In this document: positions 1 through 64,000 of the stretch, piece by piece
Layout of the letters: the number at the start of each line of letters is the position of its first letter
Position numbering within the stretch: the first letter of the stretch is position 1
DNA from: an uncultured delta proteobacterium
GTDB lineage: Bacteria > Desulfobacterota > WTBG01 > CAIYCZ01 > CAIRTM01
NCBI GenBank assembly: GCA_963723235.1
Contig: CAVRPV010000006.1
Location: 304,914-368,913 of the forward strand
Direction of reading: 5' to 3'
Length of the DNA stretch: 64,000 bases
Translations under genes and position numbers: made by a program
The notes under the pieces: generated by a model
Seen by the model: the letters and a program-made list of their open reading frames with translations, nothing else
Databases searched by the model: none
Told to the model about the DNA's origin: nothing

Positions 1-770
1 TCAAGAGCCGAGACGTCTTCATTGGAAAGGCCGATATTCAGCAGCTTTGCTTTGGCATTTGCCCTTTCAATCACGGTCTGCGCAAGCTGCGCCTTTGCCG
101 TTTCAACGTCAACCTGGGAGGACACCATTTTTGAAAAGAGCCGCTCCTCGCGCTGCACCGCTTTTCCAGCCAGCTCAAGCGATGCAATCAGCCTTCGATA
201 CTCGCCTTTTGCCCCGGCAATATCCGGGCTGTCAATCAGCAGCAGCACCTCACCACGGGCTACCTGCTGACCGCTCGTTACCGCTGCTTTACTCACAATG
301 CCGCTGACGGCGCTGGAAATATTGACGGTCCTGCTTTCATGGGCTTTAACCTCGCCGGTAAGAGGAACCGACCGGGGCATCTGCTGTGTGCCGACTTCTG
401 TCGCGCTAATAACCCCCGGCACAGACCCGGTGCCGAAAAGGGTCGGTGCGAGCTTCACAACGCCCAGCTCATAGCGGCATTCATCGCAGGTATAATGGAT
501 GATACCGTGTTCGCACTGCGCGGCCCACATTTCATCAATCGACCGGTCAAGATCGGAGGCAGCGGCTTCCTGTTCTTGACCGTCGTTTTTTTCGTGTTCG
601 TCTTTATCTACTCCCGGTTTATGCTCATCTTTTGCAGCCTCTTCATTTTTTTCCTGCGATGCCGCAGGTGGAGTCTTTCCAGCATCGGAGCAGGATTGCA
701 GAAACAAACTGGCGGTAAACAGAAACATGCAGCAGGCAATAAGCACAATGGATTTTATTCTCATTTTCAT
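1..770 (-). CDS. RND efflux periplasmic adaptor (CzcB/CusB-like), runs off window start
   Basis: Manual translation from ATG at 770: MKMRIKSIVLIACC...LQSC (lipoprotein-like), acidic/His linker, then VPLTGEVKAHESRTVNISSAVSGIV...VARGEVLLLIDSPDI typical of MFP lipoyl/hairpin region; directly downstream of TolC-like gene. Confidence 0.85.
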   Translation of the reverse strand, partial: MKMRIKSIVLIACCMFLFTASLFLQSCSDAGKTPPAASQEKNEEAAKDEHKPGVDKDEHEKNDGQEQEAAASDLDRSIDEMWAAQCEHGIIHYTCDECRYELGVVKLAPTLFGTGSVPGVISATEVGTQQMPRSVPLTGEVKAHESRTVNISSAVSGIVSKAAVTSGQQVARGEVLLLIDSPDIAGAKGEYRRLIASLELAGKAVQREERLFSKMVSSQVDVETAKAQLAQTVIERANAKAKLLNIGLSNEDVSAL

Positions 771-797
771 GGTTTTACCTTTGTGAAGTTTTTATTT

Positions 798-2153
798 TTA
801 TTGCTGTATGGATTGACCCACCAGACGTTCCAGTGCTGTCCTGCTTGCATGATAGTCTGCAAGTGTCTCGACATACTGCTGTTTAAGCTCAAAGAGGGTG
901 CGTTGCGCGTCAAGCACCACAAGGTAGTTAAATTTTCCCTGCCGGTAACCTTCCTGTGCTGCTTCAAAAGCCTGAACAGCACCGGGAACAGCCGTATCGC
1001 GAAGGGCGGCAGTCAGCGCAAAAGCCGATGAGCAGTTTTGATATGTTTGCGTAAGATCGCTGCGTTTTTGTAGAAAGCCGGCCCTGTGTTCCTCTTCAGC
1101 CTTTGCAAAATTGCAGCGTGCTTCCTGCCGTTCTCCCTGGTTCCGGTTAAACAGCGGAATGGGAACGGACAGGCCCGCGACAAGCGCCTTGTCATTTGTG
1201 TCGTTGAAATAACGGGGGCCGGCGCTGACGGTAATATCCGGCAACGCGCCGGCGTCCTTCAGCTTGATCTCGGCCTTGCGTTTCTCGATTTCTGTTTTCC
1301 ACCGAAGCATATCCGGGCCTTCAGAAAGGGCTGCCTGCAGTTTGTCCAGCTCCGGCAGAGGGGCGATAGTCTCAAAATCGCCTTCAGCTTTTTCAGATAC
1401 AGGGGCGGCACTGCCGACAGCAGAAGCAAGCCGGCTGCGTGCTGATCGCAGGTCGCTTGTCGCTTTATTGAACTGCATCAATGCTGTTGTTTGGACAACA
1501 TTTGCCTGAACTGCTTCGAGGGCCGGTGCCTTGCCAACGGCGACCTGTTCCGAAACGGACCTGCAGGTCTGCTCGGCAAGCTTAAGGAGGGATTCAGCGA
1601 TGGCGACCCGCTCCTGCGCTGCAAGCACCTCCCAGAAGGCCGCGGTTATCTTCTCAAACACATCAAGACGCTTGATTTCATAGTCCCAACCCGCCAGGTT
1701 TTTTTCAAGGGCGGCAGTCCGCTTGCGAAAGCCGCGCTTACCGCCAAGTTCAAGAAGCTGGCTGATTTGAACCGTGGTTTCAGCACTTTTAAACCCCTGC
1801 ATTTCATTGTTTCCGGAGAAATTTTCAACTTCCGCTGACAGTTCAGGGTTCGGCAGCAGAGCGGCCTGAAGCTCCCGCGCCTCGGCCGCGCGCACGTCCC
1901 AGGCGAAAACAGCAAGATCGGGACTGTGCATGAGGCCGTGAGCAAGGGCCTGCTGCAGGGTCAGCACGCCTGCGGGCTGTGCACAATCAGACGACGTTTG
2001 ATTGTCGGCAAACTTCTCCGAAGGCACATAGGTTGCGAACTCCCTGCCCAATGTGCGCTGATCGGACAGAAAGGCATCCTGTGATTGCGCCGCGCAAACC
2101 GAAAAAACGGCACAACCCATAACAGCCATGAAACAATAACAGCAAATACGCAT
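798..2153 (-). CDS. TolC-family outer membrane efflux protein (CzcC-like)
   Basis: Signal peptide, LPNPEL, QLLELGGKR, SVPIPLFNRNQG, YRQGKFNYLVVLDAQRTL motifs of CzcC. Confidence 0.9.
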   Translation of the reverse strand: MRICCYCFMAVMGCAVFSVCAAQSQDAFLSDQRTLGREFATYVPSEKFADNQTSSDCAQPAGVLTLQQALAHGLMHSPDLAVFAWDVRAAEARELQAALLPNPELSAEVENFSGNNEMQGFKSAETTVQISQLLELGGKRGFRKRTAALEKNLAGWDYEIKRLDVFEKITAAFWEVLAAQERVAIAESLLKLAEQTCRSVSEQVAVGKAPALEAVQANVVQTTALMQFNKATSDLRSARSRLASAVGSAAPVSEKAEGDFETIAPLPELDKLQAALSEGPDMLRWKTEIEKRKAEIKLKDAGALPDITVSAGPRYFNDTNDKALVAGLSVPIPLFNRNQGERQEARCNFAKAEEEHRAGFLQKRSDLTQTYQNCSSAFALTAALRDTAVPGAVQAFEAAQEGYRQGKFNYLVVLDAQRTLFELKQQYVETLADYHASRTALERLVGQSIQQ

Positions 2154-2271
2154 AACATTCTCCTGAAGGCATATGTATTCGGAGCATCATGCATGGCATG
2201 ATGAGGCTCCTGTATCAAAAACTTTTATTATGGTAATTCAGTAATGCTGTATTGCAAAAATAGAGGGGATT

Positions 2272-2694
2272 TCAGATAAGAAGAACAACCGTCTTTAAGG
2301 TTGCAAGCGGAGGGCTAAGGGGTGGTGGCATATCCCGGCTGTAGAGTACCCGCAGGGACCAGTTCAGGGAACACGGCGGCGGGGAATCAATGCACAACGG
2401 CATACCATATGTATGCACCGGGGCAGTATGGCTGGTCGAGGCGATATATTTTTGAGCCCCGATGGGAATATCCACACAGTGATCGAAATCAAAATGCGCT
2501 ACCTGGTCTGGAAATACAATGGGTTCGTTTTTTTTGCAACAGTCTTTCACTGCGGGCGCTTCGATTGCAATATGACCATCAGCACCATAGCATATAACAA
2601 AACCATCAGGGGACCACTGTGCGATGCTGAGCAGCACAACCGCGATGGCGATTTTTTTCAAACGTTCTTTGTGGACCGATATGTTCATAGACAA
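2272..2694 (-). CDS. Small Cys/His-rich exported protein upstream of czcC-like gene (CzcI-like position)
   Basis: N-terminal hydrophobic segment, ICYGADGHIAIE, DCC, DHCVDIP, C-terminal PPP..LKTVVLLI; first gene of the metal efflux operon. Confidence 0.55.
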   Translation of the reverse strand: MSMNISVHKERLKKIAIAVVLLSIAQWSPDGFVICYGADGHIAIEAPAVKDCCKKNEPIVFPDQVAHFDFDHCVDIPIGAQKYIASTSHTAPVHTYGMPLCIDSPPPCSLNWSLRVLYSRDMPPPLSPPLATLKTVVLLI

Positions 2695-2779
2695 GTAAAG
2701 GCTTTTATTTTTTGTATAGTATCCTATGAAAGCAGCTGCCTGTCAAGTCATGCGGGCCGGAGGAATCCATATACAGCTG

Positions 2780-5586
2780 CTAGAGATATTTTTTTAAAAA
2801 CTGTCCGGTTATTGAACGCTCCTGCTGCACAATCTGCTCGGGTGTTCCTGCGGCAACGAGATACCCTCCGGCATCACCGCCCTCAGGGCCAAGATCAATG
2901 ACATAATCAGCAGTTTTAATCACATCCATATTATGCTCGATGACAAGCACGCTGCTGCCGCGCTCCACCAGGCTGTTCAAAACCGTGAGCAGCCGGGCGA
3001 CATCGGCAAAGTGCAGGCCGGTTGTCGGTTCATCCAGAATGTAGAGCGTATGGCCCCGGCCCTTCTGGGCCAGTTCGCGTGAGAGTTTAATACGCTGCGC
3101 CTCACCGCCCGAAAGCGTTGTCGCCGGCTGCCCCAGGGCAATATAGCCAAGCCCTACATCGCACAGTACATGAAGCCTGGTGTGCAGCGCAGGGATATTT
3201 TCAAAAAAAACAAGCGCTTCGCTCACGGTCAGGTCCAGCACATCAGCGATATTTTTACCGCGATAGCGCACCTCAAGCGTTTCCCGGTTATAGCGTCGTC
3301 CCTGGCACACATCGCAGGTCACATACATGTCGGGCAGAAAGTGCATTTCAATTTTCAGCGCCCCGTCACCCTGACATGCCTCGCAGCGGCCGCCCTTGAC
3401 GTTGAAGCTGAAACGGCCGGGTTTATATCCGCGCAGTTTTGCCTCGGGGAGCTGCGTAAAAATATCGCGGATATGATTGAAAATGCCGGTGAACGTCGCC
3501 GGATTTGAGCGGGGGGTGCGTCCGATGGGGGATTGATCAACATGAATAATTTTGTCAACATATGCCGCGCCGGTAATGCGGGCACCCGGTGTGTGACTGC
3601 CTACAGCACCCTTTCGCCTGAGCGCCTCAAGCAACGTGTCAAACACCAGCGTGCTCTTGCCGGAGCCTGATACGCCGGTAACACAGGCAAGGACTCCCAG
3701 CGGGATGCTGAGGCTGATATTTTTTAAATTGTTTTTTGAAGCACCTTCCACATGCAACGCGCGCTCAGATGTACGACGAACCCCGGGCAGCGGGATTTTT
3801 TCCAGACCGGCCAGATACCTGCCGGTAAGCGAGGCGGGGTTGGCTTCCACTTCCTGCGGCGTACCAACAGCCACTACCCGGCCGCCGGCAACCCCTGCTC
3901 CGGGTCCCAGGTCAACAATATAATCGGCCGCCCGGATGCTTTCTTCATCATGTTCAACCACGAGAACGCTGTTGCCGATATCGCGCAATTGCTGCAGAAT
4001 ATGCAGCAGGCGCGCGGAGTCCCGGGCGTGCAGGCCCACGCTGGGCTCATCCAGCACATACACAACCCCGGTCAGCCGTGTGCCAAGCTGCGCGGCAAGG
4101 CTGATGCGGTGAGACTCTCCGCCCGAGAGCGTTCCGGCCGCGCGATTCAGGGTCAGATATCCCAAGCCAAGGTATTCAAGAAATCCCAGGCGCTGCCTGA
4201 TTTCACGCACAAGCGGATCGGCAATCTTCTGCCGCGCCGGCGCAAACGAAATGCCCCCCAGAAATGAGGCGGCCTCACTGACACTCAATGCGCACACATC
4301 GGCAATTGATGTGCCGCCAACTCGAATCCAGAGGCTCTCTTTCTTCAGACGGCCCCCGCTGCAGGATGGACATGGCTGCTGGTTCATGTAGCGGCCGATA
4401 TCGTCTCGCACCTGTTCTGATTCGGTTTCATGATAGCGTTTGTTCAGCGACGCCAGAATGCCCTGAAACGGTTTCTCGGACCGGTACAGGCGTTTTTCAT
4501 CACGGAATTCAAAGGCAACCGGCTCGCCACCGCTGCCGTTCAGCAGCATTGAACGAATACGCTGCGGAAGTTTATCAAACGGCGTATCAAGCGAAAATTT
4601 GTAATGATCGGCCAGCCCCCGGCACAGGTAGCGCACGTAAAAAGAATCGGGGTTCGACCAGGGCGCAATGGCCCCCTGATTAACCGAGAGGCTTCCGTCC
4701 GGAATGATGAGGGCCGGATCAAGCTCGGAGCAGGTTCCCAGACCCGAGCATGTTTCGCACGCGCCGTAGGGGCTGTTAAAAGAAAATGAGCGCGGACTCA
4801 GTTCAGGATAGCTGACCGCACATTCGGGACAGGCCAGTTTTTCACTGAAGATCATTTCCCGCCCTTCAACCGGGGCCACGATTACTAGCCCGTCGCCCAA
4901 CGATACGGCCGTCTGCAGCGAGTCGGCCAAACGCTGGGCAATAGTATCTTTCACGACAAGCCGGTCGACCATCACCTCGATGGTGTGGGCCTGTTTTTTT
5001 CAAGGCTGATGTCATCGCCCAGGTCAACCTGTGCTCCGTTTATCCTGGCCCGGATAAAACCGTCCTTGCGCAACTGGCGCAGCTCTTTTTTAAATTCGCC
5101 TTTGCGGCCGCGCACGATCGGGGCCAGCACGACTATTTTCGCGCCCTGCTCAAGACGCATGACGTGATCGACCATTTCCTGAATGGTCTGGGAGCTGATC
5201 TCGCGGCCGCATTTCCAGCAGAAAGGAATGCCCGTGCGAGCGAACAGCACCCTGAGATAATCATATATCTCCGTGGTGGTGGCAACGGTTGAGCGCGGAT
5301 TGCGGGCAAGTGTTTTCTGTTCAATCGCAATCGCAGGCGAGAGCCCCTCAAGCACATCGACATCGGGCTTCTGCATCTGATCCAGGAATTGGCGGGCATA
5401 GGCTGAGAGCGACTCAACGTAGCGCCGCTGGCCCTCGGCATAAATCGTGTCAAAGGCCAGCGACGATTTGCCGGAACCGCTTGTGCCCGTAATAATGACC
5501 AGACGGTTTTTGGGGATCACAACCGAAATATTTTTCAGGTTGTGAACCCGGGCGCCCTGTATGATGATTTCACGTGATTCGGACAT
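2780..5586 (-). CDS. uvrA: Excinuclease ABC subunit A, one frameshift near 4975-5000
   Basis: ORFs 4972..5664 and 2780..4975 join: [27 protein letters not shown], zinc fingers, second Walker [21 protein letters not shown]; start ATG 5586. Confidence 0.95.
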
Positions 5587-5826
5587 ACATTGATTATAAT
5601 ACAGACACAGGTGATTGTGCAGGTATTTTTCAATACGATGCGGGCCGGCGAAGCTTGCCTGCAAACGGCCCGAACCGGTCCCGGCCAGGAAAGAATTCTG
5701 GAAAAGACATTACTTTTATGCACAAATAGACTGTTGCCATATAATATATTCAATGTTATATAGTTACAGCATTCGGGTGGGTTACATACCGATAGGTTTA
5801 AACACATAACGCACAGGGGTCACTGA

Positions 5827-7032
5827 ATGAAAAAGGTCTATATCAGGTCAAACGGCTGTATTGACAATCTGCTTGATGGCAAATCCTACAAACAATATTT
5901 TACGGAAAATGAGTGGGAAATAGTTCAGGATCCGGCCGAGGCTGACCTGATTCTGGCAAACACCTGTGCCTTTGACAAACAGCATGAAGACACATCCGTT
6001 TCCGATATTGAAGAATTGAAAAAATTTAAAAATGCCCAGCTCGTCGTTACCGGATGTCTGCCCAAGATCAATCAGGAACGGCTGAACCAGGTATTTGACG
6101 GCATATCCTTCGGCCCCAAGGAACGCGAAAAAATTAAAGATATCATCGGCTCTGATCAGGAAATAAAATGGAAGGATCAGCATACCATCGCCGATGACGA
6201 TATCACAGAACTGCCGCACCGCAAGATGGTTCATCAGGTGGCAAAGCTGAGAAGCAAGGCCGGACGCTTCGGGAAATATATCCTGCCCAACTTTGAAATT
6301 GGTGAGGTAACCGGAGACCAGGACGCTTTCTTCCTCGTGCTCGGCGAAGGCTGCCTGGCCAACTGTTCCTACTGCGCTATTAAAAAAGCGAAGGGCGGCC
6401 TTGAAAGCAAGCCCCTGAAAGAAATTATAGAAGACTTCAAACAGGGTCTGGCGCAGGGCTACAAACGCTTCATTCTCACCGCTGACGATACCGGTGCCTA
6501 CGGTCAGGATCTCAAAACCGACCTGCCGACCCTGATCGAAAAACTGCTTGAAGTCGAAGGGGACTATCGACTCAACATTTACCACCTTGAACCAAACTGG
6601 CTGATCAAATATTTCGACTATTTCCTCAAGGTGTTTGATACCGACAAAATTGATGTCATCTTTGCACCAATGCAGTCCGGCAGCAATCGTATCCTGAAAG
6701 CCATGCGCCGCCCCTACACGGCTGAGGACTATATAGCCTGCATGAAGGCGCTGCGCGAAAAACTTCCCTCCCTCAAAATATGGAATCAGTTTATTGTCGG
6801 GTTTCCCGGTGAGACCGACGAGGATCATGCCGACAGCATGAAGGTCCTTGATCAGGTCAACTTCAATGTCGTACAGGCTTTTGAATATTCCGACCGACCC
6901 GGCACAGCCGCATCAATAATGGAAAATAAAACTCCGCCGGATGTAATGAAAAAACGTATAAAGCAGATCCGACGCAAGATACTGCTCAAGGTAAACCTGA
7001 AAAAGCTTAAACCTATCGGACGGGCCAGCTGA
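5827..7032 (+). CDS. MiaB/RimO/MtaB-like radical SAM methylthiotransferase-family protein lacking a TRAM domain
   Basis: N-terminal UPF0004 cysteines (NGC, NTCAF, TGCL), CxxxCxxC (CLANCSYC), QSGSNRILKAMRR, IVGFPGET, YSDRPGT; ends without TRAM. Confidence 0.85.
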   Translation: MKKVYIRSNGCIDNLLDGKSYKQYFTENEWEIVQDPAEADLILANTCAFDKQHEDTSVSDIEELKKFKNAQLVVTGCLPKINQERLNQVFDGISFGPKEREKIKDIIGSDQEIKWKDQHTIADDDITELPHRKMVHQVAKLRSKAGRFGKYILPNFEIGEVTGDQDAFFLVLGEGCLANCSYCAIKKAKGGLESKPLKEIIEDFKQGLAQGYKRFILTADDTGAYGQDLKTDLPTLIEKLLEVEGDYRLNIYHLEPNWLIKYFDYFLKVFDTDKIDVIFAPMQSGSNRILKAMRRPYTAEDYIACMKALREKLPSLKIWNQFIVGFPGETDEDHADSMKVLDQVNFNVVQAFEYSDRPGTAASIMENKTPPDVMKKRIKQIRRKILLKVNLKKLKPIGRAS

Positions 7033-7076
7033 TCCGGCTTTTATGAATCGCAACCGGCTCCGGAGTTCACAGCAGC

Positions 7077-7520
7077 ATGAACGAAAATGAATTTGAAGAA
7101 AAACTCTCTGCTTTTTGGGAGACAAATGACGAATGGTTGAGCCGGCGTCTGCAGGCCATTGCCGATACAGGCACCGCGCTCGACGAACAAGCGCTTGCCG
7201 AGGCTGAAAACAGTGTTGAGGAAAATCTGGGCGGCATGATCGCACAGGCCGCCCAGGCACACGGCTTATCTTTTTCCCCTGACATATTCAACGACCTGCA
7301 TCATATGCTCTTTGAGCTTGAGCTCAAGGACCTGCACATCGACAACAGCGCTGAAATCCACCGGTATAAAGACAATGCTCAGGTGGCGCTCTCGGTTATT
7401 GAAGGCAAGCTTACACCCGACAACGCCTCGCTGGTCATGATGCTGAACCGCTCGCATCATGAAAAAAAAGGCGGCGATGACGAAGCCGTATGTACTGACT
7501 GCATCTGCGGCCGCAACTAA
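7077..7520 (+). CDS. Hypothetical acidic protein with C-terminal CxxCxC
   Basis: 147-aa ORF with plausible composition, ends VCTDCICGRN. Confidence 0.6.
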   Translation: MNENEFEEKLSAFWETNDEWLSRRLQAIADTGTALDEQALAEAENSVEENLGGMIAQAAQAHGLSFSPDIFNDLHHMLFELELKDLHIDNSAEIHRYKDNAQVALSVIEGKLTPDNASLVMMLNRSHHEKKGGDDEAVCTDCICGRN

Positions 7521-7762
7521 CGTACTACGGCCGGTTGCCCCCGACTGTGCATCTGCCATCTTCGAATCCGCCAACCACCCTGCCCTTCTCGCGCGCTCAC
7601 AGCCGTTTTTTTCGCGCATACAGCAAGGATCCGCACCACCGTGCCGTCAAACACATTCACTAACACGGCCTTGACATATTTCACCTGAATATGCATCATA
7701 GCAAAAAAAAACACCCCGGCTCTATCATGCATACAAACCGTTTCATGCACAGGAGACACACC

Positions 7763-8806
7763 ATGAAAAATTTGCTTGCAACGCTTCTGGTACTCGTCGC
7801 TTGTATTGCCACATCATTTCCGGCAGCAGCCGATGACGCCCTGCGCGAACGGGCCAATAAAATTTTCAAACCTATTCCGGAAACACCAACCCAACTGTCC
7901 CGCAACCCCCTGACCCCTGAGAAAATTGAACTGGGGAAAATGCTGTATTGTGAACCGCGACTGTCAAAAAGCGCCCTGATCAGCTGCAACACCTGCCACA
8001 ACATCGGCCTGGGCGGTGCTGACTTTCAGGAGACCTCAACCGGGCACGCCTGGCAAAGGGGTGGACGCAATGCACCCACGGTTTTGAACTCTGTCTACAA
8101 TATCGCCCAGTTCTGGGACGGACGCGCTGAGGATCTGCTGCAGCAGGCCAAGGGACCGGTACAAGCCGGCGTTGAAATGAACAACACTCCTGAGCAGGTG
8201 GTGAAGACCCTCAAAAGCATGCCCGAGTATGTGCAGCGTCTCACCACAGCATTTCCCGGAGAAGCAGACCCGGTAACGTTCGACAATATGGCCAGGGCAA
8301 TTGAAGCATTCGAGGCGACCCTGATCACCCCCGGCTCTCCGTTTGACCGTTTTTTGCTCGGCGACGTCAATGCGCTTACCAGCGAACAGAAGGAGGGCCT
8401 GCGCACATTTATGGACAGGGGTTGTGCTGCATGCCACGGCGGCATCAACATGGGCGGATCGGGCTATTTCCCGTTTGGCGTGGTTGAACGCCCGGCTGAA
8501 AATATTACCGCCGGTGATAAAGGACGCTTTACATTTACGGGTTCAGCCTCCGACCAGTATGTTTTTAAATCTCCGTCGTTGCGCAATATCGAACTGACAA
8601 CGCCCTACTTTCATTCAGGTAAAGTGTGGTGTTTGAAAGAAGCTGTTGCGATCATGGGTTCCGCGCAACTGGGCATCAGCCTGAACGAAGCCGACGTGCT
8701 GAAAATCGAGGCGTTTCTCAAAGCTACGACCGGGATACAGCCGCAGATCACCTACCCGATTCTGCCGGCGCCCACAAAAACAACCCCGCTGCCGGTTCTG
8801 GATTAA
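7763..8806 (+). CDS. ccp: Di-haem cytochrome c peroxidase
   Basis: AGGAG RBS, signal peptide, CNTCH and CAACH haem motifs, RNAPTVLNS, QFWDGRA, FKSPSLRNIELTTPYFH. Confidence 0.93.
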   Translation: MKNLLATLLVLVACIATSFPAAADDALRERANKIFKPIPETPTQLSRNPLTPEKIELGKMLYCEPRLSKSALISCNTCHNIGLGGADFQETSTGHAWQRGGRNAPTVLNSVYNIAQFWDGRAEDLLQQAKGPVQAGVEMNNTPEQVVKTLKSMPEYVQRLTTAFPGEADPVTFDNMARAIEAFEATLITPGSPFDRFLLGDVNALTSEQKEGLRTFMDRGCAACHGGINMGGSGYFPFGVVERPAENITAGDKGRFTFTGSASDQYVFKSPSLRNIELTTPYFHSGKVWCLKEAVAIMGSAQLGISLNEADVLKIEAFLKATTGIQPQITYPILPAPTKTTPLPVLD

Positions 8807-8986
8807 GGGGCGGGACTATCCGGGCTGAGCTACGTGGTGTACCAGGAAACCATGCACTGCTTCAGTGGCAAAAAAAACAGCGCGTTTAAGCCGCGCTGTG
8901 AAAGACCGGTGGACAGAGTGGGCGCAGTTGACCCGGGGCTGGACTGCGTTGCAGAACCTTGCGACTTTAAACCGGATTTCCTACCC

Positions 8987-10808
8987 CTACCAGGGCCTGA
9001 AAATAATACCCTTGTTCTGCAGGTGGGACTTCAATATATCAACCGATTCGGCGATATTCTCATGCTGCGTCAATTGCAGATCATAGGCAATGTCGGTCGT
9101 AACGTTTTCACCGATCCACACCGTTTCTATTTTCTCCGGGCTCACCGCTGTCTTCATAATCTCCAGATCCTCCTGCGTCAGCTCGACTGCTGTCACCAGC
9201 AGGATAATGCCGGCATCCAGCAGTATATTGGCAACCTCTGCAAGCCTGCGCATATGCTCCTGCATGCTGATTGCCGTCACGGCCCTTGATGTCGGCATCA
9301 ATGCCGTACAGCACATTGCCGATTCCCAGGAAATACACAATCTTGCCGTCTTCAAACAGCCTGTCTTCCAGCTGCTTGGCAATCGCCTTGCGGTCGATCT
9401 GCTTTTCTCCGGTCAGCAGCAGCAGGGTTGACTTCTGATTATACTTCTCAGCCCGCTTTTCGGGCGAAATGATGCTTTTCTCCCACTTGTAGTTGCGCAG
9501 CATCACCGTTTCGCGCAGCCAGCTCTGCTCGATCCTCCAGGGCTTCGGCGATAATGCCGCCGCCGCGGATCTCATAATTGTCAACGATCACGAACCTGCC
9601 CGTAGCCGGCAATATCAGAGGTCGGGTCAAAGGCTATGGCCCGTTGAGCTTGAAAACGCATTCGGCAACATCATGCCGCTCGATCTGATTCTTGCTCGAC
9701 CGGTATTCAAGTCCGAGGCATCGATAACCCGGGTTACCTCTTCCAGCCGCGCAGTCACCCGTGCTGTTCCCAGCTTGAAAATATAATCCTTTTTCTGAAC
9801 CAGCGGATCGCGGCCCAGCCAGAACAGGTTGACCCTGATCCGGGATGAAACCTGCGGCTTGGGCTGCTCCGTGCTTTTGACCGCCAGCTCGCCCCGGGTG
9901 ATATAGATCTGCTCCTCAAGGGTAAAGCCGGCTGGCCGAGCCGCAGCTTGCCTCGGTTCTTTCGGGGGAGTTAAACCACTCAATGGTCTTTACCCTGCTT
10001 TTTTTGCCGGAGGGATAAAACACCACCTCATCGCCCACCTGTACAGAGCCGGTCTCGATCGTGCCGGCAACAATCCTGCGGTTGTCCCCGAACCGCGTAA
10101 ACTTATACACATCCTGCACCGGCATGCGGAACGGCTTCTCCATGGGCAGCGGCTCTTTCTCAAAGGCATCCAGCATCTCAAGCACGGTTTTGCCCGTATA
10201 CCACGGCATGGACTTGCCGCGGAGCAGCTCGCAATATTGTCTCCCTGCATGGCGCTCACCGGAATGAAACAGGCCGGCGTAACATTAATCTCTTTCAGAA
10301 ATGCCGTGTACTCATGCAACAATGCTTCGCAAAAGCATGCCTGACTGTAGCCCACCAGGTCCATCTTGTTCACCAGCACCGCTATCTGACTGATCCCGAG
10401 CATGGACATCATATAGCCGTGCCGCCGCGAATTCTCCCGCACGCCTTCCTGCGCATCGATCACCAGCAGCGCCGCCTCGGCCCGGGCCGCACCCGTCACC
10501 ATGTTCTTTAAAAACTCAATATGCCCCGGCGCATCAAGAATAATATAATTGCGCTTGCGCGTTTTGAAAAACACACGGGCCGTATCGATGGTGATGCCCT
10601 GCGACTGCTCATCCTTCAGCGCATCAATGAGAAAATGCATACTCAAAGGGCTTTGAGTTGCGGCGGCAGTTCTCCTGCACCTGCGCAAGCTTGCCCTCGG
10701 GCAGGGAGCCGGTATCGGCAAGCAGCCGCCCGATAACCGTGCTCTTGCCGTGGTCAACATGCCCGGCTATCACGATATTCATTTTCTGCTTTTCAAGTGC
10801 TCTGTCAT
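8987..10808 (-). CDS. cysN: Sulfate adenylyltransferase subunit 1 with C-terminal APS-kinase-like domain (multiple frameshifts)
   Basis: Fragments carry [53 protein letters not shown] and a CysC-like tail. Confidence 0.85.
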
Positions 10809-10952
10809 ATCGTATCCTCTTCCGGAAGGTCATTTTTCGTTTTTGTTCTGTATTCTATGCTGCAATCGTCACAGGTCTGCTCGCTTGAACTTCCGAACAT
10901 GGGCGTAGGCACGTGCTCTACTGACTGTGCATTCTGAATCCTGGCGTCTTCT

Positions 10953-11837
10953 TTACATATACCCGTCGCGCCGCAGCGTCTCAAGACCGCCGCCGTCATC
11001 CTTGTCCTGGGCCCGGCCCGACCGCTCGGCAATGTTTTTCAGGCCGCCGCTTTTCAGCTCCTCAATGATCTCCTGCACATTGCGTGAAGGCGACTCAATG
11101 GGCGTCGTGCACGGATAGCACCCCAGGGACCGATACCGCTTGCCGTCGCCCTGATTGTAGTACAGCGACACCGTGGGGATATTTTCCCGCTCGATATATT
11201 CCCAGATATTCAGCTCCGTCCAGTCAAGCAGCGGATGTATGCGCAAATGCGTGCCCGGCGGAAAGTCCGTCTTGAACTGGTTCCAGAACTCCGGCGGCTG
11301 GTCTCCCAGATCCCAGAGATTTTCCCGGTCCCGCGGAGAAAAATACCGCTCCTTTGACCGCGATCCCTCCTCATCCGCCCGCACCCCCACGATAACGCCC
11401 GGTATAGGGCTCGGTGTTTTTATACACTTCATAGGCGCCGGTCTTATGGTTTAGAACATACCGGGGCCATTTGCCGCTCAGCGTATTGGTCAAGCGCTAT
11501 GGTCTTCAAATTGCGGCAGCAGGCGATCCTGTCAACATTGCCGTCGGGAAAGGTCTGCTTCTCCCGCAGGGCCTCTTCATTCATGCCGTAGACCATCTCA
11601 AGGCCCCACTCCATGGCCAGCCGGTCGCGGTACTGCTATCATCTCGGGTATCTTAAAATGCGTATCGATATGCACCAGCGGAAACGGCACATGCCCGTAA
11701 AAAGCCTTGCGCGCCAGCCACAGCAGCACCGTGCTGTCCTTGCCGATCGACCACAGCATGCCCAGATTCTTAAAACTTGCATAGGCCTCGCGCAAGATAT
11801 GTACGCTCAAACTCTCCAACTGATCTAAATGATCCAT
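10953..11837 (-). CDS. cysD: Sulfate adenylyltransferase subunit 2 (frameshifted)
   Basis: [59 protein letters not shown]. Confidence 0.9.
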
Positions 11838-12086
11838 ATCTGCTCCGTCTCTTTCTCTTCAAACGGCATTATTCAAAAACCATATGCCACGCATGCCCGG
11901 CAACACAGCGGACGCCGGTTCTGCTTTCTTTCTGCGGAGAAAACCCCCGGGATAAAAGCCTTGTCACATCAACAAGTCCATAAAGTCATGAAGTTTTAGC
12001 GGATTTTCATGAAGACGTCAAGCGCACAAAAACACGGCAAACCAGGCATACAGGCCTGAAAATTTAACAGCATCCTGTATCAATGA

Positions 12087-13680
12087 TTATTGCCTGTAAG
12101 GATGTACGCAACGTGCTCGTTCCCTGTTGGCATACAGAAACCAGGCACCCTGTTGATTGACAACCATAAAATTTTCCAACATTCCCTGTGCTGTTACAGG
12201 GACTTTACCGCGTACAAGCAGATAATCAAGGTTGGCATACCGGCCGTCATACTGTCGACTGCCGTCTTTCCCAAGCCAGCCGATATACTCCGGCAGCACA
12301 TCCGTGCCTACACGCCGCCTGATAACGAACGAGCGATCGTCTGCAAGCCGTGTTGTACTCACGCCATTCGTCCAGGCTGTATAGTAGTCAGGACAATTGT
12401 CATACATGGAAACATTGCGAAAACGGTAATCATATATCAGTCCGCCCACAACATCACCGGAAGCGCATGCGGAAAAAAATGTCTTATCAAAACCTGCATT
12501 TTCGGCATCAAAAGCCCTGAAGCACTGAAACCAAACAAGTGCATGCAGCAGAACAATCGCGCACAAGCCGGTTTTCAAAAATGCTGACAAAGCCTTCGGG
12601 GCGACAATGCTTCCGACTAAGATTACACCCAGAAAAACCAACACCGAAAAACGCTGATATAAAAAACTGTAGCCGGGTAAAGCCACGGGCATAAAAAGCG
12701 TGCAGGCAACACTGCATGCCAATAATATACAGATACAATTAAAACCGACCGAAGGTATTGCTCTTTTATTTGCCTGTCTTTTTAAAATTGGCAATACGGC
12801 AAAAAACAACGCAACAAGTGAAAAGGCAGCGGCCATCACATAGCCGACCAGCGTGCCGGACAGTCTGAAATTATCATGAATCATGAAAGCACCGCGCTGC
12901 CAGAAAGAGCCCAGAAATGAATACCGGTAATAATGCAGCAGTGTCTGAACCATGGAAGGGCCGCTATATTCGCGGGAATCGCTTATATACCAAATAAAGA
13001 AAAGTACAACTCCAGGAATACAAATCCCAAGATGCACAAAAAAACGGCGCCATGTGCCCAGCCGATACATGTCAAAAAACACGCACAAGGCATACACCAC
13101 TACAGCATACAGGAATGCCATGGCATGCATGAAAAAAATACCGGGCAGCAAAGCGGCAATCATCATTGCCGCAAGAATGCTTCTTTTTTCAATATAATTG
13201 ATTATAAAATACAGCAGGAATAGTACGGCGGGCAGTGCGATGGTAAAGCCGGTAAATCCATAGCAGACGTTAATATTATAGAGAAAAAGAAAAGTAAGCA
13301 GGCCATACCAGACATTGCCCCCACATCGCGCAATCAACAGCATGACGGCTGAGACGAACAATACGGTATACAGGAGATAAAATACCTTATTGGCAACCTC
13401 AACATCCGGGAACATTTGCGAGCCGCAAAAAACCGTGTGCACGATATTAGGCCGGGGAAACATCTTCAATGAAAAAAATCTGTCAAGCTGGTTTTCCGGA
13501 TCGCCGTAGGACTTGTATATCGTCAGCAAGCGCCAAGTGGTTAGGCATATCCAAAAATGGGTATAATCGTTGCGCTCCAAAATTATACAGGTTAACGAAC
13601 AGAACAATAATAAAAACAAGCCAGAACGCTTTATGCTGCAGGACCTTCCTGCCAAACCCGGGTGTATATCTCATAGTCAT
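12087..13680 (-). CDS. Polytopic membrane protein (GT-C-like), frameshift near 5' end
   Basis: 5' frame PFLDMPNHLALA joins the long multi-TM ORF 12087..13655. Confidence 0.6.
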
Positions 13681-15236
13681 CACTGCCGAACGTCCTGAGC
13701 TTTCAGGCGCAGACGATATAAAACAGATTCCGTTTCCTTGGTGAAGTCAAAATCCTGCCGGTACTCTTCTGATATAAAATTCAACACCGGAGAAACGAAA
13801 AAACCGGGCGCTCGCGCAACAACTGCGACAGAGCCCCGGGATCGGCGCCATAACGACCAACCATGCTGCTATCCTCAATGAAACCCCTTCAGTACCCTGC
13901 AGCCGCCCTGCATCAAAACCAGAGGATAATACGAGGTGCTGTCACACACGATTATACCATCAGGCGCGGCCTCGTTCAATGCGGCGCGTGCAAAACGCTC
14001 GGCTGAATTCTCGGTATGCTTCCAGGGCACAGATCCAGTAGCGCATCTCATCCCGAAACGGCAGAATCCGTTCGCGCGGACCACGCTCAAATTCAATGCC
14101 TTAGGAGCTGAAGGCAGCACGGCATATGTCAAGCGGCATCAGGATGATTGAAAACAGACAGGCTGCAACAACCGATTCCTCCACGCTGTTGATTTGCGCG
14201 CCAGCACATCCATGCCGACCGCCATACCCAGGCTGAACAGCACCAGCGTAGGCAGGATAAACATAAACTGATCAGGAACCGAATAGCGCAGGAAAAAAAA
14301 TGCCGTGCAGTGCCGAAGAGAATTAACAGGGACCAGCGCCATGGGCTTGCCGATCCGTTTTGGCCATCTGCACCCATCCGACAACCCCGAGGAACAGCCC
14401 GGCATGCATAAAATTCAAGCTGCCCAAAGCAGCATTCACGCCCATCAGTGGCCAGTTTGGACTGACATTAAGAACATGCGCTAGTACCCGCCAAACAGCA
14501 TTGATGCGAACTGATGCACCAGAGGCTGCCGGTCTGCAGACGTTTCCTGAATTACCAACCACGCAAGCGGCGCGGCTCCGCAAACATATGCCGCCCCGGC
14601 AAGCACAATACAGCAAACAGGCAACCGTGCGTCTCCAGACAAAAACCAACACACATATTCCATATACCGGCAGGCTTAAAAGTGCCATATTATGCACACT
14701 GACATTCAAGCCGTTCAACAGAAAAAGTCCGGCCACCTTTAAAAGCGAAGGCCTGCGAAGACAGGCGATAAAACAGATAAGCTCTGCGCTAAAAAAAGCC
14801 GCATTCCAGGTATAGACCTCCGCAATGGTCGACAGCCACCACGGGCGTGTGCATCACCGCCAGCATGCCGGCTGTCATCAATCCGATCCAGCGTCTCCCG
14901 GTGAGCAGAATGCCGAGCACAGCCACATTTGCCAGCGTGACGGCCATGCCTGCGCCGCTGCAAAGATTAAGCAGCGTCAGGTCACGGACAAAGGGCAACA
15001 AGCAGAAACAGCCGCCCGATGGCGATATAGAGCGGATGGGCAAGGGCCAGGCCCAGATTCCCGATATAATCACCCGTTACTATTCTGAACTGCAGCATGC
15101 CGCTGTCCTGCCAGCTGACACCCTGCTGTGCCGTCAAAGCGTACAAGACAAATCCCGAGCATGCGACAAAGAACCAAAGCACGCACAACGAGAGGGAGTT
15201 CTCTGAAGGATGAGCTGTCGACTGCTGTATGACCAT
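13677..15236 (-). CDS. DUF2723/TMEM260-like membrane glycosyltransferase, heavily frameshifted
   Basis: LYALTAQQGVSWQDSG...LGLALAHPLYIAIGRLF resembles the DUF2723 N-terminus; hydrophobic fragments across frames; boundaries approximate. Confidence 0.6.
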
Positions 15237-15251
15237 GGATAAAAACTCCCC

Positions 15252-16118
15252 CTACAAGCCTTGCACGATTCTCGCTGAAGTTGACCGGCGCTCTTTCAAC
15301 CCCTGCAAAAGCTCATCCGGTACATATAATGACCCCCGGCCAATGCCGATTTCAATACCGTTCACGCTGCTGCCGTGAAAATCACTGCCCCCGGTTTCAA
15401 CCAGATCAAATCTGCCCGCAAGGCTTTTATATAATTGCTGCTGTTGGGGTGAATGTTCAGGATAATACACCTCTATGCCCTGCAGGCCGCAGGATCGCAG
15501 TTCGGCTATCAAGTCCTGCAGCACCGCGCCGCTGTGCCGGCCGATAACAGCAGGGTGTGCCAGCACGGCCACACCTCCGGCATCTCGAATGCAAGCGATC
15601 GCCGCATCAGGCGCAAACCGGTATTTATCGACATAGGCCCGCGCCCCCTTTTTGAGATAGCGGTCAAAGGCCTCGCGCATTGAACGCACGTACCCCAATC
15701 GGACCATCACCTTGGCAAAATGCGGACGGCCCACCTGCCCGGTTTCAGCCTCCTGCTCGACCTGCTTCAGGGTAATGGCGACACCCTGTTCGCGCAGCCG
15801 ATCGATAATGCGCGGATTGCGCTCATTGCGCGCCTGCTGCAATACGGCAATACGCTCTTGAAAACAGGGGTCCTCATGGCGGATATAGTAGCCCAGCACA
15901 TGCAGTGTGCCAAGGTGATGCTCGACGCTGATCTCGATGCCGGGAACAACCTCAATGCCGCCATCGATCCCGGCAGCAAGGGCTTCGGCAACGCCCTCAA
16001 CCGTGTCATGATCGGTAATTGCAACCGCACTCAAACCGCGCGTGCAGGCATAGCGGACCATTTCAGCAGGGCTCAGCGTTCCGTCTGAAGCGTTGGTATG
16101 CACATGCAGATCTATCAT
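15252..16118 (-). CDS. PHP-domain phosphoesterase (TrpH/YciV-like)
   Basis: DLHVHTNASDG, AITDHD, GIEIS, GRPH, LAHP, GGSDFHG. Confidence 0.92.
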   Translation of the reverse strand: MIDLHVHTNASDGTLSPAEMVRYACTRGLSAVAITDHDTVEGVAEALAAGIDGGIEVVPGIEISVEHHLGTLHVLGYYIRHEDPCFQERIAVLQQARNERNPRIIDRLREQGVAITLKQVEQEAETGQVGRPHFAKVMVRLGYVRSMREAFDRYLKKGARAYVDKYRFAPDAAIACIRDAGGVAVLAHPAVIGRHSGAVLQDLIAELRSCGLQGIEVYYPEHSPQQQQLYKSLAGRFDLVETGGSDFHGSSVNGIEIGIGRGSLYVPDELLQGLKERRSTSARIVQGL

Positions 16119-17188
16119 GAGGTGCCATCGCCGCGTAAAACTGCGGCGTCCTGAGGCATGTGCTTGTTCAGACCCTGCACCGAATCCGATGGGGCAGTTC
16201 TCACGAAATCATAGTCAGCATCCGTATTGATGTTTTTAAACACATCAGCCGAAGCGGTACGCAGAACTTTAACCTGCAACGAGGGAAACAAATCAATAAT
16301 ACGATGTTCACCATGGGCAATCAGATCTTCAAGGGCCGAAAGACAGGTCCGACGATACAGGGCGCATAACGGCTCAAAATGTTTGTGTTTGAACATAACG
16401 ATATCATGCCCGGGAAGCGCCGCGACCAGGCTCTCAAAAAGCTCACTGTTTACCAATGGCATATCGCAGGATACCACCAGTACGTATTCAGTGTCACAAT
16501 GGGTTAATGCGGCATGAATTCCGGACAGAGGACCCCCGCCGGGCAAAATATCGCCGCGGCACGGATAGCCCAGATGGGCGTACTCATCCGGACTGTTGGT
16601 GATGATGGTAACCGCTCCGGTACAGCAGCGCGCCTCATCAATAACCTTTTCTATGAGCGTTTTGCCGTGCAGGGGCAACAGGGCCTTGTTGCGGCCCAGG
16701 CGGCTTGAGCGTCCGCCCGCCAGCACAGCCGCGGAAACAATCGGGAGCAGAATGCTGTTGCGTATCAGTTCGGCCATGGCCGCAGCATCCGGACACACCC
16801 GGCCAAACCCGGTAAAACGCCCGTCACTGATATCAATTACAGCAGGCCTACCGTCGCAGTGCGCTGTATCAACCAGCAGGATATGGCAGTCCGTAAAGAA
16901 TTTTTTTTCACAATGCTCCGTTTCCGCATTACGCGGAGCGGTCGCTATAGTACCGGCGCACAAATCAACATGTGCCGCAGCTCCGGCAGCGACGAGTGCA
17001 TCGTCATTATCCGCAGGTCGCTCGTCTCCGGACTGGCGCAGCACACCGACGCGCAGCCCGCTCTGTGTCAGAGAGCGTACCAGCCGGGCCAGCATATGCT
17101 GTTTCCCTTCACCATGCGGGCCGCTGCAATATATCGTAACAGGGAGAATGTCCATACCTAACGGATGCTCAAAGGAATCAGATGACAA
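16115..17188 (-). CDS. mobA: Molybdenum cofactor guanylyltransferase with degenerate MobB-like N-terminal domain
   Basis: VLAGGRSSRLGRNKALL, GGPLSGI, CDMP, EPLCALY, FKNINT; N-terminus SGPHGEGK...GLRVGVL resembles MobB. Confidence 0.85.
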   Translation of the reverse strand: MSSDSFEHPLGMDILPVTIYCSGPHGEGKQHMLARLVRSLTQSGLRVGVLRQSGDERPADNDDALVAAGAAAHVDLCAGTIATAPRNAETEHCEKKFFTDCHILLVDTAHCDGRPAVIDISDGRFTGFGRVCPDAAAMAELIRNSILLPIVSAAVLAGGRSSRLGRNKALLPLHGKTLIEKVIDEARCCTGAVTIITNSPDEYAHLGYPCRGDILPGGGPLSGIHAALTHCDTEYVLVVSCDMPLVNSELFESLVAALPGHDIVMFKHKHFEPLCALYRRTCLSALEDLIAHGEHRIIDLFPSLQVKVLRTASADVFKNINTDADYDFVRTAPSDSVQGLNKHMPQDAAVLRGDGTS

Positions 17189-17306
17189 ACCATCTCAATA
17201 AAAAGAACAGGCGTGTACCGAGCGAGGGACGCATGCGCACGTGTCGCCTGAACCCTGCTAAAAAACGACGGGGCGCTCCACAGTCGATGGATGCTTAACT
17301 CGTCCG

Positions 17307-17924
17307 TCATGCTTCATTGCAGGACATTGCCAGGCGCACCCCGATTTCAAAGGCCTGCGTAAGATCTGCCGGTTTTTCCTGAACCTGCGCGCGTTGCAGA
17401 TTTCCGGTGCTCAGCAGTTCTCCAATCTTATGCAGGTGGAAATCTCGAATGTTCGCATCCAGAACCATCAACACCAGGGCCGATGAGGATGGTGAAAAAT
17501 CACCCTGACTGACAATGCTGACCGCTTTTTTCGCTTTGATAAGCGGGCGCGCTTCGGCATGTACAATCGTTCCCGTGTCATCATATGTAACATGCATTTT
17601 CAGAAGCGGCATCATACGCGCAAAAAAATTAGTCATTGCCGCCGAAATGGTGCGCCCGTGATTGGGGCTGCCAAAAATAAAGGCATCGGCCTGCTGCATG
17701 CGCTCAAGGAGTGGCGCCATATCATCGCCCAACGGGCAATCCTTTCCCCCCTGAAAAAACGTGTGCGCACCGCAGGCATTGCAATATTTAATATCAAGGT
17801 CGTAGAGATAGACCTTCTCGGCCGCAACCGATGTCTTGCTGACAGCACCGGCAATCACTGTATCAACCAGGATATCAGTGTTTGAGCCCTTGCGGGGACT
17901 GCCGATAAACGCCATGAGTTTCAT
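17307..17924 (-). CDS. Flavodoxin-fold iron-sulfur flavoprotein / NADPH-dependent FMN reductase
   Basis: GSPRKGSNT, CNAC...DCPLGDDM, ADAFIFGSP. Confidence 0.85.
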   Translation of the reverse strand: MKLMAFIGSPRKGSNTDILVDTVIAGAVSKTSVAAEKVYLYDLDIKYCNACGAHTFFQGGKDCPLGDDMAPLLERMQQADAFIFGSPNHGRTISAAMTNFFARMMPLLKMHVTYDDTGTIVHAEARPLIKAKKAVSIVSQGDFSPSSSALVLMVLDANIRDFHLHKIGELLSTGNLQRAQVQEKPADLTQAFEIGVRLAMSCNEA

Positions 17925-18142
17925 GCTGTGTCCTCCCTGTACAACAAATCGGTTGCTGCGCCACAAACACAATCAGCTGCATTGTCTCATACGGATGGGC
18001 GAAGTCAAGCCGGAGGCGATACTGCATATCCGGGACTCGGTCTCCCGGATCAGACAGGAAATAACAAAAACGTGGCAGGGAATCAATCTGAATATAAAAA
18101 AAGTTTGCAGGCTCAAAAAACCGGCAAACTCATCCGGGCTGG

Positions 18143-18218
<76 letters not shown>

Positions 18219-18226
18219 AAAAAAAA

Positions 18227-18301
18227 TGGAGCGGGAAACGGGATTTGAACCCGCGACTCCGACCTTGGCAAGGTCGTACTCTACCACTGAGTTATTCCCG
18301 C
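18227..18301 (-). tRNA. tRNA-Gly(GCC)
   Basis: Reverse complement GCGGGAATAACTCAGTGGTAGAG...TTGCCAA...GGTTCAAATCCC...TCCA. Confidence 0.97.
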
Positions 18302-18398
18302 TCAGAATCCAATAAATTATATCCATGATATCAATTTTGTCAACAAATAAATACCGGAAAAAAGCGCTGCCGCGCCGGACGCACCACCCGAACAACGG

Positions 18399-19475
18399 CT
18401 ACAACAGCTCCGTGCGCCCCTGTTTTTCAAGCTGTTCAACAAGTGTGCGCACATCCTGCGCCCGGTCACGCCGGCACACAAGCAGCGCATCTGCGGTCTC
18501 AACAATCACCACGTCATCGAGCCCTACGACAGCGACGGTTTTACCTGATGACTGTACCAGGCACCGCCTGGCATCCACCGCATACACGTCACCACGCAGG
18601 ACATTCTGGCTATCATCCTTAGTGCAGATATCATACACCGCTGACCAGGAACCGACATCACTCCAGCCGAATTCCCCCCGTATGGCCAGCACGCATGCGG
18701 CCTTTTCAAGCACGCCGGAATCTATTGAAATAGAGCGCAGCGAAACATACGCCCGGTCGAGTTCATCGCAGAAACGCTCCGAGCCCCATGCTTCTGCAAC
18801 CGGCAGGAGAGATGCATAGATGTCAGGCAGATGGATTTTAATTTCCCGCAGAATAGCTGATGCCTTCCATACGAACATGCCGCTGTTCCACAGACAATCA
18901 CCGCTGGCAATATAGCGCAAGGCCTGCTCACGCTCCGGTTTTTCATGGAAGTGCAGCACACGGCAAACCATGCTGCCCGGCTGAGCGGGCTCACAGCGCA
19001 TGTAGCCGTAGCCGGTTTCCGGGGCGAGGGGCACTATGCCGATCGCAACAAGCCCGTTTGTATCAACAGCAATATCAGCGGCCTGCTGCACACAGCCCCT
19101 GAAGCGGATCTGATCAGCGATACAATGATCAGCCGGCAGCACGCACATGCACGCATCAGGATCCTCTCGCTGTATGCGGCCGGCAGCCAGGCAAATGCAC
19201 GCGGCAGTATTGCGCCCGGAGGGTTCACTGATAATATTGGCAGCCGGAACCTGCGGGACCTGCTCGCGGATGCGTTCAGCCTGCTCCCTGGTGGTGACAA
19301 TCAAAACCCGCTCTACAGGCACAAGGTCGCTTACGCGATCCAGTGTTTCCTGCAGCATGGTCCGGTCGCTGAGAATATTGAGCAGTTGCTTCGGTTCGGC
19401 CGCGCGGCTGCGCGGCCAGAAACGGGTTCCTCTTCCGCCGGCCATTATAACAACATACATAGATACTCCAGGCAC
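18399..19475 (-). CDS. manC: Mannose-1-phosphate guanylyltransferase
   Basis: VIMAGGRGTRFWPRSR..PKQ, EPSGRNTA, PADH, ETGYGY, FHEKP, WNSGMF, WSDVGSW. Confidence 0.93.
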   Translation of the reverse strand: MPGVSMYVVIMAGGRGTRFWPRSRAAEPKQLLNILSDRTMLQETLDRVSDLVPVERVLIVTTREQAERIREQVPQVPAANIISEPSGRNTAACICLAAGRIQREDPDACMCVLPADHCIADQIRFRGCVQQAADIAVDTNGLVAIGIVPLAPETGYGYMRCEPAQPGSMVCRVLHFHEKPEREQALRYIASGDCLWNSGMFVWKASAILREIKIHLPDIYASLLPVAEAWGSERFCDELDRAYVSLRSISIDSGVLEKAACVLAIRGEFGWSDVGSWSAVYDICTKDDSQNVLRGDVYAVDARRCLVQSSGKTVAVVGLDDVVIVETADALLVCRRDRAQDVRTLVEQLEKQGRTELL

Positions 19476-19594
19476 TGGACAACCCCTTATAAAAACGATA
19501 TCCCGTTGCTGAGAAAGCCCTAAAACCGATGCGCTGCGCGCTGTTTAAGCGGACACAGCGGGACCGATGGACGCTTTTCAGCGACCCGCTAAAA

Positions 19595-19730
19595 GGCTGT
19601 TGAAAAAATCTTTTCATACAGGCTGTTCAAAAATGCGCAGACTCAAGGCGCGCACTATCATGAGGAATGAGGCGTACTTTTCATGCGCCGATGGAGCGCA
19701 ACGCAGCATATGTGCGTTTTTGAACAGCCT
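19595..19730. repeat. Palindromic intergenic MITE/REP-like element, copy 1
   Basis: GGCTGTTGAAAAA...CAAGGCGCG...GAGGAATGAGGCGTAC...GCGCAACGCAG...TTTTGAACAGCC; similar copies at 31665 and 34316. Confidence 0.75.
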
Positions 19731-19731
19731 G

Positions 19732-20421
19732 TTAAAGGGCGTAGGTAATTTCATTCATGAGTTGCACAACCGGATAGTCGTCAAAGTAGTCGATAATATT
19801 CAAACAGGCGTAGGACTGTTCCAGCCTCACTACGCTATTCAAATCAAGCCCCAGGGCTTCGCACAGAATAACCCGGTTCAAACCGCCATGGGCAACCAGC
19901 AGGATAGTCCCACCGGCATATTCGCACAGCAGGTGCTCAAGGCGCGGCAGGGCCCGCGCGCGCACATCGCTAAAACTCTCGCCGCCCTTAATCCGGAATG
20001 AAGCAATATCGCGGGTGCGCGAGTTGAATTCCTCCTGAAACCGCTCCAGAATGTCGGCAAGCGTCAGTCCCTCCCAGTGTCCTATGTTAATTTCACGGAA
20101 TTCAGGACAGGCGACCGGCTCAAGTCCGCAAGCAGCTGAGAGCAGACGCGCTGATTCAACCGTTCGCGCCAAATCACTGCAATACACTGCGTTGAACGGC
20201 ACATCGTTCAAGCGGCGGGCAAGCGCGCTTATCTGCGCGCGCCCCTTATCACTTAACTCGACATCCCGATGACCGACATAGCGCCACTCATCAGAGGTCA
20301 CCAGCGCACCATGGCGCACCAGATACAGCCGCGTACGCGGCACATCCGCAGCATTGTGCTGAAAACTGGCGTGAACGGCCGGGATCGGGTCAGCCTGTCT
20401 ATGTCCTGAGTCAGATGCCAT
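19732..20421 (-). CDS. Histidine phosphatase (CobC/phosphoglycerate mutase family)
   Basis: LYLVRHG, SDLART, EINIGHWEG, GGES, VAHGG. Confidence 0.88.
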   Translation of the reverse strand: MASDSGHRQADPIPAVHASFQHNAADVPRTRLYLVRHGALVTSDEWRYVGHRDVELSDKGRAQISALARRLNDVPFNAVYCSDLARTVESARLLSAACGLEPVACPEFREINIGHWEGLTLADILERFQEEFNSRTRDIASFRIKGGESFSDVRARALPRLEHLLCEYAGGTILLVAHGGLNRVILCEALGLDLNSVVRLEQSYACLNIIDYFDDYPVVQLMNEITYAL

Positions 20422-20448
20422 GCCGCCACAAAGCGAAATACGTACTGT

Positions 20449-22626
20449 TTATGGATTATAAATATCGTGCAGCAGCCTGACCAGGGCGATATTATCGGAA
20501 TGCCCGGTCATATTTGCCGTAATCTTTGCCCGCAGGGGTCTGCCGAGCAGGTACAGGTCCCCTACCATATCCAGAATCTTATGCCGCACAAATTCATCCG
20601 GAAAGCGCAGATCCGTATTAACGATTTTCTCATCGTCAATCAAAATAAAATTATCAAGCCGACCTCCGCTTGCAAGCCCCTTTTCATTGAGCGCCTCAAT
20701 ATCCTTCAAAAATCCGAAGGTGCGCGCCGGGGCGATCTCCCGTTTAAAATCATCGGCTTCCGACATAACGAATGTGTATTCCTGATGACCGACCGGCCGT
20801 GGATAGTCCAAGGTGTAATGAATGGAAAACGTGTCGGCAGGTTCAACGGTCAAGAACTTCTGCTTGCGATTGGACTCGCCCACGGTATGGCGCCGGTCAA
20901 CGATGATTTCATCCAGGGGTTCTTCCTGCTCTTCGATCCCGGCATCCTCAATCATCTGGCAGAAATCAACAGCGGACCCGTCCATGATGGGGACTTCATT
21001 ATTGATCTTGATCATCAGGTTGGTGATCCGGTAGGCATGCAGAACCGCCAGAAAATGCTCTATGGTGCGGGCCGCAGCCCCGTTATGCTGCAGACTGGTG
21101 GCATAATCGGTTGAAACAACATAGTCGATATTTGCAGGGATAACCTCGCCGCTTGAAATATTGCCGAACAGTATACCACTGCCCGGCGGCAGCGGCGTCA
21201 GGATCAAACCGGTCTTGTCTCCGGAATGCAAGCCGCGCCCGCTCAGCACCATGCTGCGCTTGAGGGTGCGCTGCATGCGCTGTGCCGCCTGGTGTTCACA
21301 CGATAAAATAATATTGTACTCACTGACATACTTTTTAAGCAGCTTTTTTGTGATATTGATTTTCTCGGCTGTGCGCTTGATATCACGATCATTGCGGCGC
21401 AGGTGATACAGCAGATAATTCTTGCGCCAGGAGTTCTCGGCTTCCTGCATGCTGGCGTAGCGCTCATGGTAGCGCGAAACGTTGTACTGCATATCATCGC
21501 GCACTGAGAGCGGAATATCATGCGATGAAACCATTTGGGTGTGAACCGACACCACAATCTTTTCAACAAGGTTTTTGAGCTCCTTGACATTGCCGGGCCA
21601 ATCGTAATTCATGAGCATCTCAAGCGCGTCATCATCAAAGCTTTTCTCGCGCAGCCCGTAATCCCGGCAGTAAAAACCCATAAAATGCTGCAGAATCAGC
21701 GGGATATCACCCCGCCGACTGCGAAGCGACGGCAGAGTGATGCGCTCTGAAAAACAGGCTGCAAAGTCCGCCGAGAGTTTCCCGGCCTCAAGCGCTGCGT
21801 CAATATCAAGCAGCAATGAAGCCGCAACGCGAAGCTGTGAATCAGATGAACGCTTGTGCAGAAAAGCCGCAATGCGATCCTGCAGCCCGATTTCAAGCGC
21901 ATCAACCGATGCCAGATATACAACCGCGCTGCCGGAATTCGTGAACAACCCGGCCTTGCCTGAACCAACGGACCGATCGCCGAAAAGCTCAAGGGCCGCT
22001 TCCGCGGAATCGTACAAGGGACAGTTGAGACGGTAAAAAGCCGCGGGACGATCGCTTTTTTTCCCGATCCGCAGCATCCGGGCAACGATTTCCTTACCGG
22101 TGCCGGCCTCACCGCATAGCAATACGTGCGCTTTGCCGCCGGCAATTTTTTCTGTGTGCCTGCGAATATCAATAATTTCCGACGTCTCGCCAATCAGCCT
22201 TACACGCTCCTGCGACCCGTCATGTGTATCTTCAACAGCGGCAGCCTGAGCCACGGCCTGCCATTTTTCATTAATACGCTTGAGGGTATTCAAAACCACG
22301 TCAAGCGAAAAAGGCTTCTCAAGAAAATCAAAAGCACCGTGTTTGACGGCCTGCACGGCAGTGTTGACCGTACCGTGACCGGTCATCATGACCACCTCGA
22401 TCGCGGAATCGAAATCCTTGATGCACTTGAGCGTTTCCATGCCGTCCATTCCCGGCAGCCAGATGTCCAGGAACACGATATCAACGGGCTGGGACTTAAT
22501 GATACGCATGGCCTGACTGCCGTCGGGAGCGTTCAGCAGGCTGTAGCCCTCGTCCTCAAGGCTGCCGCTGAGTGAATCAATAATAGCCTGTTCATCGTCT
22601 ACCAAAAGAATGACCGGTGTTTTCAT
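20449..22626 (-). CDS. lpxC: NtrX-like response regulator (REC, degenerate AAA+, HTH) fused to LpxC (about 20449-21276)
   Basis: One ORF: LLVDDE/FLDIWLPG/TGHG/EKP receiver, GEAGTGKE, WPGNVKEL, then QRTLK..SGRGLHSG, TIEH, EVPIMDGSA, APARTFGF, RHKILDMVGDL, GH. Confidence 0.9.
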   Translation of the reverse strand: MKTPVILLVDDEQAIIDSLSGSLEDEGYSLLNAPDGSQAMRIIKSQPVDIVFLDIWLPGMDGMETLKCIKDFDSAIEVVMMTGHGTVNTAVQAVKHGAFDFLEKPFSLDVVLNTLKRINEKWQAVAQAAAVEDTHDGSQERVRLIGETSEIIDIRRHTEKIAGGKAHVLLCGEAGTGKEIVARMLRIGKKSDRPAAFYRLNCPLYDSAEAALELFGDRSVGSGKAGLFTNSGSAVVYLASVDALEIGLQDRIAAFLHKRSSDSQLRVAASLLLDIDAALEAGKLSADFAACFSERITLPSLRSRRGDIPLILQHFMGFYCRDYGLREKSFDDDALEMLMNYDWPGNVKELKNLVEKIVVSVHTQMVSSHDIPLSVRDDMQYNVSRYHERYASMQEAENSWRKNYLLYHLRRNDRDIKRTAEKINITKKLLKKYVSEYNIILSCEHQAAQRMQRTLKRSMVLSGRGLHSGDKTGLILTPLPPGSGILFGNISSGEVIPANIDYVVSTDYATSLQHNGAAARTIEHFLAVLHAYRITNLMIKINNEVPIMDGSAVDFCQMIEDAGIEEQEEPLDEIIVDRRHTVGESNRKQKFLTVEPADTFSIHYTLDYPRPVGHQEYTFVMSEADDFKREIAPARTFGFLKDIEALNEKGLASGGRLDNFILIDDEKIVNTDLRFPDEFVRHKILDMVGDLYLLGRPLRAKITANMTGHSDNIALVRLLHDIYNP

Positions 22627-22640
22627 GCTGCACGTACCTT

Positions 22641-24881
22641 TCAAATGCTTATCTGCCGGCTTACCGGCAATTCGATCACAAAACAGGTTCCGCGGGGCTG
22701 ATTGTCGCGAACCCTGATGTAGCCGCCGTGATCGGCGATAATCGTGGTGACAATCGCCAGGCCCAGCCCGGTGCTGTCTTTTTTCGTTGAAAAATAGGGG
22801 TCAAATATTTTAGGTTTCAGTTCGGGCGGGACACCGCTGCCGTTATCGGCGACCTCTACTGTTACCATATTCAGTTTTGGCTTGTATTCGGTGCGTATCG
22901 CGATCAGGCCGTCATTTTCCAACGAGCCGACCGCGTTGTCAAGGAGATTAATCAGAACCCTTTTGATCTGACCACGGTCAAGACTGAGCCGCCCCACAGT
23001 GCTGCCCGGCTCGAAAACAAAACTGATATCCTTATGGGCTTCACGGTACAGGGTCAGGGTATCCTCGATTATTTCATGAATATCATTGGCCCTGGGTTGT
23101 GTGGCCGGCATTTTGGCAAAACTGGAAAATTCATTTACAAGCTTCTTGAGTTCATCAACCTGTACGACAATCGTACCCAGACAATCCGTGAAAACGCTGC
23201 GGTCCTGGTTGATCTGAGGTGAAAATTTCCGGAGAACCCGCTGGGCGTTCAGCTTAATGGGCGTAAGCGGGTTTTTTATCTCATGCGCAATGCGCCGGGC
23301 GACCTCCCGCCAGGCATAGGCCCGCTGAGACTGCTGAATCTGGGTCAGATCCTCACCAACCAGCACCAGCCCCATGTAGTTCCCTTCATTATCAAACAAC
23401 CTGTTTGAACGAATATACACGTAGGCCGTTCGCTGAGCGAATGTCAACGTTACCTGGCGTTCAACCGCAACGAGGTTTAACCGCGTAACCTCATCAATCA
23501 GCTCCTTCAATGGCCGGAACTCATCAGGAGCGAACACCTCGCCGTAGGGGCGCCTGAGCACTGATTCCAGCGGGATGCCGAACATGGTCTGGGCCGAAAG
23601 ATTAAAATTGATAATAACACCCTCGCGGTCAATGGAGACAACCACGGCCGCAACATTCTCAAGCAGGCTCTCCATATATATCCGGCGGTGATCAAGCTCA
23701 GTGACCATGTCACGCAAATGGCGTGTAGTCTGCTCGACCTTCTCATGGCTGACACGCAAATCGCAGGTCATCTTGTTGAAGGAATCAACCAGAACACCGA
23801 TTTCATCATCAGCGGCAGGCTCAATCTGGAAATCAAGGTTGCCCTGGGCAATCTGCTCAGTAGCATTGGCCAGCGAAGTGATCGGCACCGTTATGACTTT
23901 TGAAAGGTGAAAGCCGAACCATGTGGCCGAGAATATAATCAGCAGGGTCACAACCGAAAGCAGGAGCACATACAGATACTTGATCGGATTTTTATAGAAC
24001 TTCAGCTGCTTGTAGTCCTGGAACGCCTTGGCAATGTTGTCCATCTTTGACACCAGACTGCGGGGCACGTAATAATTAACAACAATCACGCCCACAACAT
24101 CCTTGCGGCCCCAGCTTGAAAACACCGGAACAACCCCCCTGATAATATCGCTTTCGCCGGCCGGCTGGATGCGGATACTCTCCTTGCCGTCAAGGGCCTG
24201 CTGCACCAGAGATGAGTCGGCGCTGATAAAACTGGAATCGGGCACCTGCGGGTTCATGGCCTTCACCAGTTCTTCCTTCTGGGAAGAATAGACCTCGACC
24301 ACGCCAAGGTTGTATTCGGCCTGTTTCTCATTGATAAAATCACGCAATATTTCCAGATTCATCTGGGACAGCAGCTTGTTGTCGGTTATATTCCGGCTCA
24401 GCTGCTTGGCATAATAGAGCGCGTTGGAGGAAGCATTATTATAGTAGGCCTCGGTAACGCTGAAAGCCTCCTCAAGGGTGGTTTCAACCTTGAAGCTGAA
24501 CCAGTTCTCAATCGTATTGCTGATAAAACCTATTGAAACCCAGAACAGCAGCAGAGTCGGCACCAGCGACAGCCCGACAAAGGCGATCACCAGCTTGGAT
24601 CTCAGCTTTGACCCCAGGATGCCGCGCCGCCGTTCAAAAACCAGCTTGACCACGTTGCGAACGACCAGGTAAACAAGCAGCAATAGGAGAATAGCGTTCA
24701 CGTTGATCAGCAGGAACACCAGTATATTTTGCGGCAGCAGGGCCTCGCCGCGCTTGCCCGTCACGTAGAGCAGGAGCGAAGTCAGCGCGACAACCAGCAG
24801 GATAACAAAAATGATAATCAGGCGCTCGCGCCGGCGGCGTTTTTTTCCCTGCACCTGTGTACTGGCGGCACTCTTGTTCAT
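22641..24881 (-). CDS. ntrY: NtrY-like PAS/HAMP sensor histidine kinase
   Basis: N-terminal TMs, GSKLRSKLV, HAMP, PAS, AWREVARRIAHEIKNPLTPI, N/G1/F/G2 boxes. Confidence 0.9.
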   Translation of the reverse strand: MNKSAASTQVQGKKRRRRERLIIIFVILLVVALTSLLLYVTGKRGEALLPQNILVFLLINVNAILLLLLVYLVVRNVVKLVFERRRGILGSKLRSKLVIAFVGLSLVPTLLLFWVSIGFISNTIENWFSFKVETTLEEAFSVTEAYYNNASSNALYYAKQLSRNITDNKLLSQMNLEILRDFINEKQAEYNLGVVEVYSSQKEELVKAMNPQVPDSSFISADSSLVQQALDGKESIRIQPAGESDIIRGVVPVFSSWGRKDVVGVIVVNYYVPRSLVSKMDNIAKAFQDYKQLKFYKNPIKYLYVLLLSVVTLLIIFSATWFGFHLSKVITVPITSLANATEQIAQGNLDFQIEPAADDEIGVLVDSFNKMTCDLRVSHEKVEQTTRHLRDMVTELDHRRIYMESLLENVAAVVVSIDREGVIINFNLSAQTMFGIPLESVLRRPYGEVFAPDEFRPLKELIDEVTRLNLVAVERQVTLTFAQRTAYVYIRSNRLFDNEGNYMGLVLVGEDLTQIQQSQRAYAWREVARRIAHEIKNPLTPIKLNAQRVLRKFSPQINQDRSVFTDCLGTIVVQVDELKKLVNEFSSFAKMPATQPRANDIHEIIEDTLTLYREAHKDISFVFEPGSTVGRLSLDRGQIKRVLINLLDNAVGSLENDGLIAIRTEYKPKLNMVTVEVADNGSGVPPELKPKIFDPYFSTKKDSTGLGLAIVTTIIADHGGYIRVRDNQPRGTCFVIELPVSRQISI

Positions 24882-25085
24882 TGGCGTTCATCCGATCCTG
24901 GTACCGGGTCAGGCGGCCGTTCATCAGCCGCGGCATGGTTGCAGATATTGACCCGATTATGAATCAACATTGTACTATGACTGGAGCCAGTATTCAAACG
25001 CAAATTCACATCTTTCTTGACAGTGCTTCCTTTTTTGTGTAGGTTTTCCCTTCATACCACAACCGCATCCCGGAAGGAACCCGCC

Positions 25086-26561
<1,476 letters not shown>

Positions 26562-26565
26562 AGCC

Positions 26566-28126
26566 ATGCAATGCAGCTTGAACAGCAAAAATCATTATTC
26601 TTGATTTCGGCTCTCAATACACCCAGCTCATCGCCCGCCGCGTCCGGGAAGCAAGGTATATTCCGAAATACATCCGTTTAACATCTCGCTGCAGAAGCTC
26701 TGCGGCAGCTCAAACCAGACGGCATCATCCTTTCCGGCGGCCCGTCAAGCGTCTATGATCAGGGCGCCCCCCTCATTTCACCTGAAACCTTTGACCTCGG
26801 CGTGCCGGTGCTGGGCATCTGCTACGGCATGCAGCTGACATCCATCTGTTGGGCGGCAGGGTCGCGGCACACTGCAGCAAGCGCGAATACGGCAAAGCCG
26901 AACTGACCATCGACAACAAACGAAGATCTGTTTAACGGTTTCTCGACCGGCAGCACAATTCAGGTCTGGATGAGCCACGGCGACCGCCTTGAAAATGTGC
27001 CCCCCGGATTTGAGATCATCGGCCACAGCGGCAATTCCCCTGCTTGCGGCCATGCGCAACGTAAAGCGCCGCATCTACGGCGTGCAGTTTCACCCGGAGG
27101 TTGTCCATACGCCGCAGGGCACGCAGCATTCTGGAAAATTTCATTTTCACAATCTGCGCGTGCAAGCCAGTCTGGACCATGAGATCATTCATCCAGCATT
27201 CCATCGAGAGCATCAGGGCAACAGTCGGCGATAAAAAAGTCATTTGCGGCTGCAGCGGCGGCGTTGACTCAACCGTGGCAGCCGTGCTGATCGATAAAGC
27301 CATCGGCAGACAGCTGACCAGCATTTTTGTCGACAACGGCGTTCTGAGAAAAAATGAATTTGAAACCGTTTCCCGCCTGCTGCGCGAGACCTTCTCTATA
27401 AACCTTGTGGCAGTTGATGCCTCAAAGCGATTTTTGGACAAGCTTGCCGGCGTTGACGACCCTGAGCAGAAGCGCAAAATCATCGGTGACGAGTTCATTT
27501 CAGTATTTGACGAGGAAGCCGCAAAATGGGCAAAATCGATTTTCTTGCACAGGGAACCCTGTACCCCGATGTGATCGAAAGCGTATCAGTTAAAGGGCCC
27601 TTCGGCGACCATAAAAAGCCATCATAATGTCGGCGGCCTGCCTGAGCAAATGAAGATGAAGCTGCTTGAACCCTTCCGCGAACTGTTCAAAGATGAAGTG
27701 CGGGAAATAGGCACGAGAGCTTGGCATTCCTGATGATTTATCAGCGCCAGCCTTTTCCCGGCCCGGGCCTTGCCATGCGCCTTATCGGGCCGGTCAATCC
27801 GAGCCGATCTCGAAGCTTCTGCGGAAGGCGATGCGATAATTATTGAAGAATTTAAAAATGCCGGCCTGTACAACAGCGTGTGGCAATCATTTGCCGTTCT
27901 GCTGCCCATCAAAACCGTCGGCGTCATGGGTGATGAGCGCACCTATGAAAAAGTTATCGTGCTGCGGGTGGTTGAAAGCGTCGATGGCATGACCGCCGAC
28001 TGGGTGAAACTGCCCTATGACCTTCTCGGCCGCATCTCCAACCGCATTATCAACGAAGTAAAAGGCGTCAACCGCGTTACCTACGATATCTCATCCAAGC
28101 CGCCAAGCACGATTGAGTGGGAATAA
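26566..28126 (+). CDS. guaA: GMP synthase (multiple frameshifts)
   Basis: [59 protein letters not shown]. Confidence 0.93.
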
Positions 28127-28156
28127 ACTGCTTCACAACAATTTTAAACTCAGCCA

Positions 28157-28906
28157 TCAATTTTCAAATATACGCAGTACATTATCCCCATCCCCTGTTT
28201 CACGTATCGAAAGCTCCACATCTGCAACTTTTTTAAACAAACCAGACATTGCCTGTTCTGCGACATACTGGCCCAATTGCTCCTGCGTTACGGTCTGCAG
28301 AGCCGCGGCCTGATGCTGAACGGTTTCGATCTGTTGCTGTACACCTGCCGCCGTTGCAGTTATCTGATCGGCCGTTTCTCTGGCCTTAAGCAGTTTGCCA
28401 TATAGTTCGACGGCCCCATTCAGGTGGAGCTCTTCGGTTACCGCAGGCAGCAGAGCCTCCTGTACAACTGCACCAGCTTTTTCTTTCAAATAATCGGTGG
28501 CGGCAGTATTGCCGGCATCCAGCAGACCCTCAAGGCTGGGCGTTTCCATATTCATCACGATATTTTTCAGGATAGGCCCGGCCACCGGAATAGTATGTTC
28601 AGCAGCCTGATTGATCAGGGTTTCCAGCAGCACTGCCTGTGGATTTTGCTGCAGATCCCTGGCGATACCGATGGCCAGCCCCAGGGGCGGGGGCAACAGG
28701 ATGCGAACCAGCGGGTCATCGAGAAACCCGCCCTTCATCGCCAATTGACCAATCACTGAATCAATACCGCTTGTCAGCCGCTGGCCGAATTGATTGGCTA
28801 AAAATTGCTGAAACTTGACTTGTGCAGTCTGTTGAAAACTGTCGACAAAAGAAGCACAGGACGATAAAAACACTGCTAGTAGAATAATTGCTGCACTGCG
28901 ACGCAT
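28157..28906 (-). CDS. DUF4197-family lipoprotein, probable integron gene cassette
   Basis: Lipobox FLSSC, GGFLDDPLVRILLP, INQAAE, AATDYL, GLFKKVA..E; starts about 50 bp after a GTTAAGC attC core. Confidence 0.75.
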   Translation of the reverse strand: MRRSAAIILLAVFLSSCASFVDSFQQTAQVKFQQFLANQFGQRLTSGIDSVIGQLAMKGGFLDDPLVRILLPPPLGLAIGIARDLQQNPQAVLLETLINQAAEHTIPVAGPILKNIVMNMETPSLEGLLDAGNTAATDYLKEKAGAVVQEALLPAVTEELHLNGAVELYGKLLKARETADQITATAAGVQQQIETVQHQAAALQTVTQEQLGQYVAEQAMSGLFKKVADVELSIRETGDGDNVLRIFEN

Positions 28907-28955
28907 AGCGATTTCCGGGGAAAGTATCCATCGGTAACAACGCGGAGTTACGGAT

Positions 28956-29014
28956 GCTTAACGTTTGAATTCGCCGGGCTGCGCGGCTTCTGTGCAGCTC
29001 CGGAGCAATAATTG
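28956..29014 (-). mobile_element. Integron attC site, interrupted at its inverse-core end
   Basis: Minus strand ends GTTAAGC (GTTRRRY); central palindrome CCGGGCTGCGCGG/CTGTGCAGCTCCGG; other end broken at TTGT. Confidence 0.6.
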
Positions 29015-29160
29015 TGCACGCCCGGCATGGGCATGAACGAATGGGGAACACGTCCCCTGAATAAAAGCGGGTTAATGTTTAGCAGAAGTCCCAGCCGAAG
29101 GCAAGGGCGCAGTCGTGAGTCGTGAGTCGCGCGTCTTAAGGAAGCCGGAGAGCCAAGCTG
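29013..29160 (+). mobile_element. 5' fragment (domain I) of a group IIC intron
   Basis: GTGCACGCCCGGCATGGGC...GGGG/GTCCCC...AGCCGAAGGCAAGGG...GTCTTAAGGAAGCCGG resembles class IIC 5' ends; no RT ORF follows. Confidence 0.6.
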
Positions 29161-29418
29161 CGAGCCAAGCCTGCCCCGGACTTGGGAGGAACCGGGACAG
29201 GCGAACTATGCATTATATATGCAGTCGCCGGCCGGCACACAAGGCTTTTCGGCGACCTGCCCTCGTTGAACGAAAGAGGAATGTATATTATAGGAAAAGG
29301 CGAAGAACATAAAACTGGTTCATGCAGCAACCACTTCGGGCATCCGGTGCTTGCCCCCGAAAAAGTTTGAGGGTATAATGCCGGATAAGCAAAAAAAAAC
29401 AGCAATAATGGTGTAGGT

Positions 29419-29928
29419 ATGAGACAAATTATTTTACTTGTTTTATTGCTTCCTGGTTTGGCTAACGCTGAAATATACAAATGGAACGCCAGCAGCGGCC
29501 AGATACCTTTTTCTGAAACACCAGTGGCCATGAAGGAGGCAGAAAAAGTCAGTGCTGAAGTAAGCAGCTATGGGCAGTTGGTTGCAAAGAATGTGTCCAG
29601 AAATTCATCGCTCACAGGTTCAAAGGTAGTTATGTATGCTACGAGCTGGTGTCCACACTGTGCTAATGCCAGGAAATACTTCAAAAAAAACAAAATCCCC
29701 TATGTCGAGTATGACATTGAAAAAAGCAAACAAGCTAAAAAAAAGTTTGATTCAATTGGTGGCTCAGGCGTTCCACTGATTTTGTTAGGTGAAAAGCGCC
29801 TCAGTGGGTTTAGCGAGTCTGAATTTGAGAAACTGCTTGATAATAACAGGCGTAAAGGAGAGCAGTCAAGCCCGCGAACCCGCCGCGGCAGCTCAAAGCA
29901 AGAAAATGAATCTCATCGGCTTGAATGA
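29419..29928 (+). CDS. Exported glutaredoxin-like protein with N-terminal DUF4124
   Basis: Signal peptide, AEIYKW..GQIPFSETP, YATSWCPHC, YVEYDIE, GVPLI. Confidence 0.85.
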   Translation: MRQIILLVLLLPGLANAEIYKWNASSGQIPFSETPVAMKEAEKVSAEVSSYGQLVAKNVSRNSSLTGSKVVMYATSWCPHCANARKYFKKNKIPYVEYDIEKSKQAKKKFDSIGGSGVPLILLGEKRLSGFSESEFEKLLDNNRRKGEQSSPRTRRGSSKQENESHRLE

Positions 29929-30900
29929 CATGCTAAAAAACCCCCTCCCTTCCCTTTCCCCCGATCTCTTGTTTGCCTTAAACCCATACGTTAATAGCCC
30001 CTTCTATATCTTCTCACCCCCCCACACTAGAAACCCCCCTTTACTATAAATTTTTTTTTAATTTTTTTTAAACTATTTGAATTAATCCTTTCTGACTCCA
30101 ATTGTTCAATTAGAAAATATTCTGGTACCTTTTGCTCCTCGTGTTCTCAGCGTCCGCAGGATCAAACCCCCACCACCTCTGGTGATCAGCTGCGAGCCCC
30201 AAACCAAGGCCGACATGGCGAACTGCTGTCGCGTGGCCGCGCCTGGCGTGATCCGCATGGATCGCATCACCCGGGATTGGCCGCCATTCACCGGGATGCC
30301 GGCAGCGCGATCAGTGCCAGCCGCGCAGCCCTCGGCTCGGCGTCGCTCACCCGTATCCTGCAATATAATCACTTCGTTTGGTCGGCGCAGTTGGTCGCGG
30401 CAGGGTGCCGAAAAACTGCGGCCAGGAGGATGAAACCCTCCAAGGGAAAACAAATCGGTCGATTCTTCATCAACAGGAGGCATGACCAAAAGCGAAATCC
30501 ACGAATATTACCGGCCACTGGGCTTCGCCTGCACCGACGGTTTCGTGCCGTTTCAAATTGAGATACATTCGGGTCGATGGCGCCGATCATGGTGGCCTGG
30601 TTTGCCGGGCATGAACTCTGGCTGCGTCGAGCGGCCAATGGTTCGCTGATGTCGTCGACATCACAGCGGAAGCGGAATGTCCTTCGTCTTTCCGTGGTGG
30701 CACAGCGAGAACACTTGGTACAGCTATCCCCCAGCAGAATAATTGTACACAGAACATAATAAATGCTATTGTTCGGCCATGGCATGGAAGCTGCTCCTGT
30801 TTCCTCAACTGGAAAACGGGGCAGCTTCCCTTTATCCTGTCAGAAAGATTATGTTACGTGCTAAAACCATGACCATTTTCCCAAAATAGCCCGGTTTATA

Positions 30901-31566
30901 GTGCGGTTCACGTTTACTCTGTTCCTAATTTCACTGGTCACGGTGCTTCTTCTACGATTTATTCCACCTGTTGCAAGCGCGTTTATGGTTGCCAAATACT
31001 GCACGGGTCTTTTTGTTTCAAGCAGCAGGACGTCAATCAAGTACCATTGGGTTGACTGGCACAATATCTCTCCTCACATAGCCCTGGCAGCTGTGGCAGC
31101 TGAAGATCAGAAATTTCCGGATCATCGTGGATTTGATTTCGAATCCATGGTTGAAACCCTGAAAAAAAGAGAGAAAGGTGGAAGTCTGAGAGGAGCCAGT
31201 ACCATCAGCCAGCAAGTTGCCAAGAATCTGTTCCTTTGGCAAGGAAAGAGCTTTATCCGAAAGGGACTTGAGGCTTACTTTACCGTGTTGTTGGAGGTTC
31301 TGTGGCCAAAGAGGCGGATTCTGGAAGTCTATTTGAACATAGCAGAATTTGGTGATGGAATATATGGAGTGGAAGCAGCGGCAAAGAGGTTCTTTAATAA
31401 GCCTCCCTCAAGACTCACAGAGAGAGAAGCAGCATTTTTAGCAGCAGTCCTCCCTAACCCGATACGACTCAAGGTGGCGGAACCATCTGCCTATGTAACA
31501 CGAAGAGCACAAAGAATAGAAAGACAGATGAGAAATCTTGGGTCATCATACTTGAAGGACATTTGA
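30901..31566 (+). CDS. mtgA: Monofunctional peptidoglycan transglycosylase
   Basis: [53 protein letters not shown]; start uncertain. Confidence 0.92.
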
Positions 31567-31664
31567 AGCGCATCTTGATGGAAGACAGAAATGATAGTAT
31601 CAGGGAACAGTATCGATGCTAAATCATGATTGGATCGCATGAAAATAATTATCGTGATCTAAGA

Positions 31665-31812
31665 GGTTGTTGAAAAAATCTTTTTATTCAGGCTGTTCAA
31701 AAAGGAACGGATGCAAGACGCGTGCAGTCATGAGGAATGAGGCGTACTCACTCGTACGCCGCAAAGACGAATGATAAGCGCAACGCAGCAGACGGGCTTT
31801 TTTCAACAGCCC
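31665..31812. repeat. Palindromic MITE/REP-like element, copy 2
   Basis: GGTTGTTGAAAAAATC...GAGGAATGAGGCGTAC...GTACGCCGC...GCGCAACGCAG...TTTTCAACAGCC. Confidence 0.75.
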
Positions 31813-31813
31813 G

Positions 31814-33518
31814 TTAGAGCGTTTCCATCTCCTCCAGCCTGCGAAACCCGCCCGCATCGGCGCGATAAACACAATCGCGCCCACCAGCAGGATCAGAAAA
31901 AACGACAGCGCTATCATGAACCAGTCGAAACTGCTCAAAACACGATTTTGAAACCCGGCCGTGACCAGCAGGTGAACGGGGAGCGCTTCCAGCACTACAA
32001 TCGCGCCGACAAACAGCACTGAACACATCATGTACATCAGCCCGCCGAACCCGTTTGGAATCTGGGCGACGTTCTCGTATCTGAAGCGCGGATACATGGC
32101 CCCGAACCCGACACTGAGACTGGTCAGCCCGAAGGTCATAAACAACACCGTGAGCGTTGAGAGCACCATCATGTAGGTCTCGACCCTGAGAAAGTAATTG
32201 GAGCACACAGTCAGTATCACGGCCAGCAAAGCCAGGAACACAAAGTTGACCCAGAACTTGCACCACAGCAGACCGCGCAGGCCCATGGGCGATGAGCGGA
32301 TTATCCAGAAGGAGAGCCCCTCAAGGCTGACCGCCGGATAGGCGAACCGGACCGCAACCGCGGAAATGACAAAACCGGCCAGGCCCATGTTCAAAAACGA
32401 GAAAATGCTGCGCAGCTGCTGCGTGGGTATGGGGCTTTTATCCAGCGGCAGCACGCTGAAATTATACAGGTAGATGCCGATAATGGCGCACAGCAGAAAC
32501 AGCTGCGACCACTGGGCAGTGTCCCTGAAAAATGTCCTGAAATCCTTGTCGATCACAACGCGCATGCGCGCGCTGAAGGGCCGCGTGAGCAAGCCGAACC
32601 AGGCGGTCAAACACGGCAATGCGGGTAGCCCGTGCCGGGCGCGATTCCTGAGCCTTGGACCAGGCTGAAAAAAATACCCTGTTGAAAAACAGATTCAGCA
32701 GCACGACCAGTGCAGCCGCAGTACTCCACACAAGCAGCAGATTGAAGATCAGGCCTGGAGGAGTTCTGGTCAAAAAGAAACACCCCCAGGATGTCGGACA
32801 GCCACTGGCTGGGCAGATAGGCCGATGTCGGCGCCTCCAGCGACGACAAATAATCAATGACCGTAAAAAAAGCATCCGGGTCAACCAGCCGCTCGGGTTT
32901 CAGCGTGCGGAACAGCACATACAGGCCAATGACGAGAAAAAGCGTAAACAGAAAGAGCACATCCTTAAGGCGCTGGGCCGGAAACGATTTCACCAGGCAC
33001 AGCGCAATGGCAATGCCGATCACGGAGGCAATCAGCAGGAACGGCACCAGCGAGGTTGCCATGACCGCGTAGTAGGCAGCCGATTGCTCAAACACGACGC
33101 CGTAGGCAACAAAAACCGGCAGGCTGAACAGCAATACCATCCACGAGCTGGTGAGCACGGTTTCACACAGCTTGACATAATAGAGTTCATCAAGGTCAAA
33201 GGGTGAGGCGACCAGCAGCTGCAGTTCCTCGGACATGAAAAACGAAGAGATAGCCGCAATGACGGTGCTGAAAATCAGGATCGAAAAAAAGGTGAGCAGG
33301 GCCATGGTGAGCAGCTTCTCGGCCAGGAAAGAGCCGAAAACCGGAATGCTGTTGAAATACTGCAGCACACGATAAAAACCGATGAAAATCGCCGCCCAGA
33401 ACAGCAGCCCCATGGCCCCGATGACCAGCGCGCGCACTGTACCCTTGCGCCCGCCCCTGCGGACCCGGTTGACCATCTGCGCCAAGCGCGGATAAAAAAG
33501 TGATGTATGCGACAGCAT
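31814..33518 (-). CDS. Putative ABC-2-type exporter permease (frameshifted)
   Basis: Multi-TM fragments 32607..33518 and 31684..32619; KDFRTFFRD..QWSQ, YPAVSLEG; follows the ABC ATPase. Confidence 0.8.
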
Positions 33519-33519
33519 G

Positions 33520-34278
33520 CTAGAGCCTCAATGCGCTGATTACTTCCTGCATATCCTCATCTCCGGTGAGCTTGAAAAAGATCGATTCAAGCCTGCCGTC
33601 CGAACCCCCGATCTGCTGCTTCAGCTCGGCCATGGTGCCGACCGCGATAAGGCGGCCCTGCTGAATAATGCCGATGCGGTCACACATCTCCTCGGCCACC
33701 TCAAGCGTATGAATTGACATGAAAATCGTAATACCGTGATCGCACAGCTCGCGGAAGATACGCTTGACCAGCTTTGCGCCGCGCGGGTCAAGTCCGACCA
33801 TGGGCTCATCCACGATAATGGCGCGGGGCCGGTGAATCAGGGCCGCGGCCATGACAAGCCGCTGCTTCATGCCGTGCGAATAGCTCTCAATCAGCTCGTC
33901 GGCGTAGTCCTCCATGTGAAAAAGCCCGGTCAGGCTTGTGACCGCCGGTTCAAGCTCCCGTGCGCTCACATCATACAACCCGCCGCAAAAACGCATAAAT
34001 TCCCTGCCGGTAAGCTTGCCGTACACAAACGGACGGTCAGGGATAAAGCCGCAGATCTGCTTGGCCTTTTCAGGCTCGCGCAGCACGCTGATGCCGTCGA
34101 TATACATCTCGCCGGCAGTGGGTTTCAGCAGTCCGGCCATCATGCGAATGGTGGTGGTCTTGCCTGCGCCGTTGGGGCCTAAAAAGCCGAACAGCTGCCC
34201 TGCGGGTATCTGCAGGTCGAGTGAATCAACCGCGACAAGTTTGCCGTAATTTTTAGTGAGATTTTCAAGCCGTATCAT
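33520..34278 (-). CDS. ABC transporter ATP-binding protein
   Basis: GPNGAGKTT, YSHGMKQR, IIVDEP. Confidence 0.93.
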   Translation of the reverse strand: MIRLENLTKNYGKLVAVDSLDLQIPAGQLFGFLGPNGAGKTTTIRMMAGLLKPTAGEMYIDGISVLREPEKAKQICGFIPDRPFVYGKLTGREFMRFCGGLYDVSARELEPAVTSLTGLFHMEDYADELIESYSHGMKQRLVMAAALIHRPRAIIVDEPMVGLDPRGAKLVKRIFRELCDHGITIFMSIHTLEVAEEMCDRIGIIQQGRLIAVGTMAELKQQIGGSDGRLESIFFKLTGDEDMQEVISALRL

Positions 34279-34315
34279 TGGTAACCCCGTAAAAATATAA
34301 AAATACTGATCTAGA

Positions 34316-34439
34316 GACGCGCGCGTAAAAAATTCGCAGACAAGGCGCGCACATCCGAAGGAATGAGGCGTACATGTAAGTACGCCGCAATGACTGAGGA
34401 GGCGCGCAACGCAGTATCCGGATTTTTTACACGTGCGTC
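34316..34439. repeat. Palindromic MITE/REP-like element, copy 3 (diverged termini)
   Basis: GACGCGCGCGTAAAAAAT...CAAGGCGCG...GGAATGAGGCGTAC...GTACGCCGC...GCGCAACGCAG...ATTTTTTACACGTGCGTC. Confidence 0.7.
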
Positions 34440-34440
34440 A

Positions 34441-35906
34441 TCATTTGTAGTCCGCCACCTCGATCTTCAGTCTGCCGATAAGGTTCAACACCATGAGCTG
34501 CTCCTCCATATCACCCTCGATAAATCTCACGTGGGTAACATCGGCCGGAAACTGGTTCAGGGTTGCGTCAACCGGCACCCAGTCGTTCAGATACAACTCA
34601 TTCCATGCATGGTAATAAAACCGGCCGCGCAAATAAACAAGCCCTGCAACCACACGGGTCGGTATTCCGGCCGCGCGGCACAGCGCCGCCAAAAGCACGG
34701 CATGCTCGTTACAGTCCCCCTGCCGGGCTGCGAGCACATCAAGTGCACTGGGCATGCCCGGAATCGGCCGTTTCTCGATATTTTTATAGACCCATTCATG
34801 CAAGCGGCGCGCCAGCTTCAACGCGCCGGGCTCTCCTTCGCCGATAACCTTGACCAGATCGGCAAATTCTCCGCGATCGCTTTGAATCAGCAGCGACGGC
34901 GCAAGCCAAGCTTCAAAACCCCTGCCCTGTAAACGGCAGCGTGTAGGAATTTTTACGACCGAGGTTCTGCGCCGAGATAGTGACGACATTGCCCTGCAGG
35001 GTCTGCTGGCCGCCGTCAAGCTGAAAACCCTTCAGATCGACATTAAGCAGCCGGAGACTCAGCGAACTGAGGCTGCTGCTGTAAAACGGCGTGTCAACCT
35101 CAATGGCCGCAGTCTCCACCATGTCAACCCGCTCGCCCCAGCCGCCATGCATGGCCTGCTCCCTGTCCTCGCGCAGCGACACCATGCCGGTGGGGCTCTC
35201 CTCCTTCACGGTTCGGCCCTGCTGGTCTATCCAGGCAGTCATCGTGACGCCCATGTAGGTGACCTGCATACGATAGCAGTCATACTCCTGCCCGGCCACG
35301 CTGAGTGTTTCGCGATCCTGTACCTCGATGCTTGCCGTGCGGTTACTCATGGTCATGGGGTCAAATACAACCCGCTCATACACAGAGCCGGGCCGCAGAC
35401 CTTCCTTCATGAGACTGTATTGAAGGGCGTTTGTGATAACCGGAGCGCTGGTGAGCTGCAGTTTTTTTTTCTCGGTTTTACCGCCGCTCACCACGGAAAG
35501 GCTCATCAGATTGTCGGCATCAATATCACCATAGGCGATAAAGCTGAGCCGCACCGGTGTTGATCCGCAAACTGAAAACCTGAAGATTAAATGCGTGGTC
35601 CGTGACCGTGTTAACCTGGGCCATGGTTTTCTGGGCAACCCCCATCATGGCCATGTCAAGCATGATGGTGTGATGTATCTGATAGCCGTCTTCAATGCGC
35701 TTGAGGGAATTGTGGGTATAGCCGATTTTCTGCCCCTGGAAATAAACACCGGCCCACTCCTCGATGTTTTCAACAGTAGCGCCCATGAAATGATCATCAA
35801 AGCTCAGTGAAGCGCGGGCCCTGAACTGTTTGCTGACCAGCAACGCCACCATCACCAGCCAGAAAACTACCGCGCATGTGCCTGCAATTCGGTAAAGACG
35901 TTTCAT
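34441..35906 (-). CDS. Membrane-anchored transglutaminase-like protein (two frameshifts)
   Basis: GDCNEHA..LAALCRAAGIPTR, YYHAWNE, WVPVDAT Cys-His-Asp triad in the 3' fragment. Confidence 0.85.
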
Positions 35907-36076
35907 GGTATGCCTGCAGAAAAACTGTCGGACATGCGGGCTGCAGGGCTGCGTTAAAAATGCCGCCAGCCTGCGCGCATTAAAAAACCCTGAAGTCGAG
36001 GAAGTCCTTCAGGGTCTCATTTTCTCATTATATGCACGGCCGTTCATGCTGGGTGATCTGCCGCCCGGCGCGTTTA

Positions 36077-36400
36077 TCATTCGTCTTCGGAACCTTCCGG
36101 TTCACGTTCTATGCGTGCCGGGTCAATCCCGTTAATGCGTTCACGCAGCTCCTTACCGACTTTAAAAAAAGGCCTTTTTTTCGGTGCGATCTCAATTGCA
36201 GAGCCGGTCCGGGGATGATTGCCGGTTCGCCCGCGGTATTGACGTACCTTGAAGCTGCCGAATCCGCGTATCTCAATGCCGTCACCGTTGATCAACGCGT
36301 CCGTCATCGCCGAAAAGACCGTATTGACTGCAATCTCCGCTATTTTCGGCGGTATGCTGGCATCTTCAGACAGTTTCTGTATGAGCTCTGACTTTACCAT
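36077..36400 (-). CDS. ihfB: Integration host factor beta / HU-family DNA-binding protein
   Basis: MVKSELI, IEIRGFGSF, NHPRTG, PFFKVGKELRERIN. Confidence 0.85.
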   Translation of the reverse strand: MVKSELIQKLSEDASIPPKIAEIAVNTVFSAMTDALINGDGIEIRGFGSFKVRQYRGRTGNHPRTGSAIEIAPKKRPFFKVGKELRERINGIDPARIEREPEGSEDE

Positions 36401-36664
36401 GAATACGCCCATCCTCCTCATTTCTCAAAACATAAGATATTACAACTAATTAATGATTGACTTATATATCCAATTGTCGGAATGTTGTCAACAGAAATAA
36501 TACAGCACTTACATGTTGAGAACAGACGCACATGCCATGGCCCAGGCATGGTCTCATCCCGCAAAAAAAATGCCGTTGTGCGCATGCAGTAATTGACAGC
36601 AGTTGCGCCCGATGCTACCATGTGAACCCCAACAAAACGGTAAACCAAAAACTGCGAGAACAGC

Positions 36665-37255
36665 ATGAAAAAACGATCAGCCCCGGTTACGCGCACAACC
36701 ACCGAAACCGACATTGCACTCACGCTCACCATTGACGGCAGCGGCCAATACGCAATTGACACGCCGGTTGCGTTTTTAACGCACATGCTTGAGTTGTTCA
36801 GCCGTCACGGCATGTTCGACCTGACACTCAAAGCCACCGGGGATGTTGCAATAGACTATCACCACACGGTTGAGGACATTGGCATCTGTCTGGGTCAGGC
36901 ACTGCGCAGCGCGCTGGGAGACAAAAAGGACATATCCCGCTACGGTGAGGCTACCATTCCCATGGATGAGGCGTCCGCGCACACCTGCATCGACCTCGGG
37001 GGACGACCCTTTCTTACGTTTCAGGTCCCGGACATGCCCCACAAGGTGGGTGATTTCGACCTGGAGCTGGTTGCTGAATTTTTTCAGGCCTTTGTCAACA
37101 ACAGCGCCTGCAACCTGCACATCCGCGTGCTCTCGGGGAAAAACGCGCATCATATCATCGAAGCCGTGTTTAAATCCTTTGCCCGTGCCCTGGACAGCGC
37201 GACCCGGATTGACCCGCGCGGGGGCGGAATCCGCTCGACCAAAGGCACACTCTGA
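36665..37255 (+). CDS. hisB: Imidazoleglycerol-phosphate dehydratase
   Basis: RTTTETDI, DYHHTVEDIG, PMDE, NAHHIIEAVFK, STKGTL. Confidence 0.96.
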   Translation: MKKRSAPVTRTTTETDIALTLTIDGSGQYAIDTPVAFLTHMLELFSRHGMFDLTLKATGDVAIDYHHTVEDIGICLGQALRSALGDKKDISRYGEATIPMDEASAHTCIDLGGRPFLTFQVPDMPHKVGDFDLELVAEFFQAFVNNSACNLHIRVLSGKNAHHIIEAVFKSFARALDSATRIDPRGGGIRSTKGTL

Positions 37256-37357
37256 GAGTCTGTTTAAAAAATACGAATTTACACGGGCTGTTCAAATATG
37301 GCTGTCTTACAACAGCCTGACAAACGAACACTATCTGCGCTCAGGAAAACGATCAGC

Positions 37358-38083
37358 ATGATTATCATCCCAGCCATTGATCTGAAAAACGGAAAATGCG
37401 TGCGGCTCAGCCAGGGCGAAATGCATCGCGAAACCGTCTACAGCGACAACCCGGTTGACATTGCGCTGAAATGGCAATCATTTGGTGCCCGGCGCCTGCA
37501 CATAGTCGATCTTGACGGTGCCGTAAGCGGAACACCGCACAATCGCGAGGCCATCCGGCAGATACGCGCTGCGGTTGACATGCATATTGAAATTGGCGGC
37601 GGCATCCGCGATCTTGACACAATTGCAGACTATCTGGATGATGGTATCGACAGCGTCATTCTCGGCACCGCGGCCATTAAAGATCCGGAACTGCGGCGCA
37701 AAGCATGTGAACAATATCCGGGACGTATCATCATCGGTATTGATGCGCGCGATGGTATGGTCAGCGTACAGGGCTGGACCGAGAATACCGCGGTGAGCGC
37801 CATTGACTTTGCCCGCGAGCTGGATCCCGAGGCGGTGTCAGCGATCATTTTCACCGACATCAGCCGCGACGGCATGCTCACCGGCCCCAACATTGAAAGC
37901 ACGGTCGCGCTGGCCCGCTCCATGCCGATTCCAGTAATCGCTTCCGGCGGCCTTTCTACGCTTGATGATATACGCCGCCTGCTTGACGTTGAGCAGTACG
38001 GCATCATGGGCGCAATAACCGGCCGGGCGCTCTACACCGGCGATCTTGATTTGGCAGCATGCATCGCCATGCCGGAACAGTAA
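37358..38083 (+). CDS. hisA: ProFAR isomerase
   Basis: [42 protein letters not shown]. Confidence 0.96.
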
Positions 38084-38126
38084 ACCCCTCGGCCGCAACA
38101 GACGCACATATACAGGAAACCAGCCT

Positions 38127-38501
38127 ATGTTTGAAGATCTTAAATACGACGAAAACGGACTGATCCCGGCAGTCATCCAGGATGATGAAAACGGCGACGT
38201 GCTCATGGTTGCCTACATGAACAGGGATTCGCTCGCATCAACCGTTGAAACCGGCAAAACCCATTTCTGGAGCCGCTCGCGCAAAAAATACTGGCTCAAG
38301 GGAGAATCCTCCGGCCACACGCAGGACGTGCGCGCCATCCATATTGACTGCGACAAGGACTGCCTGCTCATCAGGGTCAAACAGAATGTCGCCGCCTGCC
38401 ATGAAGGCTACCGCTCGTGCTTTTATCGCAAACTTGAAAACGGGCAATGGAACATCATCGCGGAAAAAATATTTGAAGAAAGCGACGTCTATAAAGCCTG
38501 A
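38127..38501 (+). CDS. hisI: Phosphoribosyl-AMP cyclohydrolase
   Basis: [39 protein letters not shown]. Confidence 0.95.
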
Positions 38502-38557
38502 TCCGGTTTGTATACCGACACAGGCCCACAGAACACCCTGAAAACCGGCCTTACGCA

Positions 38558-39584
38558 ATGAGCAATCACGCACAGCTCCCTGTTATCGGCATCACCATGG
38601 GCGATCCGGTCGGCATCGGCCCTGAAATTATCGCCAAAGTACTGGTTGACCCTGATCTTCAAACCGTCTGCCGGCCAATCATCTTCGGTGACCGGCGCGT
38701 CATCGCGCATGAATTGCGCAAGCTGGGAAGTTCCATAGAGCTGCAGCCGTGTGAGACCTTTGCACGCTGCGTGTCCGGCCCGTACCCTGAGCTGGTCGCC
38801 ATATCCGATCTTGACCCTGACGCGCTGGCACCGGGACAGCCCACTCCGGCTTCGTCGGCTGCCATGGCCACTGCCGTCACTGAGGCGGTCCGCTATGCCC
38901 GCATGGGCGAACTTGACGCCATTGTTACCGCACCGATCAACAAGCAGGCCCTTAATCAGGCCGGGTACGACTATCCCGGACACACCGAAATGCTCGCCCA
39001 TCTTACCAACACGCCCGATGTGGTCATGATGCTGGCCGGAGCCCGGTTGCGGGTGGTGCTTGTCACGATTCACTGCGCCCTGGCGGAGGTTCCCGGCCGC
39101 CTCAGCATTGAAGCCATCATAAAAACCGCCGAGATCACCCGCGCAGGCCTGCAGCGTTACTTCACACCGCAGACAGAACCGCGCATTGCTATTGCCGCCC
39201 TGAACCCGCATGCCGGCGAAGGCACGCTCTTCGGGACGCGAGGAGCAGACCATTATCACCCCGGCCATTGAACGGCTTCGCGCCCGGGGGTTTGATGTGA
39301 GCGGACCGCATCCTCCTGATACTGTTTTTTATGCCGCGGCCCGGGGGAACTATGACGTGGTTGTTTGCATGTATCATGACCAGGGTCTTATTCCGCTCAA
39401 ACTGCTGCATTTTGACGACGGCGTTAACATAACCCTGGGCCTGCCCATAATCCGCACATCGGTCGATCACGGCACTGCCTACGACATTGCCGGCCGGGGA
39501 CAGGCCAGCCCGGCCAGCCTCATAAACGCCATTAAAACCGCAGCTGCCATGTCATGTGCTGCACAGCCGGCCATGATACCCTGA
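38558..39584 (+). CDS. pdxA: 4-hydroxythreonine-4-phosphate dehydrogenase (frameshift near 39235)
   Basis: [48 protein letters not shown]. Confidence 0.93.
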
Positions 39585-39843
39585 CACACTTGTCATACAA
39601 ACATCAAGAGCATGCACCCGATAAAAACGGGGCCTGAATTTTCGAACTGCACCTTTCGCTCCGCAAAAAAGGCCTTGTGGATCGCGCGCGGAAGATATAA
39701 TTGACGAATGCTCTGTTTTATTGTATTGTCTTAAAGATAAAAACATGCCGAGCACGGTATCTGAAACGGCAACCGACTGAAAGCAGAAAAAATGCTTCTA
39801 CGGTAAACCGGAAGCACGCCCCGGCGGCAGCACATACAACTAC

Positions 39844-39938
39844 GGAGAGATGGCCGAGTAAGGCTGAAGGCGCTCGCCTGCTAAGCGAGTGTACACCGTT
39901 AAAGTGTACCGAGGGTTCGAATCCCTCTCTCTCCGCCA
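39844..39938 (+). tRNA. tRNA-Ser(GCT)
   Basis: GGAGAGATGGCCGAG...CTGCTAA, long variable arm, GGTTCGAATCCC...GCCA. Confidence 0.96.
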
Positions 39939-40146
39939 TTTTTTCCCCGCGCGCTTTTTGCACCCCCCGCCCACAACCTGCCCAAACCGGAATGCTGTGC
40001 ATACCGCGCAGGAATAAACGGTTTTTTATTTTTCATCATGCTGATTTGTGCTAAGCTCGGAGCGAAAGTGATCCGAATACAAAAACATGCGCCGGAAAGC
40101 AGCGCTGAGCATACAAACCCCTGCACGTACCCATAAAGGATTGAGC

Positions 40147-40923
40147 ATGTCACCGACCCTGCTTGTTATAGCCCTGTTTGTGTTCGGAACCATCATCGGC
40201 AGCTTTCTCAATGTCTGTATAGTACGCATGCCGCAACAAGCCTCAATTGTATTTCCAGGATCACACTGCCCGAACTGCAACTATCAAATCCGCTTCTACG
40301 ACAACATACCGCTCGTGAGCTATATCATGCTTGCCGGCCGCTGCCGGTCCTGCAAAACACCGATTTCAATGCGGTATTTCTTGGTTGAACTGCTCATGGG
40401 GCTGCTCGTAGCGGCCCTGTTTTTTTACTTCGGTTTCTCTCTTGTTTTCATCCTGTGTGTTGTCTTTACAGCCGCGCTTGTCGTGATTACCTTCATTGAC
40501 CTGCAGCATCAGATTATTCCCGACCGCATCAGCCTGCCCGGCATACCTCTGGGCTTTCTGTGTTCATTCTTTCTGCCGTGGAACACGTGGCTTGATTCCC
40601 TGCTGGGGATTCTGGTCGGAGGCGGGGTGCTGTATGCGTTCGCGCTGGGCTACTACCTGCTGACAAAAAAAGAAGGCATGGGCGGCGGCGATATCAAGAT
40701 GCTGGCCATGATCGGGGCGTTTCTCGGATGGAAAGGCGCGCTTGCCAGCCTGATTCTGGCAGCGGTTGCCGGCAGCCTGATCGGTGTTCTGCTGATTGTG
40801 CTGAAGGGCAAAAACTTCAAATATGCCGTACCGTTCGGCCCGTTTCTGGCGGCCGGAGCATTCTGCGCACTGCTCTATGGTGAACGCCTGATCAACTGGT
40901 ATTGCAGCATCTGCGTTCGCTGA
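40147..40923 (+). CDS. pilD: Prepilin peptidase / N-methyltransferase
   Basis: GSFLNVCIVRMP, CPNC and CRSC, IDLQHQIIPD, GMGGGDIK, PFGPFL. Confidence 0.95.
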   Translation: MSPTLLVIALFVFGTIIGSFLNVCIVRMPQQASIVFPGSHCPNCNYQIRFYDNIPLVSYIMLAGRCRSCKTPISMRYFLVELLMGLLVAALFFYFGFSLVFILCVVFTAALVVITFIDLQHQIIPDRISLPGIPLGFLCSFFLPWNTWLDSLLGILVGGGVLYAFALGYYLLTKKEGMGGGDIKMLAMIGAFLGWKGALASLILAAVAGSLIGVLLIVLKGKNFKYAVPFGPFLAAGAFCALLYGERLINWYCSICVR

Positions 40924-40967
40924 CAACCGGCGTTTATGCGCTTCTGCTGCACATGTGGCACACAACA

Positions 40968-42458
40968 ATGACCCTCAATCTGCGCACCACCATCTGTATC
41001 AACATGCTGATTTTGATGGTCGCCGCTATCGGCCTGATCAGCGTTGTAGTATTCCGCGTCAGCGAGAATGAAATCCGCCTGCAGCAGCAGCATGCTGCGG
41101 ATCAGGTGTTTATCTCGATTGCCGCGACACTCAGTGCAGTTCTGCGCGACAGCAGCGCATTGCCCCCGAAGGCCGTCAAGGTGGACGCCTACCTCAACCA
41201 GCTGGCTGCCGGGATGGACTGCGACATGATTATTCTCACTAACCGCAATGGACAGGTGCTGGCGCGCGCCGGGCTCCCTGATCCGCAAGGACGCATCGCC
41301 GCTGTTCCTGCCCACACGCGCACGCACAGCCTGCAGCGGGACAGCAACCGAACCGTAATCAGGCATCTGTGCTCCGGCCCGGTGATGACCGGCACACAAG
41401 TGCTGGGCTATCTGACGATCGGCTTTCCCGCCGCGCAGACCAATGCGCGCATCAGCAATGCTGCGCGCATGATACTGATGTATATGGTGCTCGACGGCGT
41501 TATCATCTTTTTTTTCGGTGTATTCCTGCTCTCGCGCTATGTGGTACGCCCCGTGCGGCGATTGTCTCTTGACATGCAGGCCCTGGCAGGCGGCGTGCTT
41601 CCCCGGGTGCAGGCGTCAAAATCCGGCAATGAAATCGACACGCTTGCAGCAACCCTCAAGGCCCTGTACAGTGAACTTAAGCAGGAACAGTACAACACTG
41701 CGGAACAGCTTGCCGAAATCACGGCCAAGAACCGGCAGCTTGAACAGGCCCGCCATGAAATCCTGCAGTCGGAAAAAATGGCCTCGGTCGGACGCCTGAC
41801 AGCCGGAATCGCGCATGAAATCGGCAATCCGGCCGGCATTGTAACCGGCTATATCCATATGCTCAAAGAAGGAGGTATCAGCGAAGATCAACGTGATGAT
41901 TTTCTTGCGCGCATGGAGCGTGAAGTTGAGCGCATCAGCGCGACCATCAGGGAACTGCTTGACTTCGCCCAGCCTTCGACGAAGGAAGCTGCCCCTGTTC
42001 AGATTAATGATATTGTCAACGACTGCCGGGCCCTGTTCAGCTACCAGCGCGACATAAACAACTGCAAAGTCGTCTTTGAGCCTGAAGATGCGCTGCCGCT
42101 GATCTATGCCAACGCAAGCCTGCTGCGGCAGCTGATGGTCAATCTTATTTTAAACGCGCGCGATGCCATGCCGGACGGTGGCACCATACATATCAGCACG
42201 CACCGGCTCGCTGATAATAAAAAAATTGAACTCCGCATAGCCGATACCGGTTGTGGCATCCCGACCGAACATCTTAATCTTATTTTTGATCCCTTCTTTA
42301 CTACCAAGGACCCGGGCAAGGGAACCGGACTCGGCCTCAGCAACGCGCAGCGCATTGTCGAAATCCACGGGGGCGCCATCAGCGTTGCAAGCGAACCCGG
42401 CCGGGGCACACGTTTTACCATTACCTTTCCAATAGGCACGGAGCCGCCGCAAGCATGA
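40968..42458 (+). CDS. HAMP sensor histidine kinase
   Basis: Two TMs, HAMP, SEKMASVGRLTAGIAHEIGNP, DTGCGI, FFTTK..GKGTGLGL. Confidence 0.92.
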   Translation: MTLNLRTTICINMLILMVAAIGLISVVVFRVSENEIRLQQQHAADQVFISIAATLSAVLRDSSALPPKAVKVDAYLNQLAAGMDCDMIILTNRNGQVLARAGLPDPQGRIAAVPAHTRTHSLQRDSNRTVIRHLCSGPVMTGTQVLGYLTIGFPAAQTNARISNAARMILMYMVLDGVIIFFFGVFLLSRYVVRPVRRLSLDMQALAGGVLPRVQASKSGNEIDTLAATLKALYSELKQEQYNTAEQLAEITAKNRQLEQARHEILQSEKMASVGRLTAGIAHEIGNPAGIVTGYIHMLKEGGISEDQRDDFLARMEREVERISATIRELLDFAQPSTKEAAPVQINDIVNDCRALFSYQRDINNCKVVFEPEDALPLIYANASLLRQLMVNLILNARDAMPDGGTIHISTHRLADNKKIELRIADTGCGIPTEHLNLIFDPFFTTKDPGKGTGLGLSNAQRIVEIHGGAISVASEPGRGTRFTITFPIGTEPPQA

Positions 42459-43810
42459 AGCGCATAAAACAGCTATTAATTATCGACGATGAAGAAAACA
42501 TGCGGCACCTGCTGCAAACGATTCTGGAAAAAGAGGGCTATGCCGCAGCAACGGCTGAAAACGGTCGTGTCGCTTTGGAACTGCTTGACGAGCGCACGTT
42601 CGACACCATCCTGTGCGATTTGCGCATGCCGGAAATGGACGGCATGACGTTTCTAAAACATGCCCGTGATCGAAAAATTGACGCGACCATTATCGTCATG
42701 TCGGCGTATGGCACCATTGACCAGGCCCTGGAGACCATGCAGCTGGGTGCCTATGACTATATCTCAAAACCCTTCAAGCCGACCGAAATCATCCTGACCC
42801 TTAAAAAAGCCGAAGAGCGCCAAAAGCTCAGACAAGAAAATCTGCAGCTCAAAAAAGAGGTCAAGCGCACCTACAGCCGCAAGAACCTGATCGGCAAAAG
42901 CCCGCTCATGACCAATGTTTTGAGCATGATTGAAAAGGTAGCCCCTTTCAAAAGCTCGGTTCTGATTACCGGAGAATCCGGTACCGGCAAGGAGCTGGTG
43001 GCCCGGGCCATTCATTATGCCGGACCGCGCAGCTCGAACACCTTTCTGGCCATCAATTGCGGCGCAATTCCAGAAAACCTGCTTGAGAGCGAGCTTTTCG
43101 GACATCGCAGAGGTTCCTTTACAGGTGCCGTGCATGACCGCCGCGGATATTTTGAGGAGGCTGACGGAGGGACGCTGCTGCTGGATGAAATCGGTGAACT
43201 TCCCCAGAACCTGCAGGTCAAGCTCCTGCGCGCGCTGCAGGAAGAAGAGATACGCCGCGTCGGCGAGCAGCGCTGCATTTCCATTGACGTGCGCGTCATC
43301 GCCGCGACATCCCGCAACCTGCTCGAAGAGGTCGCGCGGGGCGCGTTCCGCGAGGATTTATTTTACCGCCTGCATGTGCTGCCCATACATATTGCGCCGC
43401 TGCGTGAGCGGTGCGAAGACATCCCGCTGCTTGTGGATCACTTCATACATAAGCACAACCGGGCACACCGGCTTGCAATCAGCGGCATCACCCCGGCGGC
43501 ACTCAAGGTTCTGATGGAATGCCCCTGGCCCGGAAATATCCGCGAGCTTGAAAACACGATTGAGCGCGCCATGGTGCTGAGCGACCAGGACGTACTGGAT
43601 GTGCCCCTGCCGGGCGACATGTCCACCGCAGCCGCGCCGCAACCATCGGGTGATTTATCCATAAAACGCGGAACGAAAATCCTCGAAAAAGACCTGATCA
43701 CCCGCGCACTGGAAACAACCGGCGGCAATAAAACCAAAGCAGCCCTTCTGCTTGAACTCAGTTACCCCGCCCTGCTCAGTAAAATAAATGAATACGGTCT
43801 GAAGAGCTGA
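42455..43810 (+). CDS. Sigma-54-dependent response regulator (NtrC/PilR-like)
   Basis: REC, GESGTGKE, ESELFGH..GSFTGA, LLDEIGE, WPGNIREL, Fis-type HTH. Confidence 0.93.
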   Translation: MKRIKQLLIIDDEENMRHLLQTILEKEGYAAATAENGRVALELLDERTFDTILCDLRMPEMDGMTFLKHARDRKIDATIIVMSAYGTIDQALETMQLGAYDYISKPFKPTEIILTLKKAEERQKLRQENLQLKKEVKRTYSRKNLIGKSPLMTNVLSMIEKVAPFKSSVLITGESGTGKELVARAIHYAGPRSSNTFLAINCGAIPENLLESELFGHRRGSFTGAVHDRRGYFEEADGGTLLLDEIGELPQNLQVKLLRALQEEEIRRVGEQRCISIDVRVIAATSRNLLEEVARGAFREDLFYRLHVLPIHIAPLRERCEDIPLLVDHFIHKHNRAHRLAISGITPAALKVLMECPWPGNIRELENTIERAMVLSDQDVLDVPLPGDMSTAAAPQPSGDLSIKRGTKILEKDLITRALETTGGNKTKAALLLELSYPALLSKINEYGLKS

Positions 43811-43855
43811 TACCTTTAATGTAATAAACCATGCGCCCTCGCATACAGGATTCAC

Positions 43856-44038
43856 GTGGATACAAAAAACGCCGGTGAGCTTTTTGCCGACCGCATCGAA
43901 GAGCTGCTGCAGCGCAGCAACCTTCGGCCGGAAACTGTTTTGAACATCATGCGCGCCGCGCATGCTAAACCCGACTTTGACCCGATAGCCGAGATCGAAC
44001 GCCTGAGCGGCGAGCAGCGCCGCAAAGAGGATGAATAG
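43856..44038 (+). CDS. Small hypothetical protein
   Basis: 60-aa charged helical ORF with upstream AGGA. Confidence 0.45.
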   Translation: MDTKNAGELFADRIEELLQRSNLRPETVLNIMRAAHAKPDFDPIAEIERLSGEQRRKEDE

Positions 44039-44141
44039 CGGGAACCGCCCGCAACAGCGCCTTTTTTTACCACAACCTTTTTTCCTGATTGACATTGCCC
44101 TGCCGGTGGTGTATAAAATTTCAAATTAAGCTGATGAGCTT

Positions 44142-44217
44142 GGGCGGTTAGCTCAATTGGGAGAGCATCGGCCTTACAAGCCGAGGGTCACTGGTTCGAG
44201 CCCAGTACCGCCCACCA
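44142..44217 (+). tRNA. tRNA-Val(TAC)
   Basis: GGGCGGTTAGCTCA...CTTACAA...GGTTCGAGCCC...ACCA. Confidence 0.97.
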
Positions 44218-44273
44218 TGCTACCCCAACAAGGGCGGTAACCGGGCTTGAACAGCTGAAACAGGAAGTTTTAC

Positions 44274-44350
44274 GGGGGCGTAGTACAGTTGGTTAGTACG
44301 TCGGCCTGTCACGCCGAAGGTCGCGGGTTCGAGTCCCGTCGTCCCCGCCA
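44274..44350 (+). tRNA. tRNA-Asp(GTC)
   Basis: GGGGGCGTAG...CTGTCAC...GGTTCGAGTCCC...GCCA. Confidence 0.97.
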
Positions 44351-44358
44351 GTATTATC

Positions 44359-44396
44359 AAGCACTTAGCTCACAAGGCTAAGTGCTTTTTATTTTT
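44359..44396 (+). terminator. Intrinsic terminator after the tRNA pair
   Basis: AAGCACTTAGC-loop-GCTAAGTGCTT followed by a T run. Confidence 0.8.
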
Positions 44397-44947
44397 GGTT
44401 GCGTATAGGTTGTGTCTTGCTTAACAACAGAGGTGGTTAGGATGGCTGTATTTTTAATATCCGGTGTGTGGATTGGGATGGGAAAAACTTTCCAACATCT
44501 GCTAAAACGTGGAATATATCAAAAATCTGCTAAAATAAAGAAATGTAATTTCAATAACTTATTATCATTGAGGGGCTTGGAAGCTCAGGAGTTCAATTCT
44601 GGCAGAAAGTGGAGTTCAGTCAGAAGAAACGCCGGCTGAAGATTGTAGCCATCGTGCCAGCCGGTCTTGCGCCGGGTTCCTAACCGATCAGCGTGAACGC
44701 CTGCGTCGGCGAAGTGGTCATTACCGGCAAAAATCGATAGCAGTACATTGCAACTCGAATATGTATCAAGCAGGCAGGGTCAGCACATGGCCCTGCCTGT
44801 TTGTTTTGGACGTCATTTCAATGAACATCCGGTCTGGGATGTATTGGCTGAGACACACCCCAAGCCCCCCTGTTTTCGAGCCTTTCAGTAGAGCCCCTGA
44901 GGTAACAGGCTAAATTTTCTTGTCAGGGTAAATGTAACAATAGGAAA

Positions 44948-45540
44948 GTATGATAGGAAAATGCATTGTCTGAGCTGTTTGACTAGATCATTTTAATTTT
45001 ACAAAGCTTACTACAGTAATTTTTAAAGACGTTCATCTTCAGCTCAATAGTTTTGCCAGCCTTTTGGCAGACGATAAGAATGTGTCGCCAGCTAAATTGC
45101 TGAGCGATTATGAGCGCACCGCCGGAGAAGCCTAGATAGCCTCCATGATATACGATGGATCATTAAATAAGCATACTGCGAATAAACTCTGCATCTCAGA
45201 AAATACTGTCAGGCATCATGTAACGAGTGTGTAAAATAAAGGTTGAAAGCCGTATCAGCTTAATCAATATGAAACGGGAAACAAGATTATTATCTAAACC
45301 ATTGCCTCTGCCGCACATAGGCCCTTTCGTGCCTGAAATATAGACCTTGGTGCTATTGTATTATCTGTTGATAGCGTATATCTTTACCTATACCAACAAC
45401 TGGTATTCGTTATATGTCTTCAAAAGGTTGTGGTCCTTAGAGCACTATGACTAACAGATGGGTGTGTATGATAGGAAAATGCATTGTCTAAGCTGCTTGA
45501 CTAGATCATTTTAATTTTACAAAGCTTACTATAATAATTT
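44948..45540 (+). repeat. About 75-bp direct repeats (44948-45022, 45466-45540)
   Basis: GTATGATAGGAAAATGCATTGTCT.AGCTG.TTGACTAGATCATTTTAATTTTACAAAGCTTACTA occurs twice. Confidence 0.85.
45095..45280 (+). pseudogene. Degenerate LuxR-type HTH remnant
   Basis: Reads ERTAGEA*IASMIYDGSLNKHTANKLCISENTVRHHVTSV*NK, matching the LuxR G..NK.IA..L.ISE.TV..H pattern with in-frame stops. Confidence 0.6.
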
Positions 45541-45774
45541 ATATTTATTTACATACTAAATAGTAATAATTAACACTTTAGATTTAAAATATTAAACTTC
45601 TTATTCATTAAAATCGAATAAAAATTAATTGTATTTTTTAGAGGCAATCTATATTTTTTTATTGATATCTATTGATAACATTGGCTTGATTTTTTAAAAA
45701 AAGAAAAAACCGCTTGAAAAAAAAAATTTATAGTCTAAATAGGTAGATAGACCAATAATACTTTTTGTTAAATA

Positions 45775-45866
45775 ATTAGTTTGAAAAAAGCCAAACCAGT
45801 CGTGAGGCTGGGACGGAAAGCCACGGGTTTTATACATTGATATAAAATAGCCGGGTTACCAAACAA
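45775..45866 (+). ncRNA. GEMM-I (c-di-GMP-I class) riboswitch aptamer
   Basis: AAG CC AAA CCAGTC GTGA GGCTGG GAC GG AAAGCC ACGGG...TAGCCGGGTTACC; G at the Vc2 G20-equivalent position. Confidence 0.9.
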
Positions 45867-45889
45867 TTGGTAGCCCGGCTATTTTTTTT
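45846..45889 (+). terminator. Riboswitch expression-platform terminator
   Basis: ATAGCCGGGTTACCAA/TTGGTAGCCCGGCTAT plus T8; overlaps the aptamer 3' strand (ON-switch geometry). Confidence 0.85.
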
Positions 45890-46419
45890 GTTTCGCGGTT
45901 TCTGCTATCGTCCTATTGGATCAGGAGGATAGAGTTTTTTATCTTTATTATTTATACTGGCTTGACTGTCGGTAGCATATAGTGAACCTCAAGCATGCTA
46001 TTGTATGCCTTGTGGTTGTATAGTGCATCACTACGTAGCAACAGTCAGTCTAAATTAACTCAAGTTCGTGACTAAGTCCAAAACCGGCAACCTTTTAATG
46101 GTTGTTCGGATCGGGTTTTTTTCTTTTTTTCTATATCCTGATGGCTATTTGGTTTTAACTCTTTACGTTTCATTTATCGGCTTATAGAGACAAAGCTTAA
46201 GAAAAAAAAGCAGCTATGTAAAAAAATATTTCCGGCGGTAAATTATGATCACAAGTTTCTTGGCTATTGCAGGGGGAAAAATATTTTTTAAACGTTCCTT
46301 TTCGCCTGTTTTCATCACCATGAAAAGGATGGGCCTGGAATATGAGGAGCAGGGAACGCATCTTAATTTTTGTTTTATGAGCAGCATTTGAATTCTGACA
46401 ATCATGAAAAGAAGAAATT

Positions 46420-46548
46420 ATGGAAGACCAGAAGAAGCGCTATGAAACACCGGCAATCATCACCCATACGGAGGAGGAAATCGCCAGCAGAATCGGGCCG
46501 GCGCACAAGGTACCCTCGGGGGGCCCTCCCGGCATTGAGTACCCGTAA
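46420..46548 (+). CDS. Putative RiPP precursor A1: MEDQKKRYETPAIITHTEEEIASRIGPAHKVPSGGPPGIEYP
   Basis: Manual translation; YxxPxI leader motif; two paralogues in the locus. Confidence 0.75.
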   Translation: MEDQKKRYETPAIITHTEEEIASRIGPAHKVPSGGPPGIEYP

Positions 46549-46604
46549 TAGCAACTGCATCTTGCAGGCTTAATAAATTTTTTACCCATTAGGAAGGGCT
46601 TTTA

Positions 46605-46799
46605 ATGGAAAAAAAACAATGGCTGCAACAATGGCTGGAGAAACGTTCCTACACGAAAGAGGATGTCCTTCACATAGCCGGAAAAAGGCTGCCGGAGACA
46701 CCAGATAGGCCATATACGGACCATGATATAGTCAAGATACTCGGCCCGACGTCCTGCGCTGAGAAACCCAGTGTGCCTTCCGGCACGCAATATCGGTAA
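46605..46799 (+). CDS. Putative RiPP precursor B1 (64 aa)
   Basis: AGGAAGG RBS; paralogue at 55915..56103; two YTxxD(I/V)xxIxG motifs. Confidence 0.7.
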   Translation: MEKKQWLQQWLEKRSYTKEDVLHIAGKRLPETPDRPYTDHDIVKILGPTSCAEKPSVPSGTQYR

Positions 46800-46937
46800 C
46801 CGCAACATTAACCGGGAGATTTTAACAAGCCCACATAGCAATGACATTTTCATACGGAGAACTCTTTATGAAAAAGATTTTTTTCTGCCACTTGTAGCAG
46901 CATTTTTAAAATGCCAAAGGAGAGGAGGTATTGCAGA

Positions 46938-47033
46938 ATGAAAGAACAGTATGAAAAGCCTAAAGTTGTAGAAATTGATTTGGAGGAATCTTTCAGTTTT
47001 GGACGGCCGCCTGTTAGCCCCATTATGCCATAA
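46938..47033 (+). CDS. Putative RiPP precursor C1: MKEQYEKPKVVEIDLEESFSFGRPPVSPIMP
   Basis: AGGAGG RBS; YEKPKV leader motif; tandem copy 177 bp downstream. Confidence 0.8.
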   Translation: MKEQYEKPKVVEIDLEESFSFGRPPVSPIMP

Positions 47034-47114
47034 AGAGCAATTTGGATGTTGGTTGCGATTAACTTTTTAAGAGTTTTAAACAGTGTTCCATTAGACAAAA
47101 GGAGGTATTGCAGA

Positions 47115-47204
47115 ATGAAAGAACAGTATGAAAAGCCTAAAGTTGTAGAAATTGACCTGGAGGAATCTTTCAGTTTTGGGCGGCCGCCTGTTAGCCCTCT
47201 TTGA
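47115..47204 (+). CDS. Putative RiPP precursor C2: MKEQYEKPKVVEIDLEESFSFGRPPVSPL
   Basis: AGGAGG RBS; differs from C1 by synonymous changes and the C-terminus only. Confidence 0.8.
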   Translation: MKEQYEKPKVVEIDLEESFSFGRPPVSPL

Positions 47205-47261
47205 TTGATTATCGTTCATGGTGATATCTCCAAAGAATTGTGTCAATACTTGCGGGTGTGA

Positions 47262-48155
47262 ATGCAGACACACGTAACGACCGGTTTTGGCGGTTATGTT
47301 GTGCGGTTTGTTTGTGAAGATGCAGGGGTAGTGGATCTTCTTGATTTGCACTTCCGTGAACACGTGACCGACGCAGAGCCGGATGTCACGCTTGCTATGA
47401 GGGTTGTTGCGCCGGGTGTGATCGCGAAGGTTGATGATCTTTCTGAATCGTACTATGCTTTTTTTGATCAGGGGACCGTCAATTTTGGCCCCAACCTGCT
47501 TGAGGGGCGCTGGGATTTCGACAGTAAGATATTTACCCTGAAGGTCAGCCGCGAACTCATGGTGCAGGAGGAGTTGTGGCTTTTTGACCGGTTTTTATGC
47601 AGGCTGTATTATACCCTGGTGATGAGGGACAGGCGCCGAAGCTCCAGGCCGTTGATTGTACATTGTGCAGGGGTGGTCCGCGATGGCAGGGGCTATATTT
47701 TCTTCGGTCCCCCGGGAAGCGGAAAAAGCACGGCAGCCGGCCTGTCCAGACACTATCATATCATGCATGATGATATGAACATTGTGACCTTGGACGGTGA
47801 CCGGGTGCAGGTTCAAGGTGTTCCCTTCAACCCGAAGCTGATCGAACGCACCAATGTCGGCGTGCCCCTGTCGATGATCTGTTCGCTGCATCAGTCAGCT
47901 GCGGTACGCCTTGAACGGGGAACACAGGATGAGTTCCTGCAGAAAGTCGTACCGGAAAATTTTCTGCCGCTGCCGCTTTTCACCAACGATCGCAAGCATG
48001 CTTTTCAGTACTTGTTGGCATGCCTCAGGGACTTGAGTCGGCAGGTACCCTATTACCGCTTGTATTTTAAAAAAGACGAAAGCTTTTGGGACCATATCGC
48101 AACAGTGGAGGTTTTGCATGGACAACATTCAGCAGATGTACATCAAAAGAATTGA
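47262..48155 (+). CDS. HPr-kinase-related P-loop protein 1
   Basis: VHCAGVVRDGRGYIFFGPPGSGKST...MHDD...GVPF. Confidence 0.8.
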   Translation: MQTHVTTGFGGYVVRFVCEDAGVVDLLDLHFREHVTDAEPDVTLAMRVVAPGVIAKVDDLSESYYAFFDQGTVNFGPNLLEGRWDFDSKIFTLKVSRELMVQEELWLFDRFLCRLYYTLVMRDRRRSSRPLIVHCAGVVRDGRGYIFFGPPGSGKSTAAGLSRHYHIMHDDMNIVTLDGDRVQVQGVPFNPKLIERTNVGVPLSMICSLHQSAAVRLERGTQDEFLQKVVPENFLPLPLFTNDRKHAFQYLLACLRDLSRQVPYYRLYFKKDESFWDHIATVEVLHGQHSADVHQKN

Positions 48156-48415
48156 AGACAATGCCGTCTGGACGAAGCTGGACAAGGGCACCATGATTAT
48201 TATGACAGCGGATATAGGAAAAGGTGCTGGACCTCAACAAGACAGCGGCCTGTCTCTGGGAAAAGAGCGATGGCTCGCAGACGGTCGGAGCGCTTGTGGA
48301 ACACCTGTGCCAGACGTATGACGTGGACGCGGAGGCCGCACTCGCTGACGTCATTGATTTTATTGAGGCTATGAAAAAGAAGAACCTGCTCGCGGTTTCA
48401 GAGGCTGCGATATAA
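48118..48415 (+). CDS. PqqD-family RiPP recognition element (frameshift near 48222)
   Basis: GGAGG RBS; MDNIQQ...MIIMTADIG joins LDLNKTAACLWEKSDGSQTVGALVEHLCQTYDVDAEAALADVIDFIEAMKKKNLL, a classic PqqD pattern. Confidence 0.85.
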
Positions 48416-48441
48416 CGCCGCGCCAAACGGAGTGTCCCTGC

Positions 48442-49587
48442 ATGAAATCACGTGTCAGTGCATGCATGATCGTTAAAGACGAGGAGGCGAACCTTGCCCG
48501 GTGCCTCCGCAGCATCCGAGGCGCAGTTGATGAAATAATCGTGGTCGACACGGGCTCCCGCGATGCAACCGTCGAAATCGCCCGATCCTTCGATGCACAT
48601 GTATACTTCTGCCCCTGGGAGGATAATTTCTCCATTCCCCGCAATGTGTCCATCGAGCATGCGCAGGGGGAGTGGATTTTCTTGATCGATGCCGATGAAG
48701 AGCTGGAAAGCGCTGCACGGGACACAATCCAAAAACTTGTATGCAACAATACCCTGCTTGGGTACTCCGTGCTCATAGAAATGCATCCGGACTTTACCCC
48801 GATGAGGAGTCTGCGTTTGTTCAGGAATATGCCTTCCTTGCGTTTTAGAGGGGTCTTTCATGAAGAGTTGACAGTACCCCGGGACAGCGCCGACAGGGTC
48901 ATGCCTGCCGACATACGGATTATTCACACACCTTTTAATCAGGAAATAACAGACAGGAAATATGAGCGCAATGTCACGCTTTTGCGCAAGCATCTGAACG
49001 AATACCCTGATGATGCGTATCAAATGCTCGATCTTGCGCGGCTATACCTGGGGAAGGATGCCGCGGCTGAGGCTGAAATACTTTTGCAGCGTGCCCGCGG
49101 GATTATTCTCGACCATACTCCATCGTACAGCAGGCAGAAGCTGGAGGTGTGCCGTTCTTTTTATTATTCGCTGCACTACGGATGTTTGTTGCAAAAAAAC
49201 AGCGATATCCGGGAGCGCCTGACAGTGTGCCGGGAAGCCATTGAGACCCTGCCGGAATGCCCCTTGTTTTATTATCATGCGGCCAACCTGTATTATGCAT
49301 TGCAACAGTATGAGGCGGCCATCGGGCATTTTGAGAAATGCATTGCATTTGGAAAGCAGCCGGCACGTGATGTGACCATTTTGTATCCCCGCGAGTGTCT
49401 CAGCAGTCTCCCTCTTGCCGGTTTGGGATATTCTTTATTCAGGGAAAAAAAATATATGCAGGCCACCCGCTATTTTAAGGCATCCCTTGCATACAAACAG
49501 GATCATGCCATTGATGTAATGTTAGCTTCGGCATCACTGCTTGCAGAAAAAGCCGAATGCACTGCCGGCAGCCTTCCGCGCCCATGA
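48442..49587 (+). CDS. GT2 glycosyltransferase with C-terminal TPRs (SunS/flagellin-GT-like architecture)
   Basis: SACMIVKDEE, DTGSRDAT, WEDNFS..RN, WIFLIDADE, FRGVFHE, then TPR-like helices. Confidence 0.88.
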   Translation: MKSRVSACMIVKDEEANLARCLRSIRGAVDEIIVVDTGSRDATVEIARSFDAHVYFCPWEDNFSIPRNVSIEHAQGEWIFLIDADEELESAARDTIQKLVCNNTLLGYSVLIEMHPDFTPMRSLRLFRNMPSLRFRGVFHEELTVPRDSADRVMPADIRIIHTPFNQEITDRKYERNVTLLRKHLNEYPDDAYQMLDLARLYLGKDAAAEAEILLQRARGIILDHTPSYSRQKLEVCRSFYYSLHYGCLLQKNSDIRERLTVCREAIETLPECPLFYYHAANLYYALQQYEAAIGHFEKCIAFGKQPARDVTILYPRECLSSLPLAGLGYSLFREKKYMQATRYFKASLAYKQDHAIDVMLASASLLAEKAECTAGSLPRP

Positions 49588-50999
49588 ATCATCATCTCCC
49601 GGTTTATTTCGGTCGGTTCGCGCTCGCTATAGTATCTCCCTCAAAATCGGTCATTGATCATCTGCGGCTATTCTTTGCCGGGTATGAATGTGGTCGGAAA
49701 GCCACTGCCACCCTGCATATTCTCACATCCAGAGATTTGCCTCCTCCCCGGGAACAGCTGTTATCCAAGCAGTGGACCGCTTTGGCAGTGCATGACAATG
49801 GGTTTGAAATAGGTCCCAATGTGATACAGGGAAGAATTCTACCGGATCAGTGTACCTTCATTATTACGGTGCATGAAGATTTGTTTTTGCCGGGACTTGC
49901 AAATGTGATCAATGCTTTTTTTTACCGTCTCTACTATACCTTGTGCGCTCTCAACAAAACTCACAGCTGCATTATCCATGGTTGCGGCGTGATGCGCGAT
50001 CAGATCGGCTATCTGTTTATCGGGCCGCATCACTCGGGGAAAACAACCATCGGACTGTTATCAGGCGCCCCCATTCTGCATGATGATCAGATGATCCTCA
50101 CGCTTGAAGGCGACACGCTTACCATGGACAGCCCGCCGCTACCGGCGCGGGATAATCTCAGGCAGCGGCCCGAAGCGCCCTGTGTACTCGAAAGGATTTT
50201 CCTTGCGGTAAAGGATGAACAGTTCTCTGTCAGGCAGCTCGCTCCGGAGCATGCGGTGGCGTGCCTTTATAATGATGTTGTGATGCCCCATACGCTTCTC
50301 TCCGTTGCTGCGAACGCGGCCCGCATGCGCAAGGCGCAGTTGTGTTTTGCCCTTCAGCGGGCAGTACCTGTGTTTGAGCTGCATTTTGACAGGCAGGGGC
50401 AATTCTGGGAACAGCTCAGCACGATGCAATGGCCTATATCGATAAATGAGCATACAATTGATACAGCCGGTGATAGGCCGAAGAGATTTGTCAGTCGTGT
50501 ATGGCTTGAGCAGTATCAGCAGTCGGGCGCCGGAAGCTTAACCATTCTCAGCGGGAGCATGGCGCCGCTGATCAATACGGGGGATCAGATTTGTGTCCGC
50601 AAAACGCCGCTTGACCGTATCCATATCGGCGACATCATTACTTTTTGGAAAGGGGGGGAATTGATTACTCATCGCGTCATACGTACATGCATCAGAGAGG
50701 GAGGAGTATGCTTTGTGGAGCGGGGTGACAAGCATCCTCATCATTCTTTCATTGATGCAGCATCGGTCATCGGCAAGGTAGCCAGGATCAATAAGGGCAG
50801 CCATAGTGTTGAGATGCACAAACTGCACTGGCAGATATTTAACCGAACTGTCGGAGTTCTGTTTTTAAGCATCTTTTTTTTACGCCTCCTGGCCCGGCGT
50901 ATTCCATTTCTTCCCCAGCAGGTTAAAGGTGGCGGCAATAAAATTTTAACTGTTCTGACGAGAATAAAAAACAAAGCTCTTAATGCTCAGTTCAGGTGA
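49584..50999 (+). CDS. HPr-kinase-related P-loop protein 2 fused to an S24/S26-family peptidase
   Basis: IHGCGVMRDQIGYLFIGPHHSGKTT...LHDD; C-terminal SGSMAPLINTGD...GDIITF...ITHRVI...RGD; ATGA overlap with the GT gene. Confidence 0.8.
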   Translation: MNHHLPVYFGRFALAIVSPSKSVIDHLRLFFAGYECGRKATATLHILTSRDLPPPREQLLSKQWTALAVHDNGFEIGPNVIQGRILPDQCTFIITVHEDLFLPGLANVINAFFYRLYYTLCALNKTHSCIIHGCGVMRDQIGYLFIGPHHSGKTTIGLLSGAPILHDDQMILTLEGDTLTMDSPPLPARDNLRQRPEAPCVLERIFLAVKDEQFSVRQLAPEHAVACLYNDVVMPHTLLSVAANAARMRKAQLCFALQRAVPVFELHFDRQGQFWEQLSTMQWPISINEHTIDTAGDRPKRFVSRVWLEQYQQSGAGSLTILSGSMAPLINTGDQICVRKTPLDRIHIGDIITFWKGGELITHRVIRTCIREGGVCFVERGDKHPHHSFIDAASVIGKVARINKGSHSVEMHKLHWQIFNRTVGVLFLSIFFLRLLARRIPFLPQQVKGGGNKILTVLTRIKNKALNAQFR

Positions 51000-51069
51000 A
51001 ACAAACGAGACTTGCAAAGCTGGCTGCATCCTGTAAAGTAATAATGAATGATGTCATCTTGAGTCTAAC

Positions 51070-51175
51070 ATGGTCCCCATAATAGAACTACAGAACATCT
51101 CTAAATATTACCCGAAAGCGGCGGGGGTATCGCGGCTTATAATCCCCAAAATTGAGGGGGGCAAAGCCCTCACCT
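51070..51175 (+). pseudogene. Truncated N-terminus of an ABC ATP-binding protein
   Basis: MVPIIELQNISKYYP...KAL then similarity is lost before Walker A. Confidence 0.45.
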
Positions 51176-51254
51176 TATGCAGGTTGTGGCCTTCACAGTT
51201 GAATAATGTCTCGCCAAAGGCCGCGCTCGCAAGGCCGATGAGCAGCTATTCAAA

Positions 51255-51395
51255 GAATGTCAGATAGGCCTCCTTGAATCGCATCTTCCGTACCTCCTGC
51301 AGCATTTCTGTCCGTTTCATGAGTCACCTCCAGCAGTGACTCTAAACCGGACAGTTCATGTGCTACAAGACCGGACAGATTATAAACTCCCAACA
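51255..51395 (-). mobile_element. IS1202/ISNCY-like IS end plus transposase 5' fragment
   Basis: Minus strand starts TGTTGG, has two CTGTCCGG repeats, then GGAGG and MKRTEMLQEVRKMRFKEAY. Confidence 0.65.
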
Positions 51396-51551
51396 CAAAG
51401 GAAAAAGCAATTGACCGCCGCACGCAAAAATCGTATAGATTGTTGGCAGTCACAACCGTTAACCAACGGCGGCTTGTAGTGTTTTAAAATCGTTTTGGCG
51501 ACATTAACTAAAAATCGAGGCGCTCTTCAAAGCACAAAAAAGTAGCCCACA

Positions 51552-52706
51552 ATGACAGCCAAGCAAACTTCAATCTACGCACTCATCGCTGGAAATCATT
51601 CTGATGGTCCTTTGAATGATGACGTACTGAAGGTCTTATATGATCACAACCTTTTACCTTATTTCTTTTCTAGTAACAGGGCATTTCCCGTTGAACTTCA
51701 GAAAACCAGACGGACTATTCTGATAAAACAGCAGCTTGTATATCAGTTGGCTTGTAGGGACTTGGTGCAAGTGGTTGAGGCTTTGGAAGCAGTCGGTGTT
51801 GAATACCGGGTGTTGAAAGGAATCGCAATTGCTCAGACCTATCCTTATCCATATGCAAGGAGCATGGGAGATCATGACATTTGTGTCCATGTTGAGAATT
51901 TTGATCAGGCAATAGTGGCTATTGCGTCATTAGGATATCAAAGGAGCGAAAGGGAAGATACAGAAAGTGACGTGGGCTTTTTCAAAGAGGGCCACCTCAA
52001 AATCGAACTTCACAGACAATTGTTCGACCATGGTCGTGTGCGTAATGGCGAGGATTTGCTGCATGAGCTTTGGGCAGATGCTTTCGAGATCATGGTAGGC
52101 AGCAAGGTTATTCTTGTTCCTCAAATAGAGACTCATTTTAAATATTTAATCATTCACATGTTGAGGCATCTGATATATACAGGAATTGGCATCCGGAATT
52201 TGATAGATATTGTTCACTTTAGTACAGTTCACGCTGTTGACTGCAAATCCTATCAAACCTATTTTGATGACTATGGCTATGGTGCCTTTTATAGAGCGAT
52301 TATCTCGATCTGTGTCTATGAATTAGGCATGAAAATAGATGATCATTCCTGGCTATATAATAAAGAGGAATTGGTGATTAGAGATTTGTCATCGTATATT
52401 CTCCAAAGTGGCGCTTTTGGTGGTAGCGATGAAGCGCTTATCAGAGAAATTTATACCCGGCTTTTGAAACCCAATCAAAAAAACCATGTGTTTATAATAA
52501 TATTGTCGTCTCTATTCCCAAGTTCAAAAGCGATCGGTGCTTGCTACAGTTATGTGACTAAATGGCCTGTGCTGCTTCCTGTAGCATGGGTACACCGATG
52601 GCTTAGGTTCACTTTAAAGACCAAACTCTATGTGATCACAAAGACTAAGAATAGCTTTGTTATAAAAGATCGCTTGATGAAGGGTTTGGGTTTGCATGAT
52701 TATTGA
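51552..52706 (+). CDS. Nucleotidyltransferase family protein (NTP_transf_5-like)
   Basis: VLKGIAIAQTYPYPYARSMGDHDICV, IELH, IHMLRH..GIGIRNLIDI, LLPVAWVHRW. Confidence 0.85.
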   Translation: MTAKQTSIYALIAGNHSDGPLNDDVLKVLYDHNLLPYFFSSNRAFPVELQKTRRTILIKQQLVYQLACRDLVQVVEALEAVGVEYRVLKGIAIAQTYPYPYARSMGDHDICVHVENFDQAIVAIASLGYQRSEREDTESDVGFFKEGHLKIELHRQLFDHGRVRNGEDLLHELWADAFEIMVGSKVILVPQIETHFKYLIIHMLRHLIYTGIGIRNLIDIVHFSTVHAVDCKSYQTYFDDYGYGAFYRAIISICVYELGMKIDDHSWLYNKEELVIRDLSSYILQSGAFGGSDEALIREIYTRLLKPNQKNHVFIIILSSLFPSSKAIGACYSYVTKWPVLLPVAWVHRWLRFTLKTKLYVITKTKNSFVIKDRLMKGLGLHDY

Positions 52707-52959
52707 AGCTTACACCGCCCCTGTTTTATAGTTTGCCCATCTCAAAACAAGTTCCGATCAAGAAGGCCGTTGCCGTTTCCCGTGGGGCAGAGGGAAACTC
52801 AGCATCACATGCAGGCATGTAGCTGTCCTTCAGGTACTGGTTTGCTGCCCTCATTGTTGTGATCTCCAGTTTTGCCAATTCGTTTGTACGCCGACGGCAC
52901 AGCTATAACTGCATGAGCGAAGGACTGAATCCGGTTCTGTCTGCTCACCTCCTGTACGT

Positions 52960-54135
52960 CTACAAATTATCTATCATGTCCCCCATCATGGATAAATGTC
53001 CGGGCTCTAATGTGTAACAATTTACATTCTCGACAATTTTTCCGACAGTCAATAACATCGAGGAAGCTTTCCCGGCAGATTCATTAAAGAAACTGGTGCC
53101 CGGAGAACGGTTGATCATATGGGTCAGGATTCGAAAGCAGGCTTCGGACTTTGGCAATTGCCGTATCTGCGGGTTCTGTTCAAAACATGGTTTTTTATCC
53201 TCAACAATTGTGACCCCGAGTATTTCACACTCATACCTGCTCCAGATATCCTGGTAAAATGCCATTAGGGATTTTTTATCAGGTGCTCTGAATCTGTATG
53301 CGGGATATCCGTGAGTCAGCACTTCATATGCCATCTCAACATCAGGATGCCGCGACAGCCTGTCAAGCAATCCCTGGTGGTGGTTCAAAAGCATGAGATC
53401 AAAATAACATCCACGACTGGCTTGCTCTGCCTGCTGCGCAACGCTTTCTACAAGCAGGATGATATTTTTGGGTGCGCATCGTTGCCCTTGACTTGCAGGG
53501 AACAAATCAGCGGGATCTGCAAAATACTTGCCTTCAAAATCAAGATAAAAAGCCTTCTGCGTATCAACCAACCCGTAAAAAGGGCTGTTCTCCTTTATGC
53601 CAACCCTTCTGGGAAAAGGGTCAAGGCAATAGTCATGTTTTCTTATAAGACAAAACTCATCGGATAAAAACTGATAGCCGCGTGACAACAGCTCAAGCAC
53701 CAAAGTTGTTTTGCCGAATCCAGATGGCGCTATGATTACCGTACCATTATTTTCCTTCGAGACAACACCCGCATGAATAAGGATGTAGTCACTGATCATC
53801 GGCATAATCCGCGTGAAAATTATCTGCTCGGCAAGGCCGCTGATTTTTCTATCGGAGGGTAAGTGCGCAGCGAACCCGTTACTCTGGATGAGCAACGGAC
53901 CATGATGAAATCGATTTTTTTTCAAAATATAGAAGGTAAGACACGTTTCCGGAAGTTTTTGACACATAAAATTTTTATACACTTGGCTAAACGCAGCAAA
54001 GCTGTCCTGACAGTCAGCGTACAGTTCGAGACCGACATTAAAAAAATTAAAAACACGCCGATACGGAGCCTGCTTTTGTATATCCTGTCGATCTGATGGA
54101 GTTAAATTAATCTGCATATCCTGTAATGCTATCAC
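52960..54135 (-). CDS. HPr-kinase-related P-loop protein 3
   Basis: LIHAGVVS...IIAPSGFGKTTLVLELLSRGYQFLSDEF...PFPR. Confidence 0.82.
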   Translation of the reverse strand: MIALQDMQINLTPSDRQDIQKQAPYRRVFNFFNVGLELYADCQDSFAAFSQVYKNFMCQKLPETCLTFYILKKNRFHHGPLLIQSNGFAAHLPSDRKISGLAEQIIFTRIMPMISDYILIHAGVVSKENNGTVIIAPSGFGKTTLVLELLSRGYQFLSDEFCLIRKHDYCLDPFPRRVGIKENSPFYGLVDTQKAFYLDFEGKYFADPADLFPASQGQRCAPKNIILLVESVAQQAEQASRGCYFDLMLLNHHQGLLDRLSRHPDVEMAYEVLTHGYPAYRFRAPDKKSLMAFYQDIWSRYECEILGVTIVEDKKPCFEQNPQIRQLPKSEACFRILTHMINRSPGTSFFNESAGKASSMLLTVGKIVENVNCYTLEPGHLSMMGDMIDNL

Positions 54136-54154
54136 ATATTGTTGATAAAATGAC

Positions 54155-54200
54155 TTAAAAAATCCATGGGATTATACTCCGTTTGTATAATCCCATGGAT
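54155..54200 (-). terminator. Intrinsic terminator
   Basis: Perfect 16-bp stem ATCCATGGGATTATAC/GTATAATCCCATGGAT with a T run on the minus strand. Confidence 0.75.
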
Positions 54201-54306
54201 AGGCATGAAACTTATTTTTTTTGCATCAGTCTATAAGCATATATCCTGACACACTATACTACACTACACGAATCTTCCCCTCTACCAGAGGCACGTCTAC
54301 CACCGA

Positions 54307-54412
54307 TCAGGGCAGTTCAATGCCGCGGGGATTCTCTTACAGTAAAACCCGATGCAGGGCACCGCATCATAAATGCTGCTGCGATAATTGGCAGAATAAT
54401 AATCTTACGCAT
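54307..54412 (-). pseudogene. Internally deleted duplicate of the secreted protein gene
   Basis: MRKIIILPIIAAAFMMRCPASGFT matches the N-terminus of 54674..55846; joined out of frame to ENPRGIELP*, matching its C-terminus KNPIGIELD*. Confidence 0.7.
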
Positions 54413-54480
54413 AGTATGTCCTCGTTATAAGATTGGTATGGCTTTCGATAAACCCGTGAAAATATCAGGTTACTAGAGCT

Positions 54481-54609
54481 TTACGGGTACTCAATGCCAG
54501 CAGGGCCTCCCGAGGTTACCGTATGTGCCGGCCCGATTATGCTGGCGATTTCCTCCTCCGTATAGGTTATGATGGCTGGCGTTTCATAGCGCTTCTTCTG
54601 GTCTTCCAT
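54481..54609 (-). CDS. Putative RiPP precursor A3: MEDQKKRYETPAIITYTEEEIASIIGPAHTVTSGGPAGIEYP
   Basis: Manual translation; AAGGAGGAG RBS. Confidence 0.8.
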   Translation of the reverse strand: MEDQKKRYETPAIITYTEEEIASIIGPAHTVTSGGPAGIEYP

Positions 54610-54673
54610 AACTCCTCCTTTGAAAAAGATATGTTTATACAGTGTTGTAAAAACCTCACCATAACTATTGCCA

Positions 54674-55846
54674 TCAATCTAATTCAATGCCGATGGGATT
54701 CTTGATCTTCGTCTGTTCTTCTGCTGTTACTGTCTTCTGGCTTCGAGCTTTGTTTTTACGGGGTGGTTTGTTATCCTTATCTATGCGATACTTGAAATAC
54801 ATCGCCCAATTACCGTGGAATTTTTTGAAGCGCTTACCGGCACCCCAGGCAGTCTGCTCATCGCAGATTTTCTGCTCGCAGGGAAGCGGCACAGGTATAA
54901 TCACGGGCTGGGCGGGCAGGCCCTGGACGTCAAACGGCTGCAATACAACGCCAACAAACTCCGTGCAGCCCGGCTCATAAAAAAAACCGTATTCTTCGGC
55001 GCCAGCGAGGATTTCAGCCACCTGGCAGCGTGAATACGGGCCCAGACTCAGGTTGCTGTTCTCATCATCAATCAGGGTCCAGATAGCCCTTTGAACCGAA
55101 CCATACGTATAGACCGGAAGATCAGGGTTGCATTGTGTCGGCTTGCCGACAAACTGCTGATTCAAAATCCAGTTGATCTTGTCGAGATTCCCCGGGAAAT
55201 CAACCAGACCATCCGGAAGCGTTGCATAGCTAGAGAAGACATTTGCATTGTACTGCACTCCTTCCGTTATACCAATCGACGTTGAAAGGCACCATCCGTC
55301 ATGGGTGCCCGTAAGCAGATCATCAGCATCGGCAACATCAATTGCGGGGAGATACGCCGGGCCATCGAGATAGGGATCGTTCGTGGTCATCGTTGCTTCT
55401 GCGGGAAGCGTGCCAGCAAAAAGAGCAAGATCAGGATCCTCATACCCGCAGATAGACCCCACAACAGCGTGTGCCGCAATATAGACACACTTAGTGCGCG
55501 AAGACCAACGCAATGGAATTGTATACATGTGCTCGGTTGCGCAGTCGAGCTCATCCTGGAATTCAAACTTTTCGGGTATGGGGTGGAAGAATAGCTGCGG
55601 TATTAACCGCGGGCTGCATTCGACAGCAAGGTGCGTCTCGCGCAAACACCAACCAGAATCAGTGATCACATACTTCACGTACATGTTCGTGTCATCATTC
55701 CAGACACGGACTTCACCGACTGTGATGTGCTGGCCTGCGATCAATGGAGTGACAAACGGGGAGGCTTCTGTTGCAGTAAAGCCCGATGCAGGGCACAGCA
55801 TCATAAAAACTGCTGCTACAATTGGCAGAAAAATAATCTTACGCAT
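54674..55846 (-). CDS. Secreted Cys-rich protein with a thioester-domain-like insert
   Basis: Signal peptide; LIAGQ..VGEVRVWND..WCLRETHL domain; insert with GWCLS, KINWILN, VQRAIW, AQPVII. Confidence 0.75.
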   Translation of the reverse strand: MRKIIFLPIVAAVFMMLCPASGFTATEASPFVTPLIAGQHITVGEVRVWNDDTNMYVKYVITDSGWCLRETHLAVECSPRLIPQLFFHPIPEKFEFQDELDCATEHMYTIPLRWSSRTKCVYIAAHAVVGSICGYEDPDLALFAGTLPAEATMTTNDPYLDGPAYLPAIDVADADDLLTGTHDGWCLSTSIGITEGVQYNANVFSSYATLPDGLVDFPGNLDKINWILNQQFVGKPTQCNPDLPVYTYGSVQRAIWTLIDDENSNLSLGPYSRCQVAEILAGAEEYGFFYEPGCTEFVGVVLQPFDVQGLPAQPVIIPVPLPCEQKICDEQTAWGAGKRFKKFHGNWAMYFKYRIDKDNKPPRKNKARSQKTVTAEEQTKIKNPIGIELD

Positions 55847-55914
55847 ATTATGTTTTCCTTATAAAATTGTCAGTGACATATTGACTTGTTAGAATCTCCC
55901 GGTTAATGCTGAGA

Positions 55915-56103
55915 TTACGGAGATTGAGTGCCTGAAGGCCCACTGGATGTCGCAGCGCAAGGCGTCGGGCCGAGTATCTTGCCTATATCCTCTTTCATGC
56001 TATCAGGTTCAAAGTATGACCTGTTACCGGCTATTTTGAGGATATCCTCTTTCGTGTAGGACCTTTTTTCCAGCCATTGTTGCACCCATTGTTTGTTGTC
56101 CAT
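55915..56103 (-). CDS. Putative RiPP precursor B2 (62 aa)
   Basis: MDNKQWVQQWLEKRSYTKEDILKIAG...KEDIGKILGPTPCAATSSGPSGTQSP; paralogue of B1. Confidence 0.7.
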   Translation of the reverse strand: MDNKQWVQQWLEKRSYTKEDILKIAGNRSYFEPDSMKEDIGKILGPTPCAATSSGPSGTQSP

Positions 56104-56159
56104 AAAAAGCCCTTTCTAAATGGTGAAATATTCATTACATATGCAAAATACAGTTGCCA

Positions 56160-56294
56160 TTACGGATGCTTAATGCGGCGAGGGTGAGGGCCGCCCGAGG
56201 TACAGGTAAGTGCCGGCCCGATTATGCTGGCGATATCCTCCTCCGTATAGGTGATGATTGCTGGCGTTTCATAGCGCTTCTTCTGGTCTTCCAT
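56160..56294 (-). CDS. Putative RiPP precursor A2: MEDQKKRYETPAIITYTEEDIASIIGPALTCTSGGPHPRRIKHP
   Basis: Manual translation; AAGGAGGAG RBS. Confidence 0.8.
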   Translation of the reverse strand: MEDQKKRYETPAIITYTEEDIASIIGPALTCTSGGPHPRRIKHP

Positions 56295-56830
56295 AACTCC
56301 TCCTTTACATGATTGTTAGAATTAAAATGCTGGACATAAAACAAAAATAAAGATGCGTTCCCTGTTCCACTTATCTCAGGCCCCTCCTTTACATGGCAAT
56401 GGAAACAGTCGAAAATTGCCGTTTAAAAAATTTTTTCCTCTGCAATAGCCAAGAAACTCGTAATCATAATTTACCGCCGGAAATATTTTTTTTCGTATCT
56501 GCATTTTTTGCTTAACCTTTGTTTCTATAATCCGATAAATAAAACGTACAGGGTGAAAATTAAACAGCCATCAGTCTATATAAAAAAAGAAAAAGAACCT
56601 CATTCGGACAACCATTACAAGGTTGCCGGGTTTTAGATTTAATAACGGATTTGAGTTAGCTTAGACTGACTGTTGTTTCAGTGATGCACAATACAACCCC
56701 GAAGCATATAATCGCATGCTTCGGGTTCACTAAATGCCGCCACAGTCAATACAGTACAAATAATAAGAGAACATAAAAAGCCAGACGCTATCGCACTGAT
56801 GCCATAGACCGATAGCAGAAACCGTGAAAC

Positions 56831-56940
56831 AAAAAAAACAGCCGTACTGCCAAGTTCAACTTTGGCAGCCCGGCTGTTTTTTTTAAAAACCCTTGGCTTT
56901 CCGCGCTATCCCAAAGGATAGGTTGGCTTTTTCAGTTTGA
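56831..56940 (-). ncRNA. Variant GEMM-I riboswitch with overlapping terminator
   Basis: Minus strand AAG CC AAC CTATCC TTTG GGATAG CGC GG AAAGCC AAGGG...CAGCCGGGCTGCC, then TTGGCAGTACGGCTG-T8. Confidence 0.75.
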
Positions 56941-57458
56941 ACAAAAAGTATGTTTTAACCTTTGTCTACTAGTTTAATTTTAGCATCTATTCTTCTGAAT
57001 ACAATTATTATTTTATGTTTGCATACGAATTGATTAAAATTTGATGGGGACTTTGACGTTTATTAACAATATTTTCTTTATTTTACAATCAAAAACGATA
57101 CGATTATAATGGTTTTGTAAATACAGCCTATATTTTAATAATAACTATCATTATAAATAGATTTAGTATTTTTTTATACCAGGATAGCCTCTCAAGCACA
57201 CCTCCAGCACAGGATTTACATGGTGGTCTATTACTGCGGTTATAAAGGTATCAGGTTTGGCGCTCGGCCAGTAAATTTTAAAGAATAATGGCTGCGGCAA
57301 GCCCGTCAATTTTGGCGGGGTCTACTTTGAAGTTGTAAAGCGCTAATTCGCGCATACGCTCGCAGGCTTCTGCGCTTGAGAACGCTTCGTCCTGCTGAAA
57401 GAGCGGCAAAGAGCAAGGGCTTCTTCCAATTGTGTGCTGAAGGTCTCGATCCGGCACT

Positions 57459-59267
57459 TCACGCTGACTGGCTAATTACGCGAGACATTGCGCGAAACGT
57501 CTCCGATGAATCCATCAGTTCGGCATACGTGCCCTTCGCAATGATGTGCCCTGCTTCCATCAAGTAAATCATGTCGCAGTCTTTAACCGTGGTGATCCTG
57601 TGAGCGATCATGATGATCGTCTTGCGTTTCGCCAGGGCCCGTATGCTGTCCATGACAGCCTCTTCGGTTATGCCGTCAAGCGCGCTGGTGGCCTCATCAA
57701 GCACAAGCACGTCCGGATCATGATAGAGCGCGCGCGCGATGCCGACCCTTTGGCGCTGCCCGCCGCTGAGGCGCACGCCACGTTCGCCAATCAAGGTATT
57801 GTAACCTGAAGGCATATCTTCTTCAATAAATTCGGCAATGTTTGCGACCCGGGCAGCGTGCATAATACGATCCATGTCGATATGCTCATCGGGTATACCG
57901 AAAGCGATATTGCGGGCAACCGTATCATCGCTGAGATAAATGTGCTGGGGAACATATCCCAGGTTGCGCTGCCAGGAGGGGCGGTTGTTTTCATCAACGG
58001 TTACACCGTCCACAACGATGCTTCCCGCCCGGGGTGCGAGCAGACCGATAATGATGTCAATCAGGGTCGTTTTTCCCGAACCGGTGGAGCCAACGAAGCC
58101 GATCGTTGTATTGGCCTGGATTTCAAGGCTGAGATCGCTGATTATTGATTCATCGCGACCCGGGTAACAAAAAAAAACATCCTGCAGGCGCAAAGACTTT
58201 TTTAATAAAAGAGGTTTGACATTAGCGGCCTCAAAAGTATTTTCAAAGCCGGCCGTCTTGACAAAATCAGCGTGCATAACATCAAGGGTTGCGGCATTGT
58301 AGCGCAGGGTGGCGATATCGGAGAAAATTGTTTGCAGGGCCGGCATGATCCGCCTAGCGGCAAATACGAACACGGCGAGCACAGGCAACAACTGCGCAAG
58401 ACCCTCTTTATGCGCCAGGAAGTACAGCACAATACAGAGAATTCCCCCGAACGCAACAACCTCCAGAACGTATGCGGGCATAAGGGCCAAAATGCTGCTT
58501 TTTGAAGCGCAGCGGGTATAGCTGTCGCAGCTTTTTACAAAACGGCTCAGGAAGTAGTGCTCCCGGCCAAGGACTTTCAAGTCCTTGATGCCGCTCATGG
58601 CCTCATGTGAAAGCGTGAAACGGTTGAGGTTGGCCTTGAGGCGTTTTTTGCCCCAGGTGGCAAGCCGGGTCCGAATAAACAGATAGAAACCCCCGTATAC
58701 GCAGCCCAGAATCAACACGGTGCCCACGGACAGCCATACGTTGACCGCAAGCAGGAGGACCAGCATAAACAGTGCGGAAATTGATTTTTCAACAACCGAG
58801 ATGCAAGGCCCTAGAATGCCGCGTATGACCGTTGAGGCCTCGTTGAGAATATTGTAGCCGAGCTCGGCGGTATTGCGGTTGAGAAAAAAAATGTAGGGCT
58901 GTGCGAGATAGCGCTCGAGAAGACGCCGTGAGAGAGACTGTTCGCTGCTGAATGTGAATTTGATCTGCGCCCAGGCAAACAATGCCCGGAAGAGGTTATT
59001 AGCAATCAATAGTCCAAGCATACCTGTTCCGAGGAACATAAGGAACCGATTCGCGCTTTCAAAGCCAAGACTCGTGTAGGCCAGTTTTAACCAACGATTG
59101 GTGTCGATAATTTCAGGGTTGGCCACAACTGCGATAAACGGCATGATCGACACAACGCCGACGACATCAAATACAGCTGTCACGACCGAACCCGCGCAGA
59201 GCAGATATACCTGCAACCGCTCTCGGGGAGTGAGAAGCACGAACAGTTTAGGGAGAATTTTTCTCAT
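57459..59267 (-). CDS. ABC exporter, fused TMD-NBD (MsbA/PglK-like)
   Basis: N-terminal TM helices, GSTGSGKTT, GYVPQ, LSGGQRQR, LVLDEATSALD, IAHR. Confidence 0.92.
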   Translation of the reverse strand: MRKILPKLFVLLTPRERLQVYLLCAGSVVTAVFDVVGVVSIMPFIAVVANPEIIDTNRWLKLAYTSLGFESANRFLMFLGTGMLGLLIANNLFRALFAWAQIKFTFSSEQSLSRRLLERYLAQPYIFFLNRNTAELGYNILNEASTVIRGILGPCISVVEKSISALFMLVLLLAVNVWLSVGTVLILGCVYGGFYLFIRTRLATWGKKRLKANLNRFTLSHEAMSGIKDLKVLGREHYFLSRFVKSCDSYTRCASKSSILALMPAYVLEVVAFGGILCIVLYFLAHKEGLAQLLPVLAVFVFAARRIMPALQTIFSDIATLRYNAATLDVMHADFVKTAGFENTFEAANVKPLLLKKSLRLQDVFFCYPGRDESIISDLSLEIQANTTIGFVGSTGSGKTTLIDIIIGLLAPRAGSIVVDGVTVDENNRPSWQRNLGYVPQHIYLSDDTVARNIAFGIPDEHIDMDRIMHAARVANIAEFIEEDMPSGYNTLIGERGVRLSGGQRQRVGIARALYHDPDVLVLDEATSALDGITEEAVMDSIRALAKRKTIIMIAHRITTVKDCDMIYLMEAGHIIAKGTYAELMDSSETFRAMSRVISQSA

Positions 59268-59344
59268 GGCTAATAAAACACAATATCTGGTGCACTGTAC
59301 TACAATGAGGCGTTTGCCGCATCCGGTAACAAGTGTTTGTGATC

Positions 59345-60200
59345 TGTTAGATTTCGTTGCGTTGTTTACACTTCTGGTTCATAGAAGTATTTGATCAGTT
59401 TTTCATATGGCGTCATATTGTCAATACCTTTATGGGGTTTGACCGTGTTGTAGAAGTTAATAAATCGCAGCAGGCTGATTTGACGGCTCTTCCGATCTCG
59501 GAAAATTTCCTGCTGATGCACATTTCCATGAGTGTACGGATCACCGTTCGGCTTGCGTTGGTCTGCGGCGATTGATCCGGGTGAATTTTTGACCAATGCG
59601 AGTTGGGAGCAGGCTGTACAAATGCGTGTTTACTGGCTCCTTTGAACTCTTTACCGTTGTTGAATAGGTGTACTCGATGGTGTAAGGGCACTCATCGACA
59701 TCTGGAGCAAAAACAGTTCCGCACTGTATTGCGTTTTGTCGGGAAGATCCCTGCGTAGAGTTCCAGAAAGTAGCTCATCGCGACAAACAGATACTCCCTT
59801 AGCAGTGTTGGTCTCGCCTTGATCAACGGGAGACGCTTGCTGTCAAAATGGACCAGCTCCCCCGGATAGGACTTGTTGTAGCGCTGGCTTCGCGTTTGCG
59901 TCTCTCTTCGAGTGGCGCTCAACTTGGCAGCCGCTTCAGGCCGTATTTGAGGCTGCGGAACCGATCATTGACACTTTTTCTCGGAAGAAACTCCTGTTTC
60001 CTAGCCGGGCAAGTGTTTATAGATCGTTGGTTGAGACTCGGTAGCGCTCAGCCAGAGCGCTGACTTGTACTGGTGTTTGCATAACTGCAGATTTTTTGGC
60101 GGTCATGGGGTGTTAACCGAATACGTTTGTGCATAACCATGTTTACAAAATCCTCCGTGGTGATTATCGGATTCTGTAAACAACGCGTCAAGTTCTTACT
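59345..60200 (-). mobile_element. Degenerate IS481-family insertion sequence
   Basis: Fragments RYNKSYPGELVHFDSKRLP, NNGKEFKG, PQTN, FYNTVKPHKG; terminal inverted repeats share GCGTTGTTTACA. Confidence 0.8.
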
Positions 60201-60374
60201 TAATCAAATGTACTGCTATTTAACCTGTTTTCTGCTTTCGTAGTAGGCGATTTACCATGCCCTCAATCTTGTCTATAAACTTCCAACAGGGGATATGCTG
60301 CACAGGAGTTCGGATCAACAAAAAAGGCCTGGCCGGGATCGTCCCCTGCCCTGCACAGGATAAACCCCTTGCGG

Positions 60375-61421
60375 TCATATTATGCGCACAAGCGCCCGGG
60401 CAGGATCACGGGGCAGCACCTGGCCGATATGCTCGGCAAGATCACCTGCCTCAAGGAGCATATCGCGCGCCTGCGCTAGCTTTTTTCAGGAACCGACAGG
60501 ATGAGGCCGCCTGAAGTCTGCGCGTCAAACACAAGATCGACAAGCACAGGATCAGCCTGCGGCGGCAGGGAGACCAGCGAGTGACAGTAGGTTTTATTTG
60601 CCGCACTGCCGCCCGGTAACATCCCCATCCCGGCAAGCTCGATTGCCTCGGGCATGAACGGAATCCTGTCAAGCCACAGCTCAACAGCCACGCCAGAGGC
60701 CTTGGCAAGTTCAAGCACATGACCGCCAAGGCCGAAACCCGTCACGTCCGTGGCTCCCTTGCAGGCCAAGCGTTCGGATAACCGCAGCGCCCGCCCGGTT
60801 AAGCCTGGCTGCCCACCTGAAAATCAGCTCCTCGATTTTTGCGGTGTCGCCGAACCCGGCCTTGAGCGCTGTTGCCAGAACGCCCGTGCCGATCGGTTTT
60901 GTCAGCAGCAACTGATCTCCCGGCCTGAGGCCCCGGTTGGACGCAAACGACGCAGGATCGACGATGCCCGTCACCGAAAGGCCGTACTTGATCTCATTGT
61001 CTTTGACGCTATGGCCGCCGGCCATTACCGCGCCCGACTCACGGATCTTTTCAAGACCGCCTGCAAGAATCTGACGCAGCACCTCCCTGTCCATCGTCTG
61101 GATCGGAAAGCACACAATGTTCATGGCCGTATAGGGTTCGCCCCCCATGGCATAGACGTCGGACAGCGAGTTTGCGGCCGCTATCTGTCCGAACCAGTGC
61201 GGGTTGTTGACGATGGGGGTCAAAAAGTCGAGGGTCTGCACAAGCGCTTTGCCCTCGGGAAAGCGAACAATGGCGGCATCCTCGTTGTCGCCGGGCGCGC
61301 TCAGCAGCCGCTCGTCATGCAGGTCGCTGAAAACACTCAAAACGTCCTCCAGGTCCCCTGGAGAAATTTTTGCCGCTCAGCCTGCTGAGGCAACGGTTTT
61401 TACAAGCTCAAGACGATCCAT
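60375..61421 (-). CDS. selD: Selenide, water dikinase; selenoprotein (UGA codon 15) with two frameshifts
   Basis: MDRLELVKTVASAG-U-AAKISPGDL, EDAA, QTLDFLTPIV, AAANSLSDVYAMGG, GGHS, TDVTGFGL, DAQTSGGL. Confidence 0.92.
61347..61379 (-). promoter_or_regulatory. Sec UGA and candidate bacterial SECIS hairpin
   Basis: TGA at 61379-61377, followed after 13 nt by CTCCAGG-GGA-CCTGGAG. Confidence 0.75.
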
Positions 61422-61749
61422 GGAACATGCTTTCTGAAAAAGACGGTAAGGGTCCCGAAAACACTCATGTCTGTCTGCATCAGGCCCTGTTGTGGAAACA
61501 TATTCGCCCGTACCCCGACAGGTGTCAAGAATTTTTCACACGATTTCTTTAACGTGTCCCGGCATAACCATAGATTGGCAAAACCTATACCTGAGTGGTG
61601 TTGCATTGATATTATCACATTGACATCACCCTGTATCTGAACCACAACTATACGCAGACTCAAAATGTATCATTACGATCGGCTATCGTTGGACTGACGA
61701 GGCTATATCACGATACGAACATGTTATTAACCTGAGAAAGAAACACACC

Positions 61750-62172
61750 ATGGAAACAATGGCACTCAATGAACGCGGGCTTGCAGACGCGAAAACAACA
61801 ACCGAAGCAGACACGAATGCGTGCCGCTCAACCAATGCCGACGAGATCGTCTATCTCTTTGATACCGACTATATCGGCTCGAACATGGAGCTCGGCAAGG
61901 TGCTGGTCAACGGTTTTTTGACCGCAGCCCTCACGCTACAGCACACGCAGTGCACGATTGTGCTCATCAGCAATGCCGTGCGCCTTGCGACAAAAGGTTC
62001 CTATGCCCTTGACGTGCTGTCAAAACTTTGCGCGAAAGGATACCGGATTCTTATCTGCGGGACCTGCCTTGACTTTTTCAAGATACGCGCTGACGTGCAG
62101 GTCGGCACAATCTCCAACGCACTTGAAATCATGCAGGTTATGACAGAAGCGGGAAAAGTGGTAAAGTTCTGA
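61750..62172 (+). CDS. YedF/DsrE-like selenium/sulfur relay protein
   Basis: IGSNMELGKVLVNGFL, ILICGTCLDFF, VGTISN; divergent from selD. Confidence 0.8.
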   Translation: METMALNERGLADAKTTTEADTNACRSTNADEIVYLFDTDYIGSNMELGKVLVNGFLTAALTLQHTQCTIVLISNAVRLATKGSYALDVLSKLCAKGYRILICGTCLDFFKIRADVQVGTISNALEIMQVMTEAGKVVKF

Positions 62173-64000
62173 CCCTGTGTACGAGGATGTTTACAACGAT
62201 CGAATGTTTTTTATGCCGAGTTCCTTTGAATTTTGCCTCTGTAAGCATGCCGTCGGCCTGCCAGCCCCGGGCACGATAATAATCCTCAAGCATGACGCCG
62301 ACCGGCGGCAGATGTTCGGCAGCCGGGCCGCAGCCCCGCATGCTGCCGGTAAACCGTTCATGCAGCCTGTCGGCAGAAGCAGCGCAGCCCTGCCTGAGAT
62401 TCACCACATGCTTTACCGCGTAGCTGCGCTCGCCTGCAAGCATAAGCGATGCAAAGTCATGCTCCATGCCCGTGGCAAGGTTCAGCCACTCCACCACCTG
62501 CCGCGCCGTAACGCCGGTGAATCCGTCGGCAGAGTAATACTGCGCATAGCCGGCATGGGAAAATGCGCACAGCACAAGCGAGTTGAGCACCGTGGCATAA
62601 TTCTGGCCCCGCGCAACAGTCCGGCCCGTGCCCTCAACGGCAAACCGCACCGCCTGCATGTCCATAAGGTCAAAGCCCTCGATACCCGGATCTGCTGCGC
62701 CCGTATGGTTTGCCCCGCGCGTATCGGTGGCATAGGCAAGGGCAAGAAAATTATGCGCCCGCGGATCATGGGCAGGCGCCTCAAGGCCTTTCACCTCTAT
62801 GGCGAAACGCTCCGCACCGCCGCCGATCAGCGCGGCAGCCCCGCGCACACCTTCTGCAAGCACAGCGCCGAAGCCCTCGCGCATGCAGATTTTTTCAAGC
62901 ATGGCAAGCGCGGCCTGCCCGTTGCCGAATGACATGATCAATGCCGTCGGTATCCTTGAGCGTAATCAGGCCTTCGGCAAAGCATTCCATGGCAAATGAA
63001 ATGACACCCCCGGCGGATATGCTGTCGACCCCGTAGCGATTGCACAGGTCATAGGCCTTCTGCACGACGCTGCATGTCGGTTATGCCGCACTGCGACCCA
63101 AGCGGCGCGATAGACTCCCATACATTCAAACGCCTGCCGCCATGATCGACATTGGACTCGACGCATCCCGTGGGGCAGCCTGCGCATTGATAGGGGCGCT
63201 CATGCACAGCATGCTCACCGATCTCCCGCAGCACAGCTTCCTCGAAACCCGGCAAATCGCCATCGCGCCAGTTATTGACGCCATGCCGGCCATCCCGGAC
63301 GAACATGGTAAAAACCCTTGAGGCTTTTGCCGCACAGTGCTCGGGGGTTTTCACCATCTGCGGCAGAAACTCCCGTATGGACCGGATAAGCTTTTCGGCA
63401 TGGGCAACCTCAACCGGATGTGTTCCCGGCCACGGCAATTGCCTTCAGATTCTTTGAGCCCATGACCGCACCCATGCCGCATCGTGCCCGCAGCGCGCGC
63501 TGCCGGGCCATCGCTCATGACAGAGGCAAACCGCACAAGGTTCTCACCCGCCGGCCCGATGGCCGACACCTTGAAGGCATCGCCGCAGCGCCTTCTGATC
63601 TCGGCTTCAGTCTCAACCGTATCACAGCCCTGTAGAAAGGCTGCATCTTCGATTGTTGCCGTGCCGTCAGTGACTTGAAGAAAAACAGGCCGGTCGGCCC
63701 TGCCGGTAATGATAAGCCCGTCAATGCCCGCTTTCTTCAGCGCAGCGCCCCAGGTGCCGCCGGCAAAGGCCTCGCCCCAGATACCGGTCAGAGGCGACAG
63801 GGCCGCTACGCAGTGCCTGCCGCTCCAGGGCACCATGGTGCCGGTGAGCGGGCCGGTCATAAAAAAAAGCGGCGCTTCAGGAGCAAAAGGATCCGTTTTT
63901 ACGGGAACCATTTCATCCATAAGCGCCGCAGCAAAGCCCACGCCGCCGATATGCCGCTCAGCCATCTGCTTCGGTGTTTCGCGCACCGCAACAATGCGGT
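62138..64000 (-). CDS. Aldehyde ferredoxin oxidoreductase family protein (frameshifted, 5' end outside window)
   Basis: TGPLTGT, LSPLTG..GE..AGG, LKKAGIDG, IGPAGENLVRFA, CAGCPTGC, VKGLEAPAHDPR, DTRGANH, YYRARGW; 3' end approximate. Confidence 0.88.

Follow-up and report, generated by a model that had tools for sequence, protein, structure and literature searches.

Two short and nearly identical peptide genes, here called C1 and C2, stand in tandem in the window, by which is meant the whole stretch of 64,000 nt that was analysed. They are located within a block (44.4-59.9 kb) with a G+C content of 34-52%, against 51-61% in the flanks, which follows the genes of tRNA-Val and tRNA-Asp. Their position directly upstream of a gene for an HprK/PEPCK-fold protein (kinase 1) and of a PqqD-family gene, already pointed out in the preliminary description, agrees with the gene calls and with a Pfam match of 57.8 bits to PF05402 on 48224-48412 (57.5 bits in a six-frame search). 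Further downstream lie the genes of a glycosyltransferase, of a second kinase-like domain fused to a signal peptidase and of a nucleotidyltransferase, as well as that of a possible exporter (Table 1).

Table 1. Features of the C1/C2 locus, with positions counted from the first letter of the window.
Feature	Position	Strand	Basis
c-di-GMP-I-GGC riboswitch aptamer with overlapping terminator-like hairpin	45781..45885	+	Rfam RF03167, 66.5 bits against a gathering threshold of 59
Shine-Dalgarno box AGGAGG and 9-nt spacer, copy 1	46923..46937	+	Same 15 nt before both ATGs
Candidate precursor gene C1, 31 aa; probable leader 1-22, core RPPVSPIMP	46938..47033	+	ORF, family alignment, homologues
Shine-Dalgarno box and spacer, copy 2	47100..47114	+	Repeat and sequence
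Candidate precursor gene C2, 29 aa; probable leader as in C1, core RPPVSPL	47115..47204	+	ORF, family alignment
Kinase 1, HprK/PEPCK-fold P-loop protein, 297 aa	47262..48155	+	Weak NCBIfam matches, model, Foldseek, motifs
PqqD-family RRE in two frames (N-terminal part from 48118, C-terminal part from 48224)	48118..48415	+	PF05402
GT2 + TPR peptide/protein glycosyltransferase, 381 aa	48442..49587	+	PF00535 (7.5e-19) and TPR
Kinase-2 domain (about 10-292), SipW/archaeal-type signal peptidase I (about 317-412) and C-terminal hydrophobic segment	49557..50999	+	TIGR02228, paralogy
NTP_transf_5 nucleotidyltransferase, 384 aa	51552..52706	+	PF14907 (8.8e-34)
MsbA-like ABC exporter, 602 aa, possible exporter	57459..59267	-	ABC_membrane and ABC_tran; membership uncertain

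The twin genes are carried by a direct repeat of 98 nt (46923-47020 and 47100-47197) with three mismatches (97% identity) and a start-to-start distance of 177 nt. The repeat search and the open reading frames thus agree on the 177-bp-period tandem duplication of a 29-31-aa peptide gene proposed earlier, and the bounds given for it (46921..47204) begin 2 nt before the repeat and end with the stop codon of the second copy. The pair is unlisted by Tandem Repeats Finder because its 1.6 copies fall below scoring. Both copies open with AGGAGGTATTGCAGA followed by ATG, and their upstream identity ends at the Shine-Dalgarno box. At the other end, C1 terminates in VSPIMP and C2 in VSPL. The 28 codons that they have in common differ at four positions (GAT/GAC, TTG/CTG, GGA/GGG and CCC/CCT), all of them synonymous transitions; since a single-base change in these codons is synonymous in 21-28% of the possible cases, four out of four has a probability of about 0.002-0.006. 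The 60 nt past the two stop codons are identical at 15 positions of 60, which is the chance level. The reading of these synonymous changes and unrelated spacers as a mark of selection on the peptide therefore stands, and the divergence of the two copies argues for selection up to recent times. The sequence that precedes C1 belongs to an inverted duplication of about 1.1 kb (45785-46884 against 55830-56932) made of ten segments of 70-89% identity. One of its arms ends just before C1 and the other just before the gene of a 390-aa secreted protein (54674..55846, minus strand), which is indeed what takes the place of the peptide genes there, as the preliminary description had it.

C1 and C2 belong to a family, called C, of which 35 sequences could be aligned without trouble up to Gly22. 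The consensus of this conserved part is xxKExYExPxVEEIDLEESFSFG, with two motifs common to the aligned members, Y..P.V and (I/L)(D/E)LEESFSFG. Three residues (P8, F19 and G22) are invariant and seven others (Y5, E12, D14, L15, E17, S18 and F21) are conserved in at least 90% of the sequences. Past Gly22, all 35 cores are distinct, with a length of 6-20 aa (median 9) and a proline content of 27%. A Ser-Pro dipeptide occurs 0-4 residues from the C-terminus in 22 cores; Ser or Thr is found in 34 of the 35 and Cys in seven. Given that 13 cores have no Ser-Pro and one has neither Ser nor Thr, no single acceptor fits all members. The contrast between the two parts is well illustrated by two contigs whose kinases are 91% and 84% identical to that of the window: the leader is kept letter for letter and the cores differ, being RVPVSPC in the first and a core of 18 residues, brought about by an in-frame insertion of 33 nt, in the second. 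Judged from such alignments, a constant leader with a swapped core is typical of RiPP precursors. The preliminary description had assumed a core with three Ser and without Asp or Glu for ring formation. The latter part holds, as neither RPPVSPIMP nor RPPVSPL contains an acidic residue; the former does not, since SFSFG is part of the conserved region and hypervariability begins only past Gly22, so that the three-Ser core is probably a piece of leader followed by a short core. C1 and C2 would then probably each consist of a leader through Gly22 and of a core of 7-9 aa with one Ser.

The members of the family are found in a constant setting. In the genome under study (2.8 Mb, 20 contigs, 83% complete), C1 and C2 are the only copies. 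A six-frame search of 42 genomes from the class, run with a profile built from the first six family-C sequences, detected the peptide in four (G000, G017, G023 and G009, the last with two copies in tandem), and did not find it in the two genomes of the same genus, whose completeness is 96% and 100%. Among 401 genomes sampled evenly across the phylum, strong matches were obtained in three (G000, G009 and G017; E 3.7e-19 to 6.2e-18), while four further matches with E values of 0.007-0.01 fall inside large open reading frames. When 1.84 billion representative proteins were searched with a profile, 18 called peptides (31-56 aa) were obtained at E <= 0.001. Sediment MAGs of the Thermodesulfobacteriota type are the hosts. 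In all four carrier genomes, one or more peptide genes immediately precede kinase 1, PqqD and the glycosyltransferase, in a cassette with the order HprK-like kinase, PqqD/RRE, GT2-TPR glycosyltransferase, second HprK-like protein and SipW-type signal peptidase. The encoded proteins are a 297-aa homologue of kinase 1, a PqqD protein of about 99 aa, a GT2-TPR protein of about 382 aa, a kinase-1 paralogue of about 283 aa and an S24/SipW-type peptidase. The same arrangement is met in 18 metagenome loci, which were found with kinase 1 (297 aa) as the query and not with the peptide: 12 of them carry one or two family-C genes 73-394 nt before the start of the kinase, in five the DNA upstream is shorter than 130 nt, and the last (L078) is a distant partial match without a peptide gene. 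The expectation that precursor-like homologues would be found beside PqqD is borne out in genomes and metagenomes alike, always with the same kinase-PqqD cassette, and these searches show that the family-C peptides form a genuine gene family bound to a single cassette. No published account of such peptides was found in the literature on RRE/HPr kinase/glycosyltransferase RiPPs, in that on SynChlorMet, or with the leader string EESFSFG.

Kinase 1 gives weak NCBIfam matches to ScmC (5.8e-8) and HprK_rel_A (4.4e-7), with scores against HprK-related models of 29-32 bits, far below the cutoffs of 125-200, and a comparison with PDB sequences returned no match beyond the P-loop. The model built from 40 homologues (pLDDT 86.5, pTM 0.86) was related by Foldseek to ATP-dependent PEPCK (E 1.6e-9, TM 0.46-0.51 on the query) and to the HprK/P structure 1knx (9.2e-7), with a probability of 1.0. 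The Walker A residues S153-G154-K155-S156-T157 and the triad H169-D170-D171 are invariant in the 40 homologues. All 46 relatives retrieved from a large protein collection are unnamed or annotated as hypothetical, and 44 of them are assigned to Pfam PF27840. More distant relatives, in Chloroflexota, Actinomycetota and WWE3 MAGs, adjoin genes for PqqD, rSAM-SPASM and NTP_transf_5 proteins. The kinase-2 domain is 28% identical to kinase 1 over 296 aa (E 1e-26) and keeps both GxxxxGKT and HDD. It is present in eight of the eight cassettes with enough DNA, fused to the peptidase in the window and encoded by a separate gene in other loci.

The closest known counterpart of this cassette is found in the linear polyphosphorylated peptides, or LPPs (Popov et al., Nat Commun 2026; PMC13381572), which are described there as restricted to Bacillota. 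LPP clusters encode an SpI-like peptidase (LppS), an RRE (LppB), an HprK-like kinase (LppK), an NTP transferase (LppN), an MsbA-like pump (LppD) and one to three precursors (LppA) of 35-200 aa, the leader of which contains the motif YxxPxVLxHQxIxFETxxS. When produced in a heterologous host, LppK adds up to four phosphates to Ser3 of the core, while LppS cuts after Thr-1 and needs LppB, and Y-16 and P-13 of the leader are needed for RRE binding; according to the same source, the final product and its role are unknown (PMC13381572). Its Supplementary Data 1 contains single SpI homologues beside RREs from a Desulfobacca MAG, from Thiolapillus and from Chloroflexota, and its Supplementary Data 2 gives the domain of the NTP transferase as NTP_transf_5, a core constituent of LPP clusters.

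Compared with the available part of that account, family-C cassettes share with LPP clusters a discrete PqqD-type RRE, an HprK-like kinase, a SipW/archaeal-type signal peptidase I and the lack of a cyclase, together with one to three precursor genes per cluster, a constant N-terminus, a hypervariable C-terminus and a leader that starts with YxxPxV. The window also encodes an NTP_transf_5 protein and an MsbA-like exporter, the latter of uncertain membership. The differences, seen against the same part of the account, are equally clear. The full LPP leader motif, YxxPxVLxHQxIxFETxxS, is not found in family C, since YxxPxV alone is in common and the consensus of the 35 sequences continues EEIDLEESFSFG; beyond this shared start, the family-C leader runs (E)E(I/L)(D/E)LEESFSFG and that of LPPs LxHQxIxFETxxS, and the F-E-T before the cut and the Ser at +3 have no clear counterpart. 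The cores measure 6-20 aa against 45 aa in LppA, the GT2-TPR gene and a second HprK-like gene are constant and NTP_transf_5 is not, and the hosts are the sediment MAGs mentioned above instead of Bacillota. By analogy, the family-C system would work like an LPP system; taken as a member of that class, it would be a variant that fails the published precursor motif.

In the case of the predicted peptidase, the match to TIGR02228 (sigpep_I_arch) reaches 58.3 bits for a cutoff of 51.85 and covers residues 319-412 of the fusion protein. The motifs GSMAPLI, THRV and G-D are invariant in five peptidase homologues; GSM is presumably the catalytic Ser box and THRV the site of the His of SipW/ER-type signal peptidase I. 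Signal peptidases obey a small-residue rule at positions -1 and -3. If the distance of 16 residues between Tyr and the cut in LppA held for family C, cleavage would occur after Ser20; a cut after Gly22 would also fit the small-residue rule, position -3 being then Ser, Asn, Gly or Ala.

The glycosyltransferase shares with SunS, with the 7msk protein and with Listeria GmaR, which is a flagellin O-GlcNAc transferase, a GT-A (GT2) catalytic domain followed by TPR-like repeats, in enzymes that act on peptides or proteins. Its matches to PDB sequences are GmaR (6.7e-29), 7msk (6e-19) and SunS (6e-17), and a homologue occurs in each of the 13 cassettes with DNA beyond the RRE gene. Glycocin precursors have double-glycine leaders and cores that form disulfide-stapled helices, and to our knowledge no RRE is used in their maturation. 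A glycocin of the SunS type was considered and rejected: against the SunS-family model the enzyme scores 93 bits (1.7e-26) for a cutoff of 350, and the 6-20-aa cores of family C contain Cys in seven cases out of 35.

A broader form of this idea deserves more attention, namely that O-glycosylation by the GT2-TPR enzyme defines the class, in a glycocin- or GmaR-like manner with an RRE added, and that the HprK-fold proteins are accessory or not peptide kinases at all. It draws on the presence of the glycosyltransferase in all 13 family-C cassettes of sufficient length, on the nature of its best solved relatives (a protein O-GlcNAc transferase and two peptide glycosyltransferases), on the Ser or Thr found in nearly every core, and on the rarity of Glycos_transf_2 in Bacillota LPP clusters, for which Supplementary Data 2 counts 19 against 140 for NTP_transf_5 in 126 clusters (PMC13381572). 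Yet kinase 1 is linked to the peptide as strictly as the glycosyltransferase, with the proviso that it served as the query for all metagenome loci, and kinase 2 accompanies it wherever the DNA suffices; both kinases keep the P-loop and the H-D-D triad, and the cores have no Cys-bridged helical hairpin of the glycocin kind. This reading is unlikely as an alternative, and since the two modifications may co-occur, it amounts to a shift of emphasis more than to an exclusive rival of the phosphopeptide pathway favoured here.

The RRE gene raises a problem of its own. In 11 related loci it is intact, with 98-104 aa, while in the window the frame is broken near 48215, where the intact 99-aa genes of two metagenome loci (L061 and L062) have 2 nt more and the downstream frame of the window contains a stop. 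In a related contig from run X2, the sequence is one nucleotide shorter still than that of the window at this site and is for this reason in frame; the DNA run in which the window is best represented (X1) has no contig across the site. Two other genes of the window are split, that of an ABC_tran_2 protein (31684-33518) and that of an aldehyde ferredoxin oxidoreductase (62138-63986), and they point to assembly indels, so that an assembly error in the RRE gene is plausible. It could nevertheless be argued that the locus is decaying or silent, with peptide genes that are real in the family and a pathway that is dead in its own genome. Besides the frameshift, this reading draws on a terminator-like hairpin between peptide and kinase genes that is present in L061, in L062 and in runs X2 and X22 and missing in the window. 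The other split genes, the in-frame X2 contig and the four synonymous differences out of four between C1 and C2, a sign of recent selection, all speak against such decay, which we regard as quite improbable.

As the RRE of the window is broken, the leader-RRE complex was modelled with the intact RRE of L061, a locus whose kinase is 91% identical to that of the window and which encodes the same leader, and with the C1 peptide of the window, both entered as alignments. The complex scored 0.63, the best of three controls 0.01; this level is reached by 116 of 157 solved complexes and by 2 of 215 mismatched pairs. The runs agreed on at least 94% of the contacts, with a partner pLDDT of at least 59, and the modelled interface involves residues 2-13 and 15 of the peptide and residues 35-44, 47, 64, 66-70 and 78-89 of the RRE. 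In the model, the leader docks on the RRE by canonical strand addition, a result that stands for likeness to solved complexes and not for proof of binding; the score may in part reflect memory of like structures, since RRE-leader complexes have been solved. A search of PDB chains with the peptide profile gave no match at E <= 10. With the RRE profile, the matches are PbaB1 (9x90, 1.4e-6), TbiB1 (1.5e-5) and LppB (9x8z, 1.2e-4). The RRE is thus no closer to LppB than to B1 proteins of lasso systems, and the cassette may therefore be independently assembled. With the modelled interface added to the synonymous divergence, the linked homologues and the PqqD match, the original view of C1 and C2 as duplicated RiPP precursor genes is well supported.

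Other genes of the neighbourhood are less constant. The exporter matches the MsbA model at 2.2e-82, below the cutoff, and its gene is on the opposite strand at a distance of about 8 kb; neither this exporter nor the NTP_transf_5 protein was seen in the other family-C cassettes examined. A Radical_SAM domain is absent from the cassette genes of the window and of five other loci (G009, L067, L071, L072 and L074). An rSAM-SPASM system flanks another precursor family, A, elsewhere. The possibility of an rSAM/SPASM-modified peptide was discarded, there being no adjacent rSAM-SPASM maturase in these cassettes. In SynChlorMet-type cassettes, an HprK-like ScmC and a PqqD protein, ScmD, are associated with a radical SAM/SPASM enzyme: ScmC is the best NCBIfam match of kinase 1, but the family-C cassette has no radical SAM enzyme and the scores are far below the family cutoffs.

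The c-di-GMP-I-GGC aptamer is located about 1.05 kb upstream of C1, with its terminator-like site at 45844-45885, and a c-di-GMP-I aptamer also heads the other arm of the inverted duplication. It is possible that this riboswitch regulates the plus-strand arm that carries C1 and C2. No such element was found in the cassette loci of G009 and G023 (L011 and L013) or in 18 family-A loci, so that riboswitch control would be special to this genome. The two spacers and the stretch before C1 fold no better than shuffled sequences (z +1.05, -0.52 and +0.62). Promoter-like matches number four for 4.5 expected, and because they are at chance level, the one before C1 (46885-46912) is not taken as evidence. 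On the side of expression, a contig of RNA library X22 covers 47172-47303 with one differing letter and a contig of X21 lies within kinase 1, which is a weak hint that the C1/C2 region is expressed, as such libraries may contain DNA; parts left uncovered in the RNA runs do not count as evidence of silence.

In the lasso peptide paeninodin, the phosphate acceptor is the C-terminal Ser; in family C, Ser-Pro stands at or close to the C-terminus in 22 of the 35 cores. Phosphorylated lasso peptides of the paeninodin and pseudomycoidin type depend on an HprK-like kinase whose target is a Ser in a precursor bound to the RRE, and on an NTP_transf_5 partner (PMC13381572, in its available part). The system of the window would resemble them in both respects. 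In contrast to them, family C has no macrolactam synthetase, no B2 protease and no acidic ring acceptor, and removal of the leader is predicted to be the task of a serine enzyme of the signal-peptidase type. The genome has five PF00733 (Asn_synthase) matches, spread over contigs C4, C10, C11 and C17, with none on C6, and the exclusion of lasso precursors in the preliminary description is upheld by this lack of an Asn-synthase-type cyclase on the contig. The lasso reading was accordingly rejected, there being no macrolactam synthetase or B2 protease in the cluster and no acidic residue at core positions 7-9 of RPPVSPIMP or RPPVSPL. The only transglutaminase-like gene of the window encodes a general PF01841 protein (34441..35019), 12 kb away. 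That C1 and C2 are lasso precursors, or regulatory leader ORFs whose translation controls the operon, is thus very improbable even though the YxxPxV motif and a PqqD protein are common to lasso systems (PMC13381572, available part) and short ORFs at the head of an operon recall leader peptides: the genome's cyclase-type matches all lie on other contigs, the lone transglutaminase-like gene is general and distant, the cores have no Asp or Glu, and a regulatory ORF would show none of three traits, namely a 22-aa sequence that stays constant ahead of a changing tail, a second copy equipped with a Shine-Dalgarno box, and docking on an RRE as seen for the modelled leader.

Taken as a whole, C1 and C2 are probably functional paralogous precursors of an RRE-dependent, LPP-type RiPP pathway, the products of which would be linear, phosphorylated and probably glycosylated. 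The starting points of this scheme are the observed genes, with their conservation and cassette linkage, the folds and motifs of the encoded proteins and the model-supported leader-RRE interface; for phosphorylation, glycosylation, cleavage site, export and role, we infer from LPP and paeninodin-type systems. The 22-residue leader would bind the PqqD-family RRE through Y5-x-x-P8-x-V10, adding a strand to its sheet, and the bound precursor would be offered to the GmaR/SunS-like GT2-TPR enzyme and to at least one of the two HprK/PEPCK-fold kinases. The target of these enzymes would be Ser (or Thr), with the Ser of the C-terminal-proximal Ser-Pro and/or the nearly invariant Ser18 as the most likely acceptors. 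The SipW-type serine peptidase, using the Ser of GSM and the His of THRV, would then remove the leader within or right after (S/T)-F-x-F-G, and the short Pro-rich product would be exported, possibly by the MsbA-like pump. A further step, towards which we lean less than against, would be to see here a separate RiPP subclass of linear phospho-glyco-peptides of 6-20 aa, rich in Pro, independent of the Bacillota LPPs and placed behind a riboswitch of the c-di-GMP class. Its makers would be the RRE, the two HprK-fold kinases, the GmaR/SunS-like glycosyltransferase and the signal-peptidase-type protease, in Thermodesulfobacteriota of anaerobic sediments.

The family extends the LPP logic of RRE, HprK-like kinase and signal-peptidase-type protease, with about 35 relatives, to another phylum and another habitat. 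Its cores are short enough for synthesis and for easy mass spectrometry, and the glycosyltransferase is a fixed partner, which makes family C a tractable system for the joint product of kinases and a sugar transferase, and for the way in which a signal-peptidase-type enzyme reads a leader. It is equally suited to the question of how a leader may be divided between YxxPxV for the RRE and LEESFSFG for the enzymes. The upstream riboswitch offers a lead on the biological role: if its control of the twin genes is true, it would tie the peptide chemistry of family C to a sessile/biofilm switch.

The twin precursor genes of family C and their cassette lie in a block of low GC content (positions 44400-59900; 34-52%, against 51-61% in the flanks) that starts directly after the genes for tRNA-Val (44142-44217) and tRNA-Asp (44274-44350) and in which a 78-nt stretch is directly repeated, at 44948 and 45466. 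The block looks like an acquired island. Within it, an inverted duplication of ~1.1 kb (45785-46884 and 55830-56932; 70-89% identity) carries a riboswitch and members of two other small-peptide families, A and B, and heads two unlike downstream modules. One arm leads into the family C cassette, and the other into a secreted protein, a family A gene and a third HprK_rel_A-like gene (52960..54135, minus strand). In the module of this second arm, a short ORF that repeats the signal-peptide end of the secreted protein is part of a direct repeat (54304-54435 and 55738-55869). The features found on the two arms and at related loci are listed in the table.

Small ORFs and riboswitch aptamers of the window and of two related loci (L003, L075)
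Feature	Location	Strand	Length or score	Remark
Family A peptide ORF	46420..46548	+	42-44 aa (range of family)
Family A peptide ORF	54481..54609	-	42-44 aa (range of family)
Family A peptide ORF	56160..56294	-	42-44 aa (range of family)
Family B ORF	46605..46799	+	62-64 aa (range of family)
Family B ORF	55915..56103	-	62-64 aa (range of family)
31-aa ORF	54317..54412	-	31 aa	repeats signal-peptide end of 390-aa secreted protein 54674..55846(-)
c-di-GMP-I-GGC aptamer	45781-45864	+	66.5 bits	GEMM-I class
c-di-GMP-I aptamer	56861-56937	-	45.5 bits	GEMM-I class
Small ORF, L003	1602..1718	-		just upstream of precursor
Small ORF, L075	3265..3339			just upstream of precursor

The c-di-GMP-I-GGC aptamer, a GGC variant for which c-di-GMP is a candidate ligand, is overlapped by a 19-bp terminator-like hairpin (45844-45885). 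The leader of the family A peptides contains YExP and then ..TY.EEEI...GPA.T, and their tails are variable. They belong to a large multi-copy family present in 14 of 42 genomes of the class, where a single genome can hold as many as nine dispersed copies. Their usual flanking genes elsewhere encode a discrete PqqD and a PqqD-radical SAM-SPASM fusion, and in many cases a ModC-like ABC ATPase lies alongside; a second PqqD and a family-A-like ORF also occur on another contig (C10) of the same genome. Family B was detected only in this genome and in a second one from the same genus (E 1.5e-14), where the ORF lies next to a gene of family A, an ORF of 416 aa and a fragment of a transposase.

In the related contigs L061 and L062, and in contigs from sequencing runs X2 and X22, a terminator-like hairpin of ~36-40 nt with a T run separates the last precursor gene from the kinase gene, where it would fit an attenuator raising the precursor-to-enzyme ratio. 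This hairpin is missing from the window (47210-47255). The additional small ORFs of L003 and L075 retain the ..L.ESFGFG box, lack the YxxP motif and end in a hydrophobic tail; these may be degenerate paralogues, or they may make some other product.

Several genes of the window are interrupted. The PqqD gene goes out of frame at ~48215, and the genes for ABC_tran_2 (31684-33518) and aldehyde ferredoxin oxidoreductase (62138-63986) are each in pieces. These breaks may be assembly indels, in which case any gene call in this genome would be affected. A single 480-aa ORF (49557..50999) spans both kinase 2 and the signal-peptidase-type protein, which are encoded by two genes at every other locus seen; either the two are truly fused here or a stop codon has been lost.

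Distant relatives of the HprK-like kinase 1 are found in metagenome-assembled genomes of Chloroflexota, Actinomycetota and WWE3 (loci L024, L027, L028, L029, L030 and L032), in the company of PqqD, radical SAM-SPASM and NTP_transf_5 genes and, in one case, of a transglutaminase-like gene. The pairing of an HprK fold with an RRE is recurrent across several unexplored types of cassette.
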